DNA of 64,000 bases, taken from the IMG/VR virus record IMGVR_UViG_3300043570_001980, positions 277,991 to 341,990 of that record; one strand, 5' to 3'. The position numbers were made by a program, and so were the translations under genes. Below, piece after piece: positions 1 through 64,000 of the stretch (positions are counted from its first letter, which is position 1; each line of letters opens with the position of its first letter). The notes beneath the pieces were generated by a model. It did not search any database, had not been told where the DNA came from, and saw only the letters and a list, made by a program, of their open reading frames with translations.

Positions 1-2
1 AA

Positions 3-98
3 AAAGCACTAGTCAACTATATTCAAAACGATTCTGAAGAACAGGATGAAGACGAAGAGTATGAAGAAGAAGAGGACTGGGACGGTGAAGATTATTAA
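3..98 (+). CDS. 3' end of a hypothetical protein with an acidic C-terminal tail (partial)
   Basis: Open frame KALVNYIQNDSEEQDEDEEYEEEEDWDGEDY ending TAA at 96-98. Confidence 0.7.
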   Translation, partial: KALVNYIQNDSEEQDEDEEYEEEEDWDGEDY

Positions 99-100
99 TC

Positions 101-553
101 ATGTACTATAGCAAGGTAGTAGCAAGTCTTTCGGCTATTCCGGATTTTATTGCACATTATGAACGAGAGCTAGGCTTGGCCAAGAGAGAATGTGTAATAG
201 GCGGACTAGTTGAAAAAAATATTAAAGAATTGCCGGGTATTACGGAACATCGTTTTAATCAGCTTCAGGAAATAGAAGCAGTACTCAATCTTCTTAATAT
301 ACAATTACGCAAAATCCGTCGACGCCATTTCCAAAAATATCTGGAAGGATATGCTCGTGCATTAACATCTCGAGACGCTGAAAAATATGTAGATGGTGAG
401 GATGAGGTTATTGATTTTGAAACTATTATCAACGAAGTGGCTCTATTGCGTAATAAATGGCTGGGTATTATGAAAGGACTTGATACTAAACAATGGCAAA
501 TGGGCCATATTGTTAGATTACGAACGTCCGGTATGGAAGACATTCAAGTATGA
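101..553 (+). CDS. uvsY: UvsY-like recombination mediator protein
   Basis: 150-aa helical protein with ..KYLEGY..TSRDAEKYVDGEDEV..KGLDTKQWQMGHIVRLR, the T4-type UvsY pattern. Confidence 0.75.
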   Translation: MYYSKVVASLSAIPDFIAHYERELGLAKRECVIGGLVEKNIKELPGITEHRFNQLQEIEAVLNLLNIQLRKIRRRHFQKYLEGYARALTSRDAEKYVDGEDEVIDFETIINEVALLRNKWLGIMKGLDTKQWQMGHIVRLRTSGMEDIQV

Positions 554-1314
554 ACAAAACTTATTTTATTTCTCCAGAAGAGAGTCATCAACACAGTTTG
601 CAAACATTAAATCAGTTATATGCATATGATGACTTTATGGAAAGTATTACCACAGTAGCCGACATGGGTTGCGGACGTGGATTAGACATTGAATGGTGGG
701 CCACCAGAACCACCAGGGATGAACGTGCTGACCCTTTAAATATTAAATGTTACGGAATTGATCAATTTGAACAATTTCCAATGGCTAGAAAATATCACAA
801 TACACAATATCAACGACAAGACTTTGAAGACCCAATTACAATACACAAAACAATGTTTGATGTGATTTGGTCGCATGACTCATTTCAGTATGTTATAAAC
901 CCGTTTCGAACATTGACCAACTGGAAAAAAGTCATGAATCCAAATGCCACATTGGTCATAATCTTGCCCCAGACTACCAACATGGAATTTAATACACAGG
1001 CGTTTGATCAGTTAGATTTTCAATATTACAATTGGACAATGGTCAGCCTAATTCATACCCTGGCAGTTTCGGGATTTGATTGCAGAGATGGTTATTTTTT
1101 AAAACAGCCAGATAGTCCCTGGTTACATGCAGTTGTGTACAACAGTGATCAATCTCCAAAAAATCCAAAAACCACTACCTGGTATGAATTAGCCGAGGCA
1201 AAGTTATTGCCAGTCACGGCTGTTGATAGCATAAACAAATATGGGTACGTAAAACAACGAGACCTAACACTACCCTGGATTAACAAAGCGTTAACCTGGT
1301 TAGGTAAAGAATAA
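550..1314 (+). CDS. Class I SAM-dependent methyltransferase
   Basis: VADMGCGRG motif I and FDVIWSHDSFQY. Confidence 0.8.
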   Translation: MNKTYFISPEESHQHSLQTLNQLYAYDDFMESITTVADMGCGRGLDIEWWATRTTRDERADPLNIKCYGIDQFEQFPMARKYHNTQYQRQDFEDPITIHKTMFDVIWSHDSFQYVINPFRTLTNWKKVMNPNATLVIILPQTTNMEFNTQAFDQLDFQYYNWTMVSLIHTLAVSGFDCRDGYFLKQPDSPWLHAVVYNSDQSPKNPKTTTWYELAEAKLLPVTAVDSINKYGYVKQRDLTLPWINKALTWLGKE

Positions 1315-1323
1315 GAGGAACCA

Positions 1324-2301
1324 ATGAAAAAAACTGCTTTTGTTACCGGAATGACCGGCCAGGATGGTCCGTACTTGGCAAAGTTATTGCTTGAAAAAGA
1401 TTATCAAGTGTTTGGACTAGTTAAAAGATATAGCAATCCAAATCTTGACAATATTAAATGGTTAGGAATTGAAAATGATATTGAACTAGTAACTGGTGAC
1501 ATCACCGACGAAAACTCAATGAATCATCTGATTAGAAGTTTAAAGCCAGTGGAAATATATAATCTTGCGGCACAGAGCTTTGTTGGAATTAGTTGGGATT
1601 TGAACAAGTTAACTACAGAAGTCAATTCAATAGGCCCTCTTAATATCCTTAACGCAATTAAAACGCATAGTCCAAATAGTCGTTTTTATCAAGCAAGCAC
1701 CAGCGAAATGTTTGGTAATGCTATAACAAACACTCAAAACGAAACCACACCATTTACTCCTCGTAGTCCGTATGGGGTTAGTAAATTGTATAGTCACTGG
1801 ATGACTGTGAACTTTCGAGAAAGCTATAGTCTCTATGCTTGCTCAGGAGTATTATTCAATCACGAAAGCCCATTACGTGGGAAAGAATTTGTTACACGCA
1901 AAGTTACAGATGCAGTGGCCCGTATTAAACTAGGATTGCAGGAAACAATTACACTGGGTAACATTGACAGTCGTCGGGATTGGGGCTTTGCTGGAGACTT
2001 TGTTGAAGCAATGTGGCTAATGTTACAGCAAGCCGAAGCTAAAGATTACGTTATTGCCACAGGAGAACAACATACTATTCGAGAACTATTAGATGTTGCG
2101 TTTAATTATGTCAATATTCCTGACTGGGAATCCAAAGTACTAACTGATCCACGATTTAAAAGACCTGCTGAGTTGTATAGTCTGTGCGGGGACAGTACCA
2201 GAGCCCGCAGTTTATTAGATTGGAAACCAAAAACAACATTTAAACAAATGATTGAAGATATGGTTAATGCAGATCTACAGAGATACCAAGTTCGGCAATA
2301 A
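1324..2301 (+). CDS. gmd: GDP-mannose 4,6-dehydratase
   Basis: TGMTGQDG, NLAAQSFV, QASTSEMFG, PRSPYGVSK, FNHESPLRG, RDWG motifs. Confidence 0.95.
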   Translation: MKKTAFVTGMTGQDGPYLAKLLLEKDYQVFGLVKRYSNPNLDNIKWLGIENDIELVTGDITDENSMNHLIRSLKPVEIYNLAAQSFVGISWDLNKLTTEVNSIGPLNILNAIKTHSPNSRFYQASTSEMFGNAITNTQNETTPFTPRSPYGVSKLYSHWMTVNFRESYSLYACSGVLFNHESPLRGKEFVTRKVTDAVARIKLGLQETITLGNIDSRRDWGFAGDFVEAMWLMLQQAEAKDYVIATGEQHTIRELLDVAFNYVNIPDWESKVLTDPRFKRPAELYSLCGDSTRARSLLDWKPKTTFKQMIEDMVNADLQRYQVRQ

Positions 2302-3102
2302 ACGTTGAATAGGATAGCCCTTGGCAATCTCGTCCAAGGTCCATTCAGAATGTGCTATCATATTCAACCAACTACTACGATCCGGCATTGCCGGATTTTC
2401 TATTTCTGCTAGATTAAATCCAGCAATTGGTGCAGCCAAACTGCTAGGGCCAACAAACGCAGGCACACCATTTATAATTGATTGCGGTCCAGGTCCGCTA
2501 CTCCAGTTAATAACTGCCCATGCGTTTTCCAATGATTGATCAAAATCAAAACAATCGTAGGAATTGGCAATTTTATTTGGAGAAATAGCTGTTGATATTA
2601 TTTTTTGTCTTGGGTGGGATCTAATAACAATTGGACGATTTGTGTATTTTTTTAAACGACTGCACACATCATTGACCCATGTTTGTGTATCCGGTAATCC
2701 AACCCATTGTTGACTGTCCTGACGTTGTAATGCAATCACAATGTGATCACCTGAGGTTCTCCAGGGCACTGGTGTTAATCCAAGATCCAGCGTCCTTGAT
2801 TCAGTTAAATCAATAAAATTATAACAAGATATTCCAGTACCGTTTAGTCCAATTTTCCATGTGTCTCCCCGACGCAACATTCCAATTTCAGCAACAATAA
2901 CAGGCTTGTGCTGATATGCTTTCCATACATCTCGATTGCCTTGCATCCGACCTGTCCATAACATCGACCATATCACAGCGACATCAGCATCATACTCGTT
3001 GTGGACCACTTGATGGCCGAGAGATTTCAGACCTTGTTCTATGGCAGCAAATACTGGTGCCGAGTTCAATGCACCAAAGTTATTAAATAGACTAAATTTC
3101 AT
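2275..3102 (-). CDS. Capsule-polysaccharide-synthesis-like (KpsS/KpsC-like, GT-B) putative glycosyltransferase
   Basis: IVIRSHPR ... AWAVINWSSG ... GVPAFV motif; paralogous to 6003-6965 and 6962-7771. Confidence 0.6.
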   Translation of the reverse strand: MKFSLFNNFGALNSAPVFAAIEQGLKSLGHQVVHNEYDADVAVIWSMLWTGRMQGNRDVWKAYQHKPVIVAEIGMLRRGDTWKIGLNGTGISCYNFIDLTESRTLDLGLTPVPWRTSGDHIVIALQRQDSQQWVGLPDTQTWVNDVCSRLKKYTNRPIVIRSHPRQKIISTAISPNKIANSYDCFDFDQSLENAWAVINWSSGPGPQSIINGVPAFVGPSSLAAPIAGFNLAEIENPAMPDRSSWLNMIAHSEWTLDEIAKGYPIQRLLPNLVSL

Positions 3103-3107
3103 TTGTG

Positions 3108-3113
3108 TAAATA
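3108..3113 (+). promoter_or_regulatory. T4-type late promoter core TAAATA
   Basis: TAAATA 7 nt upstream of ATG 3121, no Shine-Dalgarno. Confidence 0.55.
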
Positions 3114-3120
3114 GTTATAT

Positions 3121-3768
3121 ATGTATAAAATCAATTCACTCTGGTATTCTCCCGAACCTCTTAATGGATTCTTTAGCGAGCGTTTGCAGGATGCTGTAGA
3201 CGTTCATTATCAGCAACGCTACAGGTATTATGTATTTCAAAATATTCCACGCAAAAGAACCATGATTGACATTGGCGCCAATATTGGCATATTTGCTAGA
3301 CCTAGTGCAGAACATTTTGAACATGTAATATGTTTTGAACCAGTGCTTAAAAACTTCGAAGTCCTGCAAAAAAATCTAGAAAATTATAAAAATGTGGAAT
3401 TGCATAACCTGGGTCTTGGCGATAGAGATCAGACAGCAATATTTGAATTACAAACTCTCAAGTGTGGGCATACCAAACAAGTGGCAGAGTTTGTGCCCAA
3501 CCCAGAGTTTGAACAACACACTGGAGTGTTGACCACACTGGATCGATTCAATTTTCAATCTGTTGACTGGATCAAGATTGATGTTGAAGGTTTTGAAAAT
3601 GCAGTCCTTGAAGGAAGTCGCAATACTATACGTCAGAACAGACCTTGGTTGTTAATTGAGGACAACGGCCAACGAGATCAACACAGGCAATGGCTCAATG
3701 ATTTATGCGGACCATATGAATCCGCGCCAGTTAAAAGTAAGAGCAACACAATTTGGACCCCATTATGA
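3121..3768 (+). CDS. FkbM-family methyltransferase
   Basis: IDIGANIG, VICFEP, IKIDVEGFE motifs. Confidence 0.9.
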   Translation: MYKINSLWYSPEPLNGFFSERLQDAVDVHYQQRYRYYVFQNIPRKRTMIDIGANIGIFARPSAEHFEHVICFEPVLKNFEVLQKNLENYKNVELHNLGLGDRDQTAIFELQTLKCGHTKQVAEFVPNPEFEQHTGVLTTLDRFNFQSVDWIKIDVEGFENAVLEGSRNTIRQNRPWLLIEDNGQRDQHRQWLNDLCGPYESAPVKSKSNTIWTPL

Positions 3769-4481
3769 AACATTTACCGTATGAACGACAAGGTTTTAGT
3801 CAACATGACGAAACTGGAATTATTGAATATATGTTGGCAGGAATATCTGACCCAAAAAAAACTTTTGTAGAGATTGGCTTTGGCGACGGAACACAAAATA
3901 TGACTCTGGATTTGCTACATCAAGGGTATTGTGGTGTTGGCATAGACGGATGGGACTGGGATCCATCCGTGATCGAACGGTGGCCAGATCAATTGATTAA
4001 AATACAGAGAATGATTTCTCCAGACGATGTTGTACAATACATACCAGAACAGTATTGGCAACCGGACTTTTTTAGCCTAGACATTGACAGTTTTGATTAT
4101 GAAGTAGCGTCAGTCCTATTGCAATCAGGATTCTGCCCGGCCACTGTGTGTTGCGAGATCAACAAGAACTTTGGTAACGACTGGGCCAGTTTTCCTTATG
4201 TTGAAAAAACAATGAAAAAAGGCACATACAATAGGAAGTTTCATTATGGCTGTTCACTGTCAAAGTACAAAGACTTGTGGTCACAATATGGCTATGAGTT
4301 TTTTACATTTGACACAAGAGCAGTAAACGCATTTTGGTTTCACCCAGACCGAGTTGATATAAATTTAGATGTTCCTAGAAATCAAACACTTGATCAGATA
4401 GATACCTCTATTATAAAACAACAAATTTCCGATCACCAGTATTGGAACAATAAAGAAAAAGAAATTTATCAAACACTATGA
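3765..4481 (+). CDS. FkbM-related methyltransferase-fold protein
   Basis: FSQHDETGII, FVEIGFGDG, FFSLDIDSFDY, GCSL, VNAFW; ATGA coupling to the upstream stop fixes the start at 3765. Confidence 0.65.
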   Translation: MKHLPYERQGFSQHDETGIIEYMLAGISDPKKTFVEIGFGDGTQNMTLDLLHQGYCGVGIDGWDWDPSVIERWPDQLIKIQRMISPDDVVQYIPEQYWQPDFFSLDIDSFDYEVASVLLQSGFCPATVCCEINKNFGNDWASFPYVEKTMKKGTYNRKFHYGCSLSKYKDLWSQYGYEFFTFDTRAVNAFWFHPDRVDINLDVPRNQTLDQIDTSIIKQQISDHQYWNNKEKEIYQTL

Positions 4482-5305
4482 AATATTCAGTACTAACAAC
4501 ATTCCATGCCACTGGTTATCAAAAATATGCTAGCCGCATGATTGATACATTTTTACAAAATTGGCCTCAAGAAGTTGACCTATATGTTTACACAGAAGAT
4601 TGCACTATTACCCAATCTGCACCTAACTTATATGTGAGAGACCTGCATGCTGTGAGTCCAGAGATTGTAGCATTTAAACAGCGTTGGGGCAATGATCCAC
4701 GAGCCAACGGTTTAGTTGCCACAGGTCCTGTAGATCACAAAGGCAAGGCTCCTGGCCTGGGATTTAGATGGGATGCAATTCGTTTTAGTCATAAAATTTA
4801 TTCTGTGTGCCACGCCGCGAAAAATACCAATGCTGATATACTGTTTTGGATGGACGCTGACATGGTATGTCATACTCCTATCACAATAGATTTTATCAAC
4901 AAACAAATCACACCAGATGTAGGCCTGGCGTTTTTAGGTCGCGAAAAGAAATTTACAGAATGTGGATTGTATGCAATGAATTTAAAAAACTCAACCACAC
5001 AAGAATGGCTTAAAGAATTCCAGTTGGCATACGACTCGGACCGAGTTATGACCATGGCTGAATACAACGACTGTTGGGTATTTGATGAAACACGCAAAGA
5101 AGTACAGGTAAAGCATCCGGACTGGAAACAACTAAATTGGTCCAAGGGATTGATCAAGGGCGAAGGGCACCCGTTGATTAATACACCCTGGGGAGCATAT
5201 CTTGATCATCTTAAAGGCAAGCGTAAAGACGTAGGACGTAGTAATCTTAAAGATTTGGTACGTCCTAGAAGTGAATCTTATTGGTCCTCGTCGGTACCAG
5301 TCTGA
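4478..5305 (+). CDS. GT-A fold glycosyltransferase
   Basis: RFSHK, FWMDAD (DxD), ECG, HLKG motifs. Confidence 0.75.
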   Translation: MKYSVLTTFHATGYQKYASRMIDTFLQNWPQEVDLYVYTEDCTITQSAPNLYVRDLHAVSPEIVAFKQRWGNDPRANGLVATGPVDHKGKAPGLGFRWDAIRFSHKIYSVCHAAKNTNADILFWMDADMVCHTPITIDFINKQITPDVGLAFLGREKKFTECGLYAMNLKNSTTQEWLKEFQLAYDSDRVMTMAEYNDCWVFDETRKEVQVKHPDWKQLNWSKGLIKGEGHPLINTPWGAYLDHLKGKRKDVGRSNLKDLVRPRSESYWSSSVPV

Positions 5306-6006
5306 CTGTAGTGTTCTTTGCTGTGTTTGGCTTTGTGATGAGTCAGATACGGGCCGAGAACAGTATGTCTCATGGGTGTTTTATAAGGTTTAGCAAAGTC
5401 AGCGCATAGATCAGTGCAGTCGGCCTTGGACAATTTGATTGCCGCACCAAATACATCATTGTCATAGAATCGTCTGAGATCTTTGTAGTCTCTTTTCTTA
5501 TATCTACGAATGTATTCAGATTTAAATAATTTAAATTTTGGATGATGCGTATTAACAGCAAACACCCCAGTTTCGGGTACTAACCAATTGCCTGGATTGC
5601 CTTGTTTATCTTCGGTATATGATACTCCCAAATACAAAGATAAATGTGACGGATCAAGAATTTTATTCCAAAAATCCCACGGCATGGTACTTTCCGTAAT
5701 TACATCTGCGTCGATCCATAATATCCACTGTTTGTCAGTGTTATTCATGGCATGGATAAAACTATATGCCTTCTTTGCAAATCTTTTAACACTTCTATGA
5801 AAGTCTTCTTGTTGTAATGCGTAATAGTCCTTGTCTAATTGATCAAATTGAATTTGTTTAATTCTGTAATTATTAGAAAATGAAAAATCCTCAACATAAC
5901 AAGTGAGTTTATAATATGGGTTCCAATGTTTCAACCAGGAGTTGACACAGTCTTTACCAATCAAATCATAATATCGTTGATCAAAACTAGTGATAATTTC
6001 TATCAT
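5278..6006 (-). CDS. GT-A fold glycosyltransferase (paralog of 4478-5305)
   Basis: RFAKK, LWIDAD, ETG, HHKA; start at 6006 by ATGA coupling. Confidence 0.7.
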   Translation of the reverse strand: MIEIITSFDQRYYDLIGKDCVNSWLKHWNPYYKLTCYVEDFSFSNNYRIKQIQFDQLDKDYYALQQEDFHRSVKRFAKKAYSFIHAMNNTDKQWILWIDADVITESTMPWDFWNKILDPSHLSLYLGVSYTEDKQGNPGNWLVPETGVFAVNTHHPKFKLFKSEYIRRYKKRDYKDLRRFYDNDVFGAAIKLSKADCTDLCADFAKPYKTPMRHTVLGPYLTHHKAKHSKEHYSQTGTDEDQ

Positions 6007-6965
6007 TTGTTGGCCCATCTTTTCATGTGTCTCCAGCAATGCCCAGATTTAAGTTCACTATGGCTCCAGTGGAATTGACTTATGCGTTTTATCCACGACT
6101 CTCGGTCGTACATAATAGGATTTTCTATATTTGCTAGATTAATGTTGGCAATTTCTTTGCACTGACTTCGGTCCGGATCAGTAACAAACACCGGAATGCC
6201 CTGTAATGCAGATGCAACTGCAGGACTACTGTTATGATTAACCATGGCCCAACATCGATTAAGGTCATCTTCTAATCTTTCATTGGTGCTAAAATGAACA
6301 TTAAGCAATGCTCTTCCTCTACAAAGTTTTAGTAGACGCTCGCAGTATTTTTTTGCTCGTTTGTCTCCAGGGTGAGCTCTTATACGAATACTTCTTTGTG
6401 TAAACTTTCTTAATGTTGTTATGACATTTAGTGCCCAATCAACCACATTCCATCCTGCCATACTCCAACCACCATCTCGTTGAAGACAAATCAAAATATG
6501 GTCTCCATTTTTTCGCCAGGGGCTTAGTTCAACACCAATGGCTTGTTTTATAATCTCCCATCTGATGGGATCTGGTTCATGATCGCAATACTCGCCAGTG
6601 GTTGGAAAAACTCCATCGTAGCTATAACGCAACCAGTATCCAGGATTGGTAGTGTTTTTGTACAAAAACAAATTGCTATCTGCAATAACAGTTCTACCAC
6701 CAATGGCTTTTTGACGATCAATGATTTCTTGTCTAAACGCCAGATGAGCACCAGTTTTACCGTTCTCGTGAACCCAGCCCAATATCATTGCAACATCGGC
6801 TGGTTCGTATTGCATAGTTTCAATCACCTGTCCTTCATCCCCGACGTTAATTACCCCGTCGATAAAATATCTTAGTGTATTTGCCTTGTTATTTTGTTTT
6901 TGCAAAGACTCAGGTGTGGGCTCTTGTTTCTTAGGCAAGGTTGCTAGATAACTTATAACTTTCAT
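6003..6965 (-). CDS. Capsule-polysaccharide-synthesis-like putative glycosyltransferase
   Basis: IRIRAHPGD ... WAMVNHNSSPA ... GIPVFV ... DRESW ... FHWSHSELKSG. Confidence 0.6.
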   Translation of the reverse strand: MKVISYLATLPKKQEPTPESLQKQNNKANTLRYFIDGVINVGDEGQVIETMQYEPADVAMILGWVHENGKTGAHLAFRQEIIDRQKAIGGRTVIADSNLFLYKNTTNPGYWLRYSYDGVFPTTGEYCDHEPDPIRWEIIKQAIGVELSPWRKNGDHILICLQRDGGWSMAGWNVVDWALNVITTLRKFTQRSIRIRAHPGDKRAKKYCERLLKLCRGRALLNVHFSTNERLEDDLNRCWAMVNHNSSPAVASALQGIPVFVTDPDRSQCKEIANINLANIENPIMYDRESWIKRISQFHWSHSELKSGHCWRHMKRWANK

Positions 6966-7771
6966 TTTGTCAAAATCCTAAATGCAGTACCATCTCGTAA
7001 CTCGTCTACATGAAACTGCCCATAGGCAAGATGATGTGCCCATGCATGGAGTTTATCTCTATCAGGATAGTAGGGTGTTTCAATCTTGCTGAGATCTGTG
7101 TTGCCAACCGGCATTGCCGCATTTGATGGAGCCAACACAAATGCTGGAACTCCCTGCATGACTGCTTCTGTGGCCGCAACGCTGTTAAATGTTACTAATG
7201 CATGGACATCTCTTGCCAAGATAGCAGATAATGGATTCAATTGTACACGGTCTATTCTTTTTGGCTCACGTTGTCTGATAATAATTGGCCGGTCTGTGTA
7301 TTTTTTTAAAGTTGCCACAGTTTCAATGAGCCAGGTTTCCAAATCAATTCCATAAAACTTGCAGGGTTTTTCGTCAGGCGCCGCAACAATTATTACTTTT
7401 CCATATTTTCTTGGGTGCAATTGAATTCGAAGTTTTTTCCATCTATCATCAGGCCTGGGAACTATTTCGTTGTGTTGAAGATCATTTTTTACAATTCTGT
7501 GCCAATTCTTCCACCCTTGCGGATTCTGATCATTTGGTTGATTACCAAAGTAGCCGCTGTCCATGTAATAGAATGTTTTATTATCTTCCCAGCAACTGCG
7601 CATAATTTTGTGTTTTAAAATCCCACGCAGTACCACGGGCCTATCATCAACTACTACATCATAATAATAATCAAAGTCGTCGGAGTTGGTTATTTTTCCT
7701 CCGCATCCTTGGGCAAACATATTGATATATTCATCTTTGCCGTTCTTACTAAGAAATAACCACTCGCTCAT
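6962..7771 (-). CDS. Capsule-polysaccharide-synthesis-like putative glycosyltransferase
   Basis: YMDSGYF ... ALVTFNSVAA ... GVPAFV ... LAYGQF..ELRDG; start at 7771 by TAATG coupling. Confidence 0.6.
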   Translation of the reverse strand: MSEWLFLSKNGKDEYINMFAQGCGGKITNSDDFDYYYDVVVDDRPVVLRGILKHKIMRSCWEDNKTFYYMDSGYFGNQPNDQNPQGWKNWHRIVKNDLQHNEIVPRPDDRWKKLRIQLHPRKYGKVIIVAAPDEKPCKFYGIDLETWLIETVATLKKYTDRPIIIRQREPKRIDRVQLNPLSAILARDVHALVTFNSVAATEAVMQGVPAFVLAPSNAAMPVGNTDLSKIETPYYPDRDKLHAWAHHLAYGQFHVDELRDGTAFRILTK

Positions 7772-8448
7772 TATAATGTCCTTTGTAAACAATACTCAGT
7801 GAGTATGCGTTCTCTGTGCCACTCTTCACTTTGTGGTGTGTCAGCAAACTCGTGGAAGCATGGAGTGCCCAAGGTATAGTGCAAGAGCTTGGCCGCGGGG
7901 TTTGGCCCGTATTCATCGGGCAACCAATTCCATTCAGGCGGCAGTTCGCCAAGTCGTTCATCATCGATCCAGGTAAATCGATGTAGTTCAGCCCCTGTGG
8001 CTTTCTGTATAAATCCTGGGGTTAGCTTACGATTAGGAAAACTTCCGCAGTTCCACAAGATAACGCTACTCCAATTTTTTCTAGGATAATCTTCATTTTT
8101 TGATCCAAGATATTTCTCAGTCATCTTTGTTTTATAATCATGTTTGACTACCAATACATCCTTGTAGGGGTTCTGTAATTCCCATAATTTAGTAATGTCG
8201 TCACGCACAACCATATCACCATCTATAAAAATGGCCCACCCTGTAAATTGCATCAAGTGCGGCACAAGGAAACGACTGTAGATAAATTGATTGCTACCAT
8301 CTGTGTGTGTTTCTTTATAGTCTTTAAATAAATTTAATGCCAGCGGGATAATCTGTACTGGTTGTGTTGCATGCCTAATAATACTATTAGCACAGGTATG
8401 AAACGCAATTGCTTCTCTAGGATCGTATCCTATGAAAATTGGAATCAT
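7771..8448 (-). CDS. GT8-like glycosyltransferase
   Basis: IFIGYDPRE, F..SRFLVP, FIDGDM, YPRKNWSSV, EWNWL, LLHYTLGTP motifs. Confidence 0.85.
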   Translation of the reverse strand: MIPIFIGYDPREAIAFHTCANSIIRHATQPVQIIPLALNLFKDYKETHTDGSNQFIYSRFLVPHLMQFTGWAIFIDGDMVVRDDITKLWELQNPYKDVLVVKHDYKTKMTEKYLGSKNEDYPRKNWSSVILWNCGSFPNRKLTPGFIQKATGAELHRFTWIDDERLGELPPEWNWLPDEYGPNPAAKLLHYTLGTPCFHEFADTPQSEEWHRERILTEYCLQRTL

Positions 8449-9200
8449 TTTCTTTCAATGTCCTCTTCGATACAGTTCTCACCGTATTGAATTTCAATTA
8501 ATTTTAACGGCTGGTTGGTTTCGTTACACAGCATGTGCCATTGGCCTTTGTCGATAAACACATATTCGTGCAGACCGTATGTGCCAACCAGATCGTGATC
8601 ACTGCTGGAGTCTAGTGTATAAACTGCGGCTTCACCTTCAGCAACAAACCAAAACTCTGCACGTTGATCATGACGTTGCATGCTCAAACATGTCTTGGGC
8701 GTCACTGTTAGTTCTTTGAGTTTGGTGTTTGCGCCTACTTCGTGTAACACACGATAGTATCCCCAGGCACGTGAGGTCCGGGGCTTCTTCCAATCCTCGA
8801 GAATCCATGAACTAGAATTCTTCTTGTCCTCTCCACCAACACCAAACACAAACTCTACGTCATCGAACACCATTTCTGGAATGTTATTCTGGGTACGATC
8901 GCCGCCGTTGGCAAACACAATAGTATCAGTTGGGTAACGTTGTTTGATTAACTCAATTGCATTGCAACTGGAGTTGTCATCATCGTTGTAAACCACAACT
9001 TCGTCAACAATGCTCAACGCACTGATTAGTTCAAAACGTTCACTCATAGGCATAAAAGGCCTACCTTTTTTACGAGTAAGCCATTCATCAGAGTTGAGTC
9101 CGACAATCAATATGTCGCCTAGTTGTTTTGCTGATTTAAAGTAAGCAAGGTGCCCGGAGTGTATGGGATCAAACCCACCTGTAACAAGTACGATTTTCAT
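8445..9200 (-). CDS. Cytidylyl/adenylyltransferase (RfaE/TagD-like) fused to a mannose-6-phosphate-isomerase-type cupin
   Basis: TGGFDPIHSGH, FANGGDR, KKNSSS; C-terminal RAWGYY..LSMQRH..RAEFW..LIEIQYG...EEDIER. Confidence 0.88.
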   Translation of the reverse strand: MKIVLVTGGFDPIHSGHLAYFKSAKQLGDILIVGLNSDEWLTRKKGRPFMPMSERFELISALSIVDEVVVYNDDDNSSCNAIELIKQRYPTDTIVFANGGDRTQNNIPEMVFDDVEFVFGVGGEDKKNSSSWILEDWKKPRTSRAWGYYRVLHEVGANTKLKELTVTPKTCLSMQRHDQRAEFWFVAEGEAAVYTLDSSSDHDLVGTYGLHEYVFIDKGQWHMLCNETNQPLKLIEIQYGENCIEEDIERK

Positions 9201-9205
9201 AGAAA

Positions 9206-9233
9206 TATTTATCTATGTATATTATGGTAAATA
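9206..9233. promoter_or_regulatory. Back-to-back late promoter cores
   Basis: TATTTA 9206-9211 (minus strand, 5 nt from ATG 9200) and TAAATA 9228-9233 (4 nt from ATG 9238). Confidence 0.6.
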
Positions 9234-9237
9234 TAAT

Positions 9238-9819
9238 ATGGACCACTTTTATCAAGACATAGACGGATTTATGAGCGTTAGAAACACAATCATGCTTGAC
9301 ATGGTGTTAGAACAATTTCCTAAAAAAGGCACATGGGTTGAGCTAGGATCATGGACAGGTCGTAGCGCGGCATATTGTGTGGTTGAGTTAATCAATCGAG
9401 ATAAACTAGGTGAATTCTATTGTGTAGACAGCTGGCAGGGCGAAACTGACATAGCATACGATCAAGGCGTGATACAGGACATGGAAAATATTTTCCGTAA
9501 AAATGTCAATCCAGTGATAGATTCAATTACCATGTTGACCATGATGAGTTGGGCCGCCGCAGAAAAATTCAAAGATGAATCTGTGGATTTTTGTTATGTG
9601 GATGCTGGACATAGTTACGAAGCAGTAACAAAAGATCTCACTGCATGGTGGCCAAAACTGTGCCCTGGTGCCATGTTTGGTGGTGATGACTACACAAAAG
9701 GTTATCCAGGAGTGCAACAAGCAGTTTGGGACTTTTTTGGACCAATGAATATAAAAGTACGCAGATCAGGACGTTGTTGGTTGGTCACAAAACCAACAGC
9801 CGGTAATAATTTAATTTAA
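9238..9819 (+). CDS. Class I SAM methyltransferase (Methyltransf_24-like)
   Basis: VELGSWTGRS, CVDSW, YVDAGHSYE, GDDY. Confidence 0.85.
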   Translation: MDHFYQDIDGFMSVRNTIMLDMVLEQFPKKGTWVELGSWTGRSAAYCVVELINRDKLGEFYCVDSWQGETDIAYDQGVIQDMENIFRKNVNPVIDSITMLTMMSWAAAEKFKDESVDFCYVDAGHSYEAVTKDLTAWWPKLCPGAMFGGDDYTKGYPGVQQAVWDFFGPMNIKVRRSGRCWLVTKPTAGNNLI

Positions 9820-9826
9820 ATAAAGA

Positions 9827-10465
9827 ATGAAACAAGACTGGTTAGAGTTTTACCGAAAAAACTATTACAATTTATTAAACCCACGTGTTAGCGCAATAAA
9901 GCGAGGGTTAGTCGATGGCTTATATCAAAGAGCACACGGATTTAACATTATGTTTGCTGAACTGGTAACACGCGGTCAAGATCAGTATCATATAATTGAA
10001 ACTGGCACTCTACGAAATCCCGGAAACTGGAAAGACGGCCAGAGTGCAAAATTATTCACTGAATTTGTGGACATTCACAACGGATCTGTAAGGTCAGTAG
10101 ATATTGATCCGGGTGCATGTTCCTCAGCATCAGCCGCAATACGGTCCAAGAACTTTACAGTTACCTGTAGTGACAGCGTAACTTGGTTAAGCAAACAACC
10201 AGATTTATCTACAGTTGATTTGTTCTACTTAGATTCGTGGGACGTCAAGTGGGAAAATGATCTGGACAGCGCCGAGCACCATTTAAGCGAATTTAAGGCA
10301 ATTGAACCTTACTTGAAATCTGGATGTATTGTGGCCATAGATGACAACAGTAGATTCAAAAACACAAACCAAAGAACTGGCAAAGGTCGTAGGATTGTTG
10401 AATACCTTGAGTCAAAAGGTAAACACCCTGTATACGACGAATACCAAATAATTTATAAGTTTTAA
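9827..10465 (+). CDS. Methyltransferase-fold protein (Methyltransf_24-like)
   Basis: IIETGT, SVDID, DLFYLDS, VAIDDN, GKG. Confidence 0.7.
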   Translation: MKQDWLEFYRKNYYNLLNPRVSAIKRGLVDGLYQRAHGFNIMFAELVTRGQDQYHIIETGTLRNPGNWKDGQSAKLFTEFVDIHNGSVRSVDIDPGACSSASAAIRSKNFTVTCSDSVTWLSKQPDLSTVDLFYLDSWDVKWENDLDSAEHHLSEFKAIEPYLKSGCIVAIDDNSRFKNTNQRTGKGRRIVEYLESKGKHPVYDEYQIIYKF

Positions 10466-10466
10466 A

Positions 10467-11258
10467 ATGATCATCGATACCTTATTGTTTAACAACGAAT
10501 TTGACATGCTAGACATACATCTAGCCATTACCAACCACTATGTAGATCGCTGGATAGTGTTGGAAGCAAGTAGAACATTCAGTGGCATTGAAAAACCCTA
10601 CCACCTGACTGACAATTTGAAAAAGTACAATGAAAAGTATCCGGGAAGAATACAAGTAATTCAACAACCACTGACTGCTGATCAAACCAACCTAATCTGC
10701 GAAACCACAATGAGACAAGGATTTAAAACTGCACTCAGCAGTTGCAGTTTGGATGATATTGTTATTCACGGAGACCTTGACGAAGTCATTGATCCAACCA
10801 AGTGGAGTAAAATTCTTAATCAGATGGATCAACATAATCGGCCAGTGAGTTGTGGATTTGATATGTATATGTACCGAGTTGATCAACGTGCAGATCGTGG
10901 CTGGAAAGGTAGTGTAGTTGCCAGGCGGCGCATGTTTGAAACACCACATGACTTATACAAAGGCGACCGAGCAGTGGTCAAAAGAAAAAACCGCAATCAT
11001 TGTGTTGGCATAAACGAATCAGTTGGTTGGCATTGGACCTGGATGGGCAGTGACGATCTAATAAAAAACAAAGTGATTAGCTGTATTGAAAGTCAGCACA
11101 GAGATCCCGAACAAGTACTACATGCTTTTAAACAGTTAGACACAATATCAGCTATCAATCACAAGTGTACTACTCATGTTGTGCCTACTGTGTATCCTGA
11201 TCCTGTACAACAAGTATTACAACAATATCCACACTTCTGGCATAACCCACCTTTATGA
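10467..11258 (+). CDS. GT17-family glycosyltransferase (beta-1,4-GlcNAc-transferase-like)
   Basis: FNNEFDML, VLEASRTFSGIEKP, GDLDEV, GWHWTW. Confidence 0.8.
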   Translation: MIIDTLLFNNEFDMLDIHLAITNHYVDRWIVLEASRTFSGIEKPYHLTDNLKKYNEKYPGRIQVIQQPLTADQTNLICETTMRQGFKTALSSCSLDDIVIHGDLDEVIDPTKWSKILNQMDQHNRPVSCGFDMYMYRVDQRADRGWKGSVVARRRMFETPHDLYKGDRAVVKRKNRNHCVGINESVGWHWTWMGSDDLIKNKVISCIESQHRDPEQVLHAFKQLDTISAINHKCTTHVVPTVYPDPVQQVLQQYPHFWHNPPL

Positions 11259-11974
11259 CCACAGTTGACTGTGCATGTTTGATACATGGAGACAAATATA
11301 ACTGGTCCTATGTTGATACTTTATACCATATGATCTGTAGAAACGTCAGCATGGACGTACGGTTTCATGTTTACACAGAAGCTTCTCGTGGTGTACCGTC
11401 ACCTTTTATCAAACACGAATTAATAGATTGGCCAGGAGTTTCTGGACCTAGACAAAGTTGGTGGTACAAGTTACAACTTTTTAACCCTGAACATTTTCAA
11501 GGCAGAATGTTGTACCTAGATCTTGACACCGTTATATTTGAAAACATAGACTGTTTATGGAGCGATAGTAGCAAGTATTTTTGGACAATTAAAGATTTTA
11601 AATACCTATGGCGTGATTGGGCAGGAATTAACTCAAGTTTAATGCTTTGGGACACAGTTAAATTTAGCTACATCTGGAACGATTTTTTGACACAAGATCT
11701 GTCAGACGTAATAAAAAAATACCCAGGAGACCAAGATTATTTGTCCGCAATATTAAACCCAAGAGACATACGGTTTTTTGACAGTAATTTAATTAAAAGC
11801 TGGCGCTGGCAGTTGTTGGACGGAGGACTTGATTTTAAAACAAGAAAATACCGTCGACCAGGCGCAGGCACATTGTTAGACCCCACAACACGTATTGCTA
11901 TTTTTCACGGAAATCCCAAACCTCATGAAATTACTGACCCGGTTGTGCAGAAGTTCTGGATCAAGTATAAATAA
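11255..11974 (+). CDS. GT-A (GT8-like) glycosyltransferase
   Basis: GDKY, WWYKLQLF, LYLDLD, NSSLM, GDQDY, FHGNPKP. Confidence 0.8.
   Translation: MTTVDCACLIHGDKYNWSYVDTLYHMICRNVSMDVRFHVYTEASRGVPSPFIKHELIDWPGVSGPRQSWWYKLQLFNPEHFQGRMLYLDLDTVIFENIDCLWSDSSKYFWTIKDFKYLWRDWAGINSSLMLWDTVKFSYIWNDFLTQDLSDVIKKYPGDQDYLSAILNPRDIRFFDSNLIKSWRWQLLDGGLDFKTRKYRRPGAGTLLDPTTRIAIFHGNPKPHEITDPVVQKFWIKYK
11966..11973 (+). promoter_or_regulatory. Late promoter TATAAATA
   Basis: Perfect T4 late consensus, followed by GGAG SD and ATG 11995. Confidence 0.75.
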
Positions 11975-11994
11975 CTATAATTGGAGATAACACA

Positions 11995-12561
11995 ATGGCT
12001 ACACGCACATTTAAGTTTTATGGCAAAGCATTCACTACAGGTGGTCCTGTAACAGTGAGTTTAAATTTTAACAATCAACCAGTGTTTACAGGCGCTGTTT
12101 CTGCATCAACAGGAGCAACCCCTGGGAATAATAACGAAGGCCTATCAGAACTGTTTACATTTGAAGCAGACACTTCTGTATATGGTGACATTCCTTTGAC
12201 TTTAACTGTGACCGGTGGTGATTTATTCTACGGCAGAATTACTGCTAATTACGGCGGCGACGTATACACAGTAGATCCAAGTCGTTTACCAGACAGAAAC
12301 AATCCCGACTCTATTCCTGCTGGACCAATTTTTAGTGCTGATGATCCAGGAAGAACCTTTGTAACTGCATCTGTGGATAATTATGTACCAGTAGATTATA
12401 ATGTCACCGATGGAAGAGAAAACGTTCAGATTAACGGAGTAGCGGTTCCTGATAAAAATCCAACTGACCCTGCACAAGTTGGTAGATGGCAATATTTAAT
12501 TACTAACGAAAGCACATTGACTTGCACACAGAAAGTTGTTAGGGCATTGCCTATTGAATAA
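11995..12561 (+). CDS. Hypothetical beta-rich protein, probably a virion component
   Basis: T/G/V-rich 188 aa with its own late promoter and terminator. Confidence 0.55.
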   Translation: MATRTFKFYGKAFTTGGPVTVSLNFNNQPVFTGAVSASTGATPGNNNEGLSELFTFEADTSVYGDIPLTLTVTGGDLFYGRITANYGGDVYTVDPSRLPDRNNPDSIPAGPIFSADDPGRTFVTASVDNYVPVDYNVTDGRENVQINGVAVPDKNPTDPAQVGRWQYLITNESTLTCTQKVVRALPIE

Positions 12562-12562
12562 A

Positions 12563-12663
12563 TGCTTAAAAATTAAGCAGTTTTCTTATCAAACCCTACT
12601 ACTAGTAGGGTTTTTCTTTTGTTGCACAAAAACAACACCCAAAAACTGCTTAAAAAATAGGCA
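12563..12663. promoter_or_regulatory. Palindromic operator-like sites
   Basis: TGCTTAA-AAA-TTAAGCA (12563-12579), near copy TGCTTAAAAAATAGGCA (12647-12663), TGTTG-N8-CAACA (12620-12637). Confidence 0.5.
12591..12620 (+). terminator. Rho-independent terminator
   Basis: AAACCCTACT-ACT-AGTAGGGTTT followed by a T tract. Confidence 0.85.
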
Positions 12664-12674
12664 AAAAATCCTGG

Positions 12675-12703
12675 TTGACCATTAAATAGGGTTTTGCTAT
12701 AAT
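12675..12703 (+). promoter_or_regulatory. Early sigma70-type promoter
   Basis: TTGACC-17-TATAAT with TTTGC extended -10. Confidence 0.85.
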
Positions 12704-12766
12704 TATACAATAATAAGTAGCAAGGAATACAAGTTTTGTATTGTTTGCAACAAGATCAACTAACAG

Positions 12767-12795
12767 TTGACCGGTAATTCACAGTTTGCTATAAT
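12767..12795 (+). promoter_or_regulatory. Early sigma70-type promoter (tandem)
   Basis: TTGACC-17-TATAAT with TTTGC extended -10. Confidence 0.85.
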
Positions 12796-12828
12796 ATAGC
12801 ATAACTTAACAAAACAGGAGCCAGATCA

Positions 12829-13860
12829 ATGACGCAAGTACTCGTTCGTAGCGGTAACTACCGCAAACAAACTGTTCGTGGTGTTACTTTTACACTAGTT
12901 AAAGACTACACACAAGGCGCTCGAGGTGGCTTTGTGACAGTAGAAAGCAATGGCTACTTTGGCGCAGAACACAATGTGGTACGCATCAAAGTTGATAGCA
13001 TTCAAGATATAGAAATTGTTGGAGATAACATGCCCAGTGTAAAAGAAACTAAGGTAGTAGAATTTAAACATACTGCTCCGGTGGAAACCGAAGAGCAAGC
13101 AATGGATCGTATTCGTGAGCGATTTGATATCCTGCACGACATGACCAAAGCCTGTGTCAGCGGCGATATCCGTGCTATGATTGTGAGCGGCCCACCCGGC
13201 GTAGGCAAAAGCTTTGGTGTGGAGCAAGAAATTGACAAGGCCTGCTTGTTTGACAAATTGGCTAGCAAACGACTTCGTGCCGAGGTAGTTAAAGGTAGTG
13301 CCACTCCAATTGGTTTGTATCAAACACTTTACAAATTTAGTGACGCCAATTGCGTAGTTGTTTTTGACGACTGTGACAGCATCTTGTTAGATGACGTTGC
13401 TCTTAACTTGCTCAAGGGTGCCCTGGACTCCGGCAAGAAGCGTACTATTTCATGGCTGTCAGAGTCTAGTGCTTTGCGTCGTGAAGGTATCCCAGACCGT
13501 TTTGAGTTTAAAGGTAGTGTTATCTTTATTACAAACTTAAAGTTTGACCAAATGAAATCGCAAAAATTGCGGGATCACTTGGACGCATTGCAAAGTCGTT
13601 GCCACTATCTGGACTTGACCCTGGACACCATGCGTGACAAACTGTTGCGCATCAAACAGATTGCCAAAGATGGTGTGTTGTTTGCAGACTACGACTTTAA
13701 CGAGTATGCACAAGATGACATTATTGACTTTATGCATGTCAACAAAGAACGCCTGCGTGAGGTAAGTCTGCGTATGGCGCTGAAGATTGCAGACTTGCGC
13801 AAGAGCTTTCCTAACAACTGGAAGCGCATGAGCGAGACAACATGTATGAAGAGTGCCTAA
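12829..13860 (+). CDS. AAA+ P-loop ATPase with a small N-terminal beta domain
   Basis: Walker A GPPGVGKS, Walker B VVVFDDCD, FITN sensor 1, ALQSR arginine finger; SD AGGAG. Confidence 0.85.
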   Translation: MTQVLVRSGNYRKQTVRGVTFTLVKDYTQGARGGFVTVESNGYFGAEHNVVRIKVDSIQDIEIVGDNMPSVKETKVVEFKHTAPVETEEQAMDRIRERFDILHDMTKACVSGDIRAMIVSGPPGVGKSFGVEQEIDKACLFDKLASKRLRAEVVKGSATPIGLYQTLYKFSDANCVVVFDDCDSILLDDVALNLLKGALDSGKKRTISWLSESSALRREGIPDRFEFKGSVIFITNLKFDQMKSQKLRDHLDALQSRCHYLDLTLDTMRDKLLRIKQIAKDGVLFADYDFNEYAQDDIIDFMHVNKERLREVSLRMALKIADLRKSFPNNWKRMSETTCMKSA

Positions 13861-13877
13861 TTAGCAGGTAAGGTTAC

Positions 13878-13913
13878 CGGATCATCATTTTAGTCTAGCT
13901 CCTAGATGATCCG
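13878..13913 (+). ncRNA. Candidate structured 3'-UTR RNA carrying an anti-Shine-Dalgarno-like sequence
   Basis: Stem CGGATCATC / GATGATCCG encloses TCTAGCTCCT, the reverse complement of AGGAGCTAGA; function is inferred. Confidence 0.4.
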
Positions 13914-13916
13914 TTT

Positions 13917-13945
13917 AAGGGGTACCTTAGGGTACCTCTTTTTTT
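13917..13945 (+). terminator. Rho-independent terminator
   Basis: AAGGGGTACC-TTAG-GGTACCTCTT followed by a T tract. Confidence 0.85.
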
Positions 13946-13984
13946 ATTTGTATGTGTTGACGAGTGCCGTAAATACAAAATCTT

Positions 13985-14515
13985 ATGAATATTACGTTTG
14001 AAAAACATCCTAAAGTATGGCGACACCCAAATTGGGGAAGACTACAGCTACGACTATTTGCAGAGGAGTGCAAAATTCGCAGGGAAAAGAACATTGAGGA
14101 TTATATCATTAACAATGGTATCAGCAAAGTTCATGTACTCAAAGATAATAAAATATTGGATAAGTTTTTTGATAAACACAATGTTCAACTGGTATCACCA
14201 GGTGACGCTGAACTAGTTGTCATCACTGACCAACGATTTAGCAGGCTCACAGTAAAAAATATGATTACAGAACTAAATTTGTTATTGGATTTATGTCCTA
14301 GGATTTACTTTTGTTTAAACCGTTATTATTTAAATGCCGCAGAAACATTTGTTGACCCAGGGTTACCTGAGCATTTTGATACAGCTATTGTTAAATGGTT
14401 AGAAAACAATCTTCGAGATACTGTTGTATTAAATCGTAGCGAAATATTTGTCGAAGACGGTAGTTGTTTTACCTGGGTAGTGCCATCATGTGAGTTATTA
14501 TTATGTCGAAAGTAA
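13985..14515 (+). CDS. Hypothetical protein
   Basis: 176-aa ORF preceded by TAAATA at 13970-13975. Confidence 0.65.
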   Translation: MNITFEKHPKVWRHPNWGRLQLRLFAEECKIRREKNIEDYIINNGISKVHVLKDNKILDKFFDKHNVQLVSPGDAELVVITDQRFSRLTVKNMITELNLLLDLCPRIYFCLNRYYLNAAETFVDPGLPEHFDTAIVKWLENNLRDTVVLNRSEIFVEDGSCFTWVVPSCELLLCRK

Positions 14516-15168
14516 TTGGAAAATATGCAGACGCAGTTCTAAGAACAGACTTTAGAACCAGTTACACAAGATGGAAATTTAGCAAACCTAAACATAACTA
14601 TTTTGTAAGAAATCGTCATTCAAAAGAAATCATACTTGACAACTACGACAAGTACATCATTGATCATCTGAGTCCAGGTAAGACTATTACATATGATGGT
14701 GCTGGATATTATCTTGACCCTGCAATTGACAATTTAACAGTAATCGAACTAGTACCTTTGGTACTGTCCTGGTATCCAAAGGCCGTTATTGACACAGGAG
14801 AAGATTCTGTTAAACATTTGTACAACCAAGCTGACAATTTTATTGTTAACAACACCATAAGACTAAGGTGGAAAACATTTGATGAGTATACCGAGTATTG
14901 GCAATTCCAAACTAGGTTCTTTAAGCCAGGCACACAAATATTTTTCTCTTTTAGGGATATCTTTATTTTTCATAATCGATTAAAACACAATTTTAGCATA
15001 TTACTGCAAGCCTGGTTGTTAAGTATGGAACAATACGGATTTAAGTTGTTGTGGGTCAATTATGATCTGATTAAAATAAATGACACTCTTGTTGATTACA
15101 CCTGGCTACCTGAGGTTGATGATATGATCAATGGCAATGTTAAAATACATTGGGAGTATTGTCCGTGA
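14503..15168 (+). CDS. Hypothetical protein (possibly a degenerate methyltransferase fold)
   Basis: 221-aa ORF overlapping the upstream stop; YDGAGYY is a weak motif-I-like segment. Confidence 0.6.
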   Translation: MSKVIGKYADAVLRTDFRTSYTRWKFSKPKHNYFVRNRHSKEIILDNYDKYIIDHLSPGKTITYDGAGYYLDPAIDNLTVIELVPLVLSWYPKAVIDTGEDSVKHLYNQADNFIVNNTIRLRWKTFDEYTEYWQFQTRFFKPGTQIFFSFRDIFIFHNRLKHNFSILLQAWLLSMEQYGFKLLWVNYDLIKINDTLVDYTWLPEVDDMINGNVKIHWEYCP

Positions 15169-15710
15169 ACATTATTTGTTACACAGGAGGAACTTGCGGT
15201 CATGTGTTAGCGGCCATAATAGATTCCACCAACTGCAAATTATCAAAAACAGCAGTTAGGATGCCTGCAGAAAGATGTCGTCTAAATAAACCTCACACCT
15301 TTTTAAATGATTTAGAAAAAACTCAGTATGTACAAAACATTAGTTTAGTGTATAATAGCTTACCCAGTCATGATTTAACCTATCATGTTAGTGCTGGTCA
15401 AGATTTTATTACTGTTACTGTAAATAAATTTGACACAGCATTGTGGGCCGCAGAAAGATTTAAACAGTTGCACAGACCAAATGTGTGGGAAGAGATGCAA
15501 CAGTTTTGCGGTGCAAATGACGTTGCAGGATATGCAAAAACATTAATAGACTACTCTAATATGGTAAAGACACATACAAAAAAGATTGTTACACTTGAAC
15601 GCATACTATCGGGGTATGCCGTTGAGGATCTTGCTAACTATGTAGAATCACCTGAACTGGATAATAACTTTTACCAAGAATGGCTGAAACTACAAAACTA
15701 TGCAGGCTAA
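15165..15710 (+). CDS. Hypothetical protein, P-loop/sulfotransferase-like N-terminus
   Basis: GTG start in a GTGA overlap with GGGAG SD; IICYTGGTCGHVL. Confidence 0.55.
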   Translation: MNIICYTGGTCGHVLAAIIDSTNCKLSKTAVRMPAERCRLNKPHTFLNDLEKTQYVQNISLVYNSLPSHDLTYHVSAGQDFITVTVNKFDTALWAAERFKQLHRPNVWEEMQQFCGANDVAGYAKTLIDYSNMVKTHTKKIVTLERILSGYAVEDLANYVESPELDNNFYQEWLKLQNYAG

Positions 15711-17166
15711 ATTAATAATCAGAGACGAAGTAAATTTAAAGATTGAAGGACTTGATTTAACTGCTAGGCGTGCCTTAGTAAATAAATTCAAGTTTGATGT
15801 TCCTTATGCACGATATCTACCAGCGGTAAGACTGGGCAGATGGGATGGTAAGGTCAGCTTCTTCCAACTAGGTGGCAGTACCTATGTAAATCTACTGCCT
15901 GAGATCATTCCCATCCTAGAAGACTACAACTACGACATTGACGTAGAGGATTTGCGCGAATATCGTACCACCTTTGATTTTACGCTAGTCAAGGAAGATA
16001 CCTTTGCTGAAACAAATTGGCCCAAGAATCATCCGATGGAAGGCCAACCAATTATGTTGCGTGACTATCAGGTAGAGATAGTCAACAACTTTTTACAAAA
16101 CCCACAATGCATACAAGAAGTGGCCACAGGCGCAGGCAAGACAATTATGACTGCGGCTATGAGTTACAGCATACAACAATACGGACGTAGTATTATCATT
16201 GTTCCCAACAAAGACCTAGTGAGACAAACAGAAAAAGATTACATTAATCTTGGACTTGACGTTGGAGTATATTTTGGAGACCGAAAAGAGTATAACAAGA
16301 CACACACAATCTGTACCTGGCAGAGTCTAAACAACATGATGAAGAACACCAAGTCCGGCGAAGCAGAAGTTAGCATTGGGGATTTCATTGAGGGTGTGGT
16401 GTGCGTTATTGTAGATGAAGTACACATGGCCAAAGCAGATGCACTAAAAACGTTGTTGACCAGTGTTATGTCTGAAGTGCCAATTCGGTGGGGATTAACC
16501 GGTACAGTTCCCAAGGAACGATTTGAATTTGAAGCATTGCATGTTAGCCTTGGACCAGTTATTAGTAAGTTGGCCGCCAGTGAATTGCAAGACAGGGGTG
16601 TGCTGGCACAATGTCATGTGAACATTGTACAGCTAGTTGATCATGTTGAATACAGCAATTACCAAAGTGAGTTAAAATACCTACTAGAAGAATCAGGCAG
16701 GCTAGATACAATTGCCAGCTTAGTTAAACAGGTCAACGAGACTGGTAACACATTGGTTCTGGTTGACCGTATCAGTGCAGGACAATCACTGGCCGATCGT
16801 CTTGGGGACAAAGCAGTATTTGTTTCGGGCGCAACCAAAGGTACAAAAAGGCAAGAACACTATGATGAAATTGCAGAATCAACAGGCAAAATTATTGTTG
16901 CCACTTACGGGGTGGCGGCGGTTGGTATTAATATACCACGAATCTTTAACTTGGTGCTGATTGAGCCCGGAAAAAGTTTTGTAAGGGTTATCCAATCAAT
17001 TGGTAGGGGCATTAGAAAAGCAGAAGATAAAGACCATGTTCAAATTTGGGACATAACCAGTACCTGCAAATTTGCAAAGCGGCACATGACCAAACGAAAA
17101 CAGTTTTACAAAGAAGCCAACTACCCATTCTCTGCTGAAAAATTAGAATGGATGACCATCAAGTAA
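15700..17166 (+). CDS. uvsW: UvsW-like superfamily 2 DNA helicase
   Basis: LRDYQ, ATGAGKT, DEVH, GLTGT, QSIGRGIR motifs. Confidence 0.92.
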   Translation: MQAKLIIRDEVNLKIEGLDLTARRALVNKFKFDVPYARYLPAVRLGRWDGKVSFFQLGGSTYVNLLPEIIPILEDYNYDIDVEDLREYRTTFDFTLVKEDTFAETNWPKNHPMEGQPIMLRDYQVEIVNNFLQNPQCIQEVATGAGKTIMTAAMSYSIQQYGRSIIIVPNKDLVRQTEKDYINLGLDVGVYFGDRKEYNKTHTICTWQSLNNMMKNTKSGEAEVSIGDFIEGVVCVIVDEVHMAKADALKTLLTSVMSEVPIRWGLTGTVPKERFEFEALHVSLGPVISKLAASELQDRGVLAQCHVNIVQLVDHVEYSNYQSELKYLLEESGRLDTIASLVKQVNETGNTLVLVDRISAGQSLADRLGDKAVFVSGATKGTKRQEHYDEIAESTGKIIVATYGVAAVGINIPRIFNLVLIEPGKSFVRVIQSIGRGIRKAEDKDHVQIWDITSTCKFAKRHMTKRKQFYKEANYPFSAEKLEWMTIK

Positions 17167-17169
17167 CTG

Positions 17170-17197
17170 TTGACTTTCTGCAATAATACTGTATAAT
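17170..17197 (+). promoter_or_regulatory. Sigma70-type promoter, predicted leaderless mRNA
   Basis: TTGACT-16-TATAAT, ATG 7 nt downstream. Confidence 0.65.
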
Positions 17198-17204
17198 ACT
17201 TACT

Positions 17205-17705
17205 ATGAGAATACTAACACTAGATAATGCCTGCTACGATTTAGACACATTGCCTGACGAAGTCGATGACATGCGTTTTGCAATACTAGATAACAGCGAT
17301 CCATCAAACCCAGATTATCATTATATTCCTTTGATCTTTTTGGAAAGTTTTAATAGTCCAGCACTGGTATTACGTATTGGTGAAAATCAAATTCGTATGC
17401 CAGTTGATTGGCAAATTTTAATTGGAGAACCCGACATAGGAGACCTCGAGGTACTGCCTCTGACGTCTATTAATGATCGTGGCTTCAAAGCCTTCCAGTT
17501 TAACCCACTGACCAGTTTTAGACCTAGTTTTCCTGATATTGAAATCATTGATGTTTACCACGAAGTTGCTTGGTATGCGCCTAAACTCAAGAATGGGCAA
17601 ATGCTAGCAGTTCCAATTCAGGATGGAGAAAATCCTGAGTGCATATATTTTGTAAAGGATGTTAGTCGCAACTGTGAAATTGTTGACTACAACAAAGCTT
17701 GGTAA
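17205..17705 (+). CDS. Hypothetical protein, possible degenerate Hint (intein-like) fold
   Basis: All-beta pattern; LVLRIGENQIRMPVDWQILI resembles intein block B but lacks TxxH. Confidence 0.55.
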   Translation: MRILTLDNACYDLDTLPDEVDDMRFAILDNSDPSNPDYHYIPLIFLESFNSPALVLRIGENQIRMPVDWQILIGEPDIGDLEVLPLTSINDRGFKAFQFNPLTSFRPSFPDIEIIDVYHEVAWYAPKLKNGQMLAVPIQDGENPECIYFVKDVSRNCEIVDYNKAW

Positions 17706-17909
17706 ATGAAACTGTTGATATTACAATTATTAACAAGTTTAACTGCAACCGGAATGATTACATTCACAGTTACTCACATGCACCAAGACTACTTTCACTT
17801 AGAAGCAATACTATGGGCAATACATTGGATAACAGCTTGGCCAATTGCTTTTGTAACCATTCGGTGGATTTCTCCAGTGTACCAAAAATTTATTAATAGG
17901 TTTTATTAA
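17706..17909 (+). CDS. Small membrane protein (DUF2798-like)
   Basis: Two hydrophobic segments, W..AWPIAF motif. Confidence 0.55.
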   Translation: MKLLILQLLTSLTATGMITFTVTHMHQDYFHLEAILWAIHWITAWPIAFVTIRWISPVYQKFINRFY

Positions 17910-18113
17910 ATGGAACAATACAAAGACGAATCAGACAGACCACGAGTGCCGGTTATTCTAAAAAAAGAAATCAACCCCATTGACACTCGGATCGCAGAAC
18001 TAGAAGAAAAACTCAAACAACAGGCCAGCGAAATTGAACGTATTCATCGAGAGCATGGCCGTATGAAAAACCATATTAATATATTGTCAAAGGCAATTGG
18101 TAATGTCAGATAA
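17910..18113 (+). CDS. Small coiled-coil protein
   Basis: Heptad pattern RIAELEEKLKQQASEIERI. Confidence 0.6.
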   Translation: MEQYKDESDRPRVPVILKKEINPIDTRIAELEEKLKQQASEIERIHREHGRMKNHINILSKAIGNVR

Positions 18114-18546
18114 ACTAAACATCAATAATGAAATGCGCCAGCTTGATACCAAGAATCGTAATTTCTATGATAGTTTAACTCCGGAAGAATTAAAAAAGTT
18201 CAGCAACTATCTTATGATACGTTGGGGTAGTAGTGTTGAGGATAGCAGTGAGATACAAGCATACTATGTGCGTAGTTGTAATCATTACTTAAACAAACAT
18301 TTTTTTGCTATAAACAAACATCCCAAACTTCAGTGGTTGTGTGCCACTGCTATTAGTCCTGACCTAGGAACACCACGACATCCTTGGATTGCTCCAAAGA
18401 AAAAAGAAGCAGGTGCTGGAAGTATTAAGAAGCAGTTGGCAGAATTATATCCAACCAAAAAAATGGACGAGATAGAATTGCTTAGTAAGTTAATTACTAA
18501 AAAAGAACTAGATGAATACGTTAAAGATCACGGTCAGGAAAAATGA
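18103..18546 (+). CDS. Clamp-loader small subunit-like protein (T4 gp62-like)
   Basis: FSNYLMIRW..CNHYLN..HPKLQW..RHPWI pattern, in a replication context. Confidence 0.55.
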   Translation: MSDKLNINNEMRQLDTKNRNFYDSLTPEELKKFSNYLMIRWGSSVEDSSEIQAYYVRSCNHYLNKHFFAINKHPKLQWLCATAISPDLGTPRHPWIAPKKKEAGAGSIKKQLAELYPTKKMDEIELLSKLITKKELDEYVKDHGQEK

Positions 18547-19217
18547 CATACCAATGCCAGTATTGTAAAAAAGACTTTTCTAGAGAAAGTAGTTTGGCAG
18601 TACACGTCTGTGAACAAAAGAAACGTAGACAAGATCAGAATGAACGTGGAGTCCAACTGGGATTTCAAGCATATTTAAAATTCTACGAAGTCACACAAGG
18701 GTCAGCTAAATTAAAAACATTTGATGACTTTGCTGATAGTTCGTATTATCGAGCATTTGCTAAGTTTGGCAGATACTGTGTAGATATTCGAGCAATCAAT
18801 CCTGCAAGGTTCACCGAATGGGTGGTTAAACAAAATAAAAAACTTGATTATTGGTGCAAGGATACTATCTACACAGAATACCTGTTATGGTATCTTAAAA
18901 TTGAGTCTGTTAATGATGCATTGGCCAGGTCTATTGAACATAGTATTGACTGGGAAGAGAAGAATGGTCATGCATCAAAAGATTATCTAAGATACGGTAA
19001 CACTAATATAATTTGTCATGCAATTACTACTGGCAAGATCAGTCCCTGGGTAATTTACAACTGTGACAGTGGCCGGGAGTTCTTAAACGGACTTGATGAA
19101 AAACAAATTGCAATGATATGGTCATACATTGACGCAGATGTATGGCAACAAAAATTTAAAGATTATATGGCAGATCAAGAATACGCCAAGGACATTTTAT
19201 CAAAGGCAGGATGGTAA
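18543..19217 (+). CDS. Zinc-finger protein of unknown function
   Basis: YQCQYCKKDFSRESSLAVHVC (C2HC/C2H2-like finger). Confidence 0.65.
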   Translation: MTYQCQYCKKDFSRESSLAVHVCEQKKRRQDQNERGVQLGFQAYLKFYEVTQGSAKLKTFDDFADSSYYRAFAKFGRYCVDIRAINPARFTEWVVKQNKKLDYWCKDTIYTEYLLWYLKIESVNDALARSIEHSIDWEEKNGHASKDYLRYGNTNIICHAITTGKISPWVIYNCDSGREFLNGLDEKQIAMIWSYIDADVWQQKFKDYMADQEYAKDILSKAGW

Positions 19218-19816
19218 TGAGCGCAGATATCGACATTGACTTTGCTGACAGAGAAACAGTATTAAAATTAGTAAAGCACATTCCTGCACGACAATCAGTT
19301 AATGAACAAGTGCGTCGACACAACAGTGGTGTTTACGTTACTGATATTCCATTCGATCCAGTGAATCAGTGTGCTGCCATAGACTATGAAGAAGCCGAAC
19401 AACGTGGTTACTTTAAGATAGACTTTTTAAACATGAGTGTTTATCAGTTGGTTAAAAGTCCTGAACATTATGATCAAATGATCAAAACTGCACCTCCATG
19501 GACAAGACTATGGACAGATAACGCATGGGCTTCTCGGTTGGTACACGTCGGAAACTATACAGAATTGTTAAAGTCGATGCAACCAGATTCAATAGCTAGG
19601 ATGGCTGCGTTTATCAGTATTATTAGGCCAGGAAAAGCACACTTACAAAATAAAGATTGGAACACAGTCTTTGCTGGTGTGTGGGACGGAGATGATAGTC
19701 GCGGGTACACGTTTAAAAAATCACATGCAATTAGCTATGCTGTGTTAGTTGCCCTACACATGAATTTGCTACACGAAGCAGATCAACTTGAAAAATTAAT
19801 CAATCTTTCTGACTAG
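19217..19816 (+). CDS. Miniature DNA polymerase III alpha (DnaE)-like catalytic domain
   Basis: DIDIDF, HNSGVYV, GYFKIDFL, IRPGK, GYTFKKSHAISYA match the C-family motifs in order; start by TAATG coupling. Confidence 0.8.
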   Translation: MSADIDIDFADRETVLKLVKHIPARQSVNEQVRRHNSGVYVTDIPFDPVNQCAAIDYEEAEQRGYFKIDFLNMSVYQLVKSPEHYDQMIKTAPPWTRLWTDNAWASRLVHVGNYTELLKSMQPDSIARMAAFISIIRPGKAHLQNKDWNTVFAGVWDGDDSRGYTFKKSHAISYAVLVALHMNLLHEADQLEKLINLSD

Positions 19817-20173
19817 TGTAATTGATTTACGTTTACTTTTTCTGCGAGTGATATCACTTAAACTGCAAACAGGTCCGTGTAATATTTCAAGGTCTTTGTT
19901 GGCAAAAGTTCTTAAATATGGCTTAAATGGAGTCCACTCTGCTTTTAAGTATATGTTAATAGGTATACTGTGGTTACTTTCCCACCACCAATCATTGGCC
20001 AACTCAATAAACAGCTTTTTTAGTTCAGGGTCAGTAACATCACCAAAGTCGTAGATTGTTGTAATCGCGTCATCTCGATTTTGTATAATTCCCACGTATT
20101 CCGTCCCTGCATACAAGCACAGAGTTATAAACGGATACTTTTCAGTCAATTTTGTAAAGATATTATCACCCAT
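19796..20173 (-). CDS. Hypothetical protein
   Basis: ORF with basic C-terminus; minus-strand TATAAATA at 20213-20220. Confidence 0.65.
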   Translation of the reverse strand: MGDNIFTKLTEKYPFITLCLYAGTEYVGIIQNRDDAITTIYDFGDVTDPELKKLFIELANDWWWESNHSIPINIYLKAEWTPFKPYLRTFANKDLEILHGPVCSLSDITRRKSKRKSITLVRKID

Positions 20174-20194
20174 AAATATTAGTTGGAGATCCAA

Positions 20195-20986
20195 ATGTAT
20201 TCAACCACTGCCTATTTATATCAGCAAATCCAACAGGTAATTCTGATTGACACGTCAGGCATTGGCTCAACTTTTGATAGAAGGTGGCAACCAGTGTACG
20301 CAAAAGACTTAAAATTAAATTTAGGAGTGGATAATGTTATTTTATTCCAGTTCCTAAACCAGGACCAAAAACCTGTAAACATCACAGGCGCAACGTTTAC
20401 GTTCCGTATGATTAGTCAAAACGGAGAAAATTTGTTATATGCCAAAGAGCTTGTGACACTTAATGCACCAACAGGCAGAGCTAAAGTAACTGTCACTGCC
20501 GAAGAGACAACATATTTCCAAGCACAACCCGCTAGTTGGAGTTTAGAAATTACGTCAGGTGTTTTAAATCAAGCAGTATTCACAGACGACTATGCCGGCG
20601 CCCGTGGTAATATTGATATTGTAGACAGCGTATTTCCAGCTTTTGTTGCCAGCCAAGAATTAACTATCCCAAGCCAAGCCCCTGACAGTTCTATCCATTA
20701 CACCAGTACAATTACCACAAATGGTACACGTATTACTACATTTCAAATTGATCCAGTGGACTTTACTGGCACACTTCAAGTACAAGGGTCATCAGATGCC
20801 ACAGCTAATACTGTTGAGTGGTATGACGTGGACTTTGAAGATTTAAAAACAGGTAATACTGTTTCAGAAATAAACTTCATTCATGCAATTGAAAGATTGG
20901 GTATCAATGTTGAAGGATATCATCCTTATCTAAGATTATCATTTGGCATGTCCGACGGGAACATTGATTTAATACAGTACCGATGA
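20195..20986 (+). CDS. Probable virion structural protein (BppU-like N-terminal domain)
   Basis: GVDN..FQFLNQDQKPVNITG..FTFR; late core TAAATA at 20173-20178 and GGAG SD. Confidence 0.55.
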   Translation: MYSTTAYLYQQIQQVILIDTSGIGSTFDRRWQPVYAKDLKLNLGVDNVILFQFLNQDQKPVNITGATFTFRMISQNGENLLYAKELVTLNAPTGRAKVTVTAEETTYFQAQPASWSLEITSGVLNQAVFTDDYAGARGNIDIVDSVFPAFVASQELTIPSQAPDSSIHYTSTITTNGTRITTFQIDPVDFTGTLQVQGSSDATANTVEWYDVDFEDLKTGNTVSEINFIHAIERLGINVEGYHPYLRLSFGMSDGNIDLIQYR

Positions 20987-21720
20987 AATTTAAAAAAATT
21001 GTTGGATTTGGGGACAGTTGGGTCTGGGGCGACGAGTTAATTGATCCAGAGTTGTTAAAACACAATTCTGATGCGCATCCAAGTCTAGTAGAGAATACGT
21101 CTTATCGTGAACGAAAATGCTTCCTGGGATTACTTGGTAGACATTATCAATTGCCCACAAAAAACTTTGGCATACCCGGCGGCAGTTTACAAAGCACCAT
21201 GTGGACTTTTTTGTGGTGGTTACGCAACGAACCCAGTCCCGAAGAATGTATTGTTCTAGTAGGATTAACCGAAGGTAGTCGAATGAGTTTTTATAACCCT
21301 AGTCATGAAACTTACCCTAATGCTCCTACGTGGGATAGATTTGTTCACAGTTCGTGGGTACATGCTGGAGTCCAAGACGGTGCTGTGACTCGCGAATGGA
21401 CCGATATGATTAAACGATACATGGTACTGAGTGAAAGTGATCCATTGTCAATGCTAAACTACGAACAAGCGTTGTACTTTTTTGATGGTGTGGCAGCCAG
21501 AAGAAATCTACCAATGTTGATCTGGGACATAAGCCCGCCACAAGAAGAAATTACAGTTCCTTCTAAGATATTGCCAGGATTTAATTTTGTACATTGGCTA
21601 CGACGACATCCAAACGAAATGGAATTAACGTTTCCGGGCGGCCACCCTAATGAAAACGGACACATAATACTGCGAGATATGTTGCAACAAGAGATAGATT
21701 GTGTTATAATGTCTAAGTGA
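20983..21720 (+). CDS. SGNH/GDSL hydrolase-family protein
   Basis: FGDSW block I, NFGIPGGS, GGHPNENGH block V. Confidence 0.75.
   Translation: MKFKKIVGFGDSWVWGDELIDPELLKHNSDAHPSLVENTSYRERKCFLGLLGRHYQLPTKNFGIPGGSLQSTMWTFLWWLRNEPSPEECIVLVGLTEGSRMSFYNPSHETYPNAPTWDRFVHSSWVHAGVQDGAVTREWTDMIKRYMVLSESDPLSMLNYEQALYFFDGVAARRNLPMLIWDISPPQEEITVPSKILPGFNFVHWLRRHPNEMELTFPGGHPNENGHIILRDMLQQEIDCVIMSK
21682..21710 (+). promoter_or_regulatory. Sigma70-type promoter for primase, predicted leaderless
   Basis: TTGCAA-17-TATAAT, GTG start 6 nt downstream. Confidence 0.55.
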
Positions 21721-22706
21721 TAGACATAATCAATTACCTGCCTGCTAAAAGAAAAACTAGTCCACAGGGCTGGACTAGTTTTAATGCTGTGTGTTGCACC
21801 CATAATGGTAACTCACAAGACAAACGTGGCCGAGGCGGCATCAAAGTCACCGACCAAGGTTGGAGTTACCACTGCTTCAATTGCGGCTACACAGCTAGCT
21901 TTGTACTAGGGCGTACTTTAAGTTTTAAAGCCAAACGATTGCTAGGTTGGATGGGTGTGCCGGACAACGAGATTGAAATGCTCAATCTTGAAAGTCTAAG
22001 ACATCGCAACATACACGGAATTTTAGAAGATAGACAACGAGTATCCAACACACTGAGCGCAATTGAGTTTGGTGAGTCCGATGACTTTCCGCCTTACGCA
22101 GAAGTAGTTACTCCAGAATTTCCAACATACTGGGACTACATCCGCCATCGCGGCGTGCCAGAAGATTTTCCTGTAATGACTTCTATCAAGACTGATGGAG
22201 TTCATTGGACCAGACCGTATGTGTTGATACCGTTTACATACGACAACAAAGTAATAGGTTGGTGTGCTAGATTCTTAGATAACAAGATTCCCAAGTATAT
22301 CAATCATAGCCAACCGGGCTATGTATTTGGCACAGACCTACAACATAATGACTGGCAGTATGTGATTGTTACAGAAGGTATATTTGATGCACTAAGCATT
22401 AGCGGCCTTGCACTAATGCACAACACCATCAGCGACAGTCAAGCTAGACTGATACGTAGCTTGGGCAAGGAAGTAGTTGTGGTTCCGGACCAAGACACAG
22501 CAGGTGTAGAACTGATTGACCGTGCTGTAGAATTAGGATATAGTGTTAGTATACCTACATGGCCAGACGACTGTAAAGACGTTAATGATGCAGTGATAAA
22601 GTTGGGCAAGTTAGGAGCCTTGCTAACTATTATGCAAGCAAAAGAGACCAGTAAGATAAAAATTGAAATAAGGAAAAAGCAACTTGTTAAAAGATTACGG
22701 ACTTGA
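21717..22706 (+). CDS. DNA primase (T4 gp61-like)
   Basis: Zn-binding CC..H / YHCFNC; TOPRIM motifs VTEGIFD, PDQD, KDVND. Confidence 0.9.
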   Translation: MIDIINYLPAKRKTSPQGWTSFNAVCCTHNGNSQDKRGRGGIKVTDQGWSYHCFNCGYTASFVLGRTLSFKAKRLLGWMGVPDNEIEMLNLESLRHRNIHGILEDRQRVSNTLSAIEFGESDDFPPYAEVVTPEFPTYWDYIRHRGVPEDFPVMTSIKTDGVHWTRPYVLIPFTYDNKVIGWCARFLDNKIPKYINHSQPGYVFGTDLQHNDWQYVIVTEGIFDALSISGLALMHNTISDSQARLIRSLGKEVVVVPDQDTAGVELIDRAVELGYSVSIPTWPDDCKDVNDAVIKLGKLGALLTIMQAKETSKIKIEIRKKQLVKRLRT

Positions 22707-24126
22707 TGTCCAACGATTATTCCTAGAGATGATGTTAGAAGACGCATCGAGTTATGTGCGTGTTCAAAATATTTATAACCCAGCAAACTTTGACAAGAGT
22801 TTGAGACCTGCGGCTGAGTTCATTAAAGAACACTCAGACAAGCACAAGACCATGCCAGACAGGCTGCAGATTTCAGCCACCACAGGCGTTAAACTTGCAC
22901 CAGTGCCGGACTTGAACGAAGGTCATTACGATTGGTTCATGGGCGAGTTTGAATTGTTTACTAAACGTCAGGAACTTGAACGTGCTATTCTTAAATCAGC
23001 AGACTTGTTAGAAAAAGGCGAGTTTGAACCAGTTGAGAAACTGATCAAAGATGCTGTGCAGATTAGTTTAACCAAAGACATGGGCACAGACTACTTTGCT
23101 GATCCTGCGGCTCGCATCAACAAATACTTTAATTCAGGTGGACAAGTGTCAACAGGATGGCCACAACTGGACAAGTTGTTGTATGGTGGATTCAGTCGCG
23201 GTGAACTAAACATCTTTGCAGGTGGATCAGGATCTGGCAAATCACTTGTGATGATGAACATTGCATTAAACTGGTTGCAACAAGGTCTCAGTGGAGTATA
23301 CATTACACTAGAACTTTCGGAAGAGCTTACTAGTTTAAGAACAGATGCTATGTTAACCAGCATGAGTACCAAAGACATCCGCAAAGACATTGACACTACT
23401 ACAATGAAGGTTCGCCTGGTCAGTAAAAAATCTGGTCAATATCGAGTCAAGGCATTGCCGGCACAGAGCAACATTAATGATATCCGCAGTTATGTCAAAG
23501 AAGTGCAGATACAAACAGGTATCAAAATTGACTTTATGATGATTGACTATCTGGACTTGTTGATGCCTGTTAGTGCAAAGGTCAGTCCAAACGATTTGTT
23601 TGTAAAAGACAAGTATGTGAGTGAAGAACTACGAAACTTGGCCAAAGAGCTAGGTATGTTAATGGTAACAGCGTCACAGTTGAATCGTAGTGCTGTGGAA
23701 GAAATTGAGTTTGATCACTCGCACATTTCAGGTGGTATTTCCAAGATTAATACTGCTGACAACGTGTTTGGTATCTTTACGTCACGTGCTATGAAAGAGC
23801 GTGGCAAGTATCAGATCCAGTGTATGAAAAGTCGTAGTTCTACAGGCGTAGGACAAAAGATTGATTTGGAATACAACATTGAAACCATGCGTATTACTGA
23901 CCCAGGAGTGTCTGACAACGATAATTTCCGTGGCGGTGCAAAACCTAGTATCATGGACTCATTCAAAACAAAAAGTACAGTAACTGACAATACGGCTGAA
24001 ACCACATCATCAACTAAATGGGAAAGGCCTACAGGAACACCAGCATGGGAACAACCACCTAAGGTATCAGCTGATGTGCAAAGTGCCAAATTAAAACAAC
24101 TGTTGGGACAAATTAAACAGTCATGA
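22684..24126 (+). CDS. Replicative DnaB-type helicase (T4 gp41-like)
   Basis: GGSGSGKS, ITLEL, IDYLDL, TASQLNR, KSR motifs. Confidence 0.93.
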   Translation: MLKDYGLDVQRLFLEMMLEDASSYVRVQNIYNPANFDKSLRPAAEFIKEHSDKHKTMPDRLQISATTGVKLAPVPDLNEGHYDWFMGEFELFTKRQELERAILKSADLLEKGEFEPVEKLIKDAVQISLTKDMGTDYFADPAARINKYFNSGGQVSTGWPQLDKLLYGGFSRGELNIFAGGSGSGKSLVMMNIALNWLQQGLSGVYITLELSEELTSLRTDAMLTSMSTKDIRKDIDTTTMKVRLVSKKSGQYRVKALPAQSNINDIRSYVKEVQIQTGIKIDFMMIDYLDLLMPVSAKVSPNDLFVKDKYVSEELRNLAKELGMLMVTASQLNRSAVEEIEFDHSHISGGISKINTADNVFGIFTSRAMKERGKYQIQCMKSRSSTGVGQKIDLEYNIETMRITDPGVSDNDNFRGGAKPSIMDSFKTKSTVTDNTAETTSSTKWERPTGTPAWEQPPKVSADVQSAKLKQLLGQIKQS

Positions 24127-25259
24127 AATACTGCCCGGATGTTTGGAAAAGTTTATACATAGAGAAAAAATCTAAAAATACAATCGGTGTGGGATTTTGT
24201 TGTCAAAATCAGGTTGTTTACATTCCGGCCAATATAGAAGAGCTTCGCTCAACTATAGAAAAAAAACAACACGATTTTAAAAACAATTCAGAACCGACGC
24301 AATGTAACAATTGCTGGAGAATTGAAAAAACTGGATCACCCAGTCGCAGGCATGCTTCGATTGATTGGTTTGATAATAATCAGATAGATAATAATACCGA
24401 CAACAAACTAATATCTCTAGATTGGAATAGTGAAAATGTTTGCAATCTTGCATGTATTTCCTGTGGCCCAAAGTATAGCAGTCGCTGGCGTCAAGAAATT
24501 TTAAATTATAGTTTTAACAACCTGTCGTCAGAAAAATATATTAACAATCTTAAAGATAATAAATTTTGGAAATCGTTAGATTTGCGCCATCTTAAAAGAT
24601 TATATTTTAACGGAGGCGAACCGTTGATGAATTCTGATCACAAAGAAATATTGTCTCATCTAAGAGAGATAGGACAGTTATCAGAACTTGAGCTTTCTTA
24701 TAATACCAACGGAACAATTATTCCCAACGACGAAGTATTAGATTATTGGAAAAATGTTGGACTACTGAGAATTTCTATTAGCATAGATGCAACTACTCAA
24801 GCTTTTGATTTTATACGTTGGCCCGCCAAATGGGAGCAAATTTTAACTTTTATTGAATTTATAAATCAGCAATCATTTAATATCATTATTGATATAACTT
24901 GCACAGTTGGCATCCACAATATTTTAGAAGTTGATAAATTAATTGCATGGCAAAAAACTAATTTATCAACCAATGCGCAAGGAGATCCAGTAGGTCTTAA
25001 TTTTCAAATGGCTGGCCCAATCAGCCACGGTGGAACTGTACTAAAATTAAATACTATCAGTAAAAATCTTGCCACATGCATATTACCGCAATTAATTGAA
25101 ATAAAAAAATACGGCATCTGGTCAGCCATTGAGAATAGCTTATTAAATGCCAACGGTAATGACTTGTGGGTTGAGTACTTAGATGAACTGTCTGCTCGAC
25201 GACATATTAACTGGAAAGATCAGTTACCAACATTGGCAGAATCATTGAGAATTTCTTAA
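24123..25259 (+). CDS. Radical SAM protein with an N-terminal twitch/SPASM-like Cys cluster
   Basis: CPDVW..CC..CNNCW; CNLACISC; GGEP; TNG; SIDA..IRWP. Confidence 0.88.
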   Translation: MKYCPDVWKSLYIEKKSKNTIGVGFCCQNQVVYIPANIEELRSTIEKKQHDFKNNSEPTQCNNCWRIEKTGSPSRRHASIDWFDNNQIDNNTDNKLISLDWNSENVCNLACISCGPKYSSRWRQEILNYSFNNLSSEKYINNLKDNKFWKSLDLRHLKRLYFNGGEPLMNSDHKEILSHLREIGQLSELELSYNTNGTIIPNDEVLDYWKNVGLLRISISIDATTQAFDFIRWPAKWEQILTFIEFINQQSFNIIIDITCTVGIHNILEVDKLIAWQKTNLSTNAQGDPVGLNFQMAGPISHGGTVLKLNTISKNLATCILPQLIEIKKYGIWSAIENSLLNANGNDLWVEYLDELSARRHINWKDQLPTLAESLRIS

Positions 25260-25263
25260 ATTA

Positions 25264-26325
25264 TCAAAACAAATTAACAAGTTCTGGCAGATAGTCTTTG
25301 ATTAAGATATTCTTTGAAGAATCTTGTAATTTGATATTTTCCAACATTAAATTAAAATTTTGTTGGTCTTGGTCTGTGTGTACTGCCCCCACAAACATGT
25401 TATAGTCCATTGGTCTGAGCTTTTCTTTAAGCACTTGTTTGATGTCTGCGGACAAGGCTCTCGGTTGTAACCATTTTGGATTATAAATTGGATTTACAGA
25501 ATATACTATATTATTTTGGTCAAACCATTTTTTTGTTTGGTTATGGTACAGCACATTCAAGTTACTTAATGTGTAATTTGAACTAACATTTTTTGAAATT
25601 TCTTTAAAGAATTGAAGATTTTGGTTCAGCTGGTCCCATTTCAATGGAAATCTGAGATACTCGAACACAGGTCCGACTCCGTCGATACTGAGAGAAAAAT
25701 TAAGATTTTTAAATTTTGACAGTATTCTTTTTTGTTTATCTGACAGTACAACACTTCCGTTTGTTATCATACTTACAAATAGTTGATCGTTACCTGTATC
25801 AATTAAATGTTCTAATAATTCGAAGTTTTTCTTTTCGTACAGCGGTTCACCACCTAGCAAACTTAGCATTTTTAATTCTTTAAAATCTACATCTTGTTTG
25901 ATTTTTTCTATGTCAATGAATTTGTATTTTTTAATTGGTATAGTTGGGTCTGTCTGACGATCGAGTTGTGCCCAACTACTACTGGCTCCGGCGCCACAGC
26001 TTACACAGGTAGCATTACAGGTGTAACTGGTTGTTAATTTTAGTATGCGGGTAGGAGTAATACCGTGTGTGGCATCTTGTATGATTTTTGTTAAGTCTTT
26101 ATCCCAATAAAAATCTAAAGATTTGTTTTTAACCTGACGATCACTTTTTAAACCTTGATCTTCCAATGACCAGCATTTTTGACAAGCAGATGATCTTTGA
26201 CCAGATAATAAATCTTTTTTAATTTCTTCAAGATTGTGATTCTTGGGCAATAAACAACAGGGTGTTTTGTTATTGTTATAATCAATTTCTTTACTAAACC
26301 ACGGTAATACGCAAAATGTATCCAT
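25264..26325 (-). CDS. Radical SAM protein with an N-terminal twitch/SPASM-like Cys cluster (paralog)
   Basis: CVLPW..CC..CQKCW; CNATCVSC; GGEP; TNG; SIDG..LRFP; minus-strand TAAATA 26330-26335 lies 4 nt from the ATG. Confidence 0.88.
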   Translation of the reverse strand: MDTFCVLPWFSKEIDYNNNKTPCCLLPKNHNLEEIKKDLLSGQRSSACQKCWSLEDQGLKSDRQVKNKSLDFYWDKDLTKIIQDATHGITPTRILKLTTSYTCNATCVSCGAGASSSWAQLDRQTDPTIPIKKYKFIDIEKIKQDVDFKELKMLSLLGGEPLYEKKNFELLEHLIDTGNDQLFVSMITNGSVVLSDKQKRILSKFKNLNFSLSIDGVGPVFEYLRFPLKWDQLNQNLQFFKEISKNVSSNYTLSNLNVLYHNQTKKWFDQNNIVYSVNPIYNPKWLQPRALSADIKQVLKEKLRPMDYNMFVGAVHTDQDQQNFNLMLENIKLQDSSKNILIKDYLPELVNLF

Positions 26326-26388
26326 ATTGTATTTACAGACAAACTATGTTATAATCAAATAAATAATATCAAAGGTCCTGAGCAAATT

Positions 26389-26649
26389 ATGCAAAAGAAA
26401 ACACGTAGCATTCTTGAAGAATTAGATGGTTTATACAATGATCGACATAAAGATCAGGATAAACGCTATATCATTGAAAGCCGAGCTGACCATGTTATAG
26501 CATCTGCTATAAGATTGATTGAACAAATCGAGTCATCATTTACGCCTGAGCAGTCAGAAAATCTAATTCGTAAACTGTTCAATGCTATGCGGGACAAAGA
26601 CCCAAGTAAATTTACTAGAACAGTGAGAAGAACAAATGCAGATTCATGA
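26389..26649 (+). CDS. Hypothetical late protein
   Basis: 86 aa, TAAATA at 26360-26365 upstream. Confidence 0.65.
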   Translation: MQKKTRSILEELDGLYNDRHKDQDKRYIIESRADHVIASAIRLIEQIESSFTPEQSENLIRKLFNAMRDKDPSKFTRTVRRTNADS

Positions 26650-27634
26650 GCTAACAAAACTTACCGAAGCAGGTGTTATGGATTATTTAAAAGCGGCTGT
26701 GAGCCGTGATCCTGCATTGGCAAACATGAGCTACGATCAAAAAATCAAAGCCATGCAAAACGACGAGTCAATGAAAAAGTTAGCACAAGTTGCCTCTCAA
26801 AATTGGATTAACAAAACTGTAAATCTGCAACGTGCTAATATGGGACAACCCATTAGTGATCAGGAATATACTGCTAACCTTACTGATTTTGTTAACAAAG
26901 TTATGCTAGGTGGTCAAATGAATCAACTTGACCCAACCAGCAAAGCCCGTGTAGATCAAGCCATTCAGTATGTTGCATCTAAGAAAAATACTCCCAAGGA
27001 GTTACCTGCGGCATTTCAGTCGTTGGCAGTTAGAACTAGTGCCGCACGTATGCAACAAAGACAACCCAAAGGTCAACGCGGCGGAAATAATCCTGCAAAG
27101 CCACCAGCAACAACACCAACAACAGCTACTACTCCAACAACAGCTACTACTCCAGCAACGCCACCGGCTACTACTCCAGCAACACCAACAACAGCTACTA
27201 CTCCGGCAACGCCTGCTCAACCAACACCTGCACAAATTAGACAACAAAAGCAAGCGTCCGCTGCCACCACTGCACAACAACAAATGGCGCCTAATCCAAC
27301 TACTACACCAGCACAAACACCTGCACAAATTAGACAACAAAAGCAAACCGCTGCCGCCGGTACCGCACAGCAACAAATGGCAAGCGGCACAACTCCAACG
27401 GCAACTCCTGCGTCTGCCCCGGCAGCACCAGTAAAACCAAATTCAAATGAGTTTGCAGAAAAGATTACCAAGATGTTTGATGAGTTTGCAGATGCTGATG
27501 GATCCACTGGCTCTCCAGCTGTGAGATCAGCCATACGAAATATGTGGATGCGCACAGGAGGTACTGACTTAAAAGAGAGTAGAGTCAAGAAAAAGAAAAA
27601 AACAACAGTGGTTGAATCTAAAGGTAAAAAATGA
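26636..27634 (+). CDS. Probable internal head protein with a P/A/T/Q low-complexity linker
   Basis: N-terminus MQIHELTKLTEAG, LKES near the C-terminus, repeat-rich middle. Confidence 0.6.
   Translation: MQIHELTKLTEAGVMDYLKAAVSRDPALANMSYDQKIKAMQNDESMKKLAQVASQNWINKTVNLQRANMGQPISDQEYTANLTDFVNKVMLGGQMNQLDPTSKARVDQAIQYVASKKNTPKELPAAFQSLAVRTSAARMQQRQPKGQRGGNNPAKPPATTPTTATTPTTATTPATPPATTPATPTTATTPATPAQPTPAQIRQQKQASAATTAQQQMAPNPTTTPAQTPAQIRQQKQTAAAGTAQQQMASGTTPTATPASAPAAPVKPNSNEFAEKITKMFDEFADADGSTGSPAVRSAIRNMWMRTGGTDLKESRVKKKKKTTVVESKGKK
27100..27381 (+). repeat. Coding tandem repeats
   Basis: TTATTP-type repeats, then two copies of ACACCTGCACAAATTAGACAACAAAAGCAA at 27224 and 27317 (93-bp period). 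Confidence 0.85.
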
Positions 27635-29583
27635 TCAACAGGTTGCTAGAAGGCGGCAACGTGTTTAAAGATGCACAGGGTCAGCCATTAACACAGCGTA
27701 TTAGTCAAGGTGATGTTCCAGCAACCATTAAATGGTTAGAAGGAGTCACAGGTCTTGATCTAAGCGACGACAAAGATCCATCCACTGGATATCCGCGACG
27801 CTGGTTGGGCAGTACAGGAAAAAAACCCACATCCGGAGACCTGGACCTTGCAGTTGATAGCAACGAAATCAGTAAACCACAGTTAAAAGCAAATCTAGAC
27901 CAGTTCATTATTAAAATGAAACAAGACCCAAAAGAATGGGTAAAATTAAGCGGCGAAGCAGTACATTTTAAAACTCCTATTGCAGGAGACCCAACAAAAG
28001 GATTTGTGCAAACGGACTTTATGTTAATGCCCAATCTCAATTGGGGTACTTTTTGGTTAGGTGGAGGCGCCGGTTCAGAATACAAAGGCATGTATAGAAA
28101 TGTCTTGATGAGTAGCGTGGCCAAAGCATTGGGACTCAAGGCCAGTGCCAAAGGAATCATTAGTCGTGCCACAGAAAATGTGTTAACTCTGGATCCTGAT
28201 CAAGCGGCAAAAAGTTTACTTGGCCCCACAGCTACTGCCAAAGATCTAGCCACAGTTGAAAATATCTATGCCGCATTGTCTAAAGATCCTGACCGTGAAG
28301 CCAAGTTACAGGACTTTAGAGAATACCTAGCTAGGGACGGCCTTCAAGAGCCAGGGCAAGTGCAAGAAAGTGATGTAAGTTTTATTGCAAAACTTCGTGA
28401 CAGAATTGTTAATCAAGGCATGCAACCCTTGGTTGAAGCCGACACAACAATGCCTGCCAAGAAAGATCCAAGAATTCCGCACCCCGAAGATGCTTTCTTT
28501 ATGGGCAATAGCCAAGCCGCATCTCGAGCCATACAAGGCCTAGAAGCTGCCGCTAGCAATGACAAAAATATCACAATCAAATGGGACGGTAAACCTGCAT
28601 TGGTCTTTGGGCGCTTGCCCAATGGACGTCTGTCTATAATGGACAAGTACATGTTCGACGCTGGCTATGCCGCACAAAGCCCTGAAGATTGGATCAAATA
28701 CGATCAACAAAAGAAAAGTGGCAATTTAAGAACAGATTTATATCCTAAGTTAAAAGCTATTTGGCCAGGTCTAGATGCGGCTACTAAAGGTTCAGGATTT
28801 TACTGGGGCGATTTGTTGTGGGCAGGCCAGCTAACACCCACCAGCGGTGAATATCAGTTCAGACCCAATTTGGTTCAATATTCTATTCCAGCCAACAGCC
28901 CCGAAGGGCAAATTATCAATGGCAAGTCGGGAGGCATTGTTGTGCATCAACACTTTAACAAGCTGGGTGATAAAACAGCACAAGTATGGGACGGACAAGG
29001 ATTAGAGAATGTACCGGGTGGAGTGGCTATATTAACACCGACCCTGGGTACAAAATTCAAACTGTCTAAGCCCAATCTTTCGGCGGCCAAAAAAGCAGTA
29101 TCCGCATACGGCACAGCAGTAGACGAATTGTTGAACTCGCTTCCTGGCTCTGTCAGACAGAGAATTCAAACCTACTTCAATCAGCGCATCATTGGCGGCA
29201 CAACGCTGAGCCTACACAACTGGCTCAAAGTCAATACCAGCGGCAAACAATATGCTGAGTTAGTGGCTGGCAATCCGGATGTTCAAGGACAATACAATGC
29301 TAAAACTGACAACCTGCCAGGCAAATTGTTCACTTTAGATCGAGCAGGTAAAATTGTCCCTAGTCCTGCATACACAGGCCTACAACAAATTTGGGATGGC
29401 ATTTATAATGCCAAGCTTGGCATGGCACAACAGCTTGAACAACAAGTCAATGGATTAAAACAAACCACAGCTGGTAAAGCCGAAGGCGAAGGGTTTGTAG
29501 TCAACACCCCGCACGGACTGGTCAAGCTGGTAAACCGTGGAGTTTTTTCAGCTGGGAACGCCCAACAAAACAATCCCAGATAA
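27631..29583 (+). CDS. Fusion of a Pol-beta-type nucleotidyltransferase and an RNA-ligase-like (DUF6267-like) domain
   Basis: LGSTG...SGDLDL and VQTDF (NTase); IKWDG, WGD, EGEGFV, KLVNR (ligase motifs I, III, IV, V). Confidence 0.7.
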   Translation: MINRLLEGGNVFKDAQGQPLTQRISQGDVPATIKWLEGVTGLDLSDDKDPSTGYPRRWLGSTGKKPTSGDLDLAVDSNEISKPQLKANLDQFIIKMKQDPKEWVKLSGEAVHFKTPIAGDPTKGFVQTDFMLMPNLNWGTFWLGGGAGSEYKGMYRNVLMSSVAKALGLKASAKGIISRATENVLTLDPDQAAKSLLGPTATAKDLATVENIYAALSKDPDREAKLQDFREYLARDGLQEPGQVQESDVSFIAKLRDRIVNQGMQPLVEADTTMPAKKDPRIPHPEDAFFMGNSQAASRAIQGLEAAASNDKNITIKWDGKPALVFGRLPNGRLSIMDKYMFDAGYAAQSPEDWIKYDQQKKSGNLRTDLYPKLKAIWPGLDAATKGSGFYWGDLLWAGQLTPTSGEYQFRPNLVQYSIPANSPEGQIINGKSGGIVVHQHFNKLGDKTAQVWDGQGLENVPGGVAILTPTLGTKFKLSKPNLSAAKKAVSAYGTAVDELLNSLPGSVRQRIQTYFNQRIIGGTTLSLHNWLKVNTSGKQYAELVAGNPDVQGQYNAKTDNLPGKLFTLDRAGKIVPSPAYTGLQQIWDGIYNAKLGMAQQLEQQVNGLKQTTAGKAEGEGFVVNTPHGLVKLVNRGVFSAGNAQQNNPR

Positions 29584-29652
29584 GCCATTTTTTCTGAATC
29601 GACATAAATAAAAGCAGGCCCAACAAGGCCACAAACATAAGGAGATTTTAAA

Positions 29653-30120
29653 ATGGCATATTTTCCACCATTCAACGGTACTGCGCAACCGGTATTTGCG
29701 TTAGACATCAACAACGGTTCACAAACTGGCACAATTTCAGCTGATGCACTAGTGCAGATGCAAGGTCCAAAACTAGACTTTTTCAAAGTTCTAGTTAAAG
29801 ACGGCTCAGCAAGTGCAATTGACCTACGTCCACAACTGGGTAACTACAGTGGCGGCGGCACAGTATTCAACCCAGGTGTTGTTGTTCAACTCAACCAGTC
29901 AATCCAGACTACAGCTACTATTGCTATCTACCAAGTAGAAGGCGACAACACAGGTCAAATCAGCTATGCTGTTTACCCAAGTGGCGCTTATACTGCCGCA
30001 GACTTGCAGACACAATTGCAAGCTCTTGGCAACGTTCAAATTACAGCATCAGACGGTACTGTAACTGGTGTTAGCGTTGCAGGTACACTTGTTACTAACC
30101 CAGGCTTCAAGTTGGCCTAA
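29653..30120 (+). CDS. Probable abundant virion structural protein
   Basis: TAAATA 29605-29610, strong AAGGAG SD, own terminator, G/A/V/T-rich. Confidence 0.6.
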   Translation: MAYFPPFNGTAQPVFALDINNGSQTGTISADALVQMQGPKLDFFKVLVKDGSASAIDLRPQLGNYSGGGTVFNPGVVVQLNQSIQTTATIAIYQVEGDNTGQISYAVYPSGAYTAADLQTQLQALGNVQITASDGTVTGVSVAGTLVTNPGFKLA

Positions 30121-30142
30121 TCAACACTCACCGTGTAAAACT

Positions 30143-30170
30143 ACCCTGGATTTATTCCAGGGTTTTTTTT
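30143..30170 (+). terminator. Rho-independent terminator
   Basis: ACCCTGGA-TTTAT-TCCAGGGT followed by T7. Confidence 0.85.
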
Positions 30171-30186
30171 GGCCGTTAAATACCAT

Positions 30187-30612
30187 ATGATAAGATTGAG
30201 ATGTTATACGTATTTTGACATTACGCCAACTGGTATAAAAAGTCATTTTAAAGCCTCACAGATACCGTTAACAACAAAAACAGGTACAACTGTCAACAGT
30301 CAAAGCGACTGGCACCATGCTAGAAATCAACAGAGAAACTGGGAAACAGTTAATCAAATCATTAGTCTTAGAACCTCTCCTGTGGACATTACTGATCCTG
30401 TGACAGTGACAGAAGATGGCAAAAAAATCTGGGAATTTGAATTCACGGTCGAACAACCAACAGCCTTACAATTAGGCAACGACAGCGTTGGCGCCCTATA
30501 CTATGACTGTAATGGTGTTCCTATGCTGGTTAATCTAGAAGAAACAGATAGATTTGATGGTGTGTTAATCCCTAGAACAAACATTGTTTTTGAGTCTGCA
30601 CACAATAAATAA
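30187..30612 (+). CDS. Hypothetical late protein
   Basis: TAAATA 30177-30182, 4 nt before the ATG; RNQQRNWET motif. Confidence 0.65.
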   Translation: MIRLRCYTYFDITPTGIKSHFKASQIPLTTKTGTTVNSQSDWHHARNQQRNWETVNQIISLRTSPVDITDPVTVTEDGKKIWEFEFTVEQPTALQLGNDSVGALYYDCNGVPMLVNLEETDRFDGVLIPRTNIVFESAHNK

Positions 30613-30630
30613 CGTATTGGGGAAACAATC

Positions 30631-30891
30631 ATGGATACAACTGATATTGAAAAGAAAAGTTTAGAAGCGCACGTTGAACTGTGCGCAGAACGCTACAATG
30701 CATTGGAAACTCGCATAGACAGCATGATTGTTTGCATAGACGAAATTAAAAATGACATTAAAGAAATGCATGTCATGATTCAGACAATGGCAGAAAAACG
30801 AAACTCTCAGTTGATCAATTGGGGCTTAGGAATTATTGGAACACTAACTGCTACAGTGGCTTGGTTAGTGACACAGTATATACTTAAATGA
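30631..30891 (+). CDS. Coiled-coil protein with C-terminal TM helix (XhlA/holin-like architecture)
   Basis: Heptads followed by LINWGLGIIGTLTATVAWLV; TAAATA 30606-30611. Confidence 0.55.
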   Translation: MDTTDIEKKSLEAHVELCAERYNALETRIDSMIVCIDEIKNDIKEMHVMIQTMAEKRNSQLINWGLGIIGTLTATVAWLVTQYILK

Positions 30892-31415
30892 AAAAACAAA
30901 CAATAAAAAACGCACTGGTTCGTCTTGAGCAACTGGTTCAGCCTGAACTGGATTTGTTGAAAAACAATATGATTATTCCATTAGACGGAAGCAATCAATA
31001 CCAGGTGTTTGACAAATACTTTATCTTTAAAGAAAACAACGTATTTGTAGTTAAAATAAGAGATACTGTTTGTGGGGAGTTTTCAACCATGCGCTATGCT
31101 ATCAGTTGGTGCATCTCAGACAAATACAATCAGTATAACTTATCTAATACTATAAAAATGCTAGATGAAAAAATCACACATTTATCTAGGGACGTCAGTG
31201 TACGTGAATTACTGGCTCGAAGTTTTAAAGATCAAAATCATAGAGAAATTGCATATCTTAAAGTTCAAAACAAAAAGATGCACATAGTATCTATAAAAGA
31301 ACAGCTAGACAAATGTGTAAATCTGGCTAAATACTGGCAAATTAGAGGATTCAATAATGAAACTGCAAGAACTGGACGCACGTCAAATTTCAAAACAGAC
31401 CGAAAAGGTACTTGA
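30888..31415 (+). CDS. Hypothetical protein
   Basis: 175-aa ORF with ATGA coupling. Confidence 0.65.
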   Translation: MKKQTIKNALVRLEQLVQPELDLLKNNMIIPLDGSNQYQVFDKYFIFKENNVFVVKIRDTVCGEFSTMRYAISWCISDKYNQYNLSNTIKMLDEKITHLSRDVSVRELLARSFKDQNHREIAYLKVQNKKMHIVSIKEQLDKCVNLAKYWQIRGFNNETARTGRTSNFKTDRKGT

Positions 31416-32250
31416 AAACCGTTTAGGTTATTCTGTACACTTTGACCGGTTGAACACTGGCCAAACACGCCAGATGCTCGCACAGGTTAGAAACCTAATC
31501 AAGGAGCATCAAAGCACTCCTGCTTTTCACAAGAGTGAAAGACAGCCCGCTTACCTAAAGCTGATCATGCTTGAGCAAGGACTTGCTAGTAAACTTTCAG
31601 AGCAAATTCCTCCAGCACCTGGCACAGCCGGGGCTGTCCCTGGTCAGCCAGCAGTTAATCCTGCACAGATGGGTATGCAAATTGCCAAGCAGAAAAAAGC
31701 TCTACAAGATCAACTGAAGGCAGCGCAGGAGCAAGTTCGTAATATTCAAAAGCAAATAAGCCAACCTAATCTAGGCATGGCAGAGACAACAAGAATTGCA
31801 AAACGTCGATTAAGAGAAAGCGAAATTCAACAAGCTCAGGTTGTTTTAGCCGCACAGGACATGGTTGACCAGATTCAGAAAATGCTTGAACAGATCTCTG
31901 AAATGCAGTTCAAAGACTTACCAGCATTAACTGACAGCATTCGTAATGACATGGGTGTTGATCAAGCCACCAAGTTCCAAGCTGATGCCACAGCCGCATT
32001 GAGCACATTACTAGGTGCTGTGCAAGCAGGCAAAACTCAACTCGAAGGCGCCCAAGCCGTATTAACTGGACAAGCACCTGTTGTTCCTGGCGAAGAAGAT
32101 TTAGCCGCTGACCCAGCTGCCGATCTTGATGCTAGTGCTGACCTAGATGGCGATGCCGCTGATCTTGACGCAGATGCCGCAGACTTAGATGTCGACGCTG
32201 CCGAAGATGATTTACCTCCAGCGTCGTCACTGGGTCGTGATCGTCGATAA
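31357..32250 (+). CDS. Probable prohead core/scaffold-like protein
   Basis: Helical, LSE/LRE sites, D/A/L-rich acidic tail ending LGRDRR. Confidence 0.5.
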   Translation: MKLQELDARQISKQTEKVLENRLGYSVHFDRLNTGQTRQMLAQVRNLIKEHQSTPAFHKSERQPAYLKLIMLEQGLASKLSEQIPPAPGTAGAVPGQPAVNPAQMGMQIAKQKKALQDQLKAAQEQVRNIQKQISQPNLGMAETTRIAKRRLRESEIQQAQVVLAAQDMVDQIQKMLEQISEMQFKDLPALTDSIRNDMGVDQATKFQADATAALSTLLGAVQAGKTQLEGAQAVLTGQAPVVPGEEDLAADPAADLDASADLDGDAADLDADAADLDVDAAEDDLPPASSLGRDRR

Positions 32251-32585
32251 TGCGACTAGACGAGATTGAACAAGGTGTTAATAATTCTGAACTTGAAGCG
32301 TTAACACAATTTTTAATTGGTCGTGCGGGTGACACCAACGCCCAAAAACAAATATCAGTTGATGCCTTTTTAAGATTAGCCCAAAGTATGGGAATTAGTC
32401 TTAGTAAGGATCAATTGATAACAGCAATACAACAACCTCCCCTTAGTAATCTAATAGATAATATTCAGGGCAACGACATCGTTTTTGCAGGAGCACAAGT
32501 CCCAGACTCTACTATGTCTGTAGACAAGGCTAGAGACACAGTTGACAAAATGGCCAAACGAGCTTTGAACAAAAAAGGTTTATAA
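32250..32585 (+). CDS. Hypothetical protein (probably head-associated)
   Basis: N-terminus MRLDEIE; TAATG coupling. Confidence 0.6.
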   Translation: MRLDEIEQGVNNSELEALTQFLIGRAGDTNAQKQISVDAFLRLAQSMGISLSKDQLITAIQQPPLSNLIDNIQGNDIVFAGAQVPDSTMSVDKARDTVDKMAKRALNKKGL

Positions 32586-32590
32586 AAGAC

Positions 32591-32619
32591 TTGACTTAAT
32601 CAGTTAAATCCTGTAAACT
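32591..32619 (+). promoter_or_regulatory. Sigma70-type promoter
   Basis: TTGACT-17-TAAACT. Confidence 0.55.
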
Positions 32620-32666
32620 AATAACAGTTCTTAGGCGTTATATTATAATACTTTTGGAGAAATGTT

Positions 32667-32981
32667 ATGAAAAAATTATTCATCACTCTGGCATTAGCCT
32701 GTGCAACATTGCCAGCTGTGGCACAACATCATGGATACCACGGTAAAGGGCTTGGATCTTACCACCACAGACACCACGGCGGATCAAGTATTGGTTGGTG
32801 GGTTGCACCTGTTGTAACAGGTATGATTGGTTATGAAATTGCCAAACAACAGCGTGTCATTGTTCAACAGCCGGTAATTGTACAAAATCCTCCAGTGGTT
32901 GCGCAACAAAGTTGTAGTCTGTGGACAGAAACACAACACTCTGATGGAACAATCACACGCACACGGACCTGTTATCAATGA
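32667..32981 (+). CDS. Exported His/Gly-rich small protein
   Basis: Signal peptide MKKLFITLALACATLPAVA, HHGYHG..HHRHHGG, C-terminal Cys pair. Confidence 0.7.
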   Translation: MKKLFITLALACATLPAVAQHHGYHGKGLGSYHHRHHGGSSIGWWVAPVVTGMIGYEIAKQQRVIVQQPVIVQNPPVVAQQSCSLWTETQHSDGTITRTRTCYQ

Positions 32982-33097
32982 TAGAAAAATTATTACAAAA
33001 CAAGATCCTGTTAGTAACAACAGGATTATTGAGCACATACTTATTGTATAAGATAAGTTTAGAGCTATGGTGCATAGCCTACGGAATATTAAATTAA
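32978..33097 (+). CDS. Small hydrophobic protein (39 aa, not in the ORF track)
   Basis: ATGA coupling; MIEKLLQNKILLVTTGLLSTYLLYKISLELWCIAYGILN*. Confidence 0.5.
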   Translation: MIEKLLQNKILLVTTGLLSTYLLYKISLELWCIAYGILN

Positions 33098-33105
33098 GAA
33101 ATCAC

Positions 33106-33492
33106 ATGGCGTACTCAAACAAGGTAATTGATCACTATGAAAATCCCAGGAATGTCGGATCTTTTGACAAGGCTGATACTGATATTGGTACTGGTATGGT
33201 TGGCGCACCTGCTTGCGGTGACGTGATGAAACTACAGATAAAGGTTGATAATGATACAGGTATTATTACAGATGCAAAATTTAAAACGTATGGCTGCGGA
33301 TCGGCTATTGCGAGTTCGAGCCTCGTTACAGAATGGGTCAAAGGCATGCACATCGACCAAGCCAGCCAACTCAAAAATTCCGAAATTGCCGAAGAACTAG
33401 CTCTGCCTCCTGTTAAGATTCACTGTAGTATTCTAGCTGAAGACGCAATCAAAGCGGCTGTGGAAGATTATAAAAAAAGACATGCTAGATGA
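33106..33492 (+). CDS. iscU: Fe-S cluster scaffold IscU
   Basis: MAYS..VIDHYENPRNVG, GAPACGDVM, YGCGSAIASSS, LPPVKIHC. Confidence 0.97.
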   Translation: MAYSNKVIDHYENPRNVGSFDKADTDIGTGMVGAPACGDVMKLQIKVDNDTGIITDAKFKTYGCGSAIASSSLVTEWVKGMHIDQASQLKNSEIAEELALPPVKIHCSILAEDAIKAAVEDYKKRHAR

Positions 33493-34079
33493 TTTTAAGA
33501 AACATTCCAAATTTTTTAACAAAAGATGAATTAGATTTGGCCTGGGCAGAAATTACAAACAATCCAAAGTGGCAATATTCTAAGAGATGTTCTTTTGATA
33601 ATAGTGTAACTAAAAATGTATGGCGTTATCGTGTGTTTTCTAGTTACTCAGGTAAAATATTACAATCAGACCCTAGCACATGGTTTGTAAATCAGCCCAA
33701 TTGGCAGTCAACTATATCTCCAATCTGGGTTACAATTCTAGATAAAGTTATGCAGGCATATGGCCCAAATTTTCAAATATTTAATTTTGTGATTAACGGG
33801 CTAACAAAAGGACAGGATGATGTAATTCATAGAGACCTGGAAGATGATATTTCCAGCTACGAATCAACTGTGATTTATTTAAACCCAACTTGGGAAAAAA
33901 GCTGGGGTGGCCCATTACTCTATTACGACACTGAGTTAAATGTTACAGAAAGAATTTTACCCGAGCCGGGTCAGCTAGTTGGGCACAACGGCTCTTGCCT
34001 ACACCAACCACTTGGCCCTGTGGTTGATGATATATTACGTGTTAGCTTTGCCTGCGGAGGTTATTTTAAAAATGATTAA
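33489..34079 (+). CDS. 2OG-Fe(II) oxygenase
   Basis: HRD, IYLNPTW..SWGG, distal H, C-terminal R-x-S. Confidence 0.85.
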   Translation: MILRNIPNFLTKDELDLAWAEITNNPKWQYSKRCSFDNSVTKNVWRYRVFSSYSGKILQSDPSTWFVNQPNWQSTISPIWVTILDKVMQAYGPNFQIFNFVINGLTKGQDDVIHRDLEDDISSYESTVIYLNPTWEKSWGGPLLYYDTELNVTERILPEPGQLVGHNGSCLHQPLGPVVDDILRVSFACGGYFKND

Positions 34080-34395
34080 TATATCTGATGATGCTTCTCA
34101 AAAAATACAACAAGCACTAATCGGTCGAGGCAAAGGTCTAGGAATACGAATAAGCGTACACACCACTGGGTGTAGTGGATTAGCTTACCGTGTCGAATTC
34201 GTTGACAACCCACTGGATGATGTAGTAGACTATGAAGATCCAAGCGGTTTTAAAGTTTATGTTAGTCCAAAAGATATGCCTTATTTAAATGGACTAACCA
34301 TGGTATGGAAAAGCGATGGTCTCAAACAAGGCATGGATTTTATCAATCCCAATGAAAGAGATCGCTGTGGTTGTGGAGAAAGTTTCAGAGTGTAA
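34072..34395 (+). CDS. iscA: A-type Fe-S carrier IscA
   Basis: TTGCSGLAY and NPN..RCGCGESF. Confidence 0.92.
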   Translation: MINISDDASQKIQQALIGRGKGLGIRISVHTTGCSGLAYRVEFVDNPLDDVVDYEDPSGFKVYVSPKDMPYLNGLTMVWKSDGLKQGMDFINPNERDRCGCGESFRV

Positions 34396-35006
34396 TGAGT
34401 GTTGAGTACCTGGTTACATCTGCTGGCAGGTCCGGCAGTATATTTTTAAGCAAACTTATCGGATGTTGTGTTGACTGGCACCAAGTTACACATACACATG
34501 ATCTTGTATTACCGACTATCAATAAAAATTCAGTTTTAGTAATCTGCGATCGCAGAGACCTTCTTGCATCTATTTTATCAATGTGTATTGCTAAACGAAC
34601 AGACGAATATGTTGAATATTCAGGAAAAACTATAGAACCATTTGATATTGATTGCAATGGTTCCAATTCAGAATTTGCATATCAGTTTAGTTGGCATCGT
34701 TGGTATCAACAAAGTTGCACAACTTCTGAAACTGCAAAATTATACAAGAACATAGAAGTTTTTTATTTTGAAGATTTCATCAATAACCATCAAACAGTAT
34801 TTGATAGACTAAACATTGTTCCAGTTAGAAAAATACAAGAAACTCCAAAATCCCCACATAATATTAAAACTTTAATTAAAAATTATAATCAGTGCAAAGA
34901 CACGTTTGATTCATTAATGGAATCCGAAGTGTTCAGACCTCACACAGCATACAATCCACTTAAAGAAAATCAACTTGATAAAATTTACAATGACAAAATT
35001 AATTAA
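34395..35006 (+). CDS. Sulfotransferase-like protein
   Basis: SAGRSGS 5'-PSB loop, RRDLLASILS 3'-PB motif, FYFED. Confidence 0.65.
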   Translation: MSVEYLVTSAGRSGSIFLSKLIGCCVDWHQVTHTHDLVLPTINKNSVLVICDRRDLLASILSMCIAKRTDEYVEYSGKTIEPFDIDCNGSNSEFAYQFSWHRWYQQSCTTSETAKLYKNIEVFYFEDFINNHQTVFDRLNIVPVRKIQETPKSPHNIKTLIKNYNQCKDTFDSLMESEVFRPHTAYNPLKENQLDKIYNDKIN

Positions 35007-35709
35007 CCGATACAACTACCAACCAATTCCTCGAGTTACTGTTGATGGTAAACGTTTTTATGCCACACCCGATGGCAAGAATCTTCCCAGTGTAACCACA
35101 ATCTTAGACAAGACAAAACCACAAGAAAAAGTCGAAGCTCTAAATCGTTGGCGCCGAAGTGTAGGGGTAGAAAAAGCACAGCAGATCACCACAGAAGCTG
35201 CCAATCGCGGCACTAGAATGCACACATATCTTGAACAGTATGTACGTGATGGCACCATCAAAGAACCTGGTTCAAATCCTTACTCTTGGCCCAGTCATGC
35301 CATGGCCAAGGTTGTTGTGGACAATGGTTTAAAAAATGTCAATGAGTTCTGGGGAATCGAAGTACCCTTGTACTTTCCCAGCATCTACGCAGGCACAACA
35401 GACGGCGCCGGCATACACTTGAACGAAGAAGCTATTTTAGATTACAAGCAAACCAACAAGCCCAAAAAGCGTGAATGGATTGACGACTATTTTGTGCAGT
35501 TGTGCGCTTATGCCGAAGCTCATAATGAAATACACGGCACAAAAATACGCAAGGGTGTGGTGCTTATGTGCGTCAAACCCGATCTTGACGACCAATTCAA
35601 TATCATTAAACCCCCAGAATACCAAGAGTTTGTGTTAGAAGGTGCAGAGTTTGACCGCTATCGAGATTTGTGGTGGCGCAAAGTAGAGCAATTTTATCTA
35701 CAACAGTAA
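34990..35709 (+). CDS. PD-(D/E)xK exonuclease (RecB/Cas4-like phage exonuclease)
   Basis: PSVTTIL, RGTRMH, YAGTTD, LDYK, QLCAYA. Confidence 0.88.
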   Translation: MTKLINRYNYQPIPRVTVDGKRFYATPDGKNLPSVTTILDKTKPQEKVEALNRWRRSVGVEKAQQITTEAANRGTRMHTYLEQYVRDGTIKEPGSNPYSWPSHAMAKVVVDNGLKNVNEFWGIEVPLYFPSIYAGTTDGAGIHLNEEAILDYKQTNKPKKREWIDDYFVQLCAYAEAHNEIHGTKIRKGVVLMCVKPDLDDQFNIIKPPEYQEFVLEGAEFDRYRDLWWRKVEQFYLQQ

Positions 35710-35754
35710 GCCTGCGATCCTGAATAAATACTAGAACTAAACGGATCTCACAAC

Positions 35755-37341
35755 ATGGCTATAGTACAAGTATCAAGAATTACAAATCGGAAAGGTCTCC
35801 AGGAGAACCTTCCACAGCTTTCAGGAGCTGAATTCGGCTGGTGTATTGACAGTCGCCAACTTTTTATAGGCAACGGAACACCCGACGAAGGTGCCCCGGT
35901 CATCGGCAACACTGAAATTTTAACAGAATTCTCAGACATCACTGTTTTAAGTAATTACACTTATCAAGATATTGCTGTAGGGTATGCCGCACAGACTGGA
36001 CCAACCCCCGACGATCCAACCATTAGAACGCTTCAGGCCAAGCTTGATGACATTGCTGACGTACGGGATTTTGGCGCAAAAGGCGACGGCGCCGCTGATG
36101 ATACAGAAGCTATTAATCGAGCATTGTTCCAACTTTATTGTAGAGACACCAATAGCCAAATACGTCGAACTTTGTATTTTCCTGCCGGAACATATAGAAT
36201 TACAGAATCACTGATTATTCCAACCTACGCAAAACTAGTTGGCGAAGGTGCCAACTGTTCTATTATTCAACTTGATATCTCTACTGATTTAAGTAGCTTA
36301 TCTGCTTACGTTGCACGTTACGGTGATAGTCAGCAACAAACCGGTGCAAACATTGGAAACAACGGAGCAGTTGCTCCTCGCAACATTGAAATTTCTTCAA
36401 TGACTTTTGAAAGTTCAGTGGTAACAGATATTTTCAATGTTGAAGATGCAACACAATGTTGGTTTGATAGTGTTAACTTTATTGGACCATTGTCAGACAC
36501 TGACATTAGCACAAACCAAAGTCTTGATGATATTGCCGGCGTAAGATTTTACAGTACTACCAATTTAGTTTGCAATCAAATAGTATTTGATAAATGTCAA
36601 TTCCAAGGCCTAACATATGGTATGAACACAGATTATCAAATCTCAGGTATAACAGTTAGCAACAGTAAGTTTGACACACTCTATAGGGGTATTGTGCTTG
36701 GAGAAGGAACACCTATCAATGGAGGTCCTACGGGCTTCCGTGCCGTACACAATATATTTGATAGAATCTATGCCGAAGGCATATATTATGACGAAGTCGG
36801 ATTAAACGTTAGTGCATATAATGCATTCTTAGATGTTGGTAACAATTACACAACTAGTCCAGCTTGCTCAGTTGTTAAATTTGGCAATGACAATAATATT
36901 TCAGTCAGTGATTTGTTTGCAAGAACAGATGCTGACAACAACATCTACCCACGGATAGACATCATTGGCGGGTCAGTGGATACTACTACATTGATTCAGC
37001 TGGGTAGATATGCCAGAGAATCAGGAAAAACTTTTACGCTAGGTAATAATCAGTCCAACCAAACAATTTTTAGTGTCAATTCAATTGACACCAAGGCTTT
37101 TAGATTTGATTATACTATCTCTCGTTCTAGTTCGATTAGACACGGCACAATGATTGTTACTGCACAGATCAGCGATGACAGTAGTTTAACATTATCCTAC
37201 AGTGATGACTACACTGAAAACTTAACTGCTGGTGTCACGCTTTCTGCAACACAGGTAGTTAATACTGTGTCTGTAAAATACACCACAACCAACACCGGGG
37301 ATCCCGGAACACTAACTTATTCTATTGCTCACCTTGCTTAA
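35755..37341 (+). CDS. Tail spike/fiber with Mtd-like N-terminus and pectate-lyase-3 beta-helix
   Basis: QLSGAEFGWCIDSRQLFIGNG; VRDFGAKGDG..DDTEAI; LYFPAGTY; TAAATA 35725-35730. Confidence 0.8.
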   Translation: MAIVQVSRITNRKGLQENLPQLSGAEFGWCIDSRQLFIGNGTPDEGAPVIGNTEILTEFSDITVLSNYTYQDIAVGYAAQTGPTPDDPTIRTLQAKLDDIADVRDFGAKGDGAADDTEAINRALFQLYCRDTNSQIRRTLYFPAGTYRITESLIIPTYAKLVGEGANCSIIQLDISTDLSSLSAYVARYGDSQQQTGANIGNNGAVAPRNIEISSMTFESSVVTDIFNVEDATQCWFDSVNFIGPLSDTDISTNQSLDDIAGVRFYSTTNLVCNQIVFDKCQFQGLTYGMNTDYQISGITVSNSKFDTLYRGIVLGEGTPINGGPTGFRAVHNIFDRIYAEGIYYDEVGLNVSAYNAFLDVGNNYTTSPACSVVKFGNDNNISVSDLFARTDADNNIYPRIDIIGGSVDTTTLIQLGRYARESGKTFTLGNNQSNQTIFSVNSIDTKAFRFDYTISRSSSIRHGTMIVTAQISDDSSLTLSYSDDYTENLTAGVTLSATQVVNTVSVKYTTTNTGDPGTLTYSIAHLA

Positions 37342-37344
37342 TTA

Positions 37345-37770
37345 ATGTGGCCTGTAAAATTTGAGGACCGTTTAGTACAATGGTCCATTCTTCGAGAAGA
37401 GGCTAAGAATCTTAGCCTTGAATCATCTTTAAACAAAATAAACCATTGGTGGCAACAAACACCTTGGTCTCCGTACCACCTACATTGGGACGATCTGGAA
37501 ACATGGCCAAATCCCTGGGAACTTTTGTCAGATAATCTGTTCTGTGATCTTGCAAGATCACTAGGAATAGTGTATACTACTATGATGATAGACCATCCAG
37601 ATATTGACAAAATTGAATTGGCCAGTTGTGACGAGACTAATTTAGTCCTGATCAACCAAGGGAAATATATACTGAATTGGTCCCCGGAAGAGTTGTTAAA
37701 TATCTCTACCGCAAACATCAAAATTAAAAAAACGCTTGACAGCGAAAAAGTACGCTATTTAATAGGTTAA
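37345..37770 (+). CDS. Transglutaminase-like cysteine-peptidase fold protein, probably degenerate
   Basis: LNKINHW..WPNPWELL...FCD resembles the BTLCP/LapG core. Confidence 0.45.
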   Translation: MWPVKFEDRLVQWSILREEAKNLSLESSLNKINHWWQQTPWSPYHLHWDDLETWPNPWELLSDNLFCDLARSLGIVYTTMMIDHPDIDKIELASCDETNLVLINQGKYILNWSPEELLNISTANIKIKKTLDSEKVRYLIG

Positions 37771-37773
37771 ACA

Positions 37774-40092
37774 ATGACACAAATACAAGTAACAAAAAGA
37801 GATGGTAATCGAGAACCACTCAATCTCGAAAAAATGCATAAAGTAGTTTTTTGGGCCACAGAAGGAATCACAGGAGTCAGTGCTAGTGAATTAGAAATCA
37901 AAAGCCATTTACAGTTTTACAACGGAATCCCAACTGCAAGCATTCAAGAAACTCTAATAAAAAGTGCCGCTGATCTAATCAGTGAAGAAACTCCAAATTA
38001 TCAATATGTTGCTGGTCGGTTAATCAACTATCACTTGCGTAAAGAAGTCTATGGCAAATATGAACCATGTGATCTTTTTCAGTTGGTAGAACAAAATGTA
38101 GCTCGTGGGTTTTATGATCATGAGCTACTAGCTGATTATAGTTCAGAAGAGTGGGAACGTTTAAATGGACATGTTAAACATGATCGCGACGACCAATTGA
38201 CCTATGCGGCTATGGAACAGTTCCGCGGCAAATATCTTGTACAAAATCGTGTGACCAAAGAGATATTAGAAACACCACAGGTTGCATACATGCTTATTGC
38301 GGCAACATTGTTTAGCAAATATCCCAAAGAAGCACGGATGATGTGGGTTAAGGATTACTACGATGCAATTAGCACACATCAAATTAGTTTGCCTACTCCA
38401 GTAATGGCTGGAGTTAGAACACCGCAACGTCAATTCAGTTCCTGCGTTCTCATTGAAACAGATGATAGCCTAGACAGCATCAACGCTACGACATCTAGTA
38501 TTGTAAAATATGTAAGTCAAAAGGCCGGTATTGGCATCGGCGCCGGACGCATCCGTGCTATTGGTAGTCCCATCCGTAATGGAGATGCTTACCACACTGG
38601 TGTTATTCCCTTTTATAAAATGTTCCAGGCTGGCACACGCAGTTGTAGCCAAGGTGGCGTTCGTAATGGAGCGGCAACATTGTATTATCCAGTATGGCAT
38701 TTAGAAGTTGAAGACCTGTTGGTTCTTAAAAACAACAAAGGCACCGAAGACAATCGTGTTCGACACATGGACTACGGAGTACAGTTCAACAAAGTCATGT
38801 ACGAACGATTACTCAGTGGAGGTGACATCACGTTGTTTAGTCCACACGATGTTCCTGAAATGTTTGATGCGTTTTATGCTGATGTAGATCGTTTCAGAGA
38901 ACTATACGAAACAGCCGAACGTAATACCAAGTTGCGTAAAAAGAAAGTCAAGGCAATTGATCTGTTTACTGCATTCATGCAAGAACGTAAAGATACAGGT
39001 CGTGTGTACTTGCAGAACGTTGACCACGCCAACAGTCACAGCAGTTTCAAACCTGAACTTGCACCAATTAAACAAAGCAATCTTTGCTGTGAAATTGATT
39101 TGCCGACTAAACCTCTTAAAGACATACACGACACCGAAGGCGAAATTGCACTATGTACATTGAGTGCTATCAACTGGGGAGTGTTTAGAGAACCCGAAGA
39201 CATGGAAAAAGCCTGTACACTTGCTGTTCGAGGACTAGACAATTTGTTATCCTATCAAAGTTATCCTATTATTGCTGCCGAACTTGCTACACAAAATCGC
39301 AGACCATTAGGCGTTGGCATTATTAATTTTGCCTACTGGTTAGCAAAAAATGATTTAACCTATACTGACCCAAGGGCATTACCAGTGGTTGACAAATGGG
39401 CACAGTACTGGAGTTATTACCTAATTAAAGCCAGCGCAGATCTTGCCAAGGAAAGAGGAGCATGTCCCAAGAACAATGAAACCAAATACGGTGATGGTAT
39501 TCTTCCAATCGACACATATAAACATGAAGTTGACGAACTAGTCCCGCATGTTGACTATGTTAACTGGGAAGGTCTACGTAGTCAATTACGCGAGCATGGT
39601 ATTCGTAATAGTACACTGATGGCTCTAATGCCAGCAGAGACTAGTGCGCAAATTAGCAACAGTACCAACGGGGTTGAACCACCTCGTAGCTATGTTTCTA
39701 TTAAACAAAGTAAAGATGGTGTGCTCAAGCAGGTTGTACCAGAGTATCGTCGACTAAAAAACAAATATGAACTGCTATGGAGTCAAAAAAGCCCAGAGGG
39801 ATATTTGAAAATTATGGCAGTCCTGCAAAAATATATTGATCAGGGTATTAGCGTTAACACAAGTTACAATCCACAATTTTTCGAAGATGAAAAGATTCCA
39901 ATGAGCGAAATGCTCAAGCATCTTATCATGTTCTTTAAGTATGGTGGCAAACAGCTATACTATTTCAATACATACGATGGTAGCGGAGAAATTGACGCTG
40001 AAAGACTGTCGCAAGGAAAGTCAATACTGTTAGAAAGTGTTGATACTACTGTCGATCAATCTGCGGATGATTGTGACAGTTGCAAGATTTAA
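37774..40092 (+). CDS. nrdA: Class Ia ribonucleotide reductase alpha subunit with ATP cone
   Basis: VTKRDG, QFSSC, SCSQGGVR, QSNLCCEI, MPAETSAQ, LYY, C-terminal CDSC. Confidence 0.98.
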   Translation: MTQIQVTKRDGNREPLNLEKMHKVVFWATEGITGVSASELEIKSHLQFYNGIPTASIQETLIKSAADLISEETPNYQYVAGRLINYHLRKEVYGKYEPCDLFQLVEQNVARGFYDHELLADYSSEEWERLNGHVKHDRDDQLTYAAMEQFRGKYLVQNRVTKEILETPQVAYMLIAATLFSKYPKEARMMWVKDYYDAISTHQISLPTPVMAGVRTPQRQFSSCVLIETDDSLDSINATTSSIVKYVSQKAGIGIGAGRIRAIGSPIRNGDAYHTGVIPFYKMFQAGTRSCSQGGVRNGAATLYYPVWHLEVEDLLVLKNNKGTEDNRVRHMDYGVQFNKVMYERLLSGGDITLFSPHDVPEMFDAFYADVDRFRELYETAERNTKLRKKKVKAIDLFTAFMQERKDTGRVYLQNVDHANSHSSFKPELAPIKQSNLCCEIDLPTKPLKDIHDTEGEIALCTLSAINWGVFREPEDMEKACTLAVRGLDNLLSYQSYPIIAAELATQNRRPLGVGIINFAYWLAKNDLTYTDPRALPVVDKWAQYWSYYLIKASADLAKERGACPKNNETKYGDGILPIDTYKHEVDELVPHVDYVNWEGLRSQLREHGIRNSTLMALMPAETSAQISNSTNGVEPPRSYVSIKQSKDGVLKQVVPEYRRLKNKYELLWSQKSPEGYLKIMAVLQKYIDQGISVNTSYNPQFFEDEKIPMSEMLKHLIMFFKYGGKQLYYFNTYDGSGEIDAERLSQGKSILLESVDTTVDQSADDCDSCKI

Positions 40093-40104
40093 AAGAGAAA
40101 TAAC

Positions 40105-41232
40105 ATGTCAGTATTCAATCCAATAACAACAAAACATCACACGGAAAAATTAGCTTTTCTGGACCCTACTGGACCGGTTAATGTACAACGATACGAAACA
40201 CTAAAGTACAAACAATTTGACAAGTTAACTGACAAACAATTGGGTTTCTTTTGGAGACCCGAAGAAGTTGATGTATTACGAGATGCCAAAGACTTTAAAG
40301 ACTTGACTGATTTTGAACAACATATTTTTACTAGTAATTTAAAACGACAGATCTTATTAGATAGTGTGCAAGGCCGTAGTCCTAATCTTGCTTTTTTACC
40401 ATTGGTATCAATTCCAGAATTAGAAACTTGGATCGAGACCTGGGCATTCAGCGAAACCATTCACAGTCGTAGCTACACTCATATTATTCGAAATGTGTTT
40501 TCGGATCCGAGTACAGTATTTGATGACTTAACCAACGTCGACGAAATCATAGAATGCGCCAAGGATATTAGCAAGTACTATGATGACTGCATTGAAGCAA
40601 GTACTGCGTATCAATATTTAGGTGCAGGAAATCACGTTGTCAATGGCAAAGATATTGTGGTGAATGAATATGAACTTAAGAAAAAACTATGGTTGGCTAT
40701 TAATAGCGTCAATGCATTGGAAGGCATTCGTTTTTATGTTAGTTTTGCTTGTAGTTGGGCATTTGCAGAACTCAAGAAAATGGAAGGCAATGCCAAGATT
40801 ATTAAATTAATTGCCCGCGACGAAAATCTGCACCTGGCATCTACACAAACATTAATTAAAATCCTACCTAAAGATGATCCTGACTTTGCTCGTATTAGAG
40901 AAGAAACCAAAGTTGAATGTGAAAAAATGTTTTTGGCCGCTGCCGCACAAGAAAAATCCTGGGCTCGTTATTTGTTTAAAGATGGGTCAATGATCGGACT
41001 CAATGAAAAACTGTTGTCTGATTATGTGGACTGGTTGACCTGTAAACGTATGACTGCAATAGGATTAGACTGTGGAATAAAAACAGGAAGTAATCCGTTG
41101 CCTTGGACTGCCAAATGGATTGCCGGCGCCGACGTACAAGTGGCACCTCAGGAAACAGAAATTTCTAGTTATATTGTTGGTGGCACAAGACAAGATGTTG
41201 ACTCAAACACATTTACAGGATTGAGTTTATAA
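40105..41232 (+). CDS. nrdB: Ribonucleotide reductase beta subunit
   Basis: [38 protein letters not shown]. Confidence 0.98.
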
Positions 41233-41258
41233 AATCAGTTTTAATAAGGAAAACAATA

Positions 41259-41528
41259 ATGATAACAGTATATTCAAAAAATCATTGCCCGTTTTGCGAT
41301 CAAGCAAAAGCACTATTAACAAAATGGGAAATTCCATTTGATGAAGTTAAAATTGACCAAGACACCAGTGCTCGTGAGTTCATTGTCAGTGAAGGACACC
41401 GCACAGTTCCGCAAATTTATAATGGTGACAAATTATTTGTTGATGGTGGCTTTCAAGGTTTAAGTAAGCTTAACGCAGACGAAATTAAAACACGTTTGGG
41501 TATTACTAATAACCTAGGAACATTATGA
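41259..41528 (+). CDS. Glutaredoxin
   Basis: CPFC, RTVPQI, GG motifs. Confidence 0.93.
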   Translation: MITVYSKNHCPFCDQAKALLTKWEIPFDEVKIDQDTSAREFIVSEGHRTVPQIYNGDKLFVDGGFQGLSKLNADEIKTRLGITNNLGTL

Positions 41529-41824
41529 AACCAGAAATTAACGAAACTTATACATTCAAACTTATCACCGGAGAAGAACTAGTTGCAAAAATACTTGAAA
41601 TTCATGCTGATTACATGATTATCAAAGAACCAATTAGTTGCGTACTAAGCCCACAAGGTTTACAAATGATGCCAACTTTGTTTAGTGCAAACAAGGACAA
41701 AGATATGCGACTAAATAATTCTAGTTGGGCAATGATTGCCGAAGCTCGTGAGGATGTTCGTAACAGTTACATTCAGGCTACTACTGGAATTGCGCCAATT
41801 AGCAAGCAAATTATCACAGGCTAA
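41525..41824 (+). CDS. Sm/SH3-like fold phage protein
   Basis: FKLITGEELVAK...Y...TTGI pattern typical of T4-like phages. Confidence 0.6.
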   Translation: MKPEINETYTFKLITGEELVAKILEIHADYMIIKEPISCVLSPQGLQMMPTLFSANKDKDMRLNNSSWAMIAEAREDVRNSYIQATTGIAPISKQIITG

Positions 41825-42039
41825 TGCCTCATTGCTTTAAAATCATGGTTAACGGGAAAGTCGATACCTATCTTAGATACGAAGACATTCCCGAAATTCT
41901 TGATCACGTTATTGAGTTTGACCCGGAGATTCCTCCGCCACCACACAATGACAAAGATCACGATGAAATTGATCTTTGGAAAAGTAGATTTAAAGATCTT
42001 ATGGAGAGAGAACGTGCCAGCAGTAGCAAGAATCGGTGA
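41824..42039 (+). CDS. Hypothetical protein
   Basis: YEDIP..DHVIEF.P..PPPPH motif; TAATG coupling. Confidence 0.6.
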   Translation: MPHCFKIMVNGKVDTYLRYEDIPEILDHVIEFDPEIPPPPHNDKDHDEIDLWKSRFKDLMERERASSSKNR

Positions 42040-42304
42040 TAAATGTGTGGTTGATTGTAGCCCGCCTACTTTAATATCAGGCAGTGGAGATGTAAAAGTA
42101 AACGGCGTTGGCGTTGTGCGCCAAGGAGACAGCACAGACCCACACAAACTTAAAAAGGGCAGATGCCCCATCCACGAATCAAAAGTCACCGGTGGGTCAG
42201 GATCTGTGTTTGTGAACGGTAAACCCATTGCCAGAGTTGGCGACGCCCTTGGTCCAGAATGCACACAAATTAGTCAGGGATCCGGCGATGTATTTGCAGG
42301 ATAA
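42014..42304 (+). CDS. PAAR-repeat baseplate spike tip protein (gp5.4-like)
   Basis: GTG start MPAVARIGD; GSGDVKVNG, GSGSVFVNGKPIARVGD, GSGDVFAG. Confidence 0.9.
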   Translation: MPAVARIGDKCVVDCSPPTLISGSGDVKVNGVGVVRQGDSTDPHKLKKGRCPIHESKVTGGSGSVFVNGKPIARVGDALGPECTQISQGSGDVFAG

Positions 42305-42307
42305 AAA

Positions 42308-44185
42308 ATGGGTCTAAGTCCTACTCAATTGATTGCCAGCGCAGGCCTTACAGAAAATCAAGGCATCACTGTCAGTGGCAATCTAACTTTGAATATTACC
42401 AATTACAACAACGTTGCTGTTGTTAAGCAGTTTATGGGTGTGGTGGCCAATGCCATTGCTGGCAATATTGGCAATGCCACAATAGCAGATCTTCAGACGC
42501 TGGGAGCATCAAACTTTCCTGCTGTTACCAATGCTATTCCATCATCTGCGGCCAATGCATTAGGCAATACCTATACCACTGGGTTCACTGGCTATATCAC
42601 AATGATTGCCAATACAGAAACGGGTAACAGTGATGTCAGCAAGTTCACACAAATTTTTTCTCAGTCACAGGGGTATATTTCACAGGCTAACCAATTCTTA
42701 AAAGCCAACGAAAAATCCAAAACACTTGCAACCACTTTTACCAACATGGATGATCTGACCACTGGTGGATTTTCCAGTGTTAATTCAAATTTGCAAAAGT
42801 TTGGTGAAGATCTGCAAAAGCTTGGCAGCCTGATCAATCTTAAAGACCTTAATAGTCTTGGAAGTCCTGCCGCATTGCTAAAACAGTTTGTAAACGTAGC
42901 AGGACTAACACCTGCTATCCGTGCCATGGCCATTGCTGCCGGTGCCACTGACAGTCAATTAAACAGTATAGCCAAAGTCGAGTTCGCTGAAAATGTAAAC
43001 AAAGCCTTGTACGAAGGCATGACAAAAATCACAGGTGATGCACTATCACAGGTCAACGCTATTATGAAAGTTACCACAAGTAATATTTCAACAATGGCTG
43101 ATTTACTAAATCCTGTCAAAATTTTTCCTACCAGCTTTGGCGGATTTACTGCACCTACTGCCAACGGATTACAAAAAATTTATGTAGACCAGTCAGGCAG
43201 CGTTAATCAACAGTTGGCAACACTACTGCCACAGACATACATTGATCTTTATAACACGTTACAAAAAATTATTCCGCAGGACCAGGCATTGGCCAACAAA
43301 GCACTGGTAGCATCGCTGATGCAGATTAAAGGGATTTTTAATTCCACGCTGGTATCAATGAGCAAAGCAGTTACCAGTCTAGAAACCAACACAGGTCTTG
43401 GAGATATAAATGCTTTAACAACTCCAGTGCCGGCTTCAGTTGGTTCTACATTACAATCACAACTGGGATCAGGAACAGGTCCAGGGAATACTCTTGTATT
43501 AAATGATGTGATTGGCACAGCTGCCGGAGCAGTACAAAATATAGAATTGCCAATTGTGACAGCAACCATGTCAAACCTTGCAACGGCAAATGCATTTTAT
43601 ACTCTGACATTTGACGACGGAAATCCAAATAGTGCTGTCAAACTTGGCGTGTTTACTGTGATGAATTATGTGTTAAACGGCGCCTACAATCAATCTAATC
43701 CAAATCCGTCGCCACCTCCGGCGGAACTGGGAGAAATTATAATACCAGCACCACAGCCTGGTGCAGGAACGTATGGGCCAGCAAACTCTGCTCCAAGTTT
43801 GTATGCTAGTGTTTTTGATGTACTAATCCCAATTGCGGCCAGCGATATTTCAAACATTGCCACAACAAATTCTACCAATGTTGCCATAACAACATCAGCA
43901 TTTGGTAATATGGCAGCTCAGCTGGAAAGAGAAAAAACCAATCAAGCCAAAGCACAGATTGACTTTGCTAACCTACAGCCAAACGCAACATCTTCTGTAC
44001 TGTCGTTTGCATCAAGTCTGGCCTCTTATGGCAAGGATGTAGAGCCCGGTCAGGCCGCAGACTATATCAACAGCGTGGCTGATGTCAGCAACCAAACAGG
44101 ACAGGCAATTATTGCATCCATGCGTGAAGCTAGAAATATCGCCGCTTTAGGTGCTGTCGGTGTCCCCACAGATACCCAATTGTAA
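42308..44185 (+). CDS. Probable baseplate hub/tail structural protein
   Basis: 625 aa, A/N/T/S-rich, directly after PAAR. Confidence 0.55.
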   Translation: MGLSPTQLIASAGLTENQGITVSGNLTLNITNYNNVAVVKQFMGVVANAIAGNIGNATIADLQTLGASNFPAVTNAIPSSAANALGNTYTTGFTGYITMIANTETGNSDVSKFTQIFSQSQGYISQANQFLKANEKSKTLATTFTNMDDLTTGGFSSVNSNLQKFGEDLQKLGSLINLKDLNSLGSPAALLKQFVNVAGLTPAIRAMAIAAGATDSQLNSIAKVEFAENVNKALYEGMTKITGDALSQVNAIMKVTTSNISTMADLLNPVKIFPTSFGGFTAPTANGLQKIYVDQSGSVNQQLATLLPQTYIDLYNTLQKIIPQDQALANKALVASLMQIKGIFNSTLVSMSKAVTSLETNTGLGDINALTTPVPASVGSTLQSQLGSGTGPGNTLVLNDVIGTAAGAVQNIELPIVTATMSNLATANAFYTLTFDDGNPNSAVKLGVFTVMNYVLNGAYNQSNPNPSPPPAELGEIIIPAPQPGAGTYGPANSAPSLYASVFDVLIPIAASDISNIATTNSTNVAITTSAFGNMAAQLEREKTNQAKAQIDFANLQPNATSSVLSFASSLASYGKDVEPGQAADYINSVADVSNQTGQAIIASMREARNIAALGAVGVPTDTQL

Positions 44186-44204
44186 GCGGTTACTAACTTA
44201 GAGG

Positions 44205-44233
44205 TTGACACAAAATTGGAATTATTTTATAAT
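44205..44233 (+). promoter_or_regulatory. Sigma70 promoter
   Basis: Perfect TTGACA-17-TATAAT. Confidence 0.85.
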
Positions 44234-44272
44234 TGCGTTATGTTTAAAACTTTAGAACATGGAGCCTATTAA

Positions 44273-44506
44273 ATGAGCAGACTAGCATTGCACGGTCGTC
44301 CCTGGGTTGTTTTTAACCCCTACAACAAAGAACATCGACAATGGTTTGCCGAGTTCAATCGCACAGCCAAATGGGGCGACTGTCCTGTTCGCTTTGTTGT
44401 CAACGAAGACCATGGTGATTTAATCACACAAATTCAACGAGAACTAATCCAATTTTATGTTGACAAGGAGTTCCGAAATGGCCTGGGTAAAGTTTCAAAA
44501 GGATGA
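44273..44506 (+). CDS. Hypothetical early protein
   Basis: 77 aa, GGAG SD; F.P.NKEHR..WG.CPVRF. Confidence 0.7.
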   Translation: MSRLALHGRPWVVFNPYNKEHRQWFAEFNRTAKWGDCPVRFVVNEDHGDLITQIQRELIQFYVDKEFRNGLGKVSKG

Positions 44507-44678
44507 TCGCTTTTTGCCCCGCAAAGGGTTAGAAGGTCCGTTTCATTATGTCAATGGCAGGGTATTGTACTATGACCCCAAAGCCGGTGAGTACTACGAT
44601 AGTACTACAGATTTCTATGTTCCCCGCGAAGAAATCGACGATCTAAATTCCCAATTATTTCGTTGCTTGTCAACCTAA
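44478..44678 (+). CDS. Hypothetical early protein with OCRE-like aromatic repeats
   Basis: AAGGAG SD; GRVLYYDPKAGEYYDSTTDFY. Confidence 0.65.
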   Translation: MAWVKFQKDDRFLPRKGLEGPFHYVNGRVLYYDPKAGEYYDSTTDFYVPREEIDDLNSQLFRCLST

Positions 44679-44700
44679 AATTGTGGCTTTTTTACAACAA

Positions 44701-44730
44701 AAACCCTAGTAATTCTAGGGTTTTTTCTTT
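44701..44730 (+). terminator. Rho-independent terminator
   Basis: AAACCCTAG-TAATT-CTAGGGTTT followed by a T tract; preceded by TGTGG-N8-CAACA (44682-44699). Confidence 0.85.
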
Positions 44731-44733
44731 TGG

Positions 44734-44762
44734 TTGACCGATAATTTCTCTTTTGCTATAAT
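44734..44762 (+). promoter_or_regulatory. Repeated early promoter, copy 1
   Basis: GGTTGACCGATAATT...TTTGCTATAATACTTGTAT. Confidence 0.88.
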
Positions 44763-44792
44763 ACTTGTATAGTAATTAAAAAGGAGTTAGAG

Positions 44793-45053
44793 ATGAAAGC
44801 ACTTCAAGCATACATTGACCAAAAAAACAAATGGAATGCGATTTTTAATGGTCGTCAATATGAAATCACCACAGCCGCCGGTCGTCAGCAAGTTGCTGAC
44901 AGTTTGGATGCAGATTTAAGTCCAGAGAACTTGACCTGCGATGGCGAACTGCCCCGTAGCCAGGTCCAAGCCCGCTATCGTCAATTGTCTGCCGCGGCAC
45001 GTGAATTGCAGAAATTGGATGCCAGCGTTAAGTTTTACGAGTTTTCGGAGTAA
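44793..45053 (+). CDS. Hypothetical early protein
   Basis: SD AGGAG; LSPENLTCDGE motif. Confidence 0.75.
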   Translation: MKALQAYIDQKNKWNAIFNGRQYEITTAAGRQQVADSLDADLSPENLTCDGELPRSQVQARYRQLSAAARELQKLDASVKFYEFSE

Positions 45054-45057
45054 GATT

Positions 45058-45342
45058 ATGAATGGTTGGGAAAATAGTAGAGGGTATCTCACAACAATGA
45101 AAGCGGAGGCGCATGACCGCAATCCAAATCTCAGCCGTCGTAATGCCAATCCCAAGGTACGACTACAGTTTGACCCCAAGGAGGATATTGGATGTTTCCA
45201 TTGTGGCACTTTTCGCAGTTATAATTTTGAATTTGACAGCAATTATTGTGACCCTTGCAACAAGTGGTTGGAAGGCACATGCAAGGATGCTGACTGTCCC
45301 TTCTGCCCCAAACGTCCCAAGTACCCCAAGTACCCTGGTTGA
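45058..45342 (+). CDS. Cys-rich (Zn-binding) small protein
   Basis: CFHC, CDPC, C...CPFC; stop TGA lies inside the next promoter. Confidence 0.6.
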   Translation: MNGWENSRGYLTTMKAEAHDRNPNLSRRNANPKVRLQFDPKEDIGCFHCGTFRSYNFEFDSNYCDPCNKWLEGTCKDADCPFCPKRPKYPKYPG

Positions 45343-45367
45343 CCGATAATTCCCGTTTTGTTATAAT
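45339..45367 (+). promoter_or_regulatory. Repeated early promoter, copy 2
   Basis: GGTTGACCGATAATTCCC..TTTGTTATAATACTTGTAT. Confidence 0.88.
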
Positions 45368-45400
45368 ACTTGTATTGCAATTAAAAAGGAAGCTACCAAA

Positions 45401-45823
45401 ATGAAACACACTATCCTATTAGACAATGGTACCTACTTGCAGGTCAATGACATGGGCTGGACTGAGCGTAAGACGCCCAGGCAGTACAAGAATCTAGCAG
45501 AAGCCCAACATCATTTACAATGGGGAATTGACATGTGTCATACTAATGTTAAACTTAGGACAGACTACATTGCAACCTATCACAAAGACAAAACTAAATT
45601 TGAAAAGGCTGTGGCCAAAGAACAGTCCCTAATCAAAGAGCTAGAGACACAGCCGTATAACAAGGTAGCAGATCAGATTAAGAAAGCTCACTTTAATATT
45701 GATCAACTCACTGTCAAGTTTTATCCCGAAAGCCGTCTTGCAGATTTTAAACGTGATACCAAATTCCTTGCAAGTGCCAAAAAGGTACTGGCCAACAATC
45801 CCAGGGTCATTCCTTTAGGTTGA
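45401..45823 (+). CDS. Hypothetical early protein
   Basis: 140-aa ORF between two promoter copies. Confidence 0.7.
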   Translation: MKHTILLDNGTYLQVNDMGWTERKTPRQYKNLAEAQHHLQWGIDMCHTNVKLRTDYIATYHKDKTKFEKAVAKEQSLIKELETQPYNKVADQIKKAHFNIDQLTVKFYPESRLADFKRDTKFLASAKKVLANNPRVIPLG

Positions 45824-45848
45824 CCGATAATTCCCAATTTGCTATAAT
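45820..45848 (+). promoter_or_regulatory. Repeated early promoter, copy 3
   Basis: GGTTGACCGATAATTCCC..TTTGCTATAATA. Confidence 0.88.
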
Positions 45849-45879
45849 ATACATATACTGAAACACAAAGGAGCTTGAT

Positions 45880-46356
45880 ATGGGTACTCGTAGTCGCATT
45901 GCAGTTATGCATGGTGATAAATGTAAATCAGTTTACTGTCACTGGGATGGCTATCTCGAACACAATGGTCTTATTCTACAGGAACACTATGACTCAGCAA
46001 AAGCAAACCACCTTGTGGCCCTTGGGGACCTCAGTAGCCTCCGCCAGAACATCGGCGAAAAACATGCCTTCAGTCACTTTGACCTCACGCCAGCGGAACG
46101 TGAGCAATACAAGTTGGACCACGGAGATTCATGCACGTTCTACGGTCGTGACCGCGGAGAAGAAGGCTTCGACTTTGCAGTGGATTTAACCTTTGCCAAG
46201 TTCTTTGAACGTGCCGACGGATGCTGTGCAGAATGGTATTACATTATGCAAGATGGGGTCTGGTATGTGGGTAACACTTACGAGAGTGATACAAAGTTTT
46301 ACAAGAAACTGGTGTTGTTATCAGAAGCCTTGGAAACTGTAAAGGAAACAGCATAA
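45880..46356 (+). CDS. Conserved phage protein (M.TR...YCHWDGY family)
   Basis: MGTRSRI..SVYCHWDGY..LGDLSSL..YGRDRGE..EWYY; SD AGGAG. Confidence 0.75.
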   Translation: MGTRSRIAVMHGDKCKSVYCHWDGYLEHNGLILQEHYDSAKANHLVALGDLSSLRQNIGEKHAFSHFDLTPAEREQYKLDHGDSCTFYGRDRGEEGFDFAVDLTFAKFFERADGCCAEWYYIMQDGVWYVGNTYESDTKFYKKLVLLSEALETVKETA

Positions 46357-46508
46357 TGATTAGAATTATGATTGGGTTATTGATTGCCTTTGGTGCAGTT
46401 GGTGGCATTGAGCACAGTCAAACAGATCTTGATTTATTTTATGCCGCATTGACAGCATCATTTGGTCTAATGATAATGGCATCAGGTGTGTCGTTTGTTA
46501 AGGAATAA
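46356..46508 (+). CDS. Small two-TM membrane protein (50 aa, not in the ORF track)
   Basis: TAATG coupling; MIRIMIGLLIAFGAVGGIE...LTASFGLMIMASGVSFVKE*. Confidence 0.65.
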   Translation: MIRIMIGLLIAFGAVGGIEHSQTDLDLFYAALTASFGLMIMASGVSFVKE

Positions 46509-46514
46509 TTTATA

Positions 46515-47009
46515 ATGAACTGTAGCCCTACACTCACTGCTGAAGAATTCAAGACTATACATAACGCCTTGTGGGAGTTGGATCAGGTCAGAACACAGCT
46601 TGAAGAAGTACTCAAACCTGAACTGTACATCAAGCTGGCCCGTGCCGCAACAGACATTCGCAAAGGTCTTACCAGTGCATACGAACAAGACAGCAAGTCG
46701 TTTGAACTTAAACAAGAGCATTATAGTGATGTTCAAAATCAACTAGGATTGTCAGCTGTCTGGAGTGTCTACGACGCAAACAATCTTGGCGATCGTCATC
46801 CCTTTGAAGGTGTGGATCGTGTGTTATACAAAGACCATTGGGGCGACGACACAGTGAGTTCTGAGATCAATGGACTAACTTGGTCGGCATTGTATGTTGC
46901 GGCCAATGCCTGTATCCGTGACAGCGGTGATGAACATCACATGTTCATTGAAGGTTTTAAAATTGCCAAAGATGATCCACGTACACTTATTCTTTCTACA
47001 GGAAGTTAA
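46515..47009 (+). CDS. Hypothetical protein
   Basis: AAGGA SD; SGDEHHMFIEGF motif. Confidence 0.7.
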   Translation: MNCSPTLTAEEFKTIHNALWELDQVRTQLEEVLKPELYIKLARAATDIRKGLTSAYEQDSKSFELKQEHYSDVQNQLGLSAVWSVYDANNLGDRHPFEGVDRVLYKDHWGDDTVSSEINGLTWSALYVAANACIRDSGDEHHMFIEGFKIAKDDPRTLILSTGS

Positions 47010-47014
47010 ATACT

Positions 47015-48388
47015 ATGCAAGATATTAATTTTAGCGACGAAAGGTTTGACAACACAATGGCCGCAGGCTGGATACGTGATCTGGAAAGTTCGGACAGTCG
47101 CATACACAAAGAAAAAACTATTGAAAAAGCACTAATGGCGGCAAGACTTGGTAGTGCCGATGCACAATGTTTCCTCTTTAATTGCTACCAGGCCTATAAT
47201 CCTTTCTACACTTTTAACATCCGTCAGGTACCCGAGACCAACGGGCTGACTGGTATGCCTAACCCCTGGACTACATTTTGGGCCTTGTTAGAAAGTCTAC
47301 GTACCAGAAGCGTCACCGGTAATCGTGCAAGAGAAGCAATCGAAACTTGCAGTCAAATGTTTGACTCAGACGAGTGGAATAACTTGGCTCGACGGGTGTT
47401 GATCAAGGACTTGAGATGCGGTATCTCAGAGAAAACTCTAAACAAAGTACTGGGCAAGACTGAATGGAAGATACCAATCTTCAGTTGCCAACTGGCCCAG
47501 GATTCTACAGACCAGCCCAAAAAGTTAAAAGGTATCAAACGCCTGGAAGTCAAGCTGGATGGTGTGCGTGTGTTGGCAGTTGTGAATGGATCTGCTTGTA
47601 CATTGTACAGCCGTAATGGCAAAGAGTTTGAGAACTTCCCACAGATTGCAGACTTTATCGAAGAACATCGCAAAGCATTCCAGCGTGATTCTGCCTTTGG
47701 TGGACAGTTTGTGTTGGATGGCGAGATTGTGGGCAAGAATTTCCAGGACTTGATGAAGCAAGCACAACGCAAGAGCAATGCTAAAACAGACAACATGGTG
47801 TATCATGTGTTTGACATCTTGCCGTTGACAGAGTTCCGTGAAGGCTTTTGTAATTTGCAACAGCACAAGCGAATTGATCTCTTAAAACGTGCTCAAGCAA
47901 TGTTACCAGAAAATGGGTGTGTGCAAATCATGCCCGGTATGGATGTGGACTTGGACACAGCAGAAGGACATGATGTCATGCGCAGGTTTGCCGAAGCTTC
48001 AGTACAAGAAGGTTATGAAGGCATCATGATCAAGAACATGGATGCACCTTACGAGTGCAAACGTTCAGACTTTTGGATGAAATGGAAACCTACTATTACT
48101 GTTGATCTCGATATTGTGGGTTTCGAAGAAGGAACCGGTCGCAATCTTGGCCGGTTGGGTGCTATAATTTGTGAAGGAGTCGATAATGACCGAAATATTA
48201 GGGTTAATGTTGGCAGTGGTTTGTCTGATAGCGATCGCGATGAGTATTGGACCGCTAGGGATAAACTTTTGGGGTGCGTGGTTGAAGTTGAAGCTGACGC
48301 AGTTACGCAAAACCAAGACGGATCGTATAGTTTGAGGTTTCCTCGATTTTTGCGATTCCGTGGATTTGAACAAGGAGAAAAATTATGA
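47015..48388 (+). CDS. ATP-dependent DNA ligase
   Basis: KLDGVR, LDGE, FD, EGIMIK, KWK, VGSG, SLRFPRF. Confidence 0.95.
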   Translation: MQDINFSDERFDNTMAAGWIRDLESSDSRIHKEKTIEKALMAARLGSADAQCFLFNCYQAYNPFYTFNIRQVPETNGLTGMPNPWTTFWALLESLRTRSVTGNRAREAIETCSQMFDSDEWNNLARRVLIKDLRCGISEKTLNKVLGKTEWKIPIFSCQLAQDSTDQPKKLKGIKRLEVKLDGVRVLAVVNGSACTLYSRNGKEFENFPQIADFIEEHRKAFQRDSAFGGQFVLDGEIVGKNFQDLMKQAQRKSNAKTDNMVYHVFDILPLTEFREGFCNLQQHKRIDLLKRAQAMLPENGCVQIMPGMDVDLDTAEGHDVMRRFAEASVQEGYEGIMIKNMDAPYECKRSDFWMKWKPTITVDLDIVGFEEGTGRNLGRLGAIICEGVDNDRNIRVNVGSGLSDSDRDEYWTARDKLLGCVVEVEADAVTQNQDGSYSLRFPRFLRFRGFEQGEKL

Positions 48389-48600
48389 CTATGCATGAAA
48401 ATTTTATTAAAATTGCTGATAATGCTTTTAAAGAAAAACTCAACGAAGAGGACTTTCTTGATGCATTTAAAGCAAACCCAAGTTTATTCTGTGCCTTGCG
48501 CCTGGATGAATTACAGTTATTTGCTGAAGGCATTGTTCGAGAATGTGCCACAGTATCCGGTAAGGAAAAAGCTTTACTCAAACATTTTGGATTAGAATAA
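48385..48600 (+). CDS. Hypothetical protein
   Basis: ATGA coupling; FAEGIVREC...KHFGLE. Confidence 0.65.
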   Translation: MTMHENFIKIADNAFKEKLNEEDFLDAFKANPSLFCALRLDELQLFAEGIVRECATVSGKEKALLKHFGLE

Positions 48601-48664
48601 TATAGCCATTCTTCATTATGAAGAAACTTTATTATCTTAAAGAAGGTCGCAGATAAAGATATGG

Positions 48665-48934
48665 ATGGAAAATAAAAAATCCCACAAGTTTTATTTTGCA
48701 ATAAAAAACTCTCAGCAATGGTATAATGTCATGGCTGAGTGTCGCCGCTTGTTTGGTAAAGAATGGTCTTGCCAGGGAAAGGTACGGCGTAAACTTGATA
48801 AAATTAGATGGTCAGATAACCCTCGAGTTGATGTTTGGTTTGAAGTGCCTGATTCTAAATTTGGCGTGTGGATTACGCTCAAAACAGGAGTTGAGTTGAT
48901 CAAACAAGAGATTAAAAAACCGGTAAATAACTAA
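48665..48934 (+). CDS. Hypothetical protein
   Basis: 89 aa, W..Q.KVRRKL...WFEVPD. Confidence 0.6.
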   Translation: MENKKSHKFYFAIKNSQQWYNVMAECRRLFGKEWSCQGKVRRKLDKIRWSDNPRVDVWFEVPDSKFGVWITLKTGVELIKQEIKKPVNN

Positions 48935-48936
48935 CT

Positions 48937-50445
48937 ATGTTTTTGTCACTACTAACTTTAGCAATAGCCCTGTCTTTATCTGCCATTGCCGCTTTCTATT
49001 CAATTGCAGGTCTTGCGGCTATATTTGCCGCGGCAGTAGTGCCTATCATGATTATGGGGTCGATACTTGAGGTTGCTAAACTAGTTGTAACAGTCTGGCT
49101 ACACGAATACTGGCACCGTTGCCGGTTAACCATGAAATTGTATCTAGTGCCTGCAGTTGGTATATTGATGATAATAACATCAATGGGTATTTTTGGCTTC
49201 TTGTCAAAAGCCCACAGTGATCAAAGCCTAGTATCAGGTGATGTGCAGGCCAAGATTGCAGTCTACGATGAAAAAATTAAAACAGCCAAAGAGAACATAG
49301 ATGCAAACCGCAAAGCTCTTAAACAAATGGATGAGGCAGTGGACCAGGTCATGGGCCGAAGCACTTCAGAAACAGGTGCAGATAAAGCCGTGGCTCTCCG
49401 TAGGACGCAACAAAAGGAACGTGGGCGTCTCCTTGCTGAAATCGAAGCCGAACAGAAAAGAATTAGCATATTTGCTGAAGAGCGAGCGCCGATTGCCGCC
49501 GAGGTTAGAAAAGTAGAAGCCGAAGTAGGACCAATAAAATACATTGCTTCATTTATCTATGGTGATAACCCTGATGCCAACTTGCTGGAAAAAGCAGTGA
49601 CCTGGGTGATCATTATCATTGTTGCTGTGTTTGATCCCTTGGCTATCATGATGTTGTTGGCCGCAACTGAAAGTTTAAAGTGGCGTAGAGAAGATTTAGA
49701 AAAAACACCAGCATACGAAGAAGACGATGGGCCGTTAACCAACGATCAAATTGATCAAATCAAAGAATCAGCCAACGAAGATTTGCCCACTGGTGACTTG
49801 ATAATCAAAGACGAGTTATTTCCGAACAACCTACATCCTCCAGGTTGGATGTTTACAAATCCAGAAACCCATCCAGTTGAAACACTATCAATTGAATCAG
49901 ATCCTATACCTTGTGTAAAATGTGGTACACCACTGGTCGATGTACCCAGCATAGGATTAGTTTGTGCTAACCCGGATTGTGACCCAGTTAATGAAGAGGT
50001 CGAAGAAGAGGTCGAAGAAGAGGTCGAAAACGATTCAGACGCAGTCAAAGAAGCTAAACGTCGTTGGAAAGCAGATAACCCCAATGAAACTTTAAAAAAT
50101 CAACGGCGATTAGTTGACGCAGGCTTTATCGATCATTACCCATGGGAAGATTACTTAGATATTGGCAATGAAGATTTAGACATTCCTTATGGAGACCAAT
50201 TACCCGAGTCTTCTGCAAAAGGAGAAATGTATCTTAACACAGCATACCAACCAACCAAGTTATTTAAATACAATGGACAAAAATGGATTGAAGTTGATAA
50301 AAAATTAACCGACAGATATGTATATAATGACTCTTACATTGATTATTTAATTAGTAAAATAAGTTCAGGCGAGTACGACCCTGAACTGCTCAATGACAGT
50401 GAACGTTCCCAAATCGAAGAAAAACTTAAACAAGGACCAATTTAA
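48937..50445 (+). CDS. Multi-pass membrane protein with coiled coil, acidic linker and Zn ribbon
   Basis: Three N-terminal TM helices, [26 protein letters not shown]; TAAATA 48924-48929. Confidence 0.75.
49993..50028 (+). repeat. 3 x 12-bp tandem repeat encoding EEVE
   Basis: GAAGAGGTCGAA repeated three times. Confidence 0.9.
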
Positions 50446-51641
50446 TGACTGCTGTACTGCAACAACACAAACACGCCTGTAGCTTTTGTGGCAAAGAAAA
50501 AGACGTAGTAAAAAAACTAATTGTCAGTGACGATGTTGCAATCTGCAACGAATGTGTCACATTATGCCAGGACTTGTTAGAAGACCAGCCACCTGCAGAA
50601 ATTGTTAATGACGTAGAACGCATGGATCCCATGAAACTCAAAGAATTTCTTGATCAATACGTCATTGGTCAAGATCGTGCAAAAGTTGTTCTTAGCGTTG
50701 CAATTGTTAATCATTACAAACGACTACAAAACATAGGAACAGAAATTGAACTATCCAAAGCCAACATCCTCATGCTTGGCCCAACTGGATCGGGTAAAAC
50801 ACTTCTGGCCAAGACAGTGGCAAGATATTTAGATGTTCCTTTTGTTATTGCAGATGCTACCAGTATTACTGAAGCAGGCTATGTTGGTGACGACGTTGAA
50901 ATGTTGATTAGTCGGTTATATGCGGCATCGGGCAATGACGTTGAAAAAGCACAGCGTGGAATTGTATTTGTAGATGAGATTGACAAAATTGCACGTAAAA
51001 GTGAAAGCACCAGTATCACTCGGGATGTGTCGGGCGAGGGCGTTCAACAGGCATTGCTAAAGTTAGTTGAAGGTACTGTATGTCGTATTCCAAACTCCGG
51101 TGGTAGAAAACACCCTGGCGGCGAGATGATTGAAATCGACACTAGTAAAATTTTGTTTATTACCGGTGGTGCATTTGTTGGACTTGACAGCATTTTAAAA
51201 AATCGTATCAACGGATCAAATATTGGATTTAACACAGAAATGATTTCTAAGAGAGATGCTGACCTAACTCAAGTTACTCCTGATGATCTAGTGCGTTTTG
51301 GAATGATTCCTGAATTTGTAGGACGTTTTCCTAGTGTGGTTACCTTGGAAGAATTAGATGAGCACTCGATGACTCGTGTGCTAACCGAAGTAAAACACAA
51401 TATCCTGGATCAATATCGTTGGATTTTTAAACAAGATCAAGTGGAATTAAATTTTGAATCTAGCAGTATTGACGCAATTGTAAAACGTGCAATTAATTCA
51501 GGAACTGGAGCAAGAGCTTTGCAATCAGAAGTTGAAAGAGCACTAATGCCACACATGTTTAAACTAAGAGACTATGTCAAACGAGAAATTAAATGCGTGA
51601 ATATCAATGCGGACCTAATAAATAATCCTGATAACATATAA
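50445..51641 (+). CDS. clpX: Clp protease ATP-binding subunit ClpX
   Basis: CSFC..CNEC zinc domain, [23 protein letters not shown] loop, TGAR. Confidence 0.96.
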
Positions 51642-51651
51642 GGGAGATATT

Positions 51652-51864
51652 TTGGGGAAAGCAATGATTGTCACAGACGGCAACATCGAAAAAGCACTAA
51701 GAAAGTTCAAGAAAAAAATAGCCAACTCGGGACTATTACTCGAACTTCGCGAACGTGAACACTATACAAAGCCAACAGAAGAAAAAAAACTTAAAAAAAG
51801 TCAGGCTAAAGCACGTTGGCGTAAACATCTACAAACCCAAGAGCTTCCAAAAAAACTTTATTAA
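51652..51864 (+). CDS. rpsU: Ribosomal protein bS21
   Basis: IEKALRKFKKK..G...ELREREHYTKPT; TTG start with GGGAG SD; TAAATA 51619-51624. Confidence 0.9.
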   Translation: MGKAMIVTDGNIEKALRKFKKKIANSGLLLELREREHYTKPTEEKKLKKSQAKARWRKHLQTQELPKKLY

Positions 51865-52091
51865 TGTACATTGAATTTGATATTTTAAAAGCAATGGACA
51901 ATTTTGATGACCTTGAAGATGCAGTTGCTCTTTGGGCAAAAAAACACAACATACCTTATACAACTAAAGTGGCCAAGGGTTTAAAATATCGACTCGGATT
52001 AAATCAAGCCGAGCATTTTACGTTATTTTTTATTACCTGGTCAGCCTGCGAATATCAAGTCAAAAACGTCAAGAACAATGCCGGAGAATAA
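51864..52091 (+). CDS. Hypothetical protein
   Basis: TAATG coupling, 75 aa. Confidence 0.6.
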   Translation: MYIEFDILKAMDNFDDLEDAVALWAKKHNIPYTTKVAKGLKYRLGLNQAEHFTLFFITWSACEYQVKNVKNNAGE

Positions 52092-52094
52092 TCA

Positions 52095-52550
52095 GTGACC
52101 ATTTGGAAAAAACCCATATCTTTGGATTTACTTAATGCGTTGAGTAAAGGAAATAGTGGAGAACATGTGGGGATTGAATTTACAGAAATTGGTGACAATT
52201 ATGTAACTGCACGTATTCCTGTTGATCATAGAACTATGCAACCGTGGGGTGTTATAAACGGCGGCATAAATGTGGTATTGGCAGAGACTGTGGCATCTTA
52301 TGCTGCCTATCATGCAATTGACCCTGGCTTTCGATGTGTAGGACTAGATGTTAATGCCAACCACATTGCTCCAGCAAACAGAGGATGGGTAACTGCAACA
52401 GCTCGTCCAATTCAATTGGGCAATTCTATTCAGGTGTGGGCTATTGATTTAAAAAATGATGCTGGCAAATTGACTTGTGTGGCTCGTCTTACTCTTTCTG
52501 TTTTTAAAGACAAGCGCACCTGTACATCTAACATAGCCGAACAACATTGA
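52095..52550 (+). CDS. PaaI/MenI-family hotdog thioesterase
   Basis: GIEF, PVDHRTMQPWG..NGG..LAET, VGLDVNANH, QVW. Confidence 0.88.
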   Translation: MTIWKKPISLDLLNALSKGNSGEHVGIEFTEIGDNYVTARIPVDHRTMQPWGVINGGINVVLAETVASYAAYHAIDPGFRCVGLDVNANHIAPANRGWVTATARPIQLGNSIQVWAIDLKNDAGKLTCVARLTLSVFKDKRTCTSNIAEQH

Positions 52551-52642
52551 CTTATCTAGATATTTCCTGTATAAATATAGTTTGTAGCGCCGATGGTCGG
52601 GCTACAACGTATAGTCAACTTGCTTAATAAAGGAGAAATGAC
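52547..52642 (+). promoter_or_regulatory. hsp20 leader: overlapping sigma70/late promoter, 5' hairpin and ROSE-like element
   Basis: TTGACT-17-TATAAA(TA); hairpin TTGTAGC..CCGA-TGG-TCGG-GCTACAA; CTTGCT-TAATAA-AGGAG. Confidence 0.6.
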
Positions 52643-53077
52643 ATGACTAAAATCACATCTTTTGATATTACCCCCTTCTATCGTAACGCTATTGGCGTTG
52701 ATAGACTATTTGATCGTATTGTTAATCAAATCGATCACGCCGCAACTAATTACCCTCCATACAACATTGTAGAAACAGGTGAAAACACCTACGAAGTACA
52801 GGTTGCTGTGGCTGGATTTAATCAAGGCGATCTTGAAATTATTGTTAAAGACGGTGAGCTAATTATCACCGGCGAAAAAACAGAAACAACGCCCGAAGGA
52901 TATATCTTCCGTCATCAAGGCATTAGTGCTCGTAAGTTTATTCGCATATTTAGTCTAGGTGATTATGTTGAAGTTAAGGATGCTGTGGCCAAGGACGGAA
53001 TCTTATCTGTCAAGCTAGAGCGTGTAATTCCTGACTCAGCCAAGCCAAAGACTATTGCAATTAACTACGCTTCATAA
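52643..53077 (+). CDS. Small heat shock protein Hsp20 (IbpA-like)
   Basis: IGVDRLF, NYPPYNI, AVAGF, HQGISARKF, DGIL. Confidence 0.95.
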   Translation: MTKITSFDITPFYRNAIGVDRLFDRIVNQIDHAATNYPPYNIVETGENTYEVQVAVAGFNQGDLEIIVKDGELIITGEKTETTPEGYIFRHQGISARKFIRIFSLGDYVEVKDAVAKDGILSVKLERVIPDSAKPKTIAINYAS

Positions 53078-53100
53078 TATAATAGTTAATGTTAAATACT

Positions 53101-53121
53101 TGTAGGGCACGGTGCCCTACA
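53101..53121 (+). promoter_or_regulatory. 5' hairpin after a late promoter in the clpS leader
   Basis: TAAATA 53093-53098, then TGTAGGGCA-CGG-TGCCCTACA with no U tract. Confidence 0.55.
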
Positions 53122-53146
53122 GTATCCGCAAAGGAAGATAATAACA

Positions 53147-53449
53147 ATGGCCGACATTAAAAATAGAATTAAACCAAACGTAAAACTGGCAGAGCCTCCA
53201 ATGTTTAAGGTTATCTATATCAACGACAATCAAACATCTATGGAATTTGTGATTGAAAGTTTAATTCAATATTTCGAATATAACGCAGTTACCGCTGAAA
53301 AAATCACAACAGATATTCATGACGCTGGATCTGCGTGTGTTGCAGTTTTGCCATATGAAATTGCTGAGCAAAAGGGAATTGAAATTACTATTAGTGCTAG
53401 AACCGAAGGGTATCCCTTGCAGATTAAATTAGAACCCGAGACTGCTTAA
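53147..53449 (+). CDS. clpS: Clp protease adaptor ClpS
   Basis: PPMFKVI..ND..T.MEFV...IH..G...EIAE.K...YPL. Confidence 0.9.
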   Translation: MADIKNRIKPNVKLAEPPMFKVIYINDNQTSMEFVIESLIQYFEYNAVTAEKITTDIHDAGSACVAVLPYEIAEQKGIEITISARTEGYPLQIKLEPETA

Positions 53450-54234
53450 AAATTAACTTCAATTCGTAGAGGATGATACACTGACTTTTTCCATTGTGTA
53501 TCGCCTCTTCCTCTACAGTTGTTAACATATCGTATTCCGTCAATCACACGATCAACGCTGCCATGATAATGTCCAAAGCACCAATGGCTAATCTTGTTTT
53601 CCGAATCTTCGTGTAGTATTTGTTGAATAAAACTATTGCCCATGGTATTGTATCTATGTGTTCCAACTAATTCAATGTCATGGCTAATCAAATCTTTAGA
53701 CGGTACTGTATGTGTAACAACAATAATTTTTTTAACATCGCTATGAGTTTGCAGTCTCTTGACAGACGAAGATAGATAATCAACATCATTAAATGCAATA
53801 CTTTCGATGACTTCAGGAACCCAGGACTCACAGTTGAACTTGTCTCTAAATGCTTGTTTGCTTTCAACCGGATCAATGCTGGTGTCAAAGTCCCAGGTCC
53901 ACCAACCATTGGTTGCAATGATTGCCACTCCATCAATTACTACAGCATTGTCTTGAAGATAAATGACATTTGGAAACTCATCTAGGATACCTTGAATTTC
54001 TTTGTAATTGCCCCCAATCTGATTTAGATTTTGTTTATGCTCGTCATTGCCGTCGATATAAAAAACACCCTGGTAACAACCACTAAGATGACTGAGGGAC
54101 TGTGAAAGTAGTTGATAATTTTTTGAAACATCCCCAGCAACAATACAAAACTGGCTGGTGGCTTGGCCTTCCCAATCAAAGTCGGGCCACGTTTCTAAAT
54201 GAAGGTCTGAAATAAGATCAAATGAAAATTGCAT
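53446..54234 (-). CDS. Calcineurin-like metallophosphoesterase
   Basis: SDLH, AGD, GNDE, THT, FGHYH; minus-strand TAAATA 54241-54246. Confidence 0.85.
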   Translation of the reverse strand: MQFSFDLISDLHLETWPDFDWEGQATSQFCIVAGDVSKNYQLLSQSLSHLSGCYQGVFYIDGNDEHKQNLNQIGGNYKEIQGILDEFPNVIYLQDNAVVIDGVAIIATNGWWTWDFDTSIDPVESKQAFRDKFNCESWVPEVIESIAFNDVDYLSSSVKRLQTHSDVKKIIVVTHTVPSKDLISHDIELVGTHRYNTMGNSFIQQILHEDSENKISHWCFGHYHGSVDRVIDGIRYVNNCRGRGDTQWKKSVYHPLRIEVNF

Positions 54235-54260
54235 GATACATATTTAAAAGGATTTTAACC

Positions 54261-54626
54261 ATGAACATAATTTTAGGTGAAGAAAACATCAAAGAAATTG
54301 ATCAGAAATACACAGTACTTGAATTAGATACATTGTTGTTTTCAGGGGCTACTACCCCGATAACTGCATATTGTCTAGTAGAAAAAGTTGGACTTGAAGA
54401 GTATGTGTCGTTGGATCGTTTTAGAGAATTGCACAATAACATGATGAAAAACTATCGCCTTAAAAACTGGAAGTACTGCGAAGATGCACTCGAACACTTG
54501 ATGGGCAAATGGCGAGGCGAACTCAACAGTTTTTATGACGATATTGCTATACGCATTAAAGAATACAAACAAGCAGATCCAGGAGAACACTGGGCTGGAG
54601 TAATTGAAAAAAAGATTAGCTTTTAA
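54261..54626 (+). CDS. Hypothetical protein resembling the C-terminal tail of class III adenylate cyclases
   Basis: IILGEE..LELD....G...P..Y ... YR..NW ... RI..Y...PG..W.GV...K. Confidence 0.5.
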   Translation: MNIILGEENIKEIDQKYTVLELDTLLFSGATTPITAYCLVEKVGLEEYVSLDRFRELHNNMMKNYRLKNWKYCEDALEHLMGKWRGELNSFYDDIAIRIKEYKQADPGEHWAGVIEKKISF

Positions 54627-55920
54627 TTAGTTTAAAAAACTTAATAATATCAGCCTTGGATTTTTTGGGATTCTCTCTAAACAGATTTTCTTTTATTTCG
54701 GGATTGGTACAGTTAAGTTGGTTAATAAATTTCCAAGTTTGCCCAGTGCAATGCTGATTAGCAATGTCTCTGGCCAATTTATAATTTGTTTTAAATTCGT
54801 TGATTACCTGGTCACTGAATTCTTTACTAAAGAATCTTTGCTGATTGTATTTGATTATAGGAAGAAATTTTTTATTAAGTTCTTCTTTTTCACTTAATGA
54901 TAGCATTGATATTTTTGTCATTAACTGAATTATTGCTTCTAATCGTTGATACGGGTCTGAGATTGAATCATAACTTTCGTCGATGTAATCTCCAAACGTT
55001 TTGAATCCATAACTGCGAAGATAATCAAGGCTTCCGTGTGTGGCTGTTAAAATAAACGGCTTGCCACAGGCAATTGGTCTTAGAGTTTTTTCTGTGATAT
55101 GCAGTCGTTGATCATCAAATAGTGTTTCAAGCACAACATCAAACCAACATTCTTTGTAGTCGTTCGCAGAATAATCTGCACTATAAGTTGATGCCGCAGT
55201 TGGCTCAGGCAACATTGATAAATCATTGTTGGGGATAAATTTTGGGTTTTTGTAAAGATATTGTTGATAATGTTGTTGATCACAGGTAGTAGAAAATTTA
55301 ATATTTGATCTATTAATCAAATTGTTTTCAACAAGTAGGTCTGTAAATTTTACACGATATTCTCTAGAACCAGACCATGCTCGATTATAAATGTTAAAGT
55401 CTTTGTTAAATGTATTTGCGTAAACTAAAGAAGGATCAAGTTCAGCATAACGATACCAGTCTCTAGAAATAATTGCATGACTCCACCAATAAACTCCTAC
55501 CATGTTATTTTCTTGGTACTTTTTTAAATTTTCTGATCTTTGCTCACTGTGACAAATTAGTGTTTTATCATAGATTGAACGACCGTAGCAGACAAAGTTT
55601 AAGTTTTGAGTACTTAAAATATCTTTAGTTTCGGGCACCAATTCCATGGTTTTTGCAGTCAGCTTGTCGTGTTTATTAAACCAAGGTAACATACTGTTTG
55701 TTAAATTATCCTCATTGTAATAGTCAAAATTCAAAGGCTCCTGATCGTGCATGACCATAAGCAAACTGGTATTCCACTCAAACCACGAGCGATCTCTAAT
55801 GGAGAACTGTGAAAGGTCGTCGATTTCTTTACTGCCGTGTGGATAAAAGTGATAAATTAATACATCACAATCAACACAACTTTCAAGGTAGTGATACATT
55901 TTATCAATAGGAATTAACAT
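54616..55920 (-). CDS. Hypothetical GT-B-like protein
   Basis: YNR....R.YR, VVLET, ITEKTLRPIACGKPF, LRSYGFKTF..IDESYD; start uncertain. Confidence 0.6.
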   Translation of the reverse strand: MLIPIDKMYHYLESCVDCDVLIYHFYPHGSKEIDDLSQFSIRDRSWFEWNTSLLMVMHDQEPLNFDYYNEDNLTNSMLPWFNKHDKLTAKTMELVPETKDILSTQNLNFVCYGRSIYDKTLICHSEQRSENLKKYQENNMVGVYWWSHAIISRDWYRYAELDPSLVYANTFNKDFNIYNRAWSGSREYRVKFTDLLVENNLINRSNIKFSTTCDQQHYQQYLYKNPKFIPNNDLSMLPEPTAASTYSADYSANDYKECWFDVVLETLFDDQRLHITEKTLRPIACGKPFILTATHGSLDYLRSYGFKTFGDYIDESYDSISDPYQRLEAIIQLMTKISMLSLSEKEELNKKFLPIIKYNQQRFFSKEFSDQVINEFKTNYKLARDIANQHCTGQTWKFINQLNCTNPEIKENLFRENPKKSKADIIKFFKLIKS

Positions 55921-57157
55921 GTCAAATAATATTGGGTTTATTGGCCTAGGCAAACTAGGTTTGGATTGCGCAGAAGTCTTTGCTGAAAAATATACTGTAC
56001 GTGGTTATGATATTTACCCACGAGAAAGCGAGCTGGTTAAAGTTTGTGACATTGAAGAAGTAGTCAGCAAAAGTGACTGGATTTTCATTGCTGTTCCAAC
56101 CCCGCACACTGAAGGATATGACGGAAGTGTACCATCTAGTCATATGGAGCCAAAAGACTTTGGGCATGATGCAGTTAAAGATGCATTGGTTAAAGTAAAC
56201 AAATTTGCTACTACGCCAAAACGAGTGGTGTTAATTTCCACAGTACTTCCAGGAACCACACGTAGACATTTTGCCACGTTGTTAGATAACAAACACCAGT
56301 TTTTATACAACCCTTATTTGATTGCCATGGGAAGTGTAAAATGGGATATGGCTAATCCTGAAATGGTTATGATTGGTACAGAAACAGGCGATGCCGGCGA
56401 AATGCGAGATCTAATAGATATCTATCGCCCATTGATGAAAAACAATCCACGTTATGTAACTGGCACCTGGGACGAATGCGAAGCCATCAAAATCTTCTAT
56501 AATACATTCATCAGCGCCAAGGTAGGATTGGTCAACATGATTCAAGACTTTGCACTAAAGATTGGTAACATCAATGTTGACGTAGTAACTGATGCACTGG
56601 CACAGTCGAATATGCGTATTATGGGGCCCAAGTACATGACAGCTGGTATGGGTGATGCAGGAGCATGCCACCCACGTGACAACATTGCCTTGCGCTGGCT
56701 GGCTGAAGAGTACAACATTGGATATGACTTGTTTGATACAATCATGCATGCGCGAGAAGTCCAGGCAAAAAATCTAGCACTATTTCTTGTTGATATTGCT
56801 GAAAAGAAAAATTTACCAATTGTCATTCATGGCAAAGCATACAAGCCTGATGTTCCTTATTGCATTGGTAGCTACAGCACTTTAATTGGGCACTACATCA
56901 AAGAAGCAGGCCGTACCGTTAAATATCTAGATCCATTAGCAGATGACAGCAATGATGTGATTGCATATGTCAAAGGCCCTGTGGTATTATTAATGGCACA
57001 CAATCGACAAATTACCTATGGATACACCGGAGATGTACGAGACGATACATTCTATACTCCCATTGAAGCCGGCAGTATTATTGTAGATCCATGGCGCAAA
57101 ATGGCTAATATGACCGGTTACAAAATCATCCACTATGGCAACACACGACAGTCGTAA
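55919..57157 (+). CDS. UDP-glucose/GDP-mannose dehydrogenase family protein
   Basis: GFIGLGKLG, AVPTP, STVLPGT, K..YN.F, GACHPRD, AYKP. Confidence 0.9.
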   Translation: MSNNIGFIGLGKLGLDCAEVFAEKYTVRGYDIYPRESELVKVCDIEEVVSKSDWIFIAVPTPHTEGYDGSVPSSHMEPKDFGHDAVKDALVKVNKFATTPKRVVLISTVLPGTTRRHFATLLDNKHQFLYNPYLIAMGSVKWDMANPEMVMIGTETGDAGEMRDLIDIYRPLMKNNPRYVTGTWDECEAIKIFYNTFISAKVGLVNMIQDFALKIGNINVDVVTDALAQSNMRIMGPKYMTAGMGDAGACHPRDNIALRWLAEEYNIGYDLFDTIMHAREVQAKNLALFLVDIAEKKNLPIVIHGKAYKPDVPYCIGSYSTLIGHYIKEAGRTVKYLDPLADDSNDVIAYVKGPVVLLMAHNRQITYGYTGDVRDDTFYTPIEAGSIIVDPWRKMANMTGYKIIHYGNTRQS

Positions 57158-57653
57158 GTACAACATTGATGTATTTTGGGATGATGAGTACAAACGCCTT
57201 GACTACATCAACGAACCATTTAATGATCCGGTGAGTGTTAACTCTTGGATCACGCAAGGATATCAAAGCAAAATCACCGGCGACCTCTGCGACATGCGAC
57301 ATCAATTGCCGTCCTGGAATCAGAAGTTCATTGATCTATTTGAATCTCAGGGATGGAAAGATATTGGTACCGCTTATTACAGAATGCCTACGGGAACAGT
57401 AATGCCCACACACAGTGATCTTTACGTTAGGTATATTGATATTTTTAAATTAAAAGGCCAAGAGAACAACATAAGACGAGCCATTGTTCTAGTAGAAGAT
57501 TGGAAGTCTGGACATTACCTTGAAGTGTTAGGAAACCCTGTGGTTAATTGGCAAGCCGGAACCGTGGTTGAATGGACATATAATACTCCACACATGGCAG
57601 CCAACATTGGACCTGAACCACGGTACACACTTCAAATTACTGGACATATATGA
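57135..57653 (+). CDS. Cupin/2OG-Fe(II)-like (Asp/Asn hydroxylase-like) protein
   Basis: PTHSD...PHMAAN.G..PRYTLQITG. Confidence 0.6.
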   Translation: MATHDSRKYNIDVFWDDEYKRLDYINEPFNDPVSVNSWITQGYQSKITGDLCDMRHQLPSWNQKFIDLFESQGWKDIGTAYYRMPTGTVMPTHSDLYVRYIDIFKLKGQENNIRRAIVLVEDWKSGHYLEVLGNPVVNWQAGTVVEWTYNTPHMAANIGPEPRYTLQITGHI

Positions 57654-58567
57654 TTTATAGCCAAAACGAATGGGATAAACTTAAAACTTGCGTAGTTGGA
57701 TCTGCCACAGATGCAAACTGGCCTGTGTATGATCCTGTGTTTAAATTGGAAAGTGAAAAGACCTCATGGAAGGAAACTCCTGTTCCACGTGGTCCTGTAC
57801 CCCAACAAATTATTGACGAAGCCAATGAAGACTTAGATAAGTTGGCAACAACCCTAATCAGTTTGGGTGTGGACGTTGTACGTCCGGAGCCACTTAACTT
57901 TCAAACTCATGACGGAATGTACAATTATTGCCCACGTGACAGATTACTAGTTTACAAAGATACTATTATAGATCCTGCTATGATGTACCCGTGTCGGAAC
58001 ATGGAGTTACAATGCTACCATGACATTGTTGATTTGGCACCGAATTATCTACACATGCCCAGGAATGAAAATATGATTTTAGATGCGGCTAATCTACTGC
58101 GCCTAAACGATAAAATGCTATTTTTAGAGTCGCCATCTGGCAATCGTGCCGCATATGATTGGCTACAGCAACAGTTTCCTGATGTAGAAATTGAAATTTG
58201 TAATTTTTATAGTGGTGTGCATATTGACTCCACTATTACACCATTGCGTGAAGGCCTTGTACTGCTAAATGGTAGCAGGGTTAATTCAGCAAATTGCCCT
58301 AAAATTTTTGAAAAATGGGATAAAATTTATATAGATGAAGTTATTGCTCAAGACTTCTATAATTACCCGTATGCAAGTAAGTGGATTGCCTTAAATATGT
58401 TAGTGGTTGACCCAACAACAGTGATTGTTGACCAAAAGCAAACAGAGTTGATACGCATACTAGAGCAACAGAGTTTTACAGTAGTTCCGTTAGAATTACG
58501 ACATAGTAGAACATTAGGCGGCGGTTTTCACTGTGTGACATTAGATTTATGGAGAGAACATGCTTGA
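57650..58567 (+). CDS. Amidinotransferase (glycine/inosamine-phosphate amidinotransferase family)
   Basis: NEWD.L..VVG, CPRD, DAAN, HIDS, RTLGGGFHCVTLD. Confidence 0.9.
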   Translation: MIYSQNEWDKLKTCVVGSATDANWPVYDPVFKLESEKTSWKETPVPRGPVPQQIIDEANEDLDKLATTLISLGVDVVRPEPLNFQTHDGMYNYCPRDRLLVYKDTIIDPAMMYPCRNMELQCYHDIVDLAPNYLHMPRNENMILDAANLLRLNDKMLFLESPSGNRAAYDWLQQQFPDVEIEICNFYSGVHIDSTITPLREGLVLLNGSRVNSANCPKIFEKWDKIYIDEVIAQDFYNYPYASKWIALNMLVVDPTTVIVDQKQTELIRILEQQSFTVVPLELRHSRTLGGGFHCVTLDLWREHA

Positions 58568-59837
58568 CACCAAATCGGTAACAGAATTAGTAGAACAACA
58601 GATAGCAAAAGCAGTTGCTGAACAAGTTGCTGCCGTTATGAATAACGGCAAATGGCTTAGTGCCATTGAAGGACAAATTACAAAACATGTACAGGATAGG
58701 ATTACTGCAAAATTTAGTAATATATCAACAGTTCCTGATTTGGTATCCACTGTACAAAATAGTGTTACTAAATTATTTGAACAAGGGCATGTGCCTGGAT
58801 TAGATTTATATGTAGATGCTAATAAAATCTCAATGGCAGTTGATAACTCTGTGCAGACTTTTGTTGAGTCCACAATTGACAATCTAGTAGTCGATTCTAC
58901 TTGGTTAAACAAAATTGAAAATACTATTCACAAGCAAATGTCACTAAAACTTTTGCAAAAGATCAGCGGAATAGATCTAAACAAAATGTTAGTCAACGAA
59001 ATTGATAACGGTATTACTCGTTGGCAAGATCGACTAATTACCAATTTTAAAACTTCGGGCATTATTGATCAATCAACCAAATTGGAATTAATTGTCACTG
59101 ACGATACTGTGATAGTAGAAAATAATCTTATTTCTAAAAATGCCATTGTTGATGACACATTAACAGTACAAAATCTTGTTGTTAAAGGACAAATCAATAC
59201 GGATAACAATTCGTGGAATGAACTTGCTACAAAAATTGCGTCGCTCACACTAGAATTATCCAATGACGAATGGAAAAATCAGTTAGTTAATCAAGTATTG
59301 GATATTGCCAAGGCTGGAGGAATTGACTTCAGTGAAGTTACACTAAATGGAAAACCTCTTATTGCACACAATGGTATCAACCCAACTATCATTGAATCAA
59401 ATTTACAAAAAGTTGGAACACTAAGAGAACTTGATGTTTCGGGGAAGGCCAGAATTTTTGACACACTTGCAGTTGCCAACAAGCGTGTGGGTATCAATAC
59501 CGATCAACCAGAGATGGCTCTGAGTGTCTGGGATGAAGAAGTATCGTTGTTGTCGGGTAAGATTTCTAAAAATCAAGCGTATTTCGGAACAGGCCGAAAA
59601 CAAGGATTGTCAATTGGTATTAATAGACAGTCCAGTATTGACATAGATCCCGAAGGCCTAACCACTGTCAAAAAAATTAGAATTGACAAACATCGTATTG
59701 CATTTGAACCTGCAGTTCCTGGATACAGCGGCTCACGCGGAGACATTGTGTTTAACAGCGACCCAAAGCCCAACACACCGTTTGCTTGGGTATGTATCGG
59801 TGCATTCCGCTGGCAATCACTAAAGGCTGGTGAATGA
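58560..59837 (+). CDS. Hypothetical protein with a tail-fiber-like C-terminus
   Basis: RVGINTDQP, GDIVFNSDP...WVC...W motifs. Confidence 0.55.
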   Translation: MLDTKSVTELVEQQIAKAVAEQVAAVMNNGKWLSAIEGQITKHVQDRITAKFSNISTVPDLVSTVQNSVTKLFEQGHVPGLDLYVDANKISMAVDNSVQTFVESTIDNLVVDSTWLNKIENTIHKQMSLKLLQKISGIDLNKMLVNEIDNGITRWQDRLITNFKTSGIIDQSTKLELIVTDDTVIVENNLISKNAIVDDTLTVQNLVVKGQINTDNNSWNELATKIASLTLELSNDEWKNQLVNQVLDIAKAGGIDFSEVTLNGKPLIAHNGINPTIIESNLQKVGTLRELDVSGKARIFDTLAVANKRVGINTDQPEMALSVWDEEVSLLSGKISKNQAYFGTGRKQGLSIGINRQSSIDIDPEGLTTVKKIRIDKHRIAFEPAVPGYSGSRGDIVFNSDPKPNTPFAWVCIGAFRWQSLKAGE

Positions 59838-60388
59838 AAATAAATTGGGTGTTTGCCGAGGGCTATCAAATTGATCCAACAGTCAACCTTGATTCTATTA
59901 AAAGCATAGGCCCAACCTGGGGTTCCTGGAAGACCTGGCGTGGATGCTCTACTGATAATGTTATATGTCACAATAAGTCCAAAGCGCAGGAATTAATTCA
60001 ACGTGCGTTTCAAGCTGTGTGTAATTTTTATGTGTCTAAAGATCATTACCAGTCTATAGGGAGACCAATGGGTGTCAAACTCTACGAAGGCGAGTTCACA
60101 CAGGAAGTAGACTGTCCAGACGATATCGTAGCATTGCACTTGGTTAGTAATATTTCGGACATTGTATTATTGGCTGGTTTTGATTTATCCAAAAAAGAAA
60201 AAGCTCTGGACCGATTTCAAGAACATAAAGACTTTAATTATTATGCTCTAATTCAAAGTATTATTACAGCTAACCCAGACACACAGTGGGTTTTGGTTGA
60301 TCACCCAAATTCTGTTGACAAATCTTTTAAAAAATTATCCAATCTCACTTGCGATATAATGCCAAATGTGTTAAAATTACTAGTGTAA
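59834..60388 (+). CDS. Hypothetical protein (possible GT/MptE-like Rossmann fold)
   Basis: ALHL...IVLLAGFDL motif; ATGA coupling. Confidence 0.55.
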   Translation: MKINWVFAEGYQIDPTVNLDSIKSIGPTWGSWKTWRGCSTDNVICHNKSKAQELIQRAFQAVCNFYVSKDHYQSIGRPMGVKLYEGEFTQEVDCPDDIVALHLVSNISDIVLLAGFDLSKKEKALDRFQEHKDFNYYALIQSIITANPDTQWVLVDHPNSVDKSFKKLSNLTCDIMPNVLKLLV

Positions 60389-60410
60389 ACAAACTCACTG
60401 GGATTTTATT

Positions 60411-60602
60411 TTGAATTCACTTGAACGTATCTGGGCCAGAGCCACCGGACATCTAATGGGGCAGACAGATGAAGATCGACCAGATATTCCTATTCTTTCT
60501 TTGCGTGAAGCCAGAATTGCATTGACTTTAAAAACGTTTTGGGTTATAATACATGTAATCACCTGTTTCTTTATTTGTATCAACGTTGTTCATCATTGGT
60601 AG
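60411..60602 (+). CDS. Small membrane protein
   Basis: TTG start; IWARATG..MG..D..D; C-terminal TM helix. Confidence 0.55.
   Translation: MNSLERIWARATGHLMGQTDEDRPDIPILSLREARIALTLKTFWVIIHVITCFFICINVVHHW
60522..60550 (+). promoter_or_regulatory. Sigma70 promoter for uvsE
   Basis: TTGACT-17-TATAAT inside the upstream ORF. Confidence 0.65.
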
Positions 60603-60610
60603 GAGCCACT

Positions 60611-61630
60611 ATGGGAAGAATTGGATTTTGTTGCAAATGGCTTAATGACCCCACAGAATGTGGCGGTATGAAAGTCAACGCAAAGGACCGGGACCTAAAC
60701 GGCAGATCAACTACCATGCGCTGGCTCCGCGAACACAAGGACGAAGCAGAGCAACGTCAATGGGATATCATGAATCACAATGCCTCGGCGGCTGTGAAGA
60801 TGATCGAACGTGTGGCCACCTTGCCCGCAGAACGCAGAATGGTACGTCTTGGTAGCGAAATGCTACAGGGCTACACTGAACCTTCATGGATTGCGTGGTG
60901 GCAACGGCCGGAAATTCAGGATCATTGTGAGAAGATCTTTGCCCCAATTGGTGAAGCCGCACGTAAATACGGTGTGCGTTTGAGCTTTCATCCTGGACAA
61001 TTTTGCGTACTAGCAAGTGAAGCAGATGAGATTGTAGAACGTTCAATCCTGGAATTTGAATATCACGCTGATATGGCACGTTGGATGGGCTATGGCAAAA
61101 CCTGGCACGACAATGGTTTTAAGATCAACGTACACTTGAGCGGTAAAGGTGGTGCCGCAAAATTCTTGCGTACTCTAGGTAGACTCAGCCCAGAAGCAAG
61201 AAACTTAATTACTATCGAGAATGATGAGATGACAAATGGACTTGACACTACTTTGGCTGTGGCTCAGCATGTGGCTCTTGTATTGGACCTACACCACCAC
61301 TGGATTAACTCGGGAGAGTACATCTCCGCGCAGGACGATCGTGTCAAGCGGGTTATTGACTCTTGGCGCGGCACTCGTCCTGCACTTCATTATAGTGTTA
61401 GTCGCGAGGACCTTTTGGTTGACCATGACCGAGGAACTAGACCCGATCTTGCTGAACTTCTTGCTAGAGGTTATAAAAAACAGAAACTCCGGGCACACAG
61501 TGACTTCTATTGGAATCACGCTGTGACTGACTGGGCCTTGACCTTTGCTGACAACTTTGATATCCAATGCGAGGCCAAGGGCAAGAACCTGGCTAGTGAA
61601 CAAGTTTATGAAAGACATGTAAATGTATAG
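60611..61630 (+). CDS. uvsE: UV-damage endonuclease UvsE (UVDE)
   Basis: RIGFCC, RLSFHPGQF, IENDE, LDLHHH, HYS, RAHSD, CEAKGK; SD AGGAG. Confidence 0.92.
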   Translation: MGRIGFCCKWLNDPTECGGMKVNAKDRDLNGRSTTMRWLREHKDEAEQRQWDIMNHNASAAVKMIERVATLPAERRMVRLGSEMLQGYTEPSWIAWWQRPEIQDHCEKIFAPIGEAARKYGVRLSFHPGQFCVLASEADEIVERSILEFEYHADMARWMGYGKTWHDNGFKINVHLSGKGGAAKFLRTLGRLSPEARNLITIENDEMTNGLDTTLAVAQHVALVLDLHHHWINSGEYISAQDDRVKRVIDSWRGTRPALHYSVSREDLLVDHDRGTRPDLAELLARGYKKQKLRAHSDFYWNHAVTDWALTFADNFDIQCEAKGKNLASEQVYERHVNV

Positions 61631-62762
61631 TGTGTACCAACACTGGGATCCGTTAAAAGTTTGTGTAGTAGGTCGTAGCTATCCACCTGAATTCTATAAC
61701 TGGATCAAAGTTCCGCATGTGCGTAGACTGTTTGAGCGTATTGCTATTGAAACAGAAGAAGACCTGCAAAAAATTGCAACAGTATTAGAAACCTTTGGTG
61801 TTGAAGTATTAAGACCAGAAATTCCTGCAGAGTGGTTTAATCAAACAAGAACTCCTTTTACACCTCCTCCCCTTCAACCTAGAGATATTATGGTTATGAT
61901 TGGAGAAACGTTTTATAGACCAACCAACCAATGGGAAGAATTTTACAAAACAATTAAAGATCCAAGTTGGCCAAGAAATTCTGTAGACATCACTGATCTA
62001 CCAAGTCATGTACAGCAGGAATGCTTGGATGTGCATAATTGGCTTGATGCAAGTAAAGAAGAAGTGTTCCGTCATCACTACCCTTATAAAAAAATATTTG
62101 ATCGTATTCAATCACAGGGCAATATAATAAAGACTAGTCCTCATCCCTGTGTGCAAGGGATGATGACATCACGTATCGGCAAAGATTTATACTTTGCCAC
62201 AGAGTCGTACACTGACGACCAGAATAAAATCAAACAAGTAGTAACACAAGAATTTCCAAATAATCGCACACATATTATCAACACTGGTGGTCACGGCGAT
62301 GCTGTTTACTGTCCGGTTACTCCTGGACTAATTATCAGTTTAAAAGATGTACCAACTTATGCAGAAACTTTTCCAGGCTGGGAAGTTGTTTATCTCCCTG
62401 GACAGAGTTGGGATCACATTAAACCATTCAAGGATTTAAAAGCCAAAAACAACGGTAAATGGTGGATACCTGGATTCGAATACGATCAGAATGTAATTGA
62501 TGTTGTAGAAACTTGGCTTGGTCATTGGACTGGGTATGTTGAGGAAACAGTATTTGATGTCAACATGCTGATCATTGACCCAAAGAACGTAATTGTGTTT
62601 AACTACAATGACCGAGTGTTTGAAGCACTAAGTAGGTATGGAATCACTCCACATGTTATCAATTTCAGACACAGATACTTCTGGGACGGTGGCATCCATT
62701 GCGTGACACTTGATCTACACAGAGAAGGGGTAATGCAAGACTTCTTTCCAAATAAAAAATGA
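61623..62762 (+). CDS. Second amidinotransferase-family protein
   Basis: HWDPL..CVVG, QPRD, GHGD, FDVN, RYFWDGGIHCVTLD. Confidence 0.85.
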   Translation: MYSVYQHWDPLKVCVVGRSYPPEFYNWIKVPHVRRLFERIAIETEEDLQKIATVLETFGVEVLRPEIPAEWFNQTRTPFTPPPLQPRDIMVMIGETFYRPTNQWEEFYKTIKDPSWPRNSVDITDLPSHVQQECLDVHNWLDASKEEVFRHHYPYKKIFDRIQSQGNIIKTSPHPCVQGMMTSRIGKDLYFATESYTDDQNKIKQVVTQEFPNNRTHIINTGGHGDAVYCPVTPGLIISLKDVPTYAETFPGWEVVYLPGQSWDHIKPFKDLKAKNNGKWWIPGFEYDQNVIDVVETWLGHWTGYVEETVFDVNMLIIDPKNVIVFNYNDRVFEALSRYGITPHVINFRHRYFWDGGIHCVTLDLHREGVMQDFFPNKK

Positions 62763-63046
62763 ATGAACTTTTAAAACCCACGTTTGACTGGATACAAGAT
62801 GACTTTAAGTCCCATAGAATTCGCTTTGCTGTTGAGTTGCTTGCTTGGGCTATTAGTATTGGTTGCAGTATTACTATGGCACTCACAGTCCCCACTCCTC
62901 CGCTTCTTACTCTTTATCCTATTTGGATCATTGGCTGTGCCATGTATGCTTGGGCTAGTTGGACTAGGAAATCTTTTGGCATGCTGGCTAACTACCTATT
63001 GCTAACCACAATTGATAGTGTTGGCTTGATCAGGATGCTTGCCTAA
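62759..63046 (+). CDS. Small three-TM membrane protein
   Basis: Three hydrophobic helices; ATGA coupling. Confidence 0.65.
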   Translation: MNELLKPTFDWIQDDFKSHRIRFAVELLAWAISIGCSITMALTVPTPPLLTLYPIWIIGCAMYAWASWTRKSFGMLANYLLLTTIDSVGLIRMLA

Positions 63047-63100
63047 GCCCTTGCAGTAATAGTGCTATATGTGGCACTATTTTTGTTAGCTATATACTAT

Positions 63101-63802
63101 ATGATAGAACTAATATACACACTGATAGTGACACATATTACCATAGTATGTGTCACTTTATTTTTACATCGCGGACAAGCCCATCGGGGAATAGAATTCA
63201 ATCCAATACTTGAACACTTCATGCGAGCATGGCTATGGCTCACAACTGGCATGGTCACCAAGCAATGGGTAGCCATACATCGCAAACATCACAGATTCAG
63301 TGATCAGCCCGGTGACCCGCACACGCCACATGTTTACGGAATTTGGCGTGTGTTGTTCAAGGGTGCAGGACTTTATCACTCAGCCAGCAAAAACGCTGAA
63401 ATGGTAGCTCAGTACGGAGTAGGTACTCCTAATGACTGGATGGAACAAAATGTCTACACCAAGCATAGCCGAGCTGGTATTGTGCTTATGCTACTAATAG
63501 ATTTGTTGATATTTGGCCTGCCAGGTTTACTAGTTTGGGGCATTCAAATGATTTGGATTCCATTCTGGGCCGCTGGAGTCATCAATGGTCTAGGTCACTG
63601 GTGGGGATATAGAAATGGCGAAACTAAAGATCACAGTAGAAACATTGTTCCTTGGGATATTGTTGTTGGTGGGGAATGCCTGCATAATAACCATCATTTG
63701 GATCCTGCTAACCCTAGACTGAGTCGTCGCTGGTTTGAGTTTGATGCAGGATGGATGTGGCTGAGCGTGTTTAGACTGGTAGGCCTAGCACGTTTAAGGT
63801 AA
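63101..63802 (+). CDS. Membrane fatty-acid (delta-9, DesA-like) desaturase
   Basis: His boxes HRGQAH, HRKHH, HNNHH; NGLGHWWGYRN. Confidence 0.93.
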   Translation: MIELIYTLIVTHITIVCVTLFLHRGQAHRGIEFNPILEHFMRAWLWLTTGMVTKQWVAIHRKHHRFSDQPGDPHTPHVYGIWRVLFKGAGLYHSASKNAEMVAQYGVGTPNDWMEQNVYTKHSRAGIVLMLLIDLLIFGLPGLLVWGIQMIWIPFWAAGVINGLGHWWGYRNGETKDHSRNIVPWDIVVGGECLHNNHHLDPANPRLSRRWFEFDAGWMWLSVFRLVGLARLR

Positions 63803-63866
63803 TTACCTTGCTAACGAGTTATTCAAGGCCGCTTGATCCTAAATATAGAGCCTGGCATGTATGATT

Positions 63867-63884
63867 TTGTAACAAAATTGTAAT
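63867..63884 (+). promoter_or_regulatory. Pho box (PhoB site)
   Basis: TTGTAAC-AAAA-TTGTAAT direct repeat with 11-bp period upstream of pstS; another half-site TTGTCAC at 63905. Confidence 0.65.
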
Positions 63885-63926
63885 ATTATTCTCCTTAAAT
63901 AATCTTGTCACAACAAGGAGAACTCA

Positions 63927-64000
63927 GTGAACAAACTACTAGCAATTTTATTAGCCGCAGTAACTTTATCAGCACAAGCAGACATCACAGGTGCTGGCGC
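63927..64000 (+). CDS. pstS: Phosphate ABC transporter substrate-binding protein PstS (5' part only)
   Basis: AAGGAG SD, GTG start, signal peptide MNKLLAILLAAVTLSAQA then DITGAGA. Confidence 0.8.
   Translation, partial: MNKLLAILLAAVTLSAQADITGAG

What the first reader, a model, noticed from the sequence alone, without database searches (positions are those of the whole stretch)
550..11974. Fifteen-gene glycan synthesis and tailoring island under late-type promoters
Seen: Gmd, a cytidylyltransferase-cupin fusion, about eight putative glycosyltransferases of several types (GT8-like, GT17, other GT-A, KpsS-like) and five methyltransferase-fold proteins, in alternating-strand operons with TAAATA cores at 3108, 9206 and 9228. 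Known: Gmd makes the precursor of GDP-fucose, GDP-rhamnose and GDP-perosamine. Inference: late expression suggests a complex O-methylated glycan placed on the virion or host surface rather than on DNA, comparable in scale to giant-virus glycosylation.
Basis: partly seen in the sequence, partly recalled or inferred. Interest (0 to 1): 0.62.

Follow-up and report, generated by a model that had tools for sequence, protein, structure and literature searches.

The report
Variable late-expressed glycan island in lake phage
A 342-kb T4-like phage from lake water carries a 16-gene sugar-building island, very probably switched on late in infection, with a fixed core and swappable outer genes like a bacterial O-antigen locus; such islands are known in aquatic phages, and what this one puts its sugars on is still unproven.

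Summary
Window 550-11974 has 15 tightly packed genes, 16 with 11995-12561. They are an intact Gmd, a nucleotidyltransferase-cupin fusion, eight glycosyltransferase-fold proteins and five methyltransferase-fold proteins. The eight comprise GT8, a GT8-like protein, GT17, two GT6/GT8-like GT-A paralogues and three KpsC/WbbB-like paralogues. None has a membrane segment.

TAAATA is a real promoter signal here. It is depleted genome-wide and piles up before starts, including portal, sheath and baseplate genes. A gp55-type late sigma factor is encoded. TAAATA-N5-ATG before the core operon is kept in 34 of 35 distinct upstream sequences from relatives, and this spacing predicts leaderless mRNAs.

The island always lies between uvsY and an AAA gene. 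Six genes were found in all 18 complete islands of relatives. Gmd, the methyltransferases and GT17 are swapped, in one relative for an FnlA/RmlD/2-epimerase module.

The genome has no thymidylate-synthase-family hydroxymethylase, no C5 DNA methylase, no initiating lipid-carrier transferase and no Wzx flippase.

The best reading is a cytoplasmic, late, strain-variable methylated glycan, most likely on virion proteins (about 0.45). Remodelling of host envelope glycan is the main rival, and DNA is unlikely. It is a new variant of the "LPS gene" islands known in cyanophages and pelagiphages.

The parts
101..553 (+). uvsY-like recombination mediator; conserved left flank of the island. Its stop overlaps the start of the first island gene (ATGA).
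   Evidence: phrog_231, E 1.6e-12; present in 18 of 18 complete islands of relatives; sequence.
550..1314 (+). g01, class I SAM methyltransferase (Methyltransf_11). Variable gene with no TAAATA; probably read through from uvsY.
   Evidence: present in 8 of 18 islands; upstream sequence.
1324..2301 (+). g02, GDP-mannose 4,6-dehydratase with catalytic motifs intact. Variable gene.
   Evidence: PF16363 399 bits; TIGR01472 405.6 bits against a cut-off of 415; motifs; present in 7 of 18 islands.
2379..2397 (+). Terminator-like hairpin after Gmd; likely end of the uvsY-g01-g02 transcript.
   Evidence: 8-bp stem, 5 GC pairs, T-rich tail.
2275..3102 (-). g03, KpsC/WbbB-like GT-B paralogue that keeps the R.HP motif. 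Core gene; no TAAATA upstream in most relatives.
   Evidence: Paralogy with g08, E 8e-25; alignment A1; found in 18 of 18 islands at 36-87% identity; upstream sequences.
3108..3113 (+). TAAATA late-type -10 core, 7 nt before the ATG of g04.
   Evidence: kept in the close relatives L004 and L028.
3121..3768 (+). g04, FkbM-family methyltransferase.
   Evidence: PF05050 58 bits; TIGR01444 89 bits.
3753..4481 (+). g05, probable FkbM-like methyltransferase fold (a lead only). The true start is probably the ATG at 3765.
   Evidence: Atlas score 0.95 to PF05050-bearing clusters, and the Atlas record starts at residue 5; hhalign not significant; present only in the closest relatives.
4478..5305 (+). 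g06, GT-A glycosyltransferase with a DxD motif; its best fold matches are retaining GT6 and GT8 enzymes.
   Evidence: AlphaFold pLDDT 93.8; Foldseek alpha-1,3-GalT, BoGT6a, XXYLT1 and LARGE1, E about 1e-7 to 1e-8; D126 and D128 invariant in 54 sequences; family of 1280 clusters at 50% identity.
5278..6039 (-). g07, paralogue of g06 (GT-A, DxD). The probable start is at 6006, overlapping the stop of g08.
   Evidence: BLASTP against g06, E 2e-9; its orthologue in L005 has 242 aa.
6003..6965 (-). g08, KpsC/WbbB/KrkA-like (beta-Kdo-transferase-like) GT-B with the R.HP motif. Core gene.
   Evidence: AlphaFold pLDDT 92.9; Foldseek top 26 hits are all Kdo transferases; VIA-align Z 14.6, rmsd 3.7, 246 aa to KpsC; 2025 homologues, all unnamed.
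6962..7792 (-). g09, third paralogue of the KpsC-like family. Its lineage lacks the HP motif. Core gene.
   Evidence: weak match to DUF6716, E 1.3e-3.
7771..8448 (-). g10, GT8 retaining glycosyltransferase (FIDGDM). One of the two best-conserved island genes, at 76-96% identity.
   Evidence: PF01501 32.6 bits; phrog_28018, E 1e-35; homologues in Caulobacter, Pelagibacter and Synechococcus phages.
8445..9200 (-). g11, fusion of an HxGH nucleotidyltransferase (RfaE-II/HldC, ECT and TagD-like) with a type-II-PMI-like cupin. First gene of the core operon; 76-93% identity in relatives.
   Evidence: PF01467 60 bits and PF01050 70 bits; TIGR02199 79 bits, below its cut-off; PDB matches ECT, HldC and TagD; 420 IMG/VR stretches.
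9206..9211 (-). TAAATA late-type core, 5 nt before the ATG of g11. It predicts a leaderless mRNA for g11-g10-g09-g08-g07.
   Evidence: TAAATA-N5-ATG kept in 34 of 35 distinct upstream sequences of relatives.
9228..9233 (+). TAAATA late-type core, 4 nt before the ATG of g12 (divergent from g11).
9238..9819 (+). g12, Methyltransf_24 methyltransferase (start corrected from 9163).
   Evidence: PF13578 68 bits; start.
9827..10465 (+). g13, Methyltransf_24-like methyltransferase with its own TAAATA (9817-9822), 4 nt before the ATG.
   Evidence: PF13578 25.5 bits, just under the cut-off of 26.3.
10467..11258 (+). g14, GT17-like glycosyltransferase. Variable gene.
   Evidence: PF04724 60 bits against a cut-off of 26, covering profile positions 75-232 of 348; present in 7 of 18 islands.
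11255..11974 (+). g15, GT-A glycosyltransferase (phrog_1962, weakly GT8-like). Core gene at 45-95% identity.
11995..12561 (+). g16, a small Thr/Gly/Asn/Pro-rich protein of unknown fold, with TAAATA (11968-11973) at -27 and a GGAG Shine-Dalgarno site. Last gene before the terminator; variable.
   Evidence: no match in Pfam, PHROGs or the Atlas; family also found at the same place in L005, L013, L072 and L079.
12591..12613 (+). Strong terminator-like hairpin; right end of the island.
   Evidence: 10-bp stem.
12675..12795 (+). Two sigma-70-type promoters (11 of 12 matches, TG-extended -10) in front of the flanking AAA gene at 12829-13860. They serve as a contrast to the island's promoter class.
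   Evidence: TGcTATAAT plus AGGAG conserved in relatives; phrog_1250.

Best explanation
The island is a self-contained cytoplasmic glycan factory of a lake-water T4-like jumbo phage. Its core is transcribed late from gp55-type TAAATA promoters, mostly as leaderless mRNAs.

Shown: the enzyme folds and families, the promoter statistics and their conservation, and the core/variable architecture.

Inferred chain of events: the conserved first operon makes an activated precursor (g11, nucleotidyltransferase plus PMI-like isomerase) and lays down an invariant inner glycan (g10 GT8, then the KpsC-like g09 and g08, together with g03 and g15). The swappable outer genes then finish the glycan. Here these are Gmd, which supplies a GDP-6-deoxyhexose; two GT6/GT8-like GT-A enzymes; GT17; and four or five sugar methyltransferases. 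They add strain-specific, O-methylated 6-deoxy sugars.

The most likely acceptor is one or more virion proteins, because all the enzymes are soluble, no lipid-carrier initiation or export gene is present, and expression coincides with that of the structural genes. This would give each phage strain its own surface 'serotype', as in chloroviruses and glycosylated mycobacteriophages.
For: - Families and folds.
- Soluble enzymes: no hydrophobic 19-mer reaches 1.6 in any island protein.
- No Bac_transf, no WecA/MraY family and no Wzx in the genome, with working controls.
- Late promoters: TAAATA occurs 198 times against 465 expected. It lies at -13..-10 before 23 ORFs (0.4 expected) and at -32..-23 before 31 ORFs (1.1 expected).
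- Genes that carry the motif include baseplate wedge, portal, tail sheath and virion structural proteins.
- A gp55-type late sigma factor is encoded (phrog_12791, 257 bits), followed by gp47 and gp46 homologues.
- TAAATA-N5-ATG before g11 is kept in 34 of 35 distinct upstream sequences while the surrounding sequence diverges.
- The neighbouring AAA gene instead keeps a sigma-70 extended -10 and a Shine-Dalgarno site.
- Core and variable genes. An alternative 6-deoxy-HexNAc module with methyltransferases, GT32 and GT2 occurs in L013, and GT25 in L006.
- In Caulobacter phage CcrColossus the homologous GT8 + KpsC-like pair lies, with a methyltransferase and further glycosyltransferases, right after a tail protein and before the lysis genes.
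- Precedents: chlorovirus capsid glycans with a conserved core, virus-encoded GMD and a predicted methyltransferase domain in A064R (PMC5408694; PMC7826918 abstract); glycans on mycobacteriophage capsid and tail-tube subunits (as cited in PMC12619734).
Against: - There is no expression, proteomic or glycan data. No RNA run holds the sequence.
- In T4 some non-structural genes also have late promoters, so late does not mean virion (my own knowledge).
- Here the island lies beside recombination and replication genes, not structural ones.
- g01-g02 (methyltransferase and Gmd) and g03 have no TAAATA.
- KpsC, KpsS and WbbB act on lipid-linked host glycans at the cytoplasmic membrane face (my own knowledge), which fits the host-envelope rival.
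- No acceptor protein has been identified.
- The substrates of g11 and of the KpsC-like enzymes are unassigned, and no CMP-Kdo or CMP-nonulosonate synthetase is encoded.
Confidence: 0.45

Rival explanations
1. Remodelling of host envelope glycan. The soluble enzymes act at the cytoplasmic face on Und-PP-linked or lipid-linked host O-polysaccharide or capsule intermediates, in an ABC-transporter-dependent pathway. They cap or replace these with methylated or Kdo-type residues, so that the infected cell or its debris no longer binds this phage or competing phages.
For: The best structural relatives of g03, g08 and g09 are KpsC, WbbB and KrkA. By my own knowledge these work on lipid-linked capsule or O-antigen intermediates, and both beta-Kdo and methyl groups are known chain terminators in such pathways. 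GT8 is typical of LPS core synthesis. This is the published reading of the comparable islands in P-SSM2 (PMC1079782) and in pelagimyophages (PMC7029224). Cassette diversity could track host O-antigen diversity.
Against: Exclusion of competitors would be expected early, but the core operon carries the same promoter class as structural genes. The genome has no initiating transferase, flippase or membrane protein for this, so everything would depend on host export accepting a foreign glycan. Eight glycosyltransferases plus precursor supply is far more than capping needs.
Confidence: 0.3
2. DNA hypermodification. The glycosyltransferases put a glycan on a modified base of the phage DNA to escape restriction, as in T-even phages or in the MT/5mYOX/GT clusters.
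For: Phage glycosyltransferases related to LPS and teichoic-acid enzymes do put mono- to trisaccharides, heptose included, on 5hmC (bioRxiv 10.1101/2023.12.21.572611). The island lies next to recombination and replication genes. Diversifying cassettes are what an arms race with restriction would produce.
Against: The 95%-complete genome has no thymidylate-synthase-family hydroxymethylase and no C5 DNA methyltransferase. It has no Tet/JBP match either, but that control rang nowhere, so that result is inconclusive. There is no T4 alpha-glucosyltransferase homologue. The methyltransferases are of small-molecule or sugar types (FkbM, Methyltransf_11, Methyltransf_24). The promoter class is late rather than replication-phase. 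Eight glycosyltransferases exceed any known DNA glycan.
Confidence: 0.05
3. Another cytoplasmic or released product. The island might make a glycolipid, a free or secreted oligosaccharide, or a slime around the infected cell (as with chlorovirus hyaluronan or chitin). Alternatively it might mainly redirect nucleotide-sugar pools.
For: KpsC-type enzymes start on phosphatidylglycerol-type lipids (my own knowledge). No acceptor protein is evident. Further sugar loci elsewhere in the genome (GalE, DegT aminotransferases, radical SAM enzymes, a TauE-type membrane protein) point to a wider sugar metabolism.
Against: No synthase-type membrane glycosyltransferase or exporter lies in the island. A conserved core with variable outer glycosyltransferases points to a defined, recognised structure rather than to pool manipulation.
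Confidence: 0.15

Closest known systems
'LPS gene' clusters and hypervariable glycosyltransferase islands of T4-like cyanomyophages and pelagimyophages (P-SSM2: 24 genes in two clusters, PMC1079782; pelagimyophage host-recognition cluster, PMC7029224)
   Same: They are aquatic T4-like phages with clusters of sugar epimerases or dehydratases (Gmd 46-50% identical), GT8-type transferases and rfaE-like nucleotidyltransferases. The N-terminal domain of g11 is 54% identical to a protein of S-SSM7. Content varies between related genomes, and the function has not been tested. Pelagibacter phage Mosig even has the GT8 + KpsC-like pair together with methyltransferases.
   Different: The site differs: uvsY|AAA gene here, against the tail-fibre region in those phages. 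Here there is a fixed six-gene core with a strictly conserved late, leaderless-type promoter, a nucleotidyltransferase-cupin fusion not found in any cultured phage (no full-length hit), and three KpsC-like paralogues. The published interpretation (host O-chain change against co-infection) fits the promoter class found here poorly.
Chlorovirus (PBCV-1) capsid glycosylation machinery
   Same: Virus-encoded cytoplasmic glycosyltransferases, a viral GMD that supplies 6-deoxyhexoses, and methylated sugars (a predicted methyltransferase domain in A064R). A conserved glycan core carries strain-variable decoration (PMC5408694; PMC7826918 and PMC9614988). The number of genes is similar.
   Different: That system has a eukaryotic host and is a different virus realm. 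Its glycan structures and acceptor (Vp54) are established by experiment, whereas nothing is established here. No orthology beyond Gmd was shown.
Mycobacteriophage virion glycosylation (Freeman et al. 2023, as cited in PMC12619734)
   Same: Phage-encoded soluble glycosyltransferases modify capsid and tail-tube subunits, and the glycans vary between phages.
   Different: Those systems have one to a few glycosyltransferases placed beside the structural genes, Gram-positive-type hosts and no precursor-supply genes on this scale. Membership cannot be tested here without virions.
Retaining beta-Kdo glycosyltransferases KpsC/KpsS (GT107), WbbB (GT99) and KrkA
   Same: The predicted fold of g08 matches them best and over its full length (Z 12.2-14.6). 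g08 and g03 carry an R.HP motif in the C-terminal domain, in the stretch (profile positions 176-252) where the only, non-significant, sequence match to WbbB lies (E 1.1).
   Different: Sequence identity is 11-12%. The catalytic Asp nucleophile could not be placed, the g09 lineage lacks HP, and the phage encodes no CMP-Kdo synthetase. The donor may be another CMP- or NDP-sugar.
T4 late promoters (TATAAATA, gp55-dependent)
   Same: An A/T-rich -10-only element, a gp55-type sigma factor is encoded, and the motif sits before structural genes.
   Different: The core is shortened to TAAATA; only 12 full TATAAATA copies occur in the genome. In about 23 genes it sits 4-7 nt from the ATG. With T4's spacing (transcription start 6 nt after the box, my own knowledge), the start would fall on or next to the start codon, leaving no Shine-Dalgarno site.

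Membership tests
GDP-mannose 4,6-dehydratase (g02) | Full-length match to the family models | tested here: met
   PF16363 399 bits over positions 1-332 of 332. TIGR01472 405.6 bits, 10 bits under the strict equivalog cut-off of 415.
GDP-mannose 4,6-dehydratase (g02) | SDR cofactor and catalytic motifs (GxxGxxG, S/T-x-E, YxxxK, NHES) | tested here: met
   GMTGQDG, STSE, YGVSK and NHESPLRG are all read in the translation.
GDP-mannose 4,6-dehydratase (g02) | A partner enzyme that finishes the sugar (GMER/Rmd/Per/ColD) | tested here: inconclusive
   There is none in the island. Elsewhere in the genome lie two SDRs (one scores as GalE) and two DegT aminotransferases below any equivalog cut-off. A bifunctional GMD is known in PBCV-1 (PMC5408694).
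Retaining beta-Kdo glycosyltransferases GT99/GT107 (g03, g08, g09) | KpsC/WbbB-type GT-B-like fold | tested here: met
   g08 model: KpsC Z 14.6 (246 aa, rmsd 3.7), WbbB 13.2, KrkA 12.2; other GT-B 11.3 or less. The Foldseek top 26 hits are all Kdo transferases.
Retaining beta-Kdo glycosyltransferases GT99/GT107 (g03, g08, g09) | HP motif that binds the CMP phosphate | tested here: inconclusive
   R.HP is conserved in the g08 and g03 lineages and absent from the g09 lineage. Residue-level equivalence with the HP of WbbB or KpsC was not verified, because only an E 1.1 profile match covers that stretch.
Retaining beta-Kdo glycosyltransferases GT99/GT107 (g03, g08, g09) | Asp nucleophile and CMP-beta-Kdo as donor | not testable with these tools
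   No structural superposition output was available. The genome has no KdsB/NeuA family member, so the donor would have to come from the host.
GT8 (g10) | Pfam match above the cut-off and a DxD motif | tested here: met
   PF01501 32.6 bits against a cut-off of 24.3, covering only profile positions 67-139. FIDGDM is present in the sequence.
GT17 (g14) | Pfam match above the cut-off | tested here: met
   PF04724 60 bits against a cut-off of 26, covering profile positions 75-232 of 348. Activity was not tested.
Bifunctional GMP/PMI (ManC, type II PMI) for g11 | N-terminal NTP_transferase (PF00483) guanylyltransferase domain | tested here: not met
   The N-terminus is instead a CTP_transf_like HxGH domain (PF01467; matches ECT, HldC and TagD). 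Only the C-terminal cupin matches ManC (PF01050 70 bits; TIGR01479 positions 357-460).
RfaE domain II / HldC heptose-1-phosphate adenylyltransferase for the g11 N-terminus | Score above the equivalog cut-off | tested here: not met
   TIGR02199 79.4 bits against a cut-off of 181.5. It is the best hit, but the substrate remains unassigned.
T4-type late promoter | A -10-only A/T box recognised by a gp55-type sigma factor, placed before late (structural) genes | tested here: met
   The core here is TAAATA, not the full TATAAATA.
T4-type late promoter | Transcription start mapped downstream of the box, with late timing | not testable with these tools
   No RNA run holds the sequence.
Seroconverting Gtr-type or Wzx/Wzy-type surface glycan systems | Membrane glycosyltransferase or flippase, or an initiating phosphoglycosyl transferase | tested here: not met
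   No membrane segment in any island protein. PF02397, PF00953 and PF01943 are absent from the genome, with working controls.
Phage DNA glycosylation systems (hmC/hmU or MT-5mYOX-GT) | A base-activating enzyme (ThyA-family hydroxymethylase, or C5 methyltransferase plus TET) | tested here: not met
   PF00303 and PF00145 are absent, with working controls. PF12851 is absent, but its control rang nowhere.
Phage virion glycosylation (mycobacteriophage type) | Glycan shown on capsid or tail subunits | not testable with these tools
   This needs virions. Only context exists: the promoter class is the same as for structural genes, and the homologous module lies next to a tail gene in CcrColossus.

The most novel reading that the evidence does not exclude
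A widespread lineage of 330-350-kb lake phages gives its virions strain-specific 'serotypes'. A conserved inner glycan, primed by the nucleotidyltransferase-cupin fusion, GT8 and KpsC-like enzymes, is decorated by exchangeable cassettes of methylated 6-deoxy sugars. All of it is expressed from leaderless gp55-dependent late transcripts. This would be a bacterial-virus counterpart of chlorovirus capsid glycans. It would mean that something in the lake, such as host lectin-like receptors, grazers or enzymes, selects on phage surface sugars as phages select on O-antigens.
Probability: 0.35. Interest if true: 0.72.

Novelty: new variant of a known kind. Interest (0 to 1): 0.5.

Why it matters
Glycosyltransferase and 'LPS gene' islands are common in aquatic T4-like phages. 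For twenty years they have been explained, without tests, as tools to change the host surface. Here the promoter class, its strict conservation, the soluble enzymes and the lack of export genes together give a concrete, checkable argument that at least this island works late and in the cytoplasm. That points to the virion as target. The fixed-core, variable-periphery layout gives a natural experiment, because related phages differ only in the cassette. The TAAATA-N5-ATG arrangement is a separate, testable prediction of leaderless late mRNAs in a T4-like phage. The nucleotidyltransferase-cupin fusion and the phage KpsC-like family (about 2000 unnamed homologues) are enzymes worth assaying.

Tried and rejected
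- Megablast of the island against cultured phages found nothing. The nearest cultured relatives are only about 48% identical in the replicative helicase.
- Single-sequence PDB searches of the open genes and of the cupin alone were uninformative. Profile searches against the PDB gave no significant hit.
- Pfam at E up to 10 gave only hints.
- hhalign of g05 against the FkbM alignment was not significant; only the FkbM-like 'D.D..F..E' stretch aligned.
- The Atlas gave nothing for g16.
- The 'moraphage' lineage paper (PMC12619734) describes phages of up to 307 kb that fall outside the T4 group. I judged it a different lineage.
- The look-up of sequencing runs found only lake-water DNA data sets and no RNA. 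I therefore did not use read laying, since contigs cannot show starts or timing.
- Pseudaminic/legionaminic or Kdo activation encoded by the phage was rejected.
- My first matrix used a start for g12 that was off by one base. This was corrected.

Full report
WHERE THE WINDOW LIES. The window is the last 64 kb of a single 341,990-bp IMG/VR virus record (G000:C1:277991-341990). The record is 95% complete by CheckV and has 40.7% G+C. It is a T4-like jumbo phage. It encodes a UvsY-like mediator and gp41-type and other helicases, ribonucleotide reductase and DNA ligase. It also encodes a tail sheath, a baseplate wedge and a portal, and a gp55-type late sigma factor followed by gp47 and gp46 homologues. 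No cultured phage is close: megablast finds nothing. The replicative helicase is 48% identical to that of Pseudomonas phage PA5oct and 43-51% identical to those of Agrobacterium Atu_ph07, Sinorhizobium phage Phosso and a 349-kb Vibrio phage. The exact sequence occurs in lake-water metagenomes of 20 studies; 18 of the 20 runs are flagged as possible sources of this DNA, so they are not independent support. No RNA data set holds it. The island's fusion gene alone retrieves 420 IMG/VR stretches, among them genomes of 331-353 kb.

THE OBSERVATION. Positions 550-11974 hold 15 tightly packed ORFs. Family scans confirm the following.
- g01 (550-1314): Methyltransf_11.
- g02 (1324-2301): GDP-mannose 4,6-dehydratase. 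PF16363 399 bits; TIGR01472 405.6 bits against a cut-off of 415; GxxGxxG, STSE, YxxxK and NHESPLRG are present.
- g04 (3121-3768): FkbM methyltransferase.
- g10 (7771-8448): GT8.
- g11 (8445-9200): a CTP_transf_like HxGH nucleotidyltransferase fused to a type-II-PMI-like cupin.
- g12 (9238-9819) and g13 (9827-10465): Methyltransf_24.
- g14 (10467-11258): GT17.
- g15 (11255-11974): a phrog_1962 glycosyltransferase, weakly GT8-like.

THE GENES THAT PFAM LEFT OPEN. g03, g08 and g09 are paralogues (E 8e-25 to 5e-13). With a 29-sequence alignment (A1), g08 folds at pLDDT 92.9. Its 26 best Foldseek matches are all retaining beta-Kdo transferases. VIA-align gives KpsC Z 14.6 (246 residues, rmsd 3.7), WbbB 13.2 and KrkA 12.2, against 11.3 or less for ordinary GT-B enzymes. 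The g08 and g03 lineages keep an 'R.HP' motif, and the g09 lineage has lost it.

g06 and g07 are paralogues of a very large unnamed family, 1280 clusters at 50% identity. D126 and D128 (DxD) are invariant in that family. The g06 model (pLDDT 93.8) is a GT-A fold whose best matches are retaining GT6 and GT8 enzymes: alpha-1,3-GalT, BoGT6a, XXYLT1 and LARGE1.

g05 is FkbM-like only as a lead (Atlas 0.95; hhalign not significant).

PROMOTERS. I tested whether the motif means anything in this genome.
- It occurs 198 times against 465 expected from base composition.
- Its first base lies at -13..-10 before 23 of 368 ORFs (0.4 expected) and at -32..-23 before 31 ORFs (1.1 expected). The second class has a GGAG-type Shine-Dalgarno site in between.
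- Genes with the motif include baseplate wedge, portal, tail sheath and several virion structural proteins, and the phage has a gp55-type sigma factor.
- Among 35 distinct upstream sequences of g11 orthologues (76-100% protein identity), 34 have TAAATA, always 5 nt before the ATG. The rest of the upstream sequence, and even the neighbouring gene, differs.
- As a contrast, the flanking AAA gene keeps a TGcTATAAT extended -10 and an AGGAG site in all relatives. The only strong sigma-70 matches of the region lie there, after a 10-bp-stem terminator at 12591-12613. Inside the island, sigma-70-like matches are at chance level: 39 against 41 expected.

With T4's geometry, where the start lies 6 nt after the box (my own knowledge), TAAATA-N5-ATG puts the start on the A of the ATG. 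The core operon g11-g10-g09-g08-g07 is translationally coupled by overlapping stops and starts and would be a leaderless late mRNA. So would g12, g13 and, nearly, g04.

There are limits. g01-g02 overlap uvsY's stop, have no box of their own and are probably read through from uvsY to the hairpin at 2379-2397. g03 has no box in most relatives. None of this is RNA evidence.

COMPARATIVE ANATOMY. In 18 IMG/VR loci that hold both flanks, the island always lies between uvsY and the AAA (phrog_1250) gene and measures 8.0-12.3 kb.
- g11 and g10 are present in all 18 at 76-96% identity.
- g03, g08, g09 and g15 also score in all 18, but at only 30-60% identity outside the closest relatives. Because g03, g08 and g09 are paralogues, cross-matching could inflate their tally; the gene maps show separate orthologues in most relatives but not in all.
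- Gmd, the two Methyltransf_24 genes and GT17 occur in 7 of 18, g01 in 8 of 18, and g05 and g16 in 5 of 18.
- One relative (L013) carries instead an FnlA/CapE-type dehydratase, an RmlD-like reductase, a UDP-GlcNAc 2-epimerase, two other methyltransferases, a GT32 and a GT2. That is a 6-deoxy-L-HexNAc module in place of the GDP-6-deoxyhexose module. L006 has a GT25.

This is the layout of an O-antigen locus: an invariant priming and inner part with an exchangeable outer part.

G+C in the island (38-42%) equals that of the genome, so it is not a recent import.

Cultured phages hold smaller versions. The GT8 and KpsC-like genes lie side by side in Caulobacter phages CcrColossus and CcrPW, and two genes apart in Pelagibacter phage Mosig. 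In CcrColossus the module, which also holds a sialyltransferase-like gene, a methyltransferase and a GT9, follows a 1665-aa tail protein and precedes the lysis genes. In Mosig it lies with two methyltransferases and a sulfotransferase.

WHAT THE GLYCAN GOES ON.
DNA: the genome lacks a thymidylate-synthase-family hydroxymethylase and a C5 DNA methyltransferase, with working controls. It has no T4 alpha-glucosyltransferase homologue. A Tet/JBP search was also negative, but its control rang nowhere. The methyltransferases are of sugar or small-molecule types. I put DNA at about 0.05.

Host surface: this is the published reading of similar islands (PMC1079782; PMC7029224). It fits the KpsC/WbbB resemblance, because those enzymes act on lipid-linked glycans at the cytoplasmic membrane face. 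But no island protein has a membrane segment. The genome has no initiating phosphoglycosyl transferase and no Wzx. Exclusion of competing phages would call for early rather than late expression. I put it at about 0.3.

Virion proteins: soluble enzymes are made together with the structural proteins, and a defined core carries strain-specific decoration. The homologous module is tail-adjacent in CcrColossus. There are precedents in chloroviruses: a viral GMD, sometimes bifunctional and yielding GDP-D-rhamnose; a predicted methyltransferase domain in A064R; and a conserved glycan core (PMC5408694; PMC7826918). Mycobacteriophages are another precedent (cited in PMC12619734). I put this at about 0.45, and other products at about 0.15. 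g16 is a small Thr/Gly/Asn/Pro-rich late protein with a strong Shine-Dalgarno site. It varies with the cassette and is a candidate acceptor or partner, but nothing supports this beyond position.

PATHWAY (inferred). The N-domain of g11 is closest to RfaE-II/HldC, ethanolamine-phosphate cytidylyltransferase and TagD, and all matches are below the equivalog cut-offs. Its cupin is closest to the mannose-6-phosphate isomerase domain of ManC. A fused ketose-aldose isomerase and nucleotidyltransferase would feed a manno-configured sugar, either mannose or D-glycero-D-manno-heptose, into an activated pool. The substrate remains open.

Gmd turns GDP-mannose into GDP-4-keto-6-deoxymannose. No reductase or aminotransferase lies in the island. 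The genome does have two more SDRs (one scores as GalE), two DegT aminotransferases, radical SAM enzymes and a GT1-like gene at about 101-106 kb and 147-158 kb.

The KpsC-like enzymes suggest a CMP-activated ulosonic acid. No CMP-sugar synthetase or NeuB is encoded, so the host would have to supply the donor.

COMPARISON AND NOVELTY. The kind, a variable glycosyltransferase and sugar-nucleotide island in an aquatic T4-like phage, is known. The new points are:
- the fixed core with an exchangeable periphery at a fixed site;
- the strictly conserved late, leaderless-type promoter;
- the nucleotidyltransferase-cupin fusion, which has no full-length match in cultured phages;
- the triplicated KpsC-like family.
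I rate it a new variant of a known kind, with interest 0.5.

HOUSEKEEPING. No other genetic code and no spliced model were involved.

Noticed in passing
whole genome G000; in the window e.g. 9206-9211(-), 9228, 9817, 13970, 25264-26325(-), 48937: At least 23 ORFs have TAAATA only 4-7 nt before the start codon and no Shine-Dalgarno site. This predicts a class of leaderless gp55-dependent late mRNAs. A second class has the box at -23..-32 with a GGAG site.
   Followed up: partly
G000:C1:101391-106101 (L084 6391-11101): A second sugar locus: a GT1-like gene, UDP-glucose 4-epimerase (TIGR01179 279.7 bits, above the cut-off), an unknown gene and a B12-binding radical SAM enzyme.
   Followed up: partly
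G000:C1:147369-158245 (L085 5369-16245): A third sugar locus: a TauE/SafE-type membrane protein, an SDR, two DegT-family aminotransferases (PseC-like, below the cut-off) and a radical SAM enzyme. It could process Gmd's keto-sugar, but this was not tested.
   Followed up: partly
window 12562-12828 and 12829-13860: The flanking AAA gene (phrog_1250) has two near-consensus sigma-70 promoters with a TG-extended -10 and an AGGAG site, conserved in all relatives. It is a clean internal example of the other promoter class.
   Followed up: yes
G000:C1:205770-211000 (L099): A gp55-type late sigma factor (301 aa, longer than T4's 185 aa) is followed by an SbcD-like gene (gp47 homologue), an unknown 483-aa gene and an SbcC-like gene (gp46 homologue), roughly as in the T4 gene order 55-47-46.
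   Followed up: partly
window 25264-26325 (-): A radical-SAM-domain protein (phrog_14086) on the minus strand with TAAATA-N4-ATG. Function unknown.
   Followed up: no
window 35755-37341 (+): A tail-spike or pre-neck-appendage-like protein (several PHROG tail-spike families) with TAAATA at -30 and a Shine-Dalgarno site; possibly a glycan-binding or glycan-cleaving receptor protein.
   Followed up: no
window 47015-48388 (+): An ATP-dependent DNA ligase also has TAAATA 2 nt before its ATG. Either this is chance or the motif is not limited to virion genes. It is a caution against reading 'late box' as 'structural'.
   Followed up: no
L096 (Caulobacter phage CcrColossus 98832-103385) and L097 (Pelagibacter phage Mosig 124832-130666): Cultured phages carry mini-islands with the same GT8 and KpsC-like genes plus methyltransferases. 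In CcrColossus the island lies between a tail protein and the lysis genes. These are tractable systems in which to test virion glycosylation.
   Followed up: partly
window 11995-12561 (+): g16 is a small late protein rich in Thr, Gly, Asn and Pro, with no detectable relatives outside this lineage. It is replaced by unrelated 129-133-aa ORFs in relatives that carry other cassettes.
   Followed up: partly

What the first reader, a model, noticed from the sequence alone, without database searches (positions are those of the whole stretch)
13878..13945. Candidate anti-Shine-Dalgarno RNA matching the ribosome-binding sites of early genes (possible early-to-late translation switch)
Seen: between the ATPase stop and its terminator, a 9-bp stem (CGGATCATC/GATGATCCG) encloses TCTAGCTCCT (13894-13903), whose reverse complement is AGGAGCTAGA. 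Genes behind the GGTTGACC early promoters have almost this RBS: AGGAGCCAGA (12816, the ATPase itself, 9/10), AGGAGTTAGA (44782, fully paired with one G-U) and AGGAGCTTGA (45869, 9/10). Weaker matches are at 60601 and 44261. The match extends past the generic AGGAG, and late-gene SDs (GGAGAT/GGAGAA at 11995, 20195, 29653, 52643) lack the extension. Inference: a 3'-UTR-derived sRNA, or a 5'-3' long-range pairing, that silences early mRNAs while leaderless late mRNAs escape; phage bS21 may be a further component. A competing inner hairpin TCTAG-CTC-CTAGA could gate it. I know of no described system like this, but the match is only 10 nt.
Basis: partly seen in the sequence, partly recalled or inferred. 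Interest (0 to 1): 0.78.

Follow-up and report, generated by a model that had tools for sequence, protein, structure and literature searches.

The report
Self-silencing 3' loop on ATPase mRNA
The hairpin after this jumbo-phage ATPase gene carries a loop complementary to the gene's own ribosome-binding site; in well over 100 related lake phages the two sequences change together, so the mRNA's tail most likely folds back on (or is released to bind) its head to limit translation.

Summary
A 9-bp stem (13878-13886/13905-13913) presents TCTAGCTCCT (13894-13903) between the ATPase stop and an intrinsic terminator. The loop matches the ATPase RBS AGGAGCCAGA (12816-12825) at 9 of 10 positions.

On its own this match could be chance. 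Relatives make it real. In 74 of 77 ATPase loci of the first scan (75-100% identity), a CTCC motif lies within 55 nt upstream of the first strong terminator of the ATPase unit. Its flanks co-vary with the ATPase RBS:
- GGAGCCAACC with GGTTGGCTCC
- GGAGTTAAA with TTTAACTCC
- GGAGTTGGC with GCCAACTCC
- GGGCTAGTAA with TTACTAGCCC

Swapping partners among 69 distinct RBSs never matched the cognate pairing energy in 20,000 permutations. Whole-mRNA folds of ten relatives all put the 5'-3' pairing in the minimum-energy structure (P at least 0.93 in nine, 0.31 in one).

Best reading: a 3'-terminal anti-RBS element that shuts off translation of its own mRNA, as in S. aureus icaR. Whether it acts in cis or in trans is unresolved.

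The element is single-copy, and a holin-like gene's RBS does not co-vary with the loop (P 0.36, against 0.007 for the ATPase). The window's own pair is slightly mismatched and probably follows recombination.

The parts
12675..12703 (+). Upstream early-type promoter (TTGACC-N17-TATAAT, TG-extended). It stands in tandem with the proximal one and would add a leader of about 90 nt.
   Evidence: the sequence
12767..12795 (+). Proximal early promoter of the ATPase unit (TTGACC-N17-TATAAT). The predicted transcription start is near 12802.
   Evidence: The same promoter type sits before the ATPase in relatives.
12815..12827 (+). Target: Shine-Dalgarno plus spacer of the ATPase mRNA (CAGGAGCCAGATC; core AGGAGCCAGA 12816-12825). 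Start codon at 12829.
   Evidence: duplex with the loop -14.4 kcal/mol, opening cost 2.2
12829..13860 (+). AAA-type ATPase gene, 343 aa (phrog_1250, function unknown; weak DnaC-like and AAA hits). Homologues occur in Pseudomonas jumbo phage PA5oct and in T4-like phages.
13878..13913 (+). Hairpin 1: a 9-bp stem enclosing an 18-nt loop that presents the anti-RBS.
   Evidence: Relatives have the same hairpin with unrelated stem sequences.
13892..13904 (+). Anti-RBS segment of the loop (AGTCTAGCTCCTA; core TCTAGCTCCT 13894-13903). It pairs with 12815-12827 as 6 + 4 bp around one C.A mismatch.
   Evidence: L011 has an identical loop with a perfectly matching RBS.
13917..13947 (+). Intrinsic terminator: a 10-bp stem, a 4-nt loop and a T run. 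It ends the ATPase transcription unit.

Best explanation
The hairpin loop at 13887-13904 is this phage's copy of a conserved 3'-terminal 'anti-RBS' element of the ATPase transcription unit.

Proposed mechanism:
1. The unit is transcribed from the early promoter and ends at the terminator at 13917-13947.
2. Just before the terminator, a stable hairpin displays a single-stranded sequence complementary to the Shine-Dalgarno and spacer of the first gene, the ATPase.
3. While the mRNA is being made it can be translated. Once the 3' end exists, the loop pairs with the RBS and blocks 30S binding.
4. The pairing could be within the same molecule, or come from 3' fragments left after decay acting on other copies.
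5. ATPase output per transcript is therefore capped, or fed back on.

Shown: the structure, its conservation, and selection for complementarity. Inferred: that pairing represses translation, and the timing.
For: Position:
- In 74 of 77 loci with ATPase 75-100% identical, a CTCC motif lies within 55 nt upstream of the first strong terminator downstream of the ATPase.
- The motif sits 7 to 1737 nt after the ATPase stop, depending on how many small ORFs intervene.

Covariation with the ATPase RBS:
- 30 of 48 distinct cognate helices are 8-11 bp long, with many different sequences: GGAGCCAACC, AGGAGCTAGA, GGAGTTAAA, TGGAGCAACA, GGAGTTGGC, GGAGCGAAA, GGGCTAGTAA, ACACGGA, GTTAATCCACA.
- Partner permutation gives P 1.4e-4 and 5.6e-4 with an RBS-blind definition of the element.
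- Over 69 distinct RBSs, 0 of 20,000 permutations reached the observed energy: cognate -15.0 against non-cognate -12.0 kcal/mol. A mock region after the terminator shows no difference, -5.9 against -6.1.
- The helix sequence changes repeatedly inside tight ATPase clades, for example L283 within the GGAGCCAACC clade, L177 against L185, and L154 against L172.
- L055, which lacks a GGAG SD, also lacks the motif; for L031, also without GGAG, I found no complementary motif by eye.

Structure:
- The anti-RBS is always unpaired. It is either in the loop of hairpin 1, whose stem differs completely between lineages, or directly 5' of a small hairpin.

Thermodynamics:
- Whole-mRNA folds place the SD:anti-SD pairing in the MFE of all ten relatives folded, with P at least 0.93 in nine and 0.31 in the tenth.
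- The accessibility-corrected net energy for the window is -11.0 kcal/mol, within the relatives' range of -3.7 to -15.8.

Specificity:
- The motif is single-copy in each genome.
- The ATPase RBS is the top-ranked partner of the loop in G004, tied top in G001 and fourth in G002.

Precedent:
- The icaR 3'-UTR UCCCC motif pairs with its own SD, blocks initiation and creates an RNase III substrate (PMC3868564).
- aSD-like sequences hundreds of nt away pair with the RBS in vivo (PMC12697547).
Against: - There is no direct RNA evidence. The metatranscriptome contigs cover only pieces of the ATPase gene of relatives. One contig runs through the terminator, and DNA carry-over cannot be excluded.
- In this genome the pair is imperfect (one C.A mismatch; two mismatches in L006). 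The pseudoknot-free fold of the window's full mRNA gives the pairing P = 0.005. The window's RBS ranks only 8th among the loop's partners in its own genome.
- G.U against A.C counts give no strand signal.
- The permutation units are not phylogenetically independent, and recombination could move the two ends together.
- Repression, as opposed to stabilisation, is inferred only from the duplex covering the SD and spacer.
- The host and its RNases are unknown.
Confidence: 0.7

Rival explanations
1. Trans-acting 3'-derived small RNA with a regulon. In this reading the two-hairpin 3' end, about 70-80 nt, is cut off or survives decay, accumulates, and silences several mRNAs whose RBS matches the loop. 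Targets would be early genes and perhaps a holin-like gene, giving a temporal switch.
For: - Two stable hairpins would protect such a fragment.
- In G000 the loop's best partners are other RBSs: the holin-like gene 70206-70778 (genome coordinates) has 11 of 11 perfect pairs at -20.0 kcal/mol, and four early-promoter genes rank 3rd to 7th.
- AGGAGCTA is over-represented in G006 (8 sites against 0-1 for the control pattern) and in G008 (5 against 0). Most of these sites are RBSs, including the holin-like gene.
- The window lineage keeps the loop although its own RBS drifted.
Against: - The holin-like RBS does not co-vary with the loop across 8 genomes (P 0.36), whereas the ATPase RBS does in the same genomes (P 0.007).
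- Orthologues of the other candidate targets have non-matching RBSs in relatives.
- The loop extension is only in the top 4-20% of 5-mers for fit to the early RBS set.
- No internal promoter lies before the element, and no discrete RNA has been observed.
Confidence: 0.17
2. The same 5'-3' pairing exists, but its role is to stabilise the mRNA rather than to repress it. It would shield the 5' region from endonucleases or 5'-end-dependent decay, as in B. subtilis hbs.
For: The covariation shows pairing, not its sign. In hbs mRNA a 14-bp 5'/3'-UTR interaction modulates RNase Y cleavage (PMC5737220).
Against: Here the duplex covers the SD itself and the spacer up to the start codon, which should exclude 30S subunits. 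In icaR and in the aSD-like screens the same geometry lowers translation and stability (PMC3868564, PMC12697547).
Confidence: 0.08
3. Nothing special in this window: an ordinary pair of 3' hairpins (an mRNA-stabilising stem plus a terminator) whose loop resembles an SD complement by chance.
For: The match in the window alone is short, anchored on the generic AGGAG, and has a mismatch. The full-mRNA fold does not use it.
Against: - The loop sequence is identical in L011, where the RBS is a perfect 10-nt complement.
- Dozens of distinct RBS/element pairs among the relatives keep complementarity through different sequences.
Confidence: 0.03
4. A DNA-level feature: short inverted repeats flanking the ATPase unit that bind a dimeric protein or serve recombination.
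For: Inverted repeats are strand-symmetric, and the G.U/A.C counts do not favour RNA.
Against: - The repeat sequence is free to change as long as complementarity is kept; a protein site would instead conserve sequence.
- One copy is always exactly the SD and spacer, and the other is always unpaired in an RNA hairpin next to a terminator.
- The distance between the copies varies from 1.1 to 2.8 kb.
Confidence: 0.02

Closest known systems
icaR mRNA 5'-UTR/3'-UTR interaction, Staphylococcus aureus (PMC3868564)
   Same: A pyrimidine-rich anti-SD motif in the 3' untranslated end of an mRNA pairs with the Shine-Dalgarno region of the same mRNA species. It blocks the initiation complex. Cis or trans action is unresolved there too.
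   Different: - icaR uses a 3'-UTR longer than 100 nt and a roughly 40-nt pairing region that is an RNase III substrate. Here the helix is 8-11 bp and is displayed in a hairpin loop immediately before the terminator.
- The element here can lie behind additional ORFs, up to 1.7 kb away.
- It is phage-encoded, and it is backed by extensive natural covariation rather than by experiment.
Long-range aSD-like sequences that pair with the RBS (Gill et al. 2025 preprint, PMC12697547)
   Same: Anti-SD-like sequences hundreds of nucleotides downstream pair with the RBS in vivo, inhibit initiation and promote decay.
   Different: Those sequences were synthetic insertions, and such sequences are reported to be depleted from natural genes. 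Here one is positively maintained, extended beyond the SD core, and structurally displayed.
hok mRNA fold-back inhibition (fbi/tac), plasmid R1 (from my own knowledge, and as cited in PMC3868564)
   Same: The 3' end of a full-length mRNA pairs with its 5' end and keeps it translationally inert, so translation depends on transcript state.
   Different: - hok pairing is with the very 5' end (tac), not directly with the SD.
- It is relieved by 3' trimming and belongs to a toxin-antitoxin system with the Sok antisense RNA.
- No such partners are seen here.
3'-UTR-derived small RNAs, e.g. SdhX (PMC6393394)
   Same: A regulatory RNA module made of a seed plus the mRNA's own terminator hairpin at the 3' end of an operon transcript.
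   Different: Those are released by RNase E, act on other mRNAs and depend on Hfq or ProQ. Here the covarying target is the parent mRNA's own RBS, and release has not been shown.
B. subtilis hbs 5'/3'-UTR interaction (PMC5737220)
   Same: A conserved long-range pairing between the two UTRs of one mRNA.
   Different: The hbs pairing overlaps an RNase Y site and protects the mRNA. It does not sequester the SD.
Phage T7 gene 1.1/1.2 mRNA 3'-end pairing with the gene 1.2 RBS after RNase III processing (Saito & Richardson 1981; recalled from memory, not checked here)
   Same: A dsDNA-phage early mRNA whose 3' end can pair with an upstream RBS and inhibit translation.
   Different: As I recall it, that pairing was revealed by mutations at an RNase III site. 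It is not a conserved, loop-displayed element before an intrinsic terminator.

Membership tests
icaR-type 5'-3' UTR anti-SD interaction (functional class) | An anti-SD motif in the untranslated 3' end of the same transcription unit as the target SD. | tested here: met
   The motif lies between the last stop codon and the first strong terminator in 74 of 77 loci. In the window it is at 13894-13903.
icaR-type 5'-3' UTR anti-SD interaction (functional class) | Base-pairing with the SD region, supported beyond the generic core. | tested here: met
   Helices of 8-11 bp with compensatory changes; the permutation tests; the tree.
icaR-type 5'-3' UTR anti-SD interaction (functional class) | Pairing prevents 30S binding or lowers protein output. 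| not testable with these tools
   This needs toeprinting or reporter assays. The only evidence here is geometric: the duplex covers the SD and spacer.
icaR-type 5'-3' UTR anti-SD interaction (functional class) | The duplex is an RNase III substrate. | not testable with these tools
   The helix is only 8-11 bp. It could stack on the 7-9 bp stem of hairpin 1, but that is an inference. The host RNases are unknown.
3'-UTR-derived sRNA (type II, processed) | A discrete, stable 3' fragment ending at the mRNA's terminator. | tested here: inconclusive
   Only assembled metatranscriptome contigs were available, so there is no end information.
3'-UTR-derived sRNA (type II, processed) | Conserved seed pairing with mRNAs other than the parent. 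| tested here: not met
   The holin-like RBS gives P 0.36. Other candidate RBSs are not conserved. The fit to the early-RBS set is unremarkable.
Any Rfam family | A score at or above the family's gathering threshold. | tested here: not met
   No hit in the whole window at gathering thresholds. Only sub-threshold matches to terminator-like sRNA models, with E 0.16-0.37.
Intrinsic (Rho-independent) terminator | A G+C-rich stem followed by a T run at the end of the unit. | tested here: met
   This applies to the second hairpin, 13917-13947. Hairpin 1 has no T run and is not itself a terminator.
hok/Sok-type fold-back inhibition | A toxin ORF plus a cis-antisense RNA, with 3' processing that activates the mRNA. 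| tested here: not met
   The gene is an AAA-type ATPase. No antisense promoter or antisense ORF is seen at the locus.

The most novel reading that the evidence does not exclude
The two-hairpin 3' end is released as a stable phage small RNA that acts in trans as an infection timer. As early transcripts pile up, it first shuts off its own ATPase. In lineages with the TAGCTCC loop it would also hold down a small set of AGGAGCTA-type RBSs, including a holin-like gene. That would link early transcription to lysis timing. The window's mismatched self-pair, alongside a perfect 11-nt match to the holin-like RBS, would then be a retargeting event.
Probability: 0.15. Interest if true: 0.85.

Novelty: new variant of a known kind. 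Interest (0 to 1): 0.64.

Why it matters
Pairing between the tail and the head of a bacterial-type mRNA that hides the ribosome-binding site has been demonstrated experimentally in only a few cases. The icaR authors called theirs a 'singular example'. Such pairing has rarely, if ever, been supported by natural covariation.

Here a whole clade of uncultured freshwater jumbo phages keeps such a pairing on one early operon, through dozens of different sequence solutions. The IMG/VR scans returned hundreds of contigs encoding this ATPase. This gives three things:
- A ready-made set of natural compensatory mutants for testing how 5'-3' pairing limits translation.
- A compact, portable design (a hairpin loop next to a terminator) for capping protein output per transcript.
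- A pointer that the unknown-function ATPase, which is conserved in PA5oct-like and T4-like phages, needs tight dosage control.

It also shows that anti-SD-like sequences, which a recent B. subtilis study (PMC12697547) reports as generally depleted from genes, can be positively selected when displayed at a transcript's end.

Tried and rejected
1. Nucleotide search of the region against cultured phages: no match.
2. Rfam, at gathering thresholds and at E-value thresholds: nothing meaningful.
3. A minus-strand gene read from the reverse-complement SD: only a 4-codon ORF (read), and no antisense ORF starts there. Rejected.
4. A general design in which every early operon has its own anti-RBS. I scanned the 103 terminator-like sites of the genome (both strands). 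Only the ATPase site has a hairpin-displayed CTCC. Rejected.
5. A general early-gene silencer: the loop extension fits the early RBS set only moderately. Not supported.
6. The holin-like gene as a conserved trans target. There is an attractive 11/11 match in this genome, but no covariation over 8 genomes. Kept only as a low-probability case.
7. A second gene in G001 with an identical RBS (GGAGCCAACTATG): its orthologue in G002 differs. Judged a coincidence or a cassette copy.
8. G.U against A.C asymmetry, to prove the RNA strand: no signal.
9. duplexfold on long flanks gave spurious extended duplexes. I replaced it with an analysis restricted to the loop and RBS and corrected for accessibility.
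10. Metatranscriptomes: only fragmentary contigs of relatives, no 3'-end information.
11. PA5oct and Cassandra: the hairpin after the homologous ATPase has a 3' arm complementary to the RBS (7 WC + 2 G.U), but the two phages are identical there, so no covariation test is possible. The T4-like phiR1-RT shows nothing similar.
12. The MAFFT/RNAalifold consensus recovers only 4 bp of hairpin 1, because the stems are too divergent to align by sequence. Single-sequence folds show the hairpin in each lineage.
13. I did not build a covariance model; the pattern and terminator scans already answered the copy-number question.

Full report
**What is there.** The window is the last 64 kb of a 341,990-bp IMG/VR jumbo-phage record from lake water.
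- At 12829-13860 (+) lies a 343-aa AAA-type ATPase. It matches phrog_1250 (function unknown), with weak AAA and DnaC-like hits. Its closest cultured homologues are in Pseudomonas jumbo phage PA5oct (47%) and in T4-like phages.
- The gene sits behind an early-type promoter, TTGACC-N17-TATAAT at 12767-12795. A second copy of that promoter type lies at 12675-12703.
- The RBS is AGGAGCCAGA at 12816-12825.
- After the stop codon come hairpin 1 and then an intrinsic terminator. Hairpin 1 has a 9-bp stem (13878-13886/13905-13913) and an 18-nt loop containing TCTAGCTCCT (13894-13903). The terminator is at 13917-13947.

**Chance or not.** Inside this window the 9/10 match is not compelling. It is anchored on the generic AGGAG/CTCCT, and a pseudoknot-free fold of the whole 1146-nt mRNA gives the pairing P = 0.005. 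The decisive evidence is comparative.

Three scans of IMG/VR with ATPase proteins returned about 200 loci, 64-100% identical at protein level.
- *Position.* I defined the element without reference to the RBS, as the last CTCC within 55 nt upstream of the first strong terminator after the ATPase. By that rule, 74 of 77 loci of the first scan have it. It lies 7 to 1737 nt after the ATPase stop, depending on how many small ORFs are inserted. It therefore tracks the end of the transcription unit, not the end of the gene.
- *Architecture.* The element is followed by a terminator whose T run often runs into the -35 of the next promoter.
- *Display.* The anti-RBS is always unpaired. It is either in the loop of a hairpin whose stem differs completely between lineages (CGGATCATC, TCGGCC, GGATTGCC, GATCGC, CCTGGGC, CCCGGGG and others), or immediately 5' of a small hairpin.

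**Covariation.** The nucleotides flanking CTCC change together with those flanking GGAG in the ATPase RBS:

| ATPase RBS | 3' element | Example |
|---|---|---|
| GGAGCCAACC | GGTTGGCTCC | commonest type |
| AGGAGCTAGA | TCTAGCTCCT | L011, L274 |
| AAGGAGCTAG | CTAGCTCCTT | L013 |
| GGAGTTAAA | TTTAACTCC | L071 |
| CAGGAGTTAAA | TTTAACTCCTG | L179 |
| TGGAGCAACA | TGTTGCTCCA | L138 |
| GGAGTTGGC | GCCAACTCC | L177 |
| GGAGCGAAA | TTTCGCTCC | L269 |
| GGGCTAGTAA | TTACTAGCCC | L283, where neither side keeps the canonical core |
| TACACGGA / ACACGGA | TCCGTGTA / TCCGTGT | L192 / L187 |
| GTTAATCCACA | TGTGGATTAAC | L226, pairing shifted upstream of the SD |

- Thirty of 48 distinct cognate helices are at least 8 bp long.
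- Shuffling partners among sequence types gives P = 1.4e-4 and 5.6e-4 with the RBS-blind definition.
- Over 69 distinct RBS strings, 0 of 20,000 permutations reach the observed energy. Cognate pairs average -15.0 kcal/mol and non-cognate pairs -12.0. A mock region just after the terminator shows no difference.
- On an ATPase protein tree the helix sequence changes many times, including inside tight clades: L283 within the GGAGCCAACC clade, L177 against L185, and L154 against L172.
- L055, whose ATPase has no GGAG SD, has no motif before its first terminator; L031, also without GGAG, showed no complementary motif by eye.
- Caveats: the units are not fully independent, and recombination may move both ends together. 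Even so, complementarity is what is kept.

**Thermodynamics.**
- Whole-transcript folds of ten relatives put the SD:anti-SD pairing in the minimum-energy structure. P is 0.93-1.0 in nine of them and 0.31 in L021.
- Hairpin 1 plus a loop:RBS helix has pseudoknot topology. The folding program must therefore give up hairpin 1 to make the long-range helix, which penalises the window's copy with its strong 9-bp stem.
- An accessibility-corrected estimate gives the window -14.4 for the duplex, +2.2 and +1.3 for opening, and so -11.0 kcal/mol net. That is inside the relatives' range of -3.7 to -15.8.

**This window's copy.**
- Its loop is identical to that of L011, where the RBS is a perfect 10-nt complement. 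Here the RBS has one C.A mismatch, and the 97%-identical L006 has two.
- The window's ATPase groups with GGAGCCAAC-type phages. Its 3' two-thirds is 87% identical in DNA to L012 and L023, whereas the 3' element aligns with L011 and L021.
- My inference is that the lineage is a recombinant that joined an RBS of one type to an element of another. The present RBS (CCAGA) lies between the two types: CCAAC in the ATPase's relatives, and CTAGA as needed for a perfect match.

**How widely it acts.** The element is single-copy.
- TAGCTCC occurs once in this genome.
- GTTGGCTCC is intergenic only after the ATPase in three complete relatives.
- None of the other terminator-like sites of this genome has a hairpin-displayed CTCC.
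- In the relatives, the ATPase RBS is the best, tied-best and fourth-best partner of the loop among about 500 genes.
- In this genome it ranks 8th.
- This wider targeting does not survive comparison. The holin-like RBS does not co-vary with the loop over eight genomes (P 0.36), while the ATPase RBS does in the same eight (P 0.007).
- Orthologues of the other candidates carry non-matching RBSs.
- The loop's extension fits the early-RBS population only as well as the top 4-20% of all 5-mers.
- One hint remains. AGGAGCTA is over-represented in two genomes with TAGCTCC loops, mostly at RBSs.

**Interpretation.** The best-supported explanation is a 3'-terminal anti-RBS element that sequesters the SD and spacer of its own operon's first gene once the transcript is complete. 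3' fragments may do the same in trans. Either way, ATPase synthesis from a strong early promoter is capped.
- The pairing and the selection on it are shown.
- Repression, timing, and cis versus trans action are inferred.
- The mechanism is that of S. aureus icaR (PMC3868564).
- It agrees with the finding that distant aSD-like sequences pair with the RBS in vivo (PMC12697547).
- An hbs-like stabilising role (PMC5737220) is the main functional alternative.

**RNA evidence and novelty.**
- No RNA data settle the question. Metatranscriptome contigs show only fragments of relatives' ATPase genes.
- No Rfam family matches.
- My two literature searches found no dsDNA-phage example of this design.
- I therefore rate it a new variant of a known kind, with solid comparative support but no experimental test.

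Noticed in passing
genome G000:C1:70194-70778 (outside the window; locus L225:1195-1779): A holin-like membrane protein gene (190 aa; phrog_3427, E 2.5e-7). Its RBS TAGGAGCTAGA is a perfect 11-nt complement of the ATPase 3' loop. It is the only GGAGCTA in the 342-kb genome.
   Followed up: yes
window 12675-12766: A second, near-identical early promoter stands 92 bp upstream of the ATPase promoter. It would add a roughly 90-nt leader containing a small hairpin (around 12724-12740) and no ORF. Relatives show a single promoter in the 75 nt upstream of the ATPase start that I inspected.
   Followed up: no
Any link to the anti-RBS element is untested.
   Followed up: partly
whole genome G000, e.g. 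genome 17953, 30585, 141228, 144147; window 44782, 45869: Nearly all SD-bearing genes behind GGTTGACC-type early promoters have AAGGAG followed by C or T (15 of 19 listed; exceptions read GGAGG or GGAGA). The reason is unknown.
   Followed up: partly
genome G000, promoters at 9917, 17490, 35603, 38520, 117739: Several promoters of the early type are followed by ATG only 6-7 nt after the -10 box. These are apparently leaderless mRNAs, so leaderless starts are not restricted to late genes.
   Followed up: no
loci L046-L048, L056, L059, L077, L079 and others, between the ATPase stop and the element: Many relatives carry a roughly 30-codon hydrophobic mini-ORF that overlaps the ATPase stop (TAATATGG / TGACATGG). 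The window lacks it.
   Followed up: no
L133:2897-2945 (PA5oct) and L134 (Cassandra): Directly after the homologous ATPase of Pseudomonas phage PA5oct there is a hairpin, AAAGTAGCA/TGCTACTTT. Its 3' arm is complementary to the ATPase RBS GGAGTAGCA and its 5' arm mimics that RBS. The two phages are identical here, so there is no covariation information.
   Followed up: partly
window 12829-13945, compared with L012, L023, L011 and L021: The ATPase locus is mosaic. The 3' two-thirds of the gene (13081-13860) is 87% identical to L012 and L023, while the 3' element resembles that of L011 and L021. This suggests recombination near the stop codon.
   Followed up: partly
relatives, 3' of the element (e.g. 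L009, L037, L077): The terminator's T run is fused to the -35 box of the next early promoter (TTTTTTTGAC), a very compact terminator-promoter junction repeated across lineages.
   Followed up: no
L138:2236-2290: In some type-B elements the anti-RBS overlaps a direct repeat of the following hairpin's 5' arm (AACTGTTG twice). The hairpin's 3' arm could therefore pair alternatively with the anti-RBS, which would make a possible structural switch.
   Followed up: no

What the first reader, a model, noticed from the sequence alone, without database searches (positions are those of the whole stretch)
54616..62762. Two amidinotransferases with an NDP-sugar dehydrogenase and an oxygenase: an unknown guanidino-modification pathway
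Seen: a coupled operon of dehydrogenase, HxD..H oxygenase, amidinotransferase, fiber-like protein and Rossmann protein; a divergent GT-B-like gene; and a second divergent amidinotransferase. Both amidinotransferases retain the catalytic His and the GG.HC Cys. Known: this family transfers the amidino group of Arg to amines (glycine in creatine synthesis; inosamine phosphates by StrB1 in streptomycin synthesis) and differs from the ArcS/Gat-QueC enzymes that make dG+ in phage DNA. Inference: the phage makes guanidinylated sugars or a small metabolite, perhaps decorating the co-encoded fiber-like protein.
Basis: partly seen in the sequence, partly recalled or inferred. Interest (0 to 1): 0.66.

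Follow-up and report, generated by a model that had tools for sequence, protein, structure and literature searches.

The report
Phage amidino-sugar gene module
A 342-kb T4-like lake phage carries a conserved four-gene set (sugar dehydrogenase, iron oxygenase, arginine amidinotransferase, glycosyltransferase) that most likely builds a sugar carrying a guanidino group, a chemistry not yet described for any virus. The second "amidinotransferase" belongs to a different, phage-specific subfamily and is not part of that set.

Summary

**AT1 (57650-58567)** is a StrB1-type amidinotransferase (PDB 1bwd, E 6e-62). All seven catalytic and arginine-binding residues are invariant in 124 distinct orthologues.

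**Its neighbours:**
- upstream, a small 2OG/Fe(II) oxygenase (fold match; invariant HxD..H..R);
- upstream of that, a divergent NDP-sugar 6-dehydrogenase with its catalytic Cys;
- a divergently transcribed GT-B glycosyltransferase.

**Co-occurrence.** These four families travel together in 80 contigs of this lineage. The dehydrogenase, oxygenase and amidinotransferase also recur, in other gene orders and inside glycosyltransferase clusters, in a second phage lineage (the S-SCSM2R type); one locus there holds all four. A GT-B/dehydrogenase fusion protein also exists. A guanidino-sugar pathway is therefore the best reading, but its product and target are unknown.

**Not part of the core:** the fibre-like protein, the 184-aa protein and AT2 are variable add-ons.

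**AT2** keeps the Cys, the His and both guanidino-binding Asp. It lacks the triad Asp and the carboxylate-binding Arg. It is one of five such paralogues in this genome, and its S-SCSM2R relative was found in the virion proteome.

No entry point for any known DNA hypermodification was found.

The parts
54616..55953 (-). p445: GT-B-fold glycosyltransferase, divergently transcribed from the operon. The true start is probably Met12 at 55920.
   Evidence: There is no Pfam, PHROG, NCBIfam or PDB sequence hit. The AF2 model has pLDDT 79. VIA-align gives Z 12.0 to T4 beta-glucosyltransferase, followed by other GT-B enzymes (GT10 fucosyltransferases, POGLUT, T4 AGT at Z 9.1). Foldseek against PDB returns only GT-B folds, at E >= 3e-3. 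BFVD shows many uncultured-phage relatives and a 788-aa fusion with a UDPG/GDP-Man dehydrogenase. It is present in 69 of 80 related loci. The genome holds six paralogues.
55919..57157 (+). DH: divergent NDP-sugar 6-dehydrogenase (UDP-Glc/GDP-Man dehydrogenase family). GxGxxG starts at residue 9; Lys191, Asn195 and catalytic Cys250 (codon 56666-56668) are present.
   Evidence: PF00984 scores E 9e-15 and PF03721 E 5e-13, both above cut-off. The C-terminal domain and TIGR03026 score below cut-off. phrog_9148 scores 1.5e-85. The alignment to PDB UGDH 4a7p (E 1.5e-18) keeps the Cys motif. It is present in 80 of 80 related loci. Homologues at 53-56% identity lie beside AT1-type genes in lineage B.
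57135..57653 (+). cup172: small 2-oxoglutarate/Fe(II) oxygenase (double-stranded beta-helix). Facial triad His93, Asp95, His153; 2OG-binding Arg163.
   Evidence: The AF2 model has pLDDT 82.5. Foldseek finds 184 PDB matches at E <= 1e-3; the top 50 are almost all 2OG dioxygenases (AsqJ, P4H, AspH, PolD), plus a few small cupins. The four residues are invariant in 11 orthologues of 43-69% identity. PF05118 matches weakly and is carried by 19% of the nearest Atlas cluster. It is 30% identical to S-SCSM2R ORF308, which also precedes an AT1-type gene. It is present in 78 of 80 loci.
57650..58567 (+). AT1: StrB1-type L-arginine amidinotransferase. Asp97, Asp145, His191, Asp193, Arg210 and nucleophile Cys295 (codon 58532-58534).
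   Evidence: phmmer against PDB gives StrB1 1bwd at 5.9e-62, then HsvA, AGAT and SxtG. All seven key residues are invariant in 124 distinct orthologues from two lineages. More than 7,600 metagenomic relatives were found.
58560..59837 (+). fib425: variable add-on. Helix-rich N-terminal half and a C-terminal part with an 'RVGINT..P..AL' fibre-stalk-like motif. Function unproven.
   Evidence: It is present in only 18 of 80 related loci. The profile search against PDB gives only a weak match to the MYRF stalk/ICA region (E 0.16). Single members hit tail-fibre PHROGs marginally (E 0.016 and 0.057).
59834..60388 (+). p184: variable add-on of unknown fold.
   Evidence: It is present in 20 of 80 loci. 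The only hit is a sub-threshold match to a glycosyltransferase domain (NF046086, E 0.0096). hhalign against the p445 family found nothing.
60539..61630 (+). The likely start is the ATG at 60611, after a sigma70-like promoter at 60522-60550.
   Evidence: PF03851 scores E 2.9e-31 and phrog_8420 2.4e-71. The promoter scan matches 11 of 12 positions.
61623..62762 (+). AT2: member of a phage-specific amidinotransferase-fold subfamily. It keeps Asp88, His224, Asp226 and Cys360. Gln178 replaces the triad Asp and Val243 replaces the carboxylate-binding Arg.
   Evidence: AGAT matches at 2.4e-18, or 7.9e-27 with the family profile. Residue census over 126 sequences. It is adjacent to the AT1 module in 8 of 80 loci. 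Four paralogues lie elsewhere in the genome. The S-SCSM2R relative ORF266 was detected in the virion proteome (PMC12801897).
53446..54626 (.). Conserved left-flank neighbours: a metallophosphoesterase (53446-54234, minus strand) and a 121-aa ORF (54261-54626, plus strand). Whether they belong to the module is open.
   Evidence: phrog_1649 scores 1.8e-29. They are present in 62 and 68 of 80 related loci. A metallophosphoesterase paralogue lies two genes upstream of another AT2-type gene.

Best explanation
The conserved unit is p445 (GT-B glycosyltransferase), read divergently from DH, cup172 and AT1. It is a sugar-tailoring module of aquatic T4-like phages.

**Proposed steps (inferred)**
1. DH oxidises C6 of a nucleotide-activated hexose or hexosamine to the uronic acid.
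2. cup172 hydroxylates or oxidises the sugar, or a related intermediate, using 2-oxoglutarate and Fe(II).
3. AT1 takes the amidino group of L-arginine onto Cys295, releasing ornithine. It then passes the group to a primary amine of an amino sugar or aminocyclitol phosphate, making a guanidino sugar. The amine is probably installed by DegT-family enzymes. These are encoded elsewhere in this genome and directly beside AT1-type genes in the S-SCSM2R lineage.
4. The GT-B enzyme then transfers the tailored sugar to a glycan or protein acceptor, on the virion or the host envelope.

**What is shown and what is inferred.** The enzyme families, their intact catalytic residues and their co-localisation across two lineages are shown. 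The order of steps, the substrate, the product and the target are inferred.

**AT2.** It is not part of this unit. It is one of five paralogues of a phage-specific subfamily that keeps the guanidino-binding and nucleophile residues but has lost the residues that hold free arginine. Its relative is virion-associated. It probably acts on a different guanidino or amine substrate, possibly one bound to protein.
For: **Enzyme identities**
- AT1: StrB1 at E 6e-62, with only transferases among the PDB hits. D97, D145, H191, D193, R210, H294 and C295 are invariant in 124 orthologues.
- DH: family domains and catalytic Cys.
- cup172: 2OG-oxygenase fold and invariant HxD..H..R.
- p445: GT-B fold, Z 12.0.

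**Lineage A (80 IMG/VR loci, AT1 60-100% identical)**
- DH 80 of 80, cup172 78 of 80, p445 69 of 80.
- The same order is seen on 107-kb and 697-kb contigs.

**Lineage B (79 scored loci found with S-SCSM2R ORF309; AT about 36-38% identical to ours)**
- The AT lies in clusters with a short DegT-family gene (73 of 79), two unnamed GT families annotated as glycosyltransferases in S-SCSM2R (70 and 61 of 79), a cupin (68 of 79) and a radical SAM gene (23 of 79).
- In 10 of 79 loci a DH homologue (53-56% identical to ours) follows the AT directly; in one more (L179) it lies two genes upstream on the opposite strand.
- L179 holds DH(-), short DegT, AT, a cup172-like gene and a p445-like gene, in a different order.

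**Further links**
- A 788-aa phage protein fuses a p445-like GT-B to a UDPG/GDP-Man dehydrogenase.
- In this genome another AT-fold gene (genome 158238-159299) directly follows two p445 paralogues and lies near a full-length DegT aminotransferase.
- A cup172 paralogue follows a short DegT, a B12-radical SAM gene, an epimerase/dehydratase and a GT1.

**AT2**
- Residue census; six AT-fold genes in the genome; two paralogues lie next to baseplate and portal genes; the S-SCSM2R relative is in the virion proteome.
Against: - No substrate, product or target is known for any of these proteins.
- The conserved four-gene unit itself has no aminotransferase.
- AT1's closest solved relative acts on a cyclitol phosphate, not a nucleotide sugar.
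- DH scores below the NCBIfam subfamily cut-off, and its nucleotide-binding C-terminal domain is weak, so its substrate may not be an NDP-sugar.
- cup172 has no role I can name in any known amino-sugar pathway.
- Lineages A and B are both aquatic T4-like phages, so the module may have moved between them as a block; they are not fully independent witnesses.
- The p445-like match in L179 covers only 119 residues at 30% identity.
- There is no expression evidence: the RNA library holds only contigs of 90-95% relatives, which could be DNA carry-over.
Confidence: 0.55

Rival explanations
1. The module makes a soluble small molecule rather than a glycan building block. Candidates are an aminocyclitol or aminoglycoside-like compound, or a simple guanidino metabolite (guanidinoacetate, homoarginine, amidino-polyamine). 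Such a compound would act on competitors or on host physiology.
For: AT1's best solved relative is StrB1 of streptomycin synthesis. Other family members make guanidinoacetate or amidino-polyamines; AGAT and HsvA are among the hits. The authors of S-SCSM2R filed ORF305, ORF306 and ORF309 as 'antibiotic synthesis genes'. This genome is rich in secondary-metabolite-type enzymes: two Trp halogenases, an AMP-binding enzyme and a carbamoyltransferase.
Against: In both lineages the gene is embedded among glycosyltransferases; up to six lie in a row in lineage B. There is a GT-B/DH fusion. No inositol dehydrogenase or cyclase was seen in the module. Aminoglycosides are themselves glycosides, so this rival partly overlaps the main reading.
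Confidence: 0.15
2. The module hypermodifies phage DNA. The GT-B enzyme would glycosylate a modified base as T4 beta- and alpha-glucosyltransferases do, and the sugar or base would be further amidinated.
For: The best structural match of p445 is T4 beta-glucosyltransferase (Z 12.0), and T4 alpha-glucosyltransferase is also in the top ten. The phage is T4-like: it has a gp20-type portal and a T4 baseplate protein.
Against: The genome (95% complete) has none of the following:
- a ThyA-fold hydroxymethylase;
- TGT/DpdA;
- a C5-cytosine methyltransferase that could feed a TET-like route.

It has an ordinary ThyX. The fold match has rmsd 4.5 A and 12% identity, and protein O-glycosyltransferases and fucosyltransferases score nearly as well. 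The genome has seven p445-family genes (p445 plus six paralogues), which fits glycan building better than one DNA mark.
Confidence: 0.07
3. One or both amidinotransferase-fold proteins are not transferases. They would be hydrolases (deiminase or DDAH-like) or non-catalytic virion components. This applies mainly to AT2 and its paralogues.
For: The AT2 family lacks the triad Asp (mostly Asn; also Gln, Pro, Ser, Thr, Cys) and the Arg that binds the substrate carboxylate; both are invariant in AT1 and in solved amidinotransferases. The S-SCSM2R relative is in the virion proteome. Two paralogues lie next to baseplate and portal genes. JGI pipelines label some members 'dimethylarginine dimethylaminohydrolase'.
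Against: For AT1, every catalytic and binding residue is invariant, and only transferases are retrieved from the PDB. DDAH scores 22.6 bits against a cut-off of 300. For AT2, the Cys, the His and both guanidino-binding Asp are invariant in 126 sequences, which argues for catalysis of some kind. The nearest solved proteins are again transferases only.
Confidence: 0.15
4. The genes are neighbours only by inherited synteny and have unrelated jobs.
For: In lineage A the whole neighbourhood is conserved, including a phosphoesterase, UvdE and a 95-aa ORF, so adjacency there says little. Nearly all genes in this phage overlap their neighbours.
Against: The same families recur in another order in lineage B, where the surrounding genes are different. 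There is also a GT-B/DH fusion.
Confidence: 0.08

Closest known systems
StrB1, L-arginine:inosamine-phosphate amidinotransferase of Streptomyces griseus (PDB 1bwd)
   Same: It aligns with AT1 over almost the whole length at E 6e-62. The Cys-His-Asp triad, both guanidino-binding Asp and the carboxylate-binding Arg are the same.
   Different: AT1 is about 40 residues shorter; StrB1 residues 139-172 have no counterpart. It is phage-encoded. It sits with a sugar dehydrogenase, a 2OG oxygenase and glycosyltransferases, not with inositol-pathway genes. Its acceptor is unknown.
L-arginine:glycine amidinotransferase (AGAT/GATM, PDB 1jdw) and its relatives SxtG and HsvA
   Same: AGAT is the best solved match of AT2 and its family (E 8e-27 with the profile). 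The equivalents of D170, H303, D305 and C407 are invariant.
   Different: The AT2 family has Asn, Gln or other residues at D254 and Val, Ile, Met, Pro or Gly at R322. It has a conserved insertion of about 45 residues before the last module. It occurs in five copies per genome, and a relative is virion-associated.
Glycan gene clusters of T4-like cyanophages, as in Synechococcus phage S-SCSM2R (ORF301-310; PMC12801897)
   Same: The cupin/AT1-type gene pair is the same (30% and 38% identity), and it lies in a cluster of sugar-modifying genes.
   Different: In S-SCSM2R the pair lies among five annotated glycosyltransferases, a short DegT and a radical SAM gene, with no DH. In the window it lies with DH and a GT-B of another family. 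The published annotation calls these 'antibiotic synthesis genes' and reports no test.
2,3-diamino-uronic acid pathway of the Pseudomonas O-antigen (WbpA dehydrogenase, WbpE DegT-type aminotransferase, WbpG amidotransferase); recalled from my own knowledge, not tested here
   Same: The logic is similar: an NDP-sugar 6-dehydrogenase plus a DegT-type aminotransferase gives an amino-uronic acid, which then receives an amidine-type group.
   Different: There the amidine is an acetamidino group made by an asparagine-synthetase-like amidotransferase. It is not a guanidino group made by a pentein-fold arginine amidinotransferase.
T4 DNA beta-glucosyltransferase (PDB 1c3j)
   Same: It is the best structural match of p445 (Z 12.0, 277 residues aligned).
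   Different: Identity is 12% and rmsd 4.5 A. The genome lacks any hydroxymethylase to provide a DNA acceptor.

Membership tests
Arginine amidinotransferases (AGAT/StrB1 family, pentein fold): AT1 | Full-length similarity to solved amidinotransferases, and closer to them than to the hydrolases of the superfamily | tested here: met
   StrB1 5.9e-62, HsvA 4e-28, AGAT 1e-27, SxtG 7e-25. No ADI, DDAH or PAD chain appears at E <= 1.
Arginine amidinotransferases: AT1 | Cys nucleophile, His and Asp triad (AGAT C407, H303, D254) | tested here: met
   C295, H191 and D145 are invariant in 124 orthologues.
Arginine amidinotransferases: AT1 | Two Asp that hold the guanidinium and an Arg that holds the alpha-carboxylate (AGAT D170, D305, R322) | tested here: met
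   D97, D193 and R210 are invariant.
Arginine amidinotransferases: AT1 and AT2 | Arginine-dependent ornithine release with transfer to an amine acceptor | not testable with these tools
   This needs an enzyme assay.
Arginine amidinotransferases: AT2 and its four paralogues | Cys, His and the two guanidinium-binding Asp | tested here: met
   C360, H224, D88 and D226 are invariant in 126 sequences.
Arginine amidinotransferases: AT2 and its four paralogues | Triad Asp (AGAT D254) | tested here: not met
   AT2 has Gln178. Of the 120 database homologues of AT2, 93 have N, 10 P, 7 S, 4 T, and only 1 has D. The paralogues have P, N, C or V.
Arginine amidinotransferases: AT2 and its four paralogues | Arg that binds the alpha-carboxylate of arginine/ornithine (AGAT R322) | tested here: not met
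   The position holds V, I, M, P or G, and never Arg.
UDP-glucose/GDP-mannose dehydrogenase family: DH | N-terminal NAD domain, central domain and catalytic Cys with Lys/Asn | tested here: met
   PF03721 and PF00984 score above cut-off. Cys250, Lys191 and Asn195 align to UGDH 4a7p.
UDP-glucose/GDP-mannose dehydrogenase family: DH | C-terminal nucleotide-sugar binding domain and subfamily score | tested here: inconclusive
   PF03720 scores 19.2 bits against a cut-off of 30. TIGR03026 scores 132.8 against 189.8.
2-oxoglutarate/Fe(II) oxygenases: cup172 | Double-stranded beta-helix fold with an HxD...H iron triad and an Arg for the 2OG carboxylate | tested here: met
   Foldseek probability 1.00 to AsqJ, P4H, AspH and PolD. 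H93, D95, H153 and R163 are invariant. No Pfam model scores above cut-off.
GT-B glycosyltransferases: p445 | Two Rossmann-like domains in the GT-B arrangement | tested here: met
   23 representative chains reach Z >= 8; all but one of those listed are GT-B enzymes (the exception is a fusion construct of a receptor), and the best is 12.0. No sequence family is assigned.
T4-type DNA glucosyltransferases: p445 | A hydroxymethylated base in the phage DNA as acceptor (dCMP/dUMP hydroxymethylase, or methylase plus TET) | tested here: not met
   No PF00303 and no PF00145 match in the 95%-complete genome.
7-deazaguanine DNA modification (DpdA with ArcS/Gat-QueC) | A DpdA/TGT-family transglycosylase | tested here: not met
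   No PF01702 match.
Phage tail fibre: fib425 | Similarity to known fibre or spike proteins | tested here: inconclusive
   There is only a stalk-motif match to MYRF (E 0.16) and marginal tail-fibre PHROG hits in single orthologues.

The most novel reading that the evidence does not exclude
Aquatic T4-like phages make a guanidino (N-amidino) uronic sugar, a cationic or zwitterionic sugar not described in any viral or bacterial glycan, and place it on virion or host-surface glycans. Separately, they package a phage-only branch of the amidinotransferase fold, present in five copies here, that amidinates or otherwise edits guanidino/amine groups on proteins.
Probability: 0.3. Interest if true: 0.8.

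Novelty: new variant of a known kind. Interest (0 to 1): 0.6.

Why it matters
**Reach.** Amidinotransferases are known from creatine synthesis, toxins and aminoglycosides. No viral one has a known role.

**Abundance.** AT1-type genes have more than 7,600 relatives in metagenomes, and AT2-type genes more than 4,400. An abundant piece of aquatic phage biochemistry is therefore unexplained.

**Possible consequences.** A guanidino sugar on a virion or on an infected cell would change surface charge, and with it adsorption, superinfection exclusion or grazing. It would also draw on arginine, which matters in nitrogen-poor waters.

**A testable system exists.** S-SCSM2R carries both gene types and can be grown.

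**New sequence class.** The AT2 subfamily defines a new class within a well-studied enzyme fold.

Tried and rejected
**Searches that found nothing**
- Megablast of the region against 50,697 phage records gave no match.
- Pfam, PHROGs and NCBIfam gave nothing usable for p445, cup172, fib425 or p184.
- Profile searches of cup172 and p445 against PDB sequences found nothing; folding was needed.
- hhalign of the p184 family against the p445 family showed no relation.

**Candidates dropped**
- A possible seventh paralogue (genome 65649-66494) is a GDSL-type protein.
- The cup172 relatives in bacterial 'genomes' are phage contigs binned into MAGs (Legionella, Haliscomenobacter, Bacteroidetes), plus one phage-like 335-kb contig. 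They are not cellular homologues.
- In 401 sampled genomes of the phylum of one such MAG, only one weak AT1 relative appeared beyond that MAG.

**DNA-modification entry points.** ThyA-fold, TGT and C5-methylase families are all absent; ThyX is present.

**Host clues.** psbA and psbD are not found, so the phage is probably not a cyanophage.

**Read laying.** Only contigs came back, so they show neither transcription nor its absence.

**Not used**
- The big protein search was not used: the word search and family scans left AT1 and AT2 identified.
- Complex prediction was not used: I make no claim of binding.
- Only genetic code 11 was used.

Full report
**Setting.** The window is the last 64 kb of a 341,990-bp IMG/VR virus record, 95% complete by CheckV. 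The record has a T4-type portal (PF07230, E 2e-102) and a T4 baseplate protein. It has no psbA or psbD. Its DNA is found in many lake-water metagenomes. Close relatives of the region lie on contigs of 107 to 697 kb. It is a freshwater T4-like jumbo phage of unknown host.

**What is at 54616-62762.**

| Coordinates | Strand | Length | Name used here | Identity |
|---|---|---|---|---|
| 54616-55953 | - | 445 aa | p445 | GT-B glycosyltransferase |
| 55919-57157 | + | 412 aa | DH | NDP-sugar 6-dehydrogenase |
| 57135-57653 | + | 172 aa | cup172 | 2OG/Fe(II) oxygenase |
| 57650-58567 | + | 305 aa | AT1 | StrB1-type amidinotransferase |
| 58560-59837 | + | 425 aa | fib425 | unproven, fibre-like |
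| 59834-60388 | + | 184 aa | p184 | unknown |
| 61623-62762 | + | 379 aa | AT2 | amidinotransferase-fold subfamily |

A sigma70-like promoter (11 of 12 positions) lies at 60522-60550, just before UvdE. UvdE, AT2 and a 95-aa ORF therefore look like a separate transcription unit.

**Identities**

- **DH.** It matches the N-terminal and central domains of the UDP-Glc/GDP-Man dehydrogenase family above cut-off. It also matches phrog_9148 at 1.5e-85. Its alignment to UGDH 4a7p keeps the catalytic Cys (Cys250) and the Lys/Asn pair. It is divergent: the C-terminal domain and TIGR03026 score below cut-off.
- **cup172.** No family scores above cut-off. The AlphaFold model (pLDDT 82.5) matches 2OG/Fe(II) dioxygenases with probability 1.00. 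H93, D95, H153 and R163 are invariant among orthologues down to 43% identity.
- **p445.** It has no sequence-level relatives of known function. Its model (pLDDT 79) is a GT-B fold. The best match is T4 beta-glucosyltransferase (Z 12.0), followed by fucosyltransferases, protein O-glucosyltransferases and T4 alpha-glucosyltransferase.
- **AT1.** It matches StrB1 at 5.9e-62, and after it only other amidinotransferases. The seven residues that make the triad and hold arginine in AGAT and StrB1 are D97, D145, H191, D193, R210, H294 and C295. All seven are invariant in 124 distinct orthologues.
- **AT2.** It also falls among the amidinotransferases (AGAT 2.4e-18; 7.9e-27 with a family profile). It keeps D88, H224, D226 and C360. 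The position of AGAT D254 holds Gln here; among the 120 database homologues it is mostly Asn, and only one has Asp. The position of AGAT R322 is never Arg.

**Is the grouping more than chance?**

- **Lineage A.** In 80 IMG/VR loci with AT1 at 60-100% identity, DH is present in 80, cup172 in 78 and p445 in 69. The shortfall in p445 is partly due to contig ends. By contrast fib425 is present in 18, p184 in 20 and AT2 in 8. Because the whole neighbourhood is syntenic in that lineage, this alone is weak evidence.
- **Lineage B, the stronger test.** Eighty loci were found with the AT1-type protein of Synechococcus phage S-SCSM2R (36-38% identical to ours); 79 of them could be scored. There the AT lies among:
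  - a short DegT-family gene (73 of 79);
  - two glycosyltransferase families (70 and 61 of 79);
  - a cupin homologous to cup172 (68 of 79);
  - a radical SAM gene (23 of 79).

  In 10 loci a DH 53-56% identical to ours follows the AT directly; in L179 it lies two genes upstream on the opposite strand.
- **Locus L179.** It holds DH on the minus strand, then short DegT, AT, a cup172-like gene and a p445-like gene on the plus strand. That is all four families of the window in another order.
- **Fusion protein.** A 788-aa protein of an uncultured phage fuses a p445-like GT-B to a dehydrogenase of this family.
- **Same themes inside this genome.**
  - Two p445 paralogues directly precede another AT-fold gene, near a full-length DegT aminotransferase.
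  - A cup172 paralogue follows a short DegT, a B12-radical SAM gene, an epimerase/dehydratase and a GT1.
  - The first 12 kb of the window is yet another sugar island: GDP-mannose 4,6-dehydratase, an FkbM methyltransferase, GT8, GT17 and a ManC-like gene.

I conclude that p445, DH, cup172 and AT1 form a functional sugar-tailoring unit. fib425, p184 and AT2 are lineage-specific additions.

**Mechanism.**

- *Shown:* the four enzyme classes, their intact catalytic residues, and their co-localisation.
- *From established knowledge of the families:* AT1 should form a Cys-amidino intermediate from arginine, release ornithine and pass the amidino group to a primary amine. DH should carry out a four-electron oxidation of a primary alcohol to an acid. 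cup172 should hydroxylate or oxidise a C-H bond.
- *Inferred:* the acceptor is an amino sugar or aminocyclitol phosphate. DegT-family enzymes make the amine. The GT-B enzyme then installs the guanidino-uronic sugar on a glycan or protein.

I put 0.55 on this. The target (virion, host envelope or a soluble glycoside) is open.

**Rivals**

- **A soluble metabolite or aminoglycoside-like product (0.15).** This fits the StrB1 kinship and the published label 'antibiotic synthesis genes'. It fits the constant company of glycosyltransferases less well.
- **DNA hypermodification (0.07).** The T4 glucosyltransferase fold match suggests it. The genome, however, has no ThyA-fold hydroxymethylase, no TGT/DpdA and no C5-methylase, and it has an ordinary ThyX.
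- **Hydrolase or non-catalytic roles (0.15).** This is unlikely for AT1 but remains open for AT2.
- **Synteny without function (0.08).** The reordered lineage-B clusters and the fusion protein argue against it.

**The AT2 family.** The genome holds six amidinotransferase-fold genes: AT1, AT2 and four AT2-type paralogues at genome 41474-42559, 158238-159299, 215174-216145 and 216585-217814.

- Two paralogues lie beside baseplate and portal genes.
- One lies before large LamG/Ig-domain proteins.
- In S-SCSM2R the AT2-type ORF266, and a 2OG oxygenase three genes downstream (ORF269), were detected in purified virions (PMC12801897).
- The family keeps the nucleophile and the guanidinium clamp, but has lost the Asp of the triad and the Arg that holds a free amino acid's carboxylate.

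It therefore fails two defining features of characterised amidinotransferases, and I do not file it as one. It may act on a substrate without a free alpha-carboxylate, perhaps one bound to protein. That is speculation.

**Novelty.** The library holds one paper that annotates such genes in a phage, without any test. An older paper notes a 'glycine amidinotransferase' among radical SAM genes in Campylobacter phages (PMC2853527). The enzyme families are known. The module, its viral setting and the AT2 subfamily are not described. I rate it a new variant of a known kind, with interest 0.6.

**Limits**

- No substrate is known.
- fib425, p184 and AT2 were not folded; the two structure jobs went to p445 and cup172.
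- Reads gave only contigs, so there is no expression evidence.
- The two phage lineages are not fully independent.
- The big protein search was not used.
- No alternative genetic code was used.
- The read-laying run was kept under 6,000 letters.

Noticed in passing
whole genome G000 (outside the window): 41474-42559 (+), 158238-159299 (+), 215174-216145 (-), 216585-217814 (-): Four more AT2-type amidinotransferase-fold genes, which makes six in one phage genome. Two flank a 147-aa ORF right next to T4 baseplate and portal genes. The most divergent one has Ser instead of His before the catalytic Cys.
   Followed up: partly
window 60539-61630: UvdE UV-damage endonuclease between the operon and AT2. 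It is conserved downstream of AT1 in 60 of 80 related loci. Its real start is probably the ATG at 60611, after a strong sigma70-like promoter at 60522-60550.
   Followed up: partly
window 550-11258: A separate sugar island. It holds SAM methyltransferases, a GDP-mannose 4,6-dehydratase, an FkbM methyltransferase, GT8, a cytidylyltransferase/mannose-6-P-isomerase-type cupin, two Methyltransf_24 genes and GT17.
   Followed up: no
genome 150774-167208 (locus L011): A secondary-metabolite-like cluster next to an AT2-type gene. It holds a radical SAM gene, a DegT aminotransferase, two p445-family GT-B genes, two tryptophan halogenases, an AMP-binding enzyme and a carbamoyltransferase.
   Followed up: partly
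window 63062-63802: A fatty acid desaturase gene (PF00487, E 1e-14), also present in about a quarter of related loci.
   Followed up: no
L014 (JGI contig of 697,313 bp), L015, L016: The same module lies on a 697-kb contig that also carries ClpX, ClpP, ClpS, HSP20 and a DNA ligase. A related 107-kb contig has ribosomal protein S21. The lineage may therefore include megaphage-sized genomes.
   Followed up: no
L100-L103, G001: Phage contigs carrying the module are binned into MAGs labelled Legionella, Haliscomenobacter and Bacteroidetes. One MAG holds two different copies (76% and 66% identical to AT1). This is either mis-binning or a host hint.
   Followed up: partly
window 55919-55953: The listed TTG start of p445 overlaps the DH start by 35 nt on the opposite strand. 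The ESM Atlas record and the orthologue alignment suggest Met12 (55920) as the start, which leaves no intergenic space for a divergent promoter.
   Followed up: partly
genome 39833-40678 and window 53446-54234: Metallophosphoesterase paralogues lie a few genes upstream of both an AT2-type gene and the AT1 module. A phosphatase step would fit a phosphorylated acceptor as in StrB1, but this is untested.
   Followed up: no
genome 107330-108013 (L184:9330-10013): A GTP cyclohydrolase I gene follows the short-DegT/cupin pair. No TGT/DpdA was found, so a 7-deazaguanine route is not indicated.
   Followed up: no
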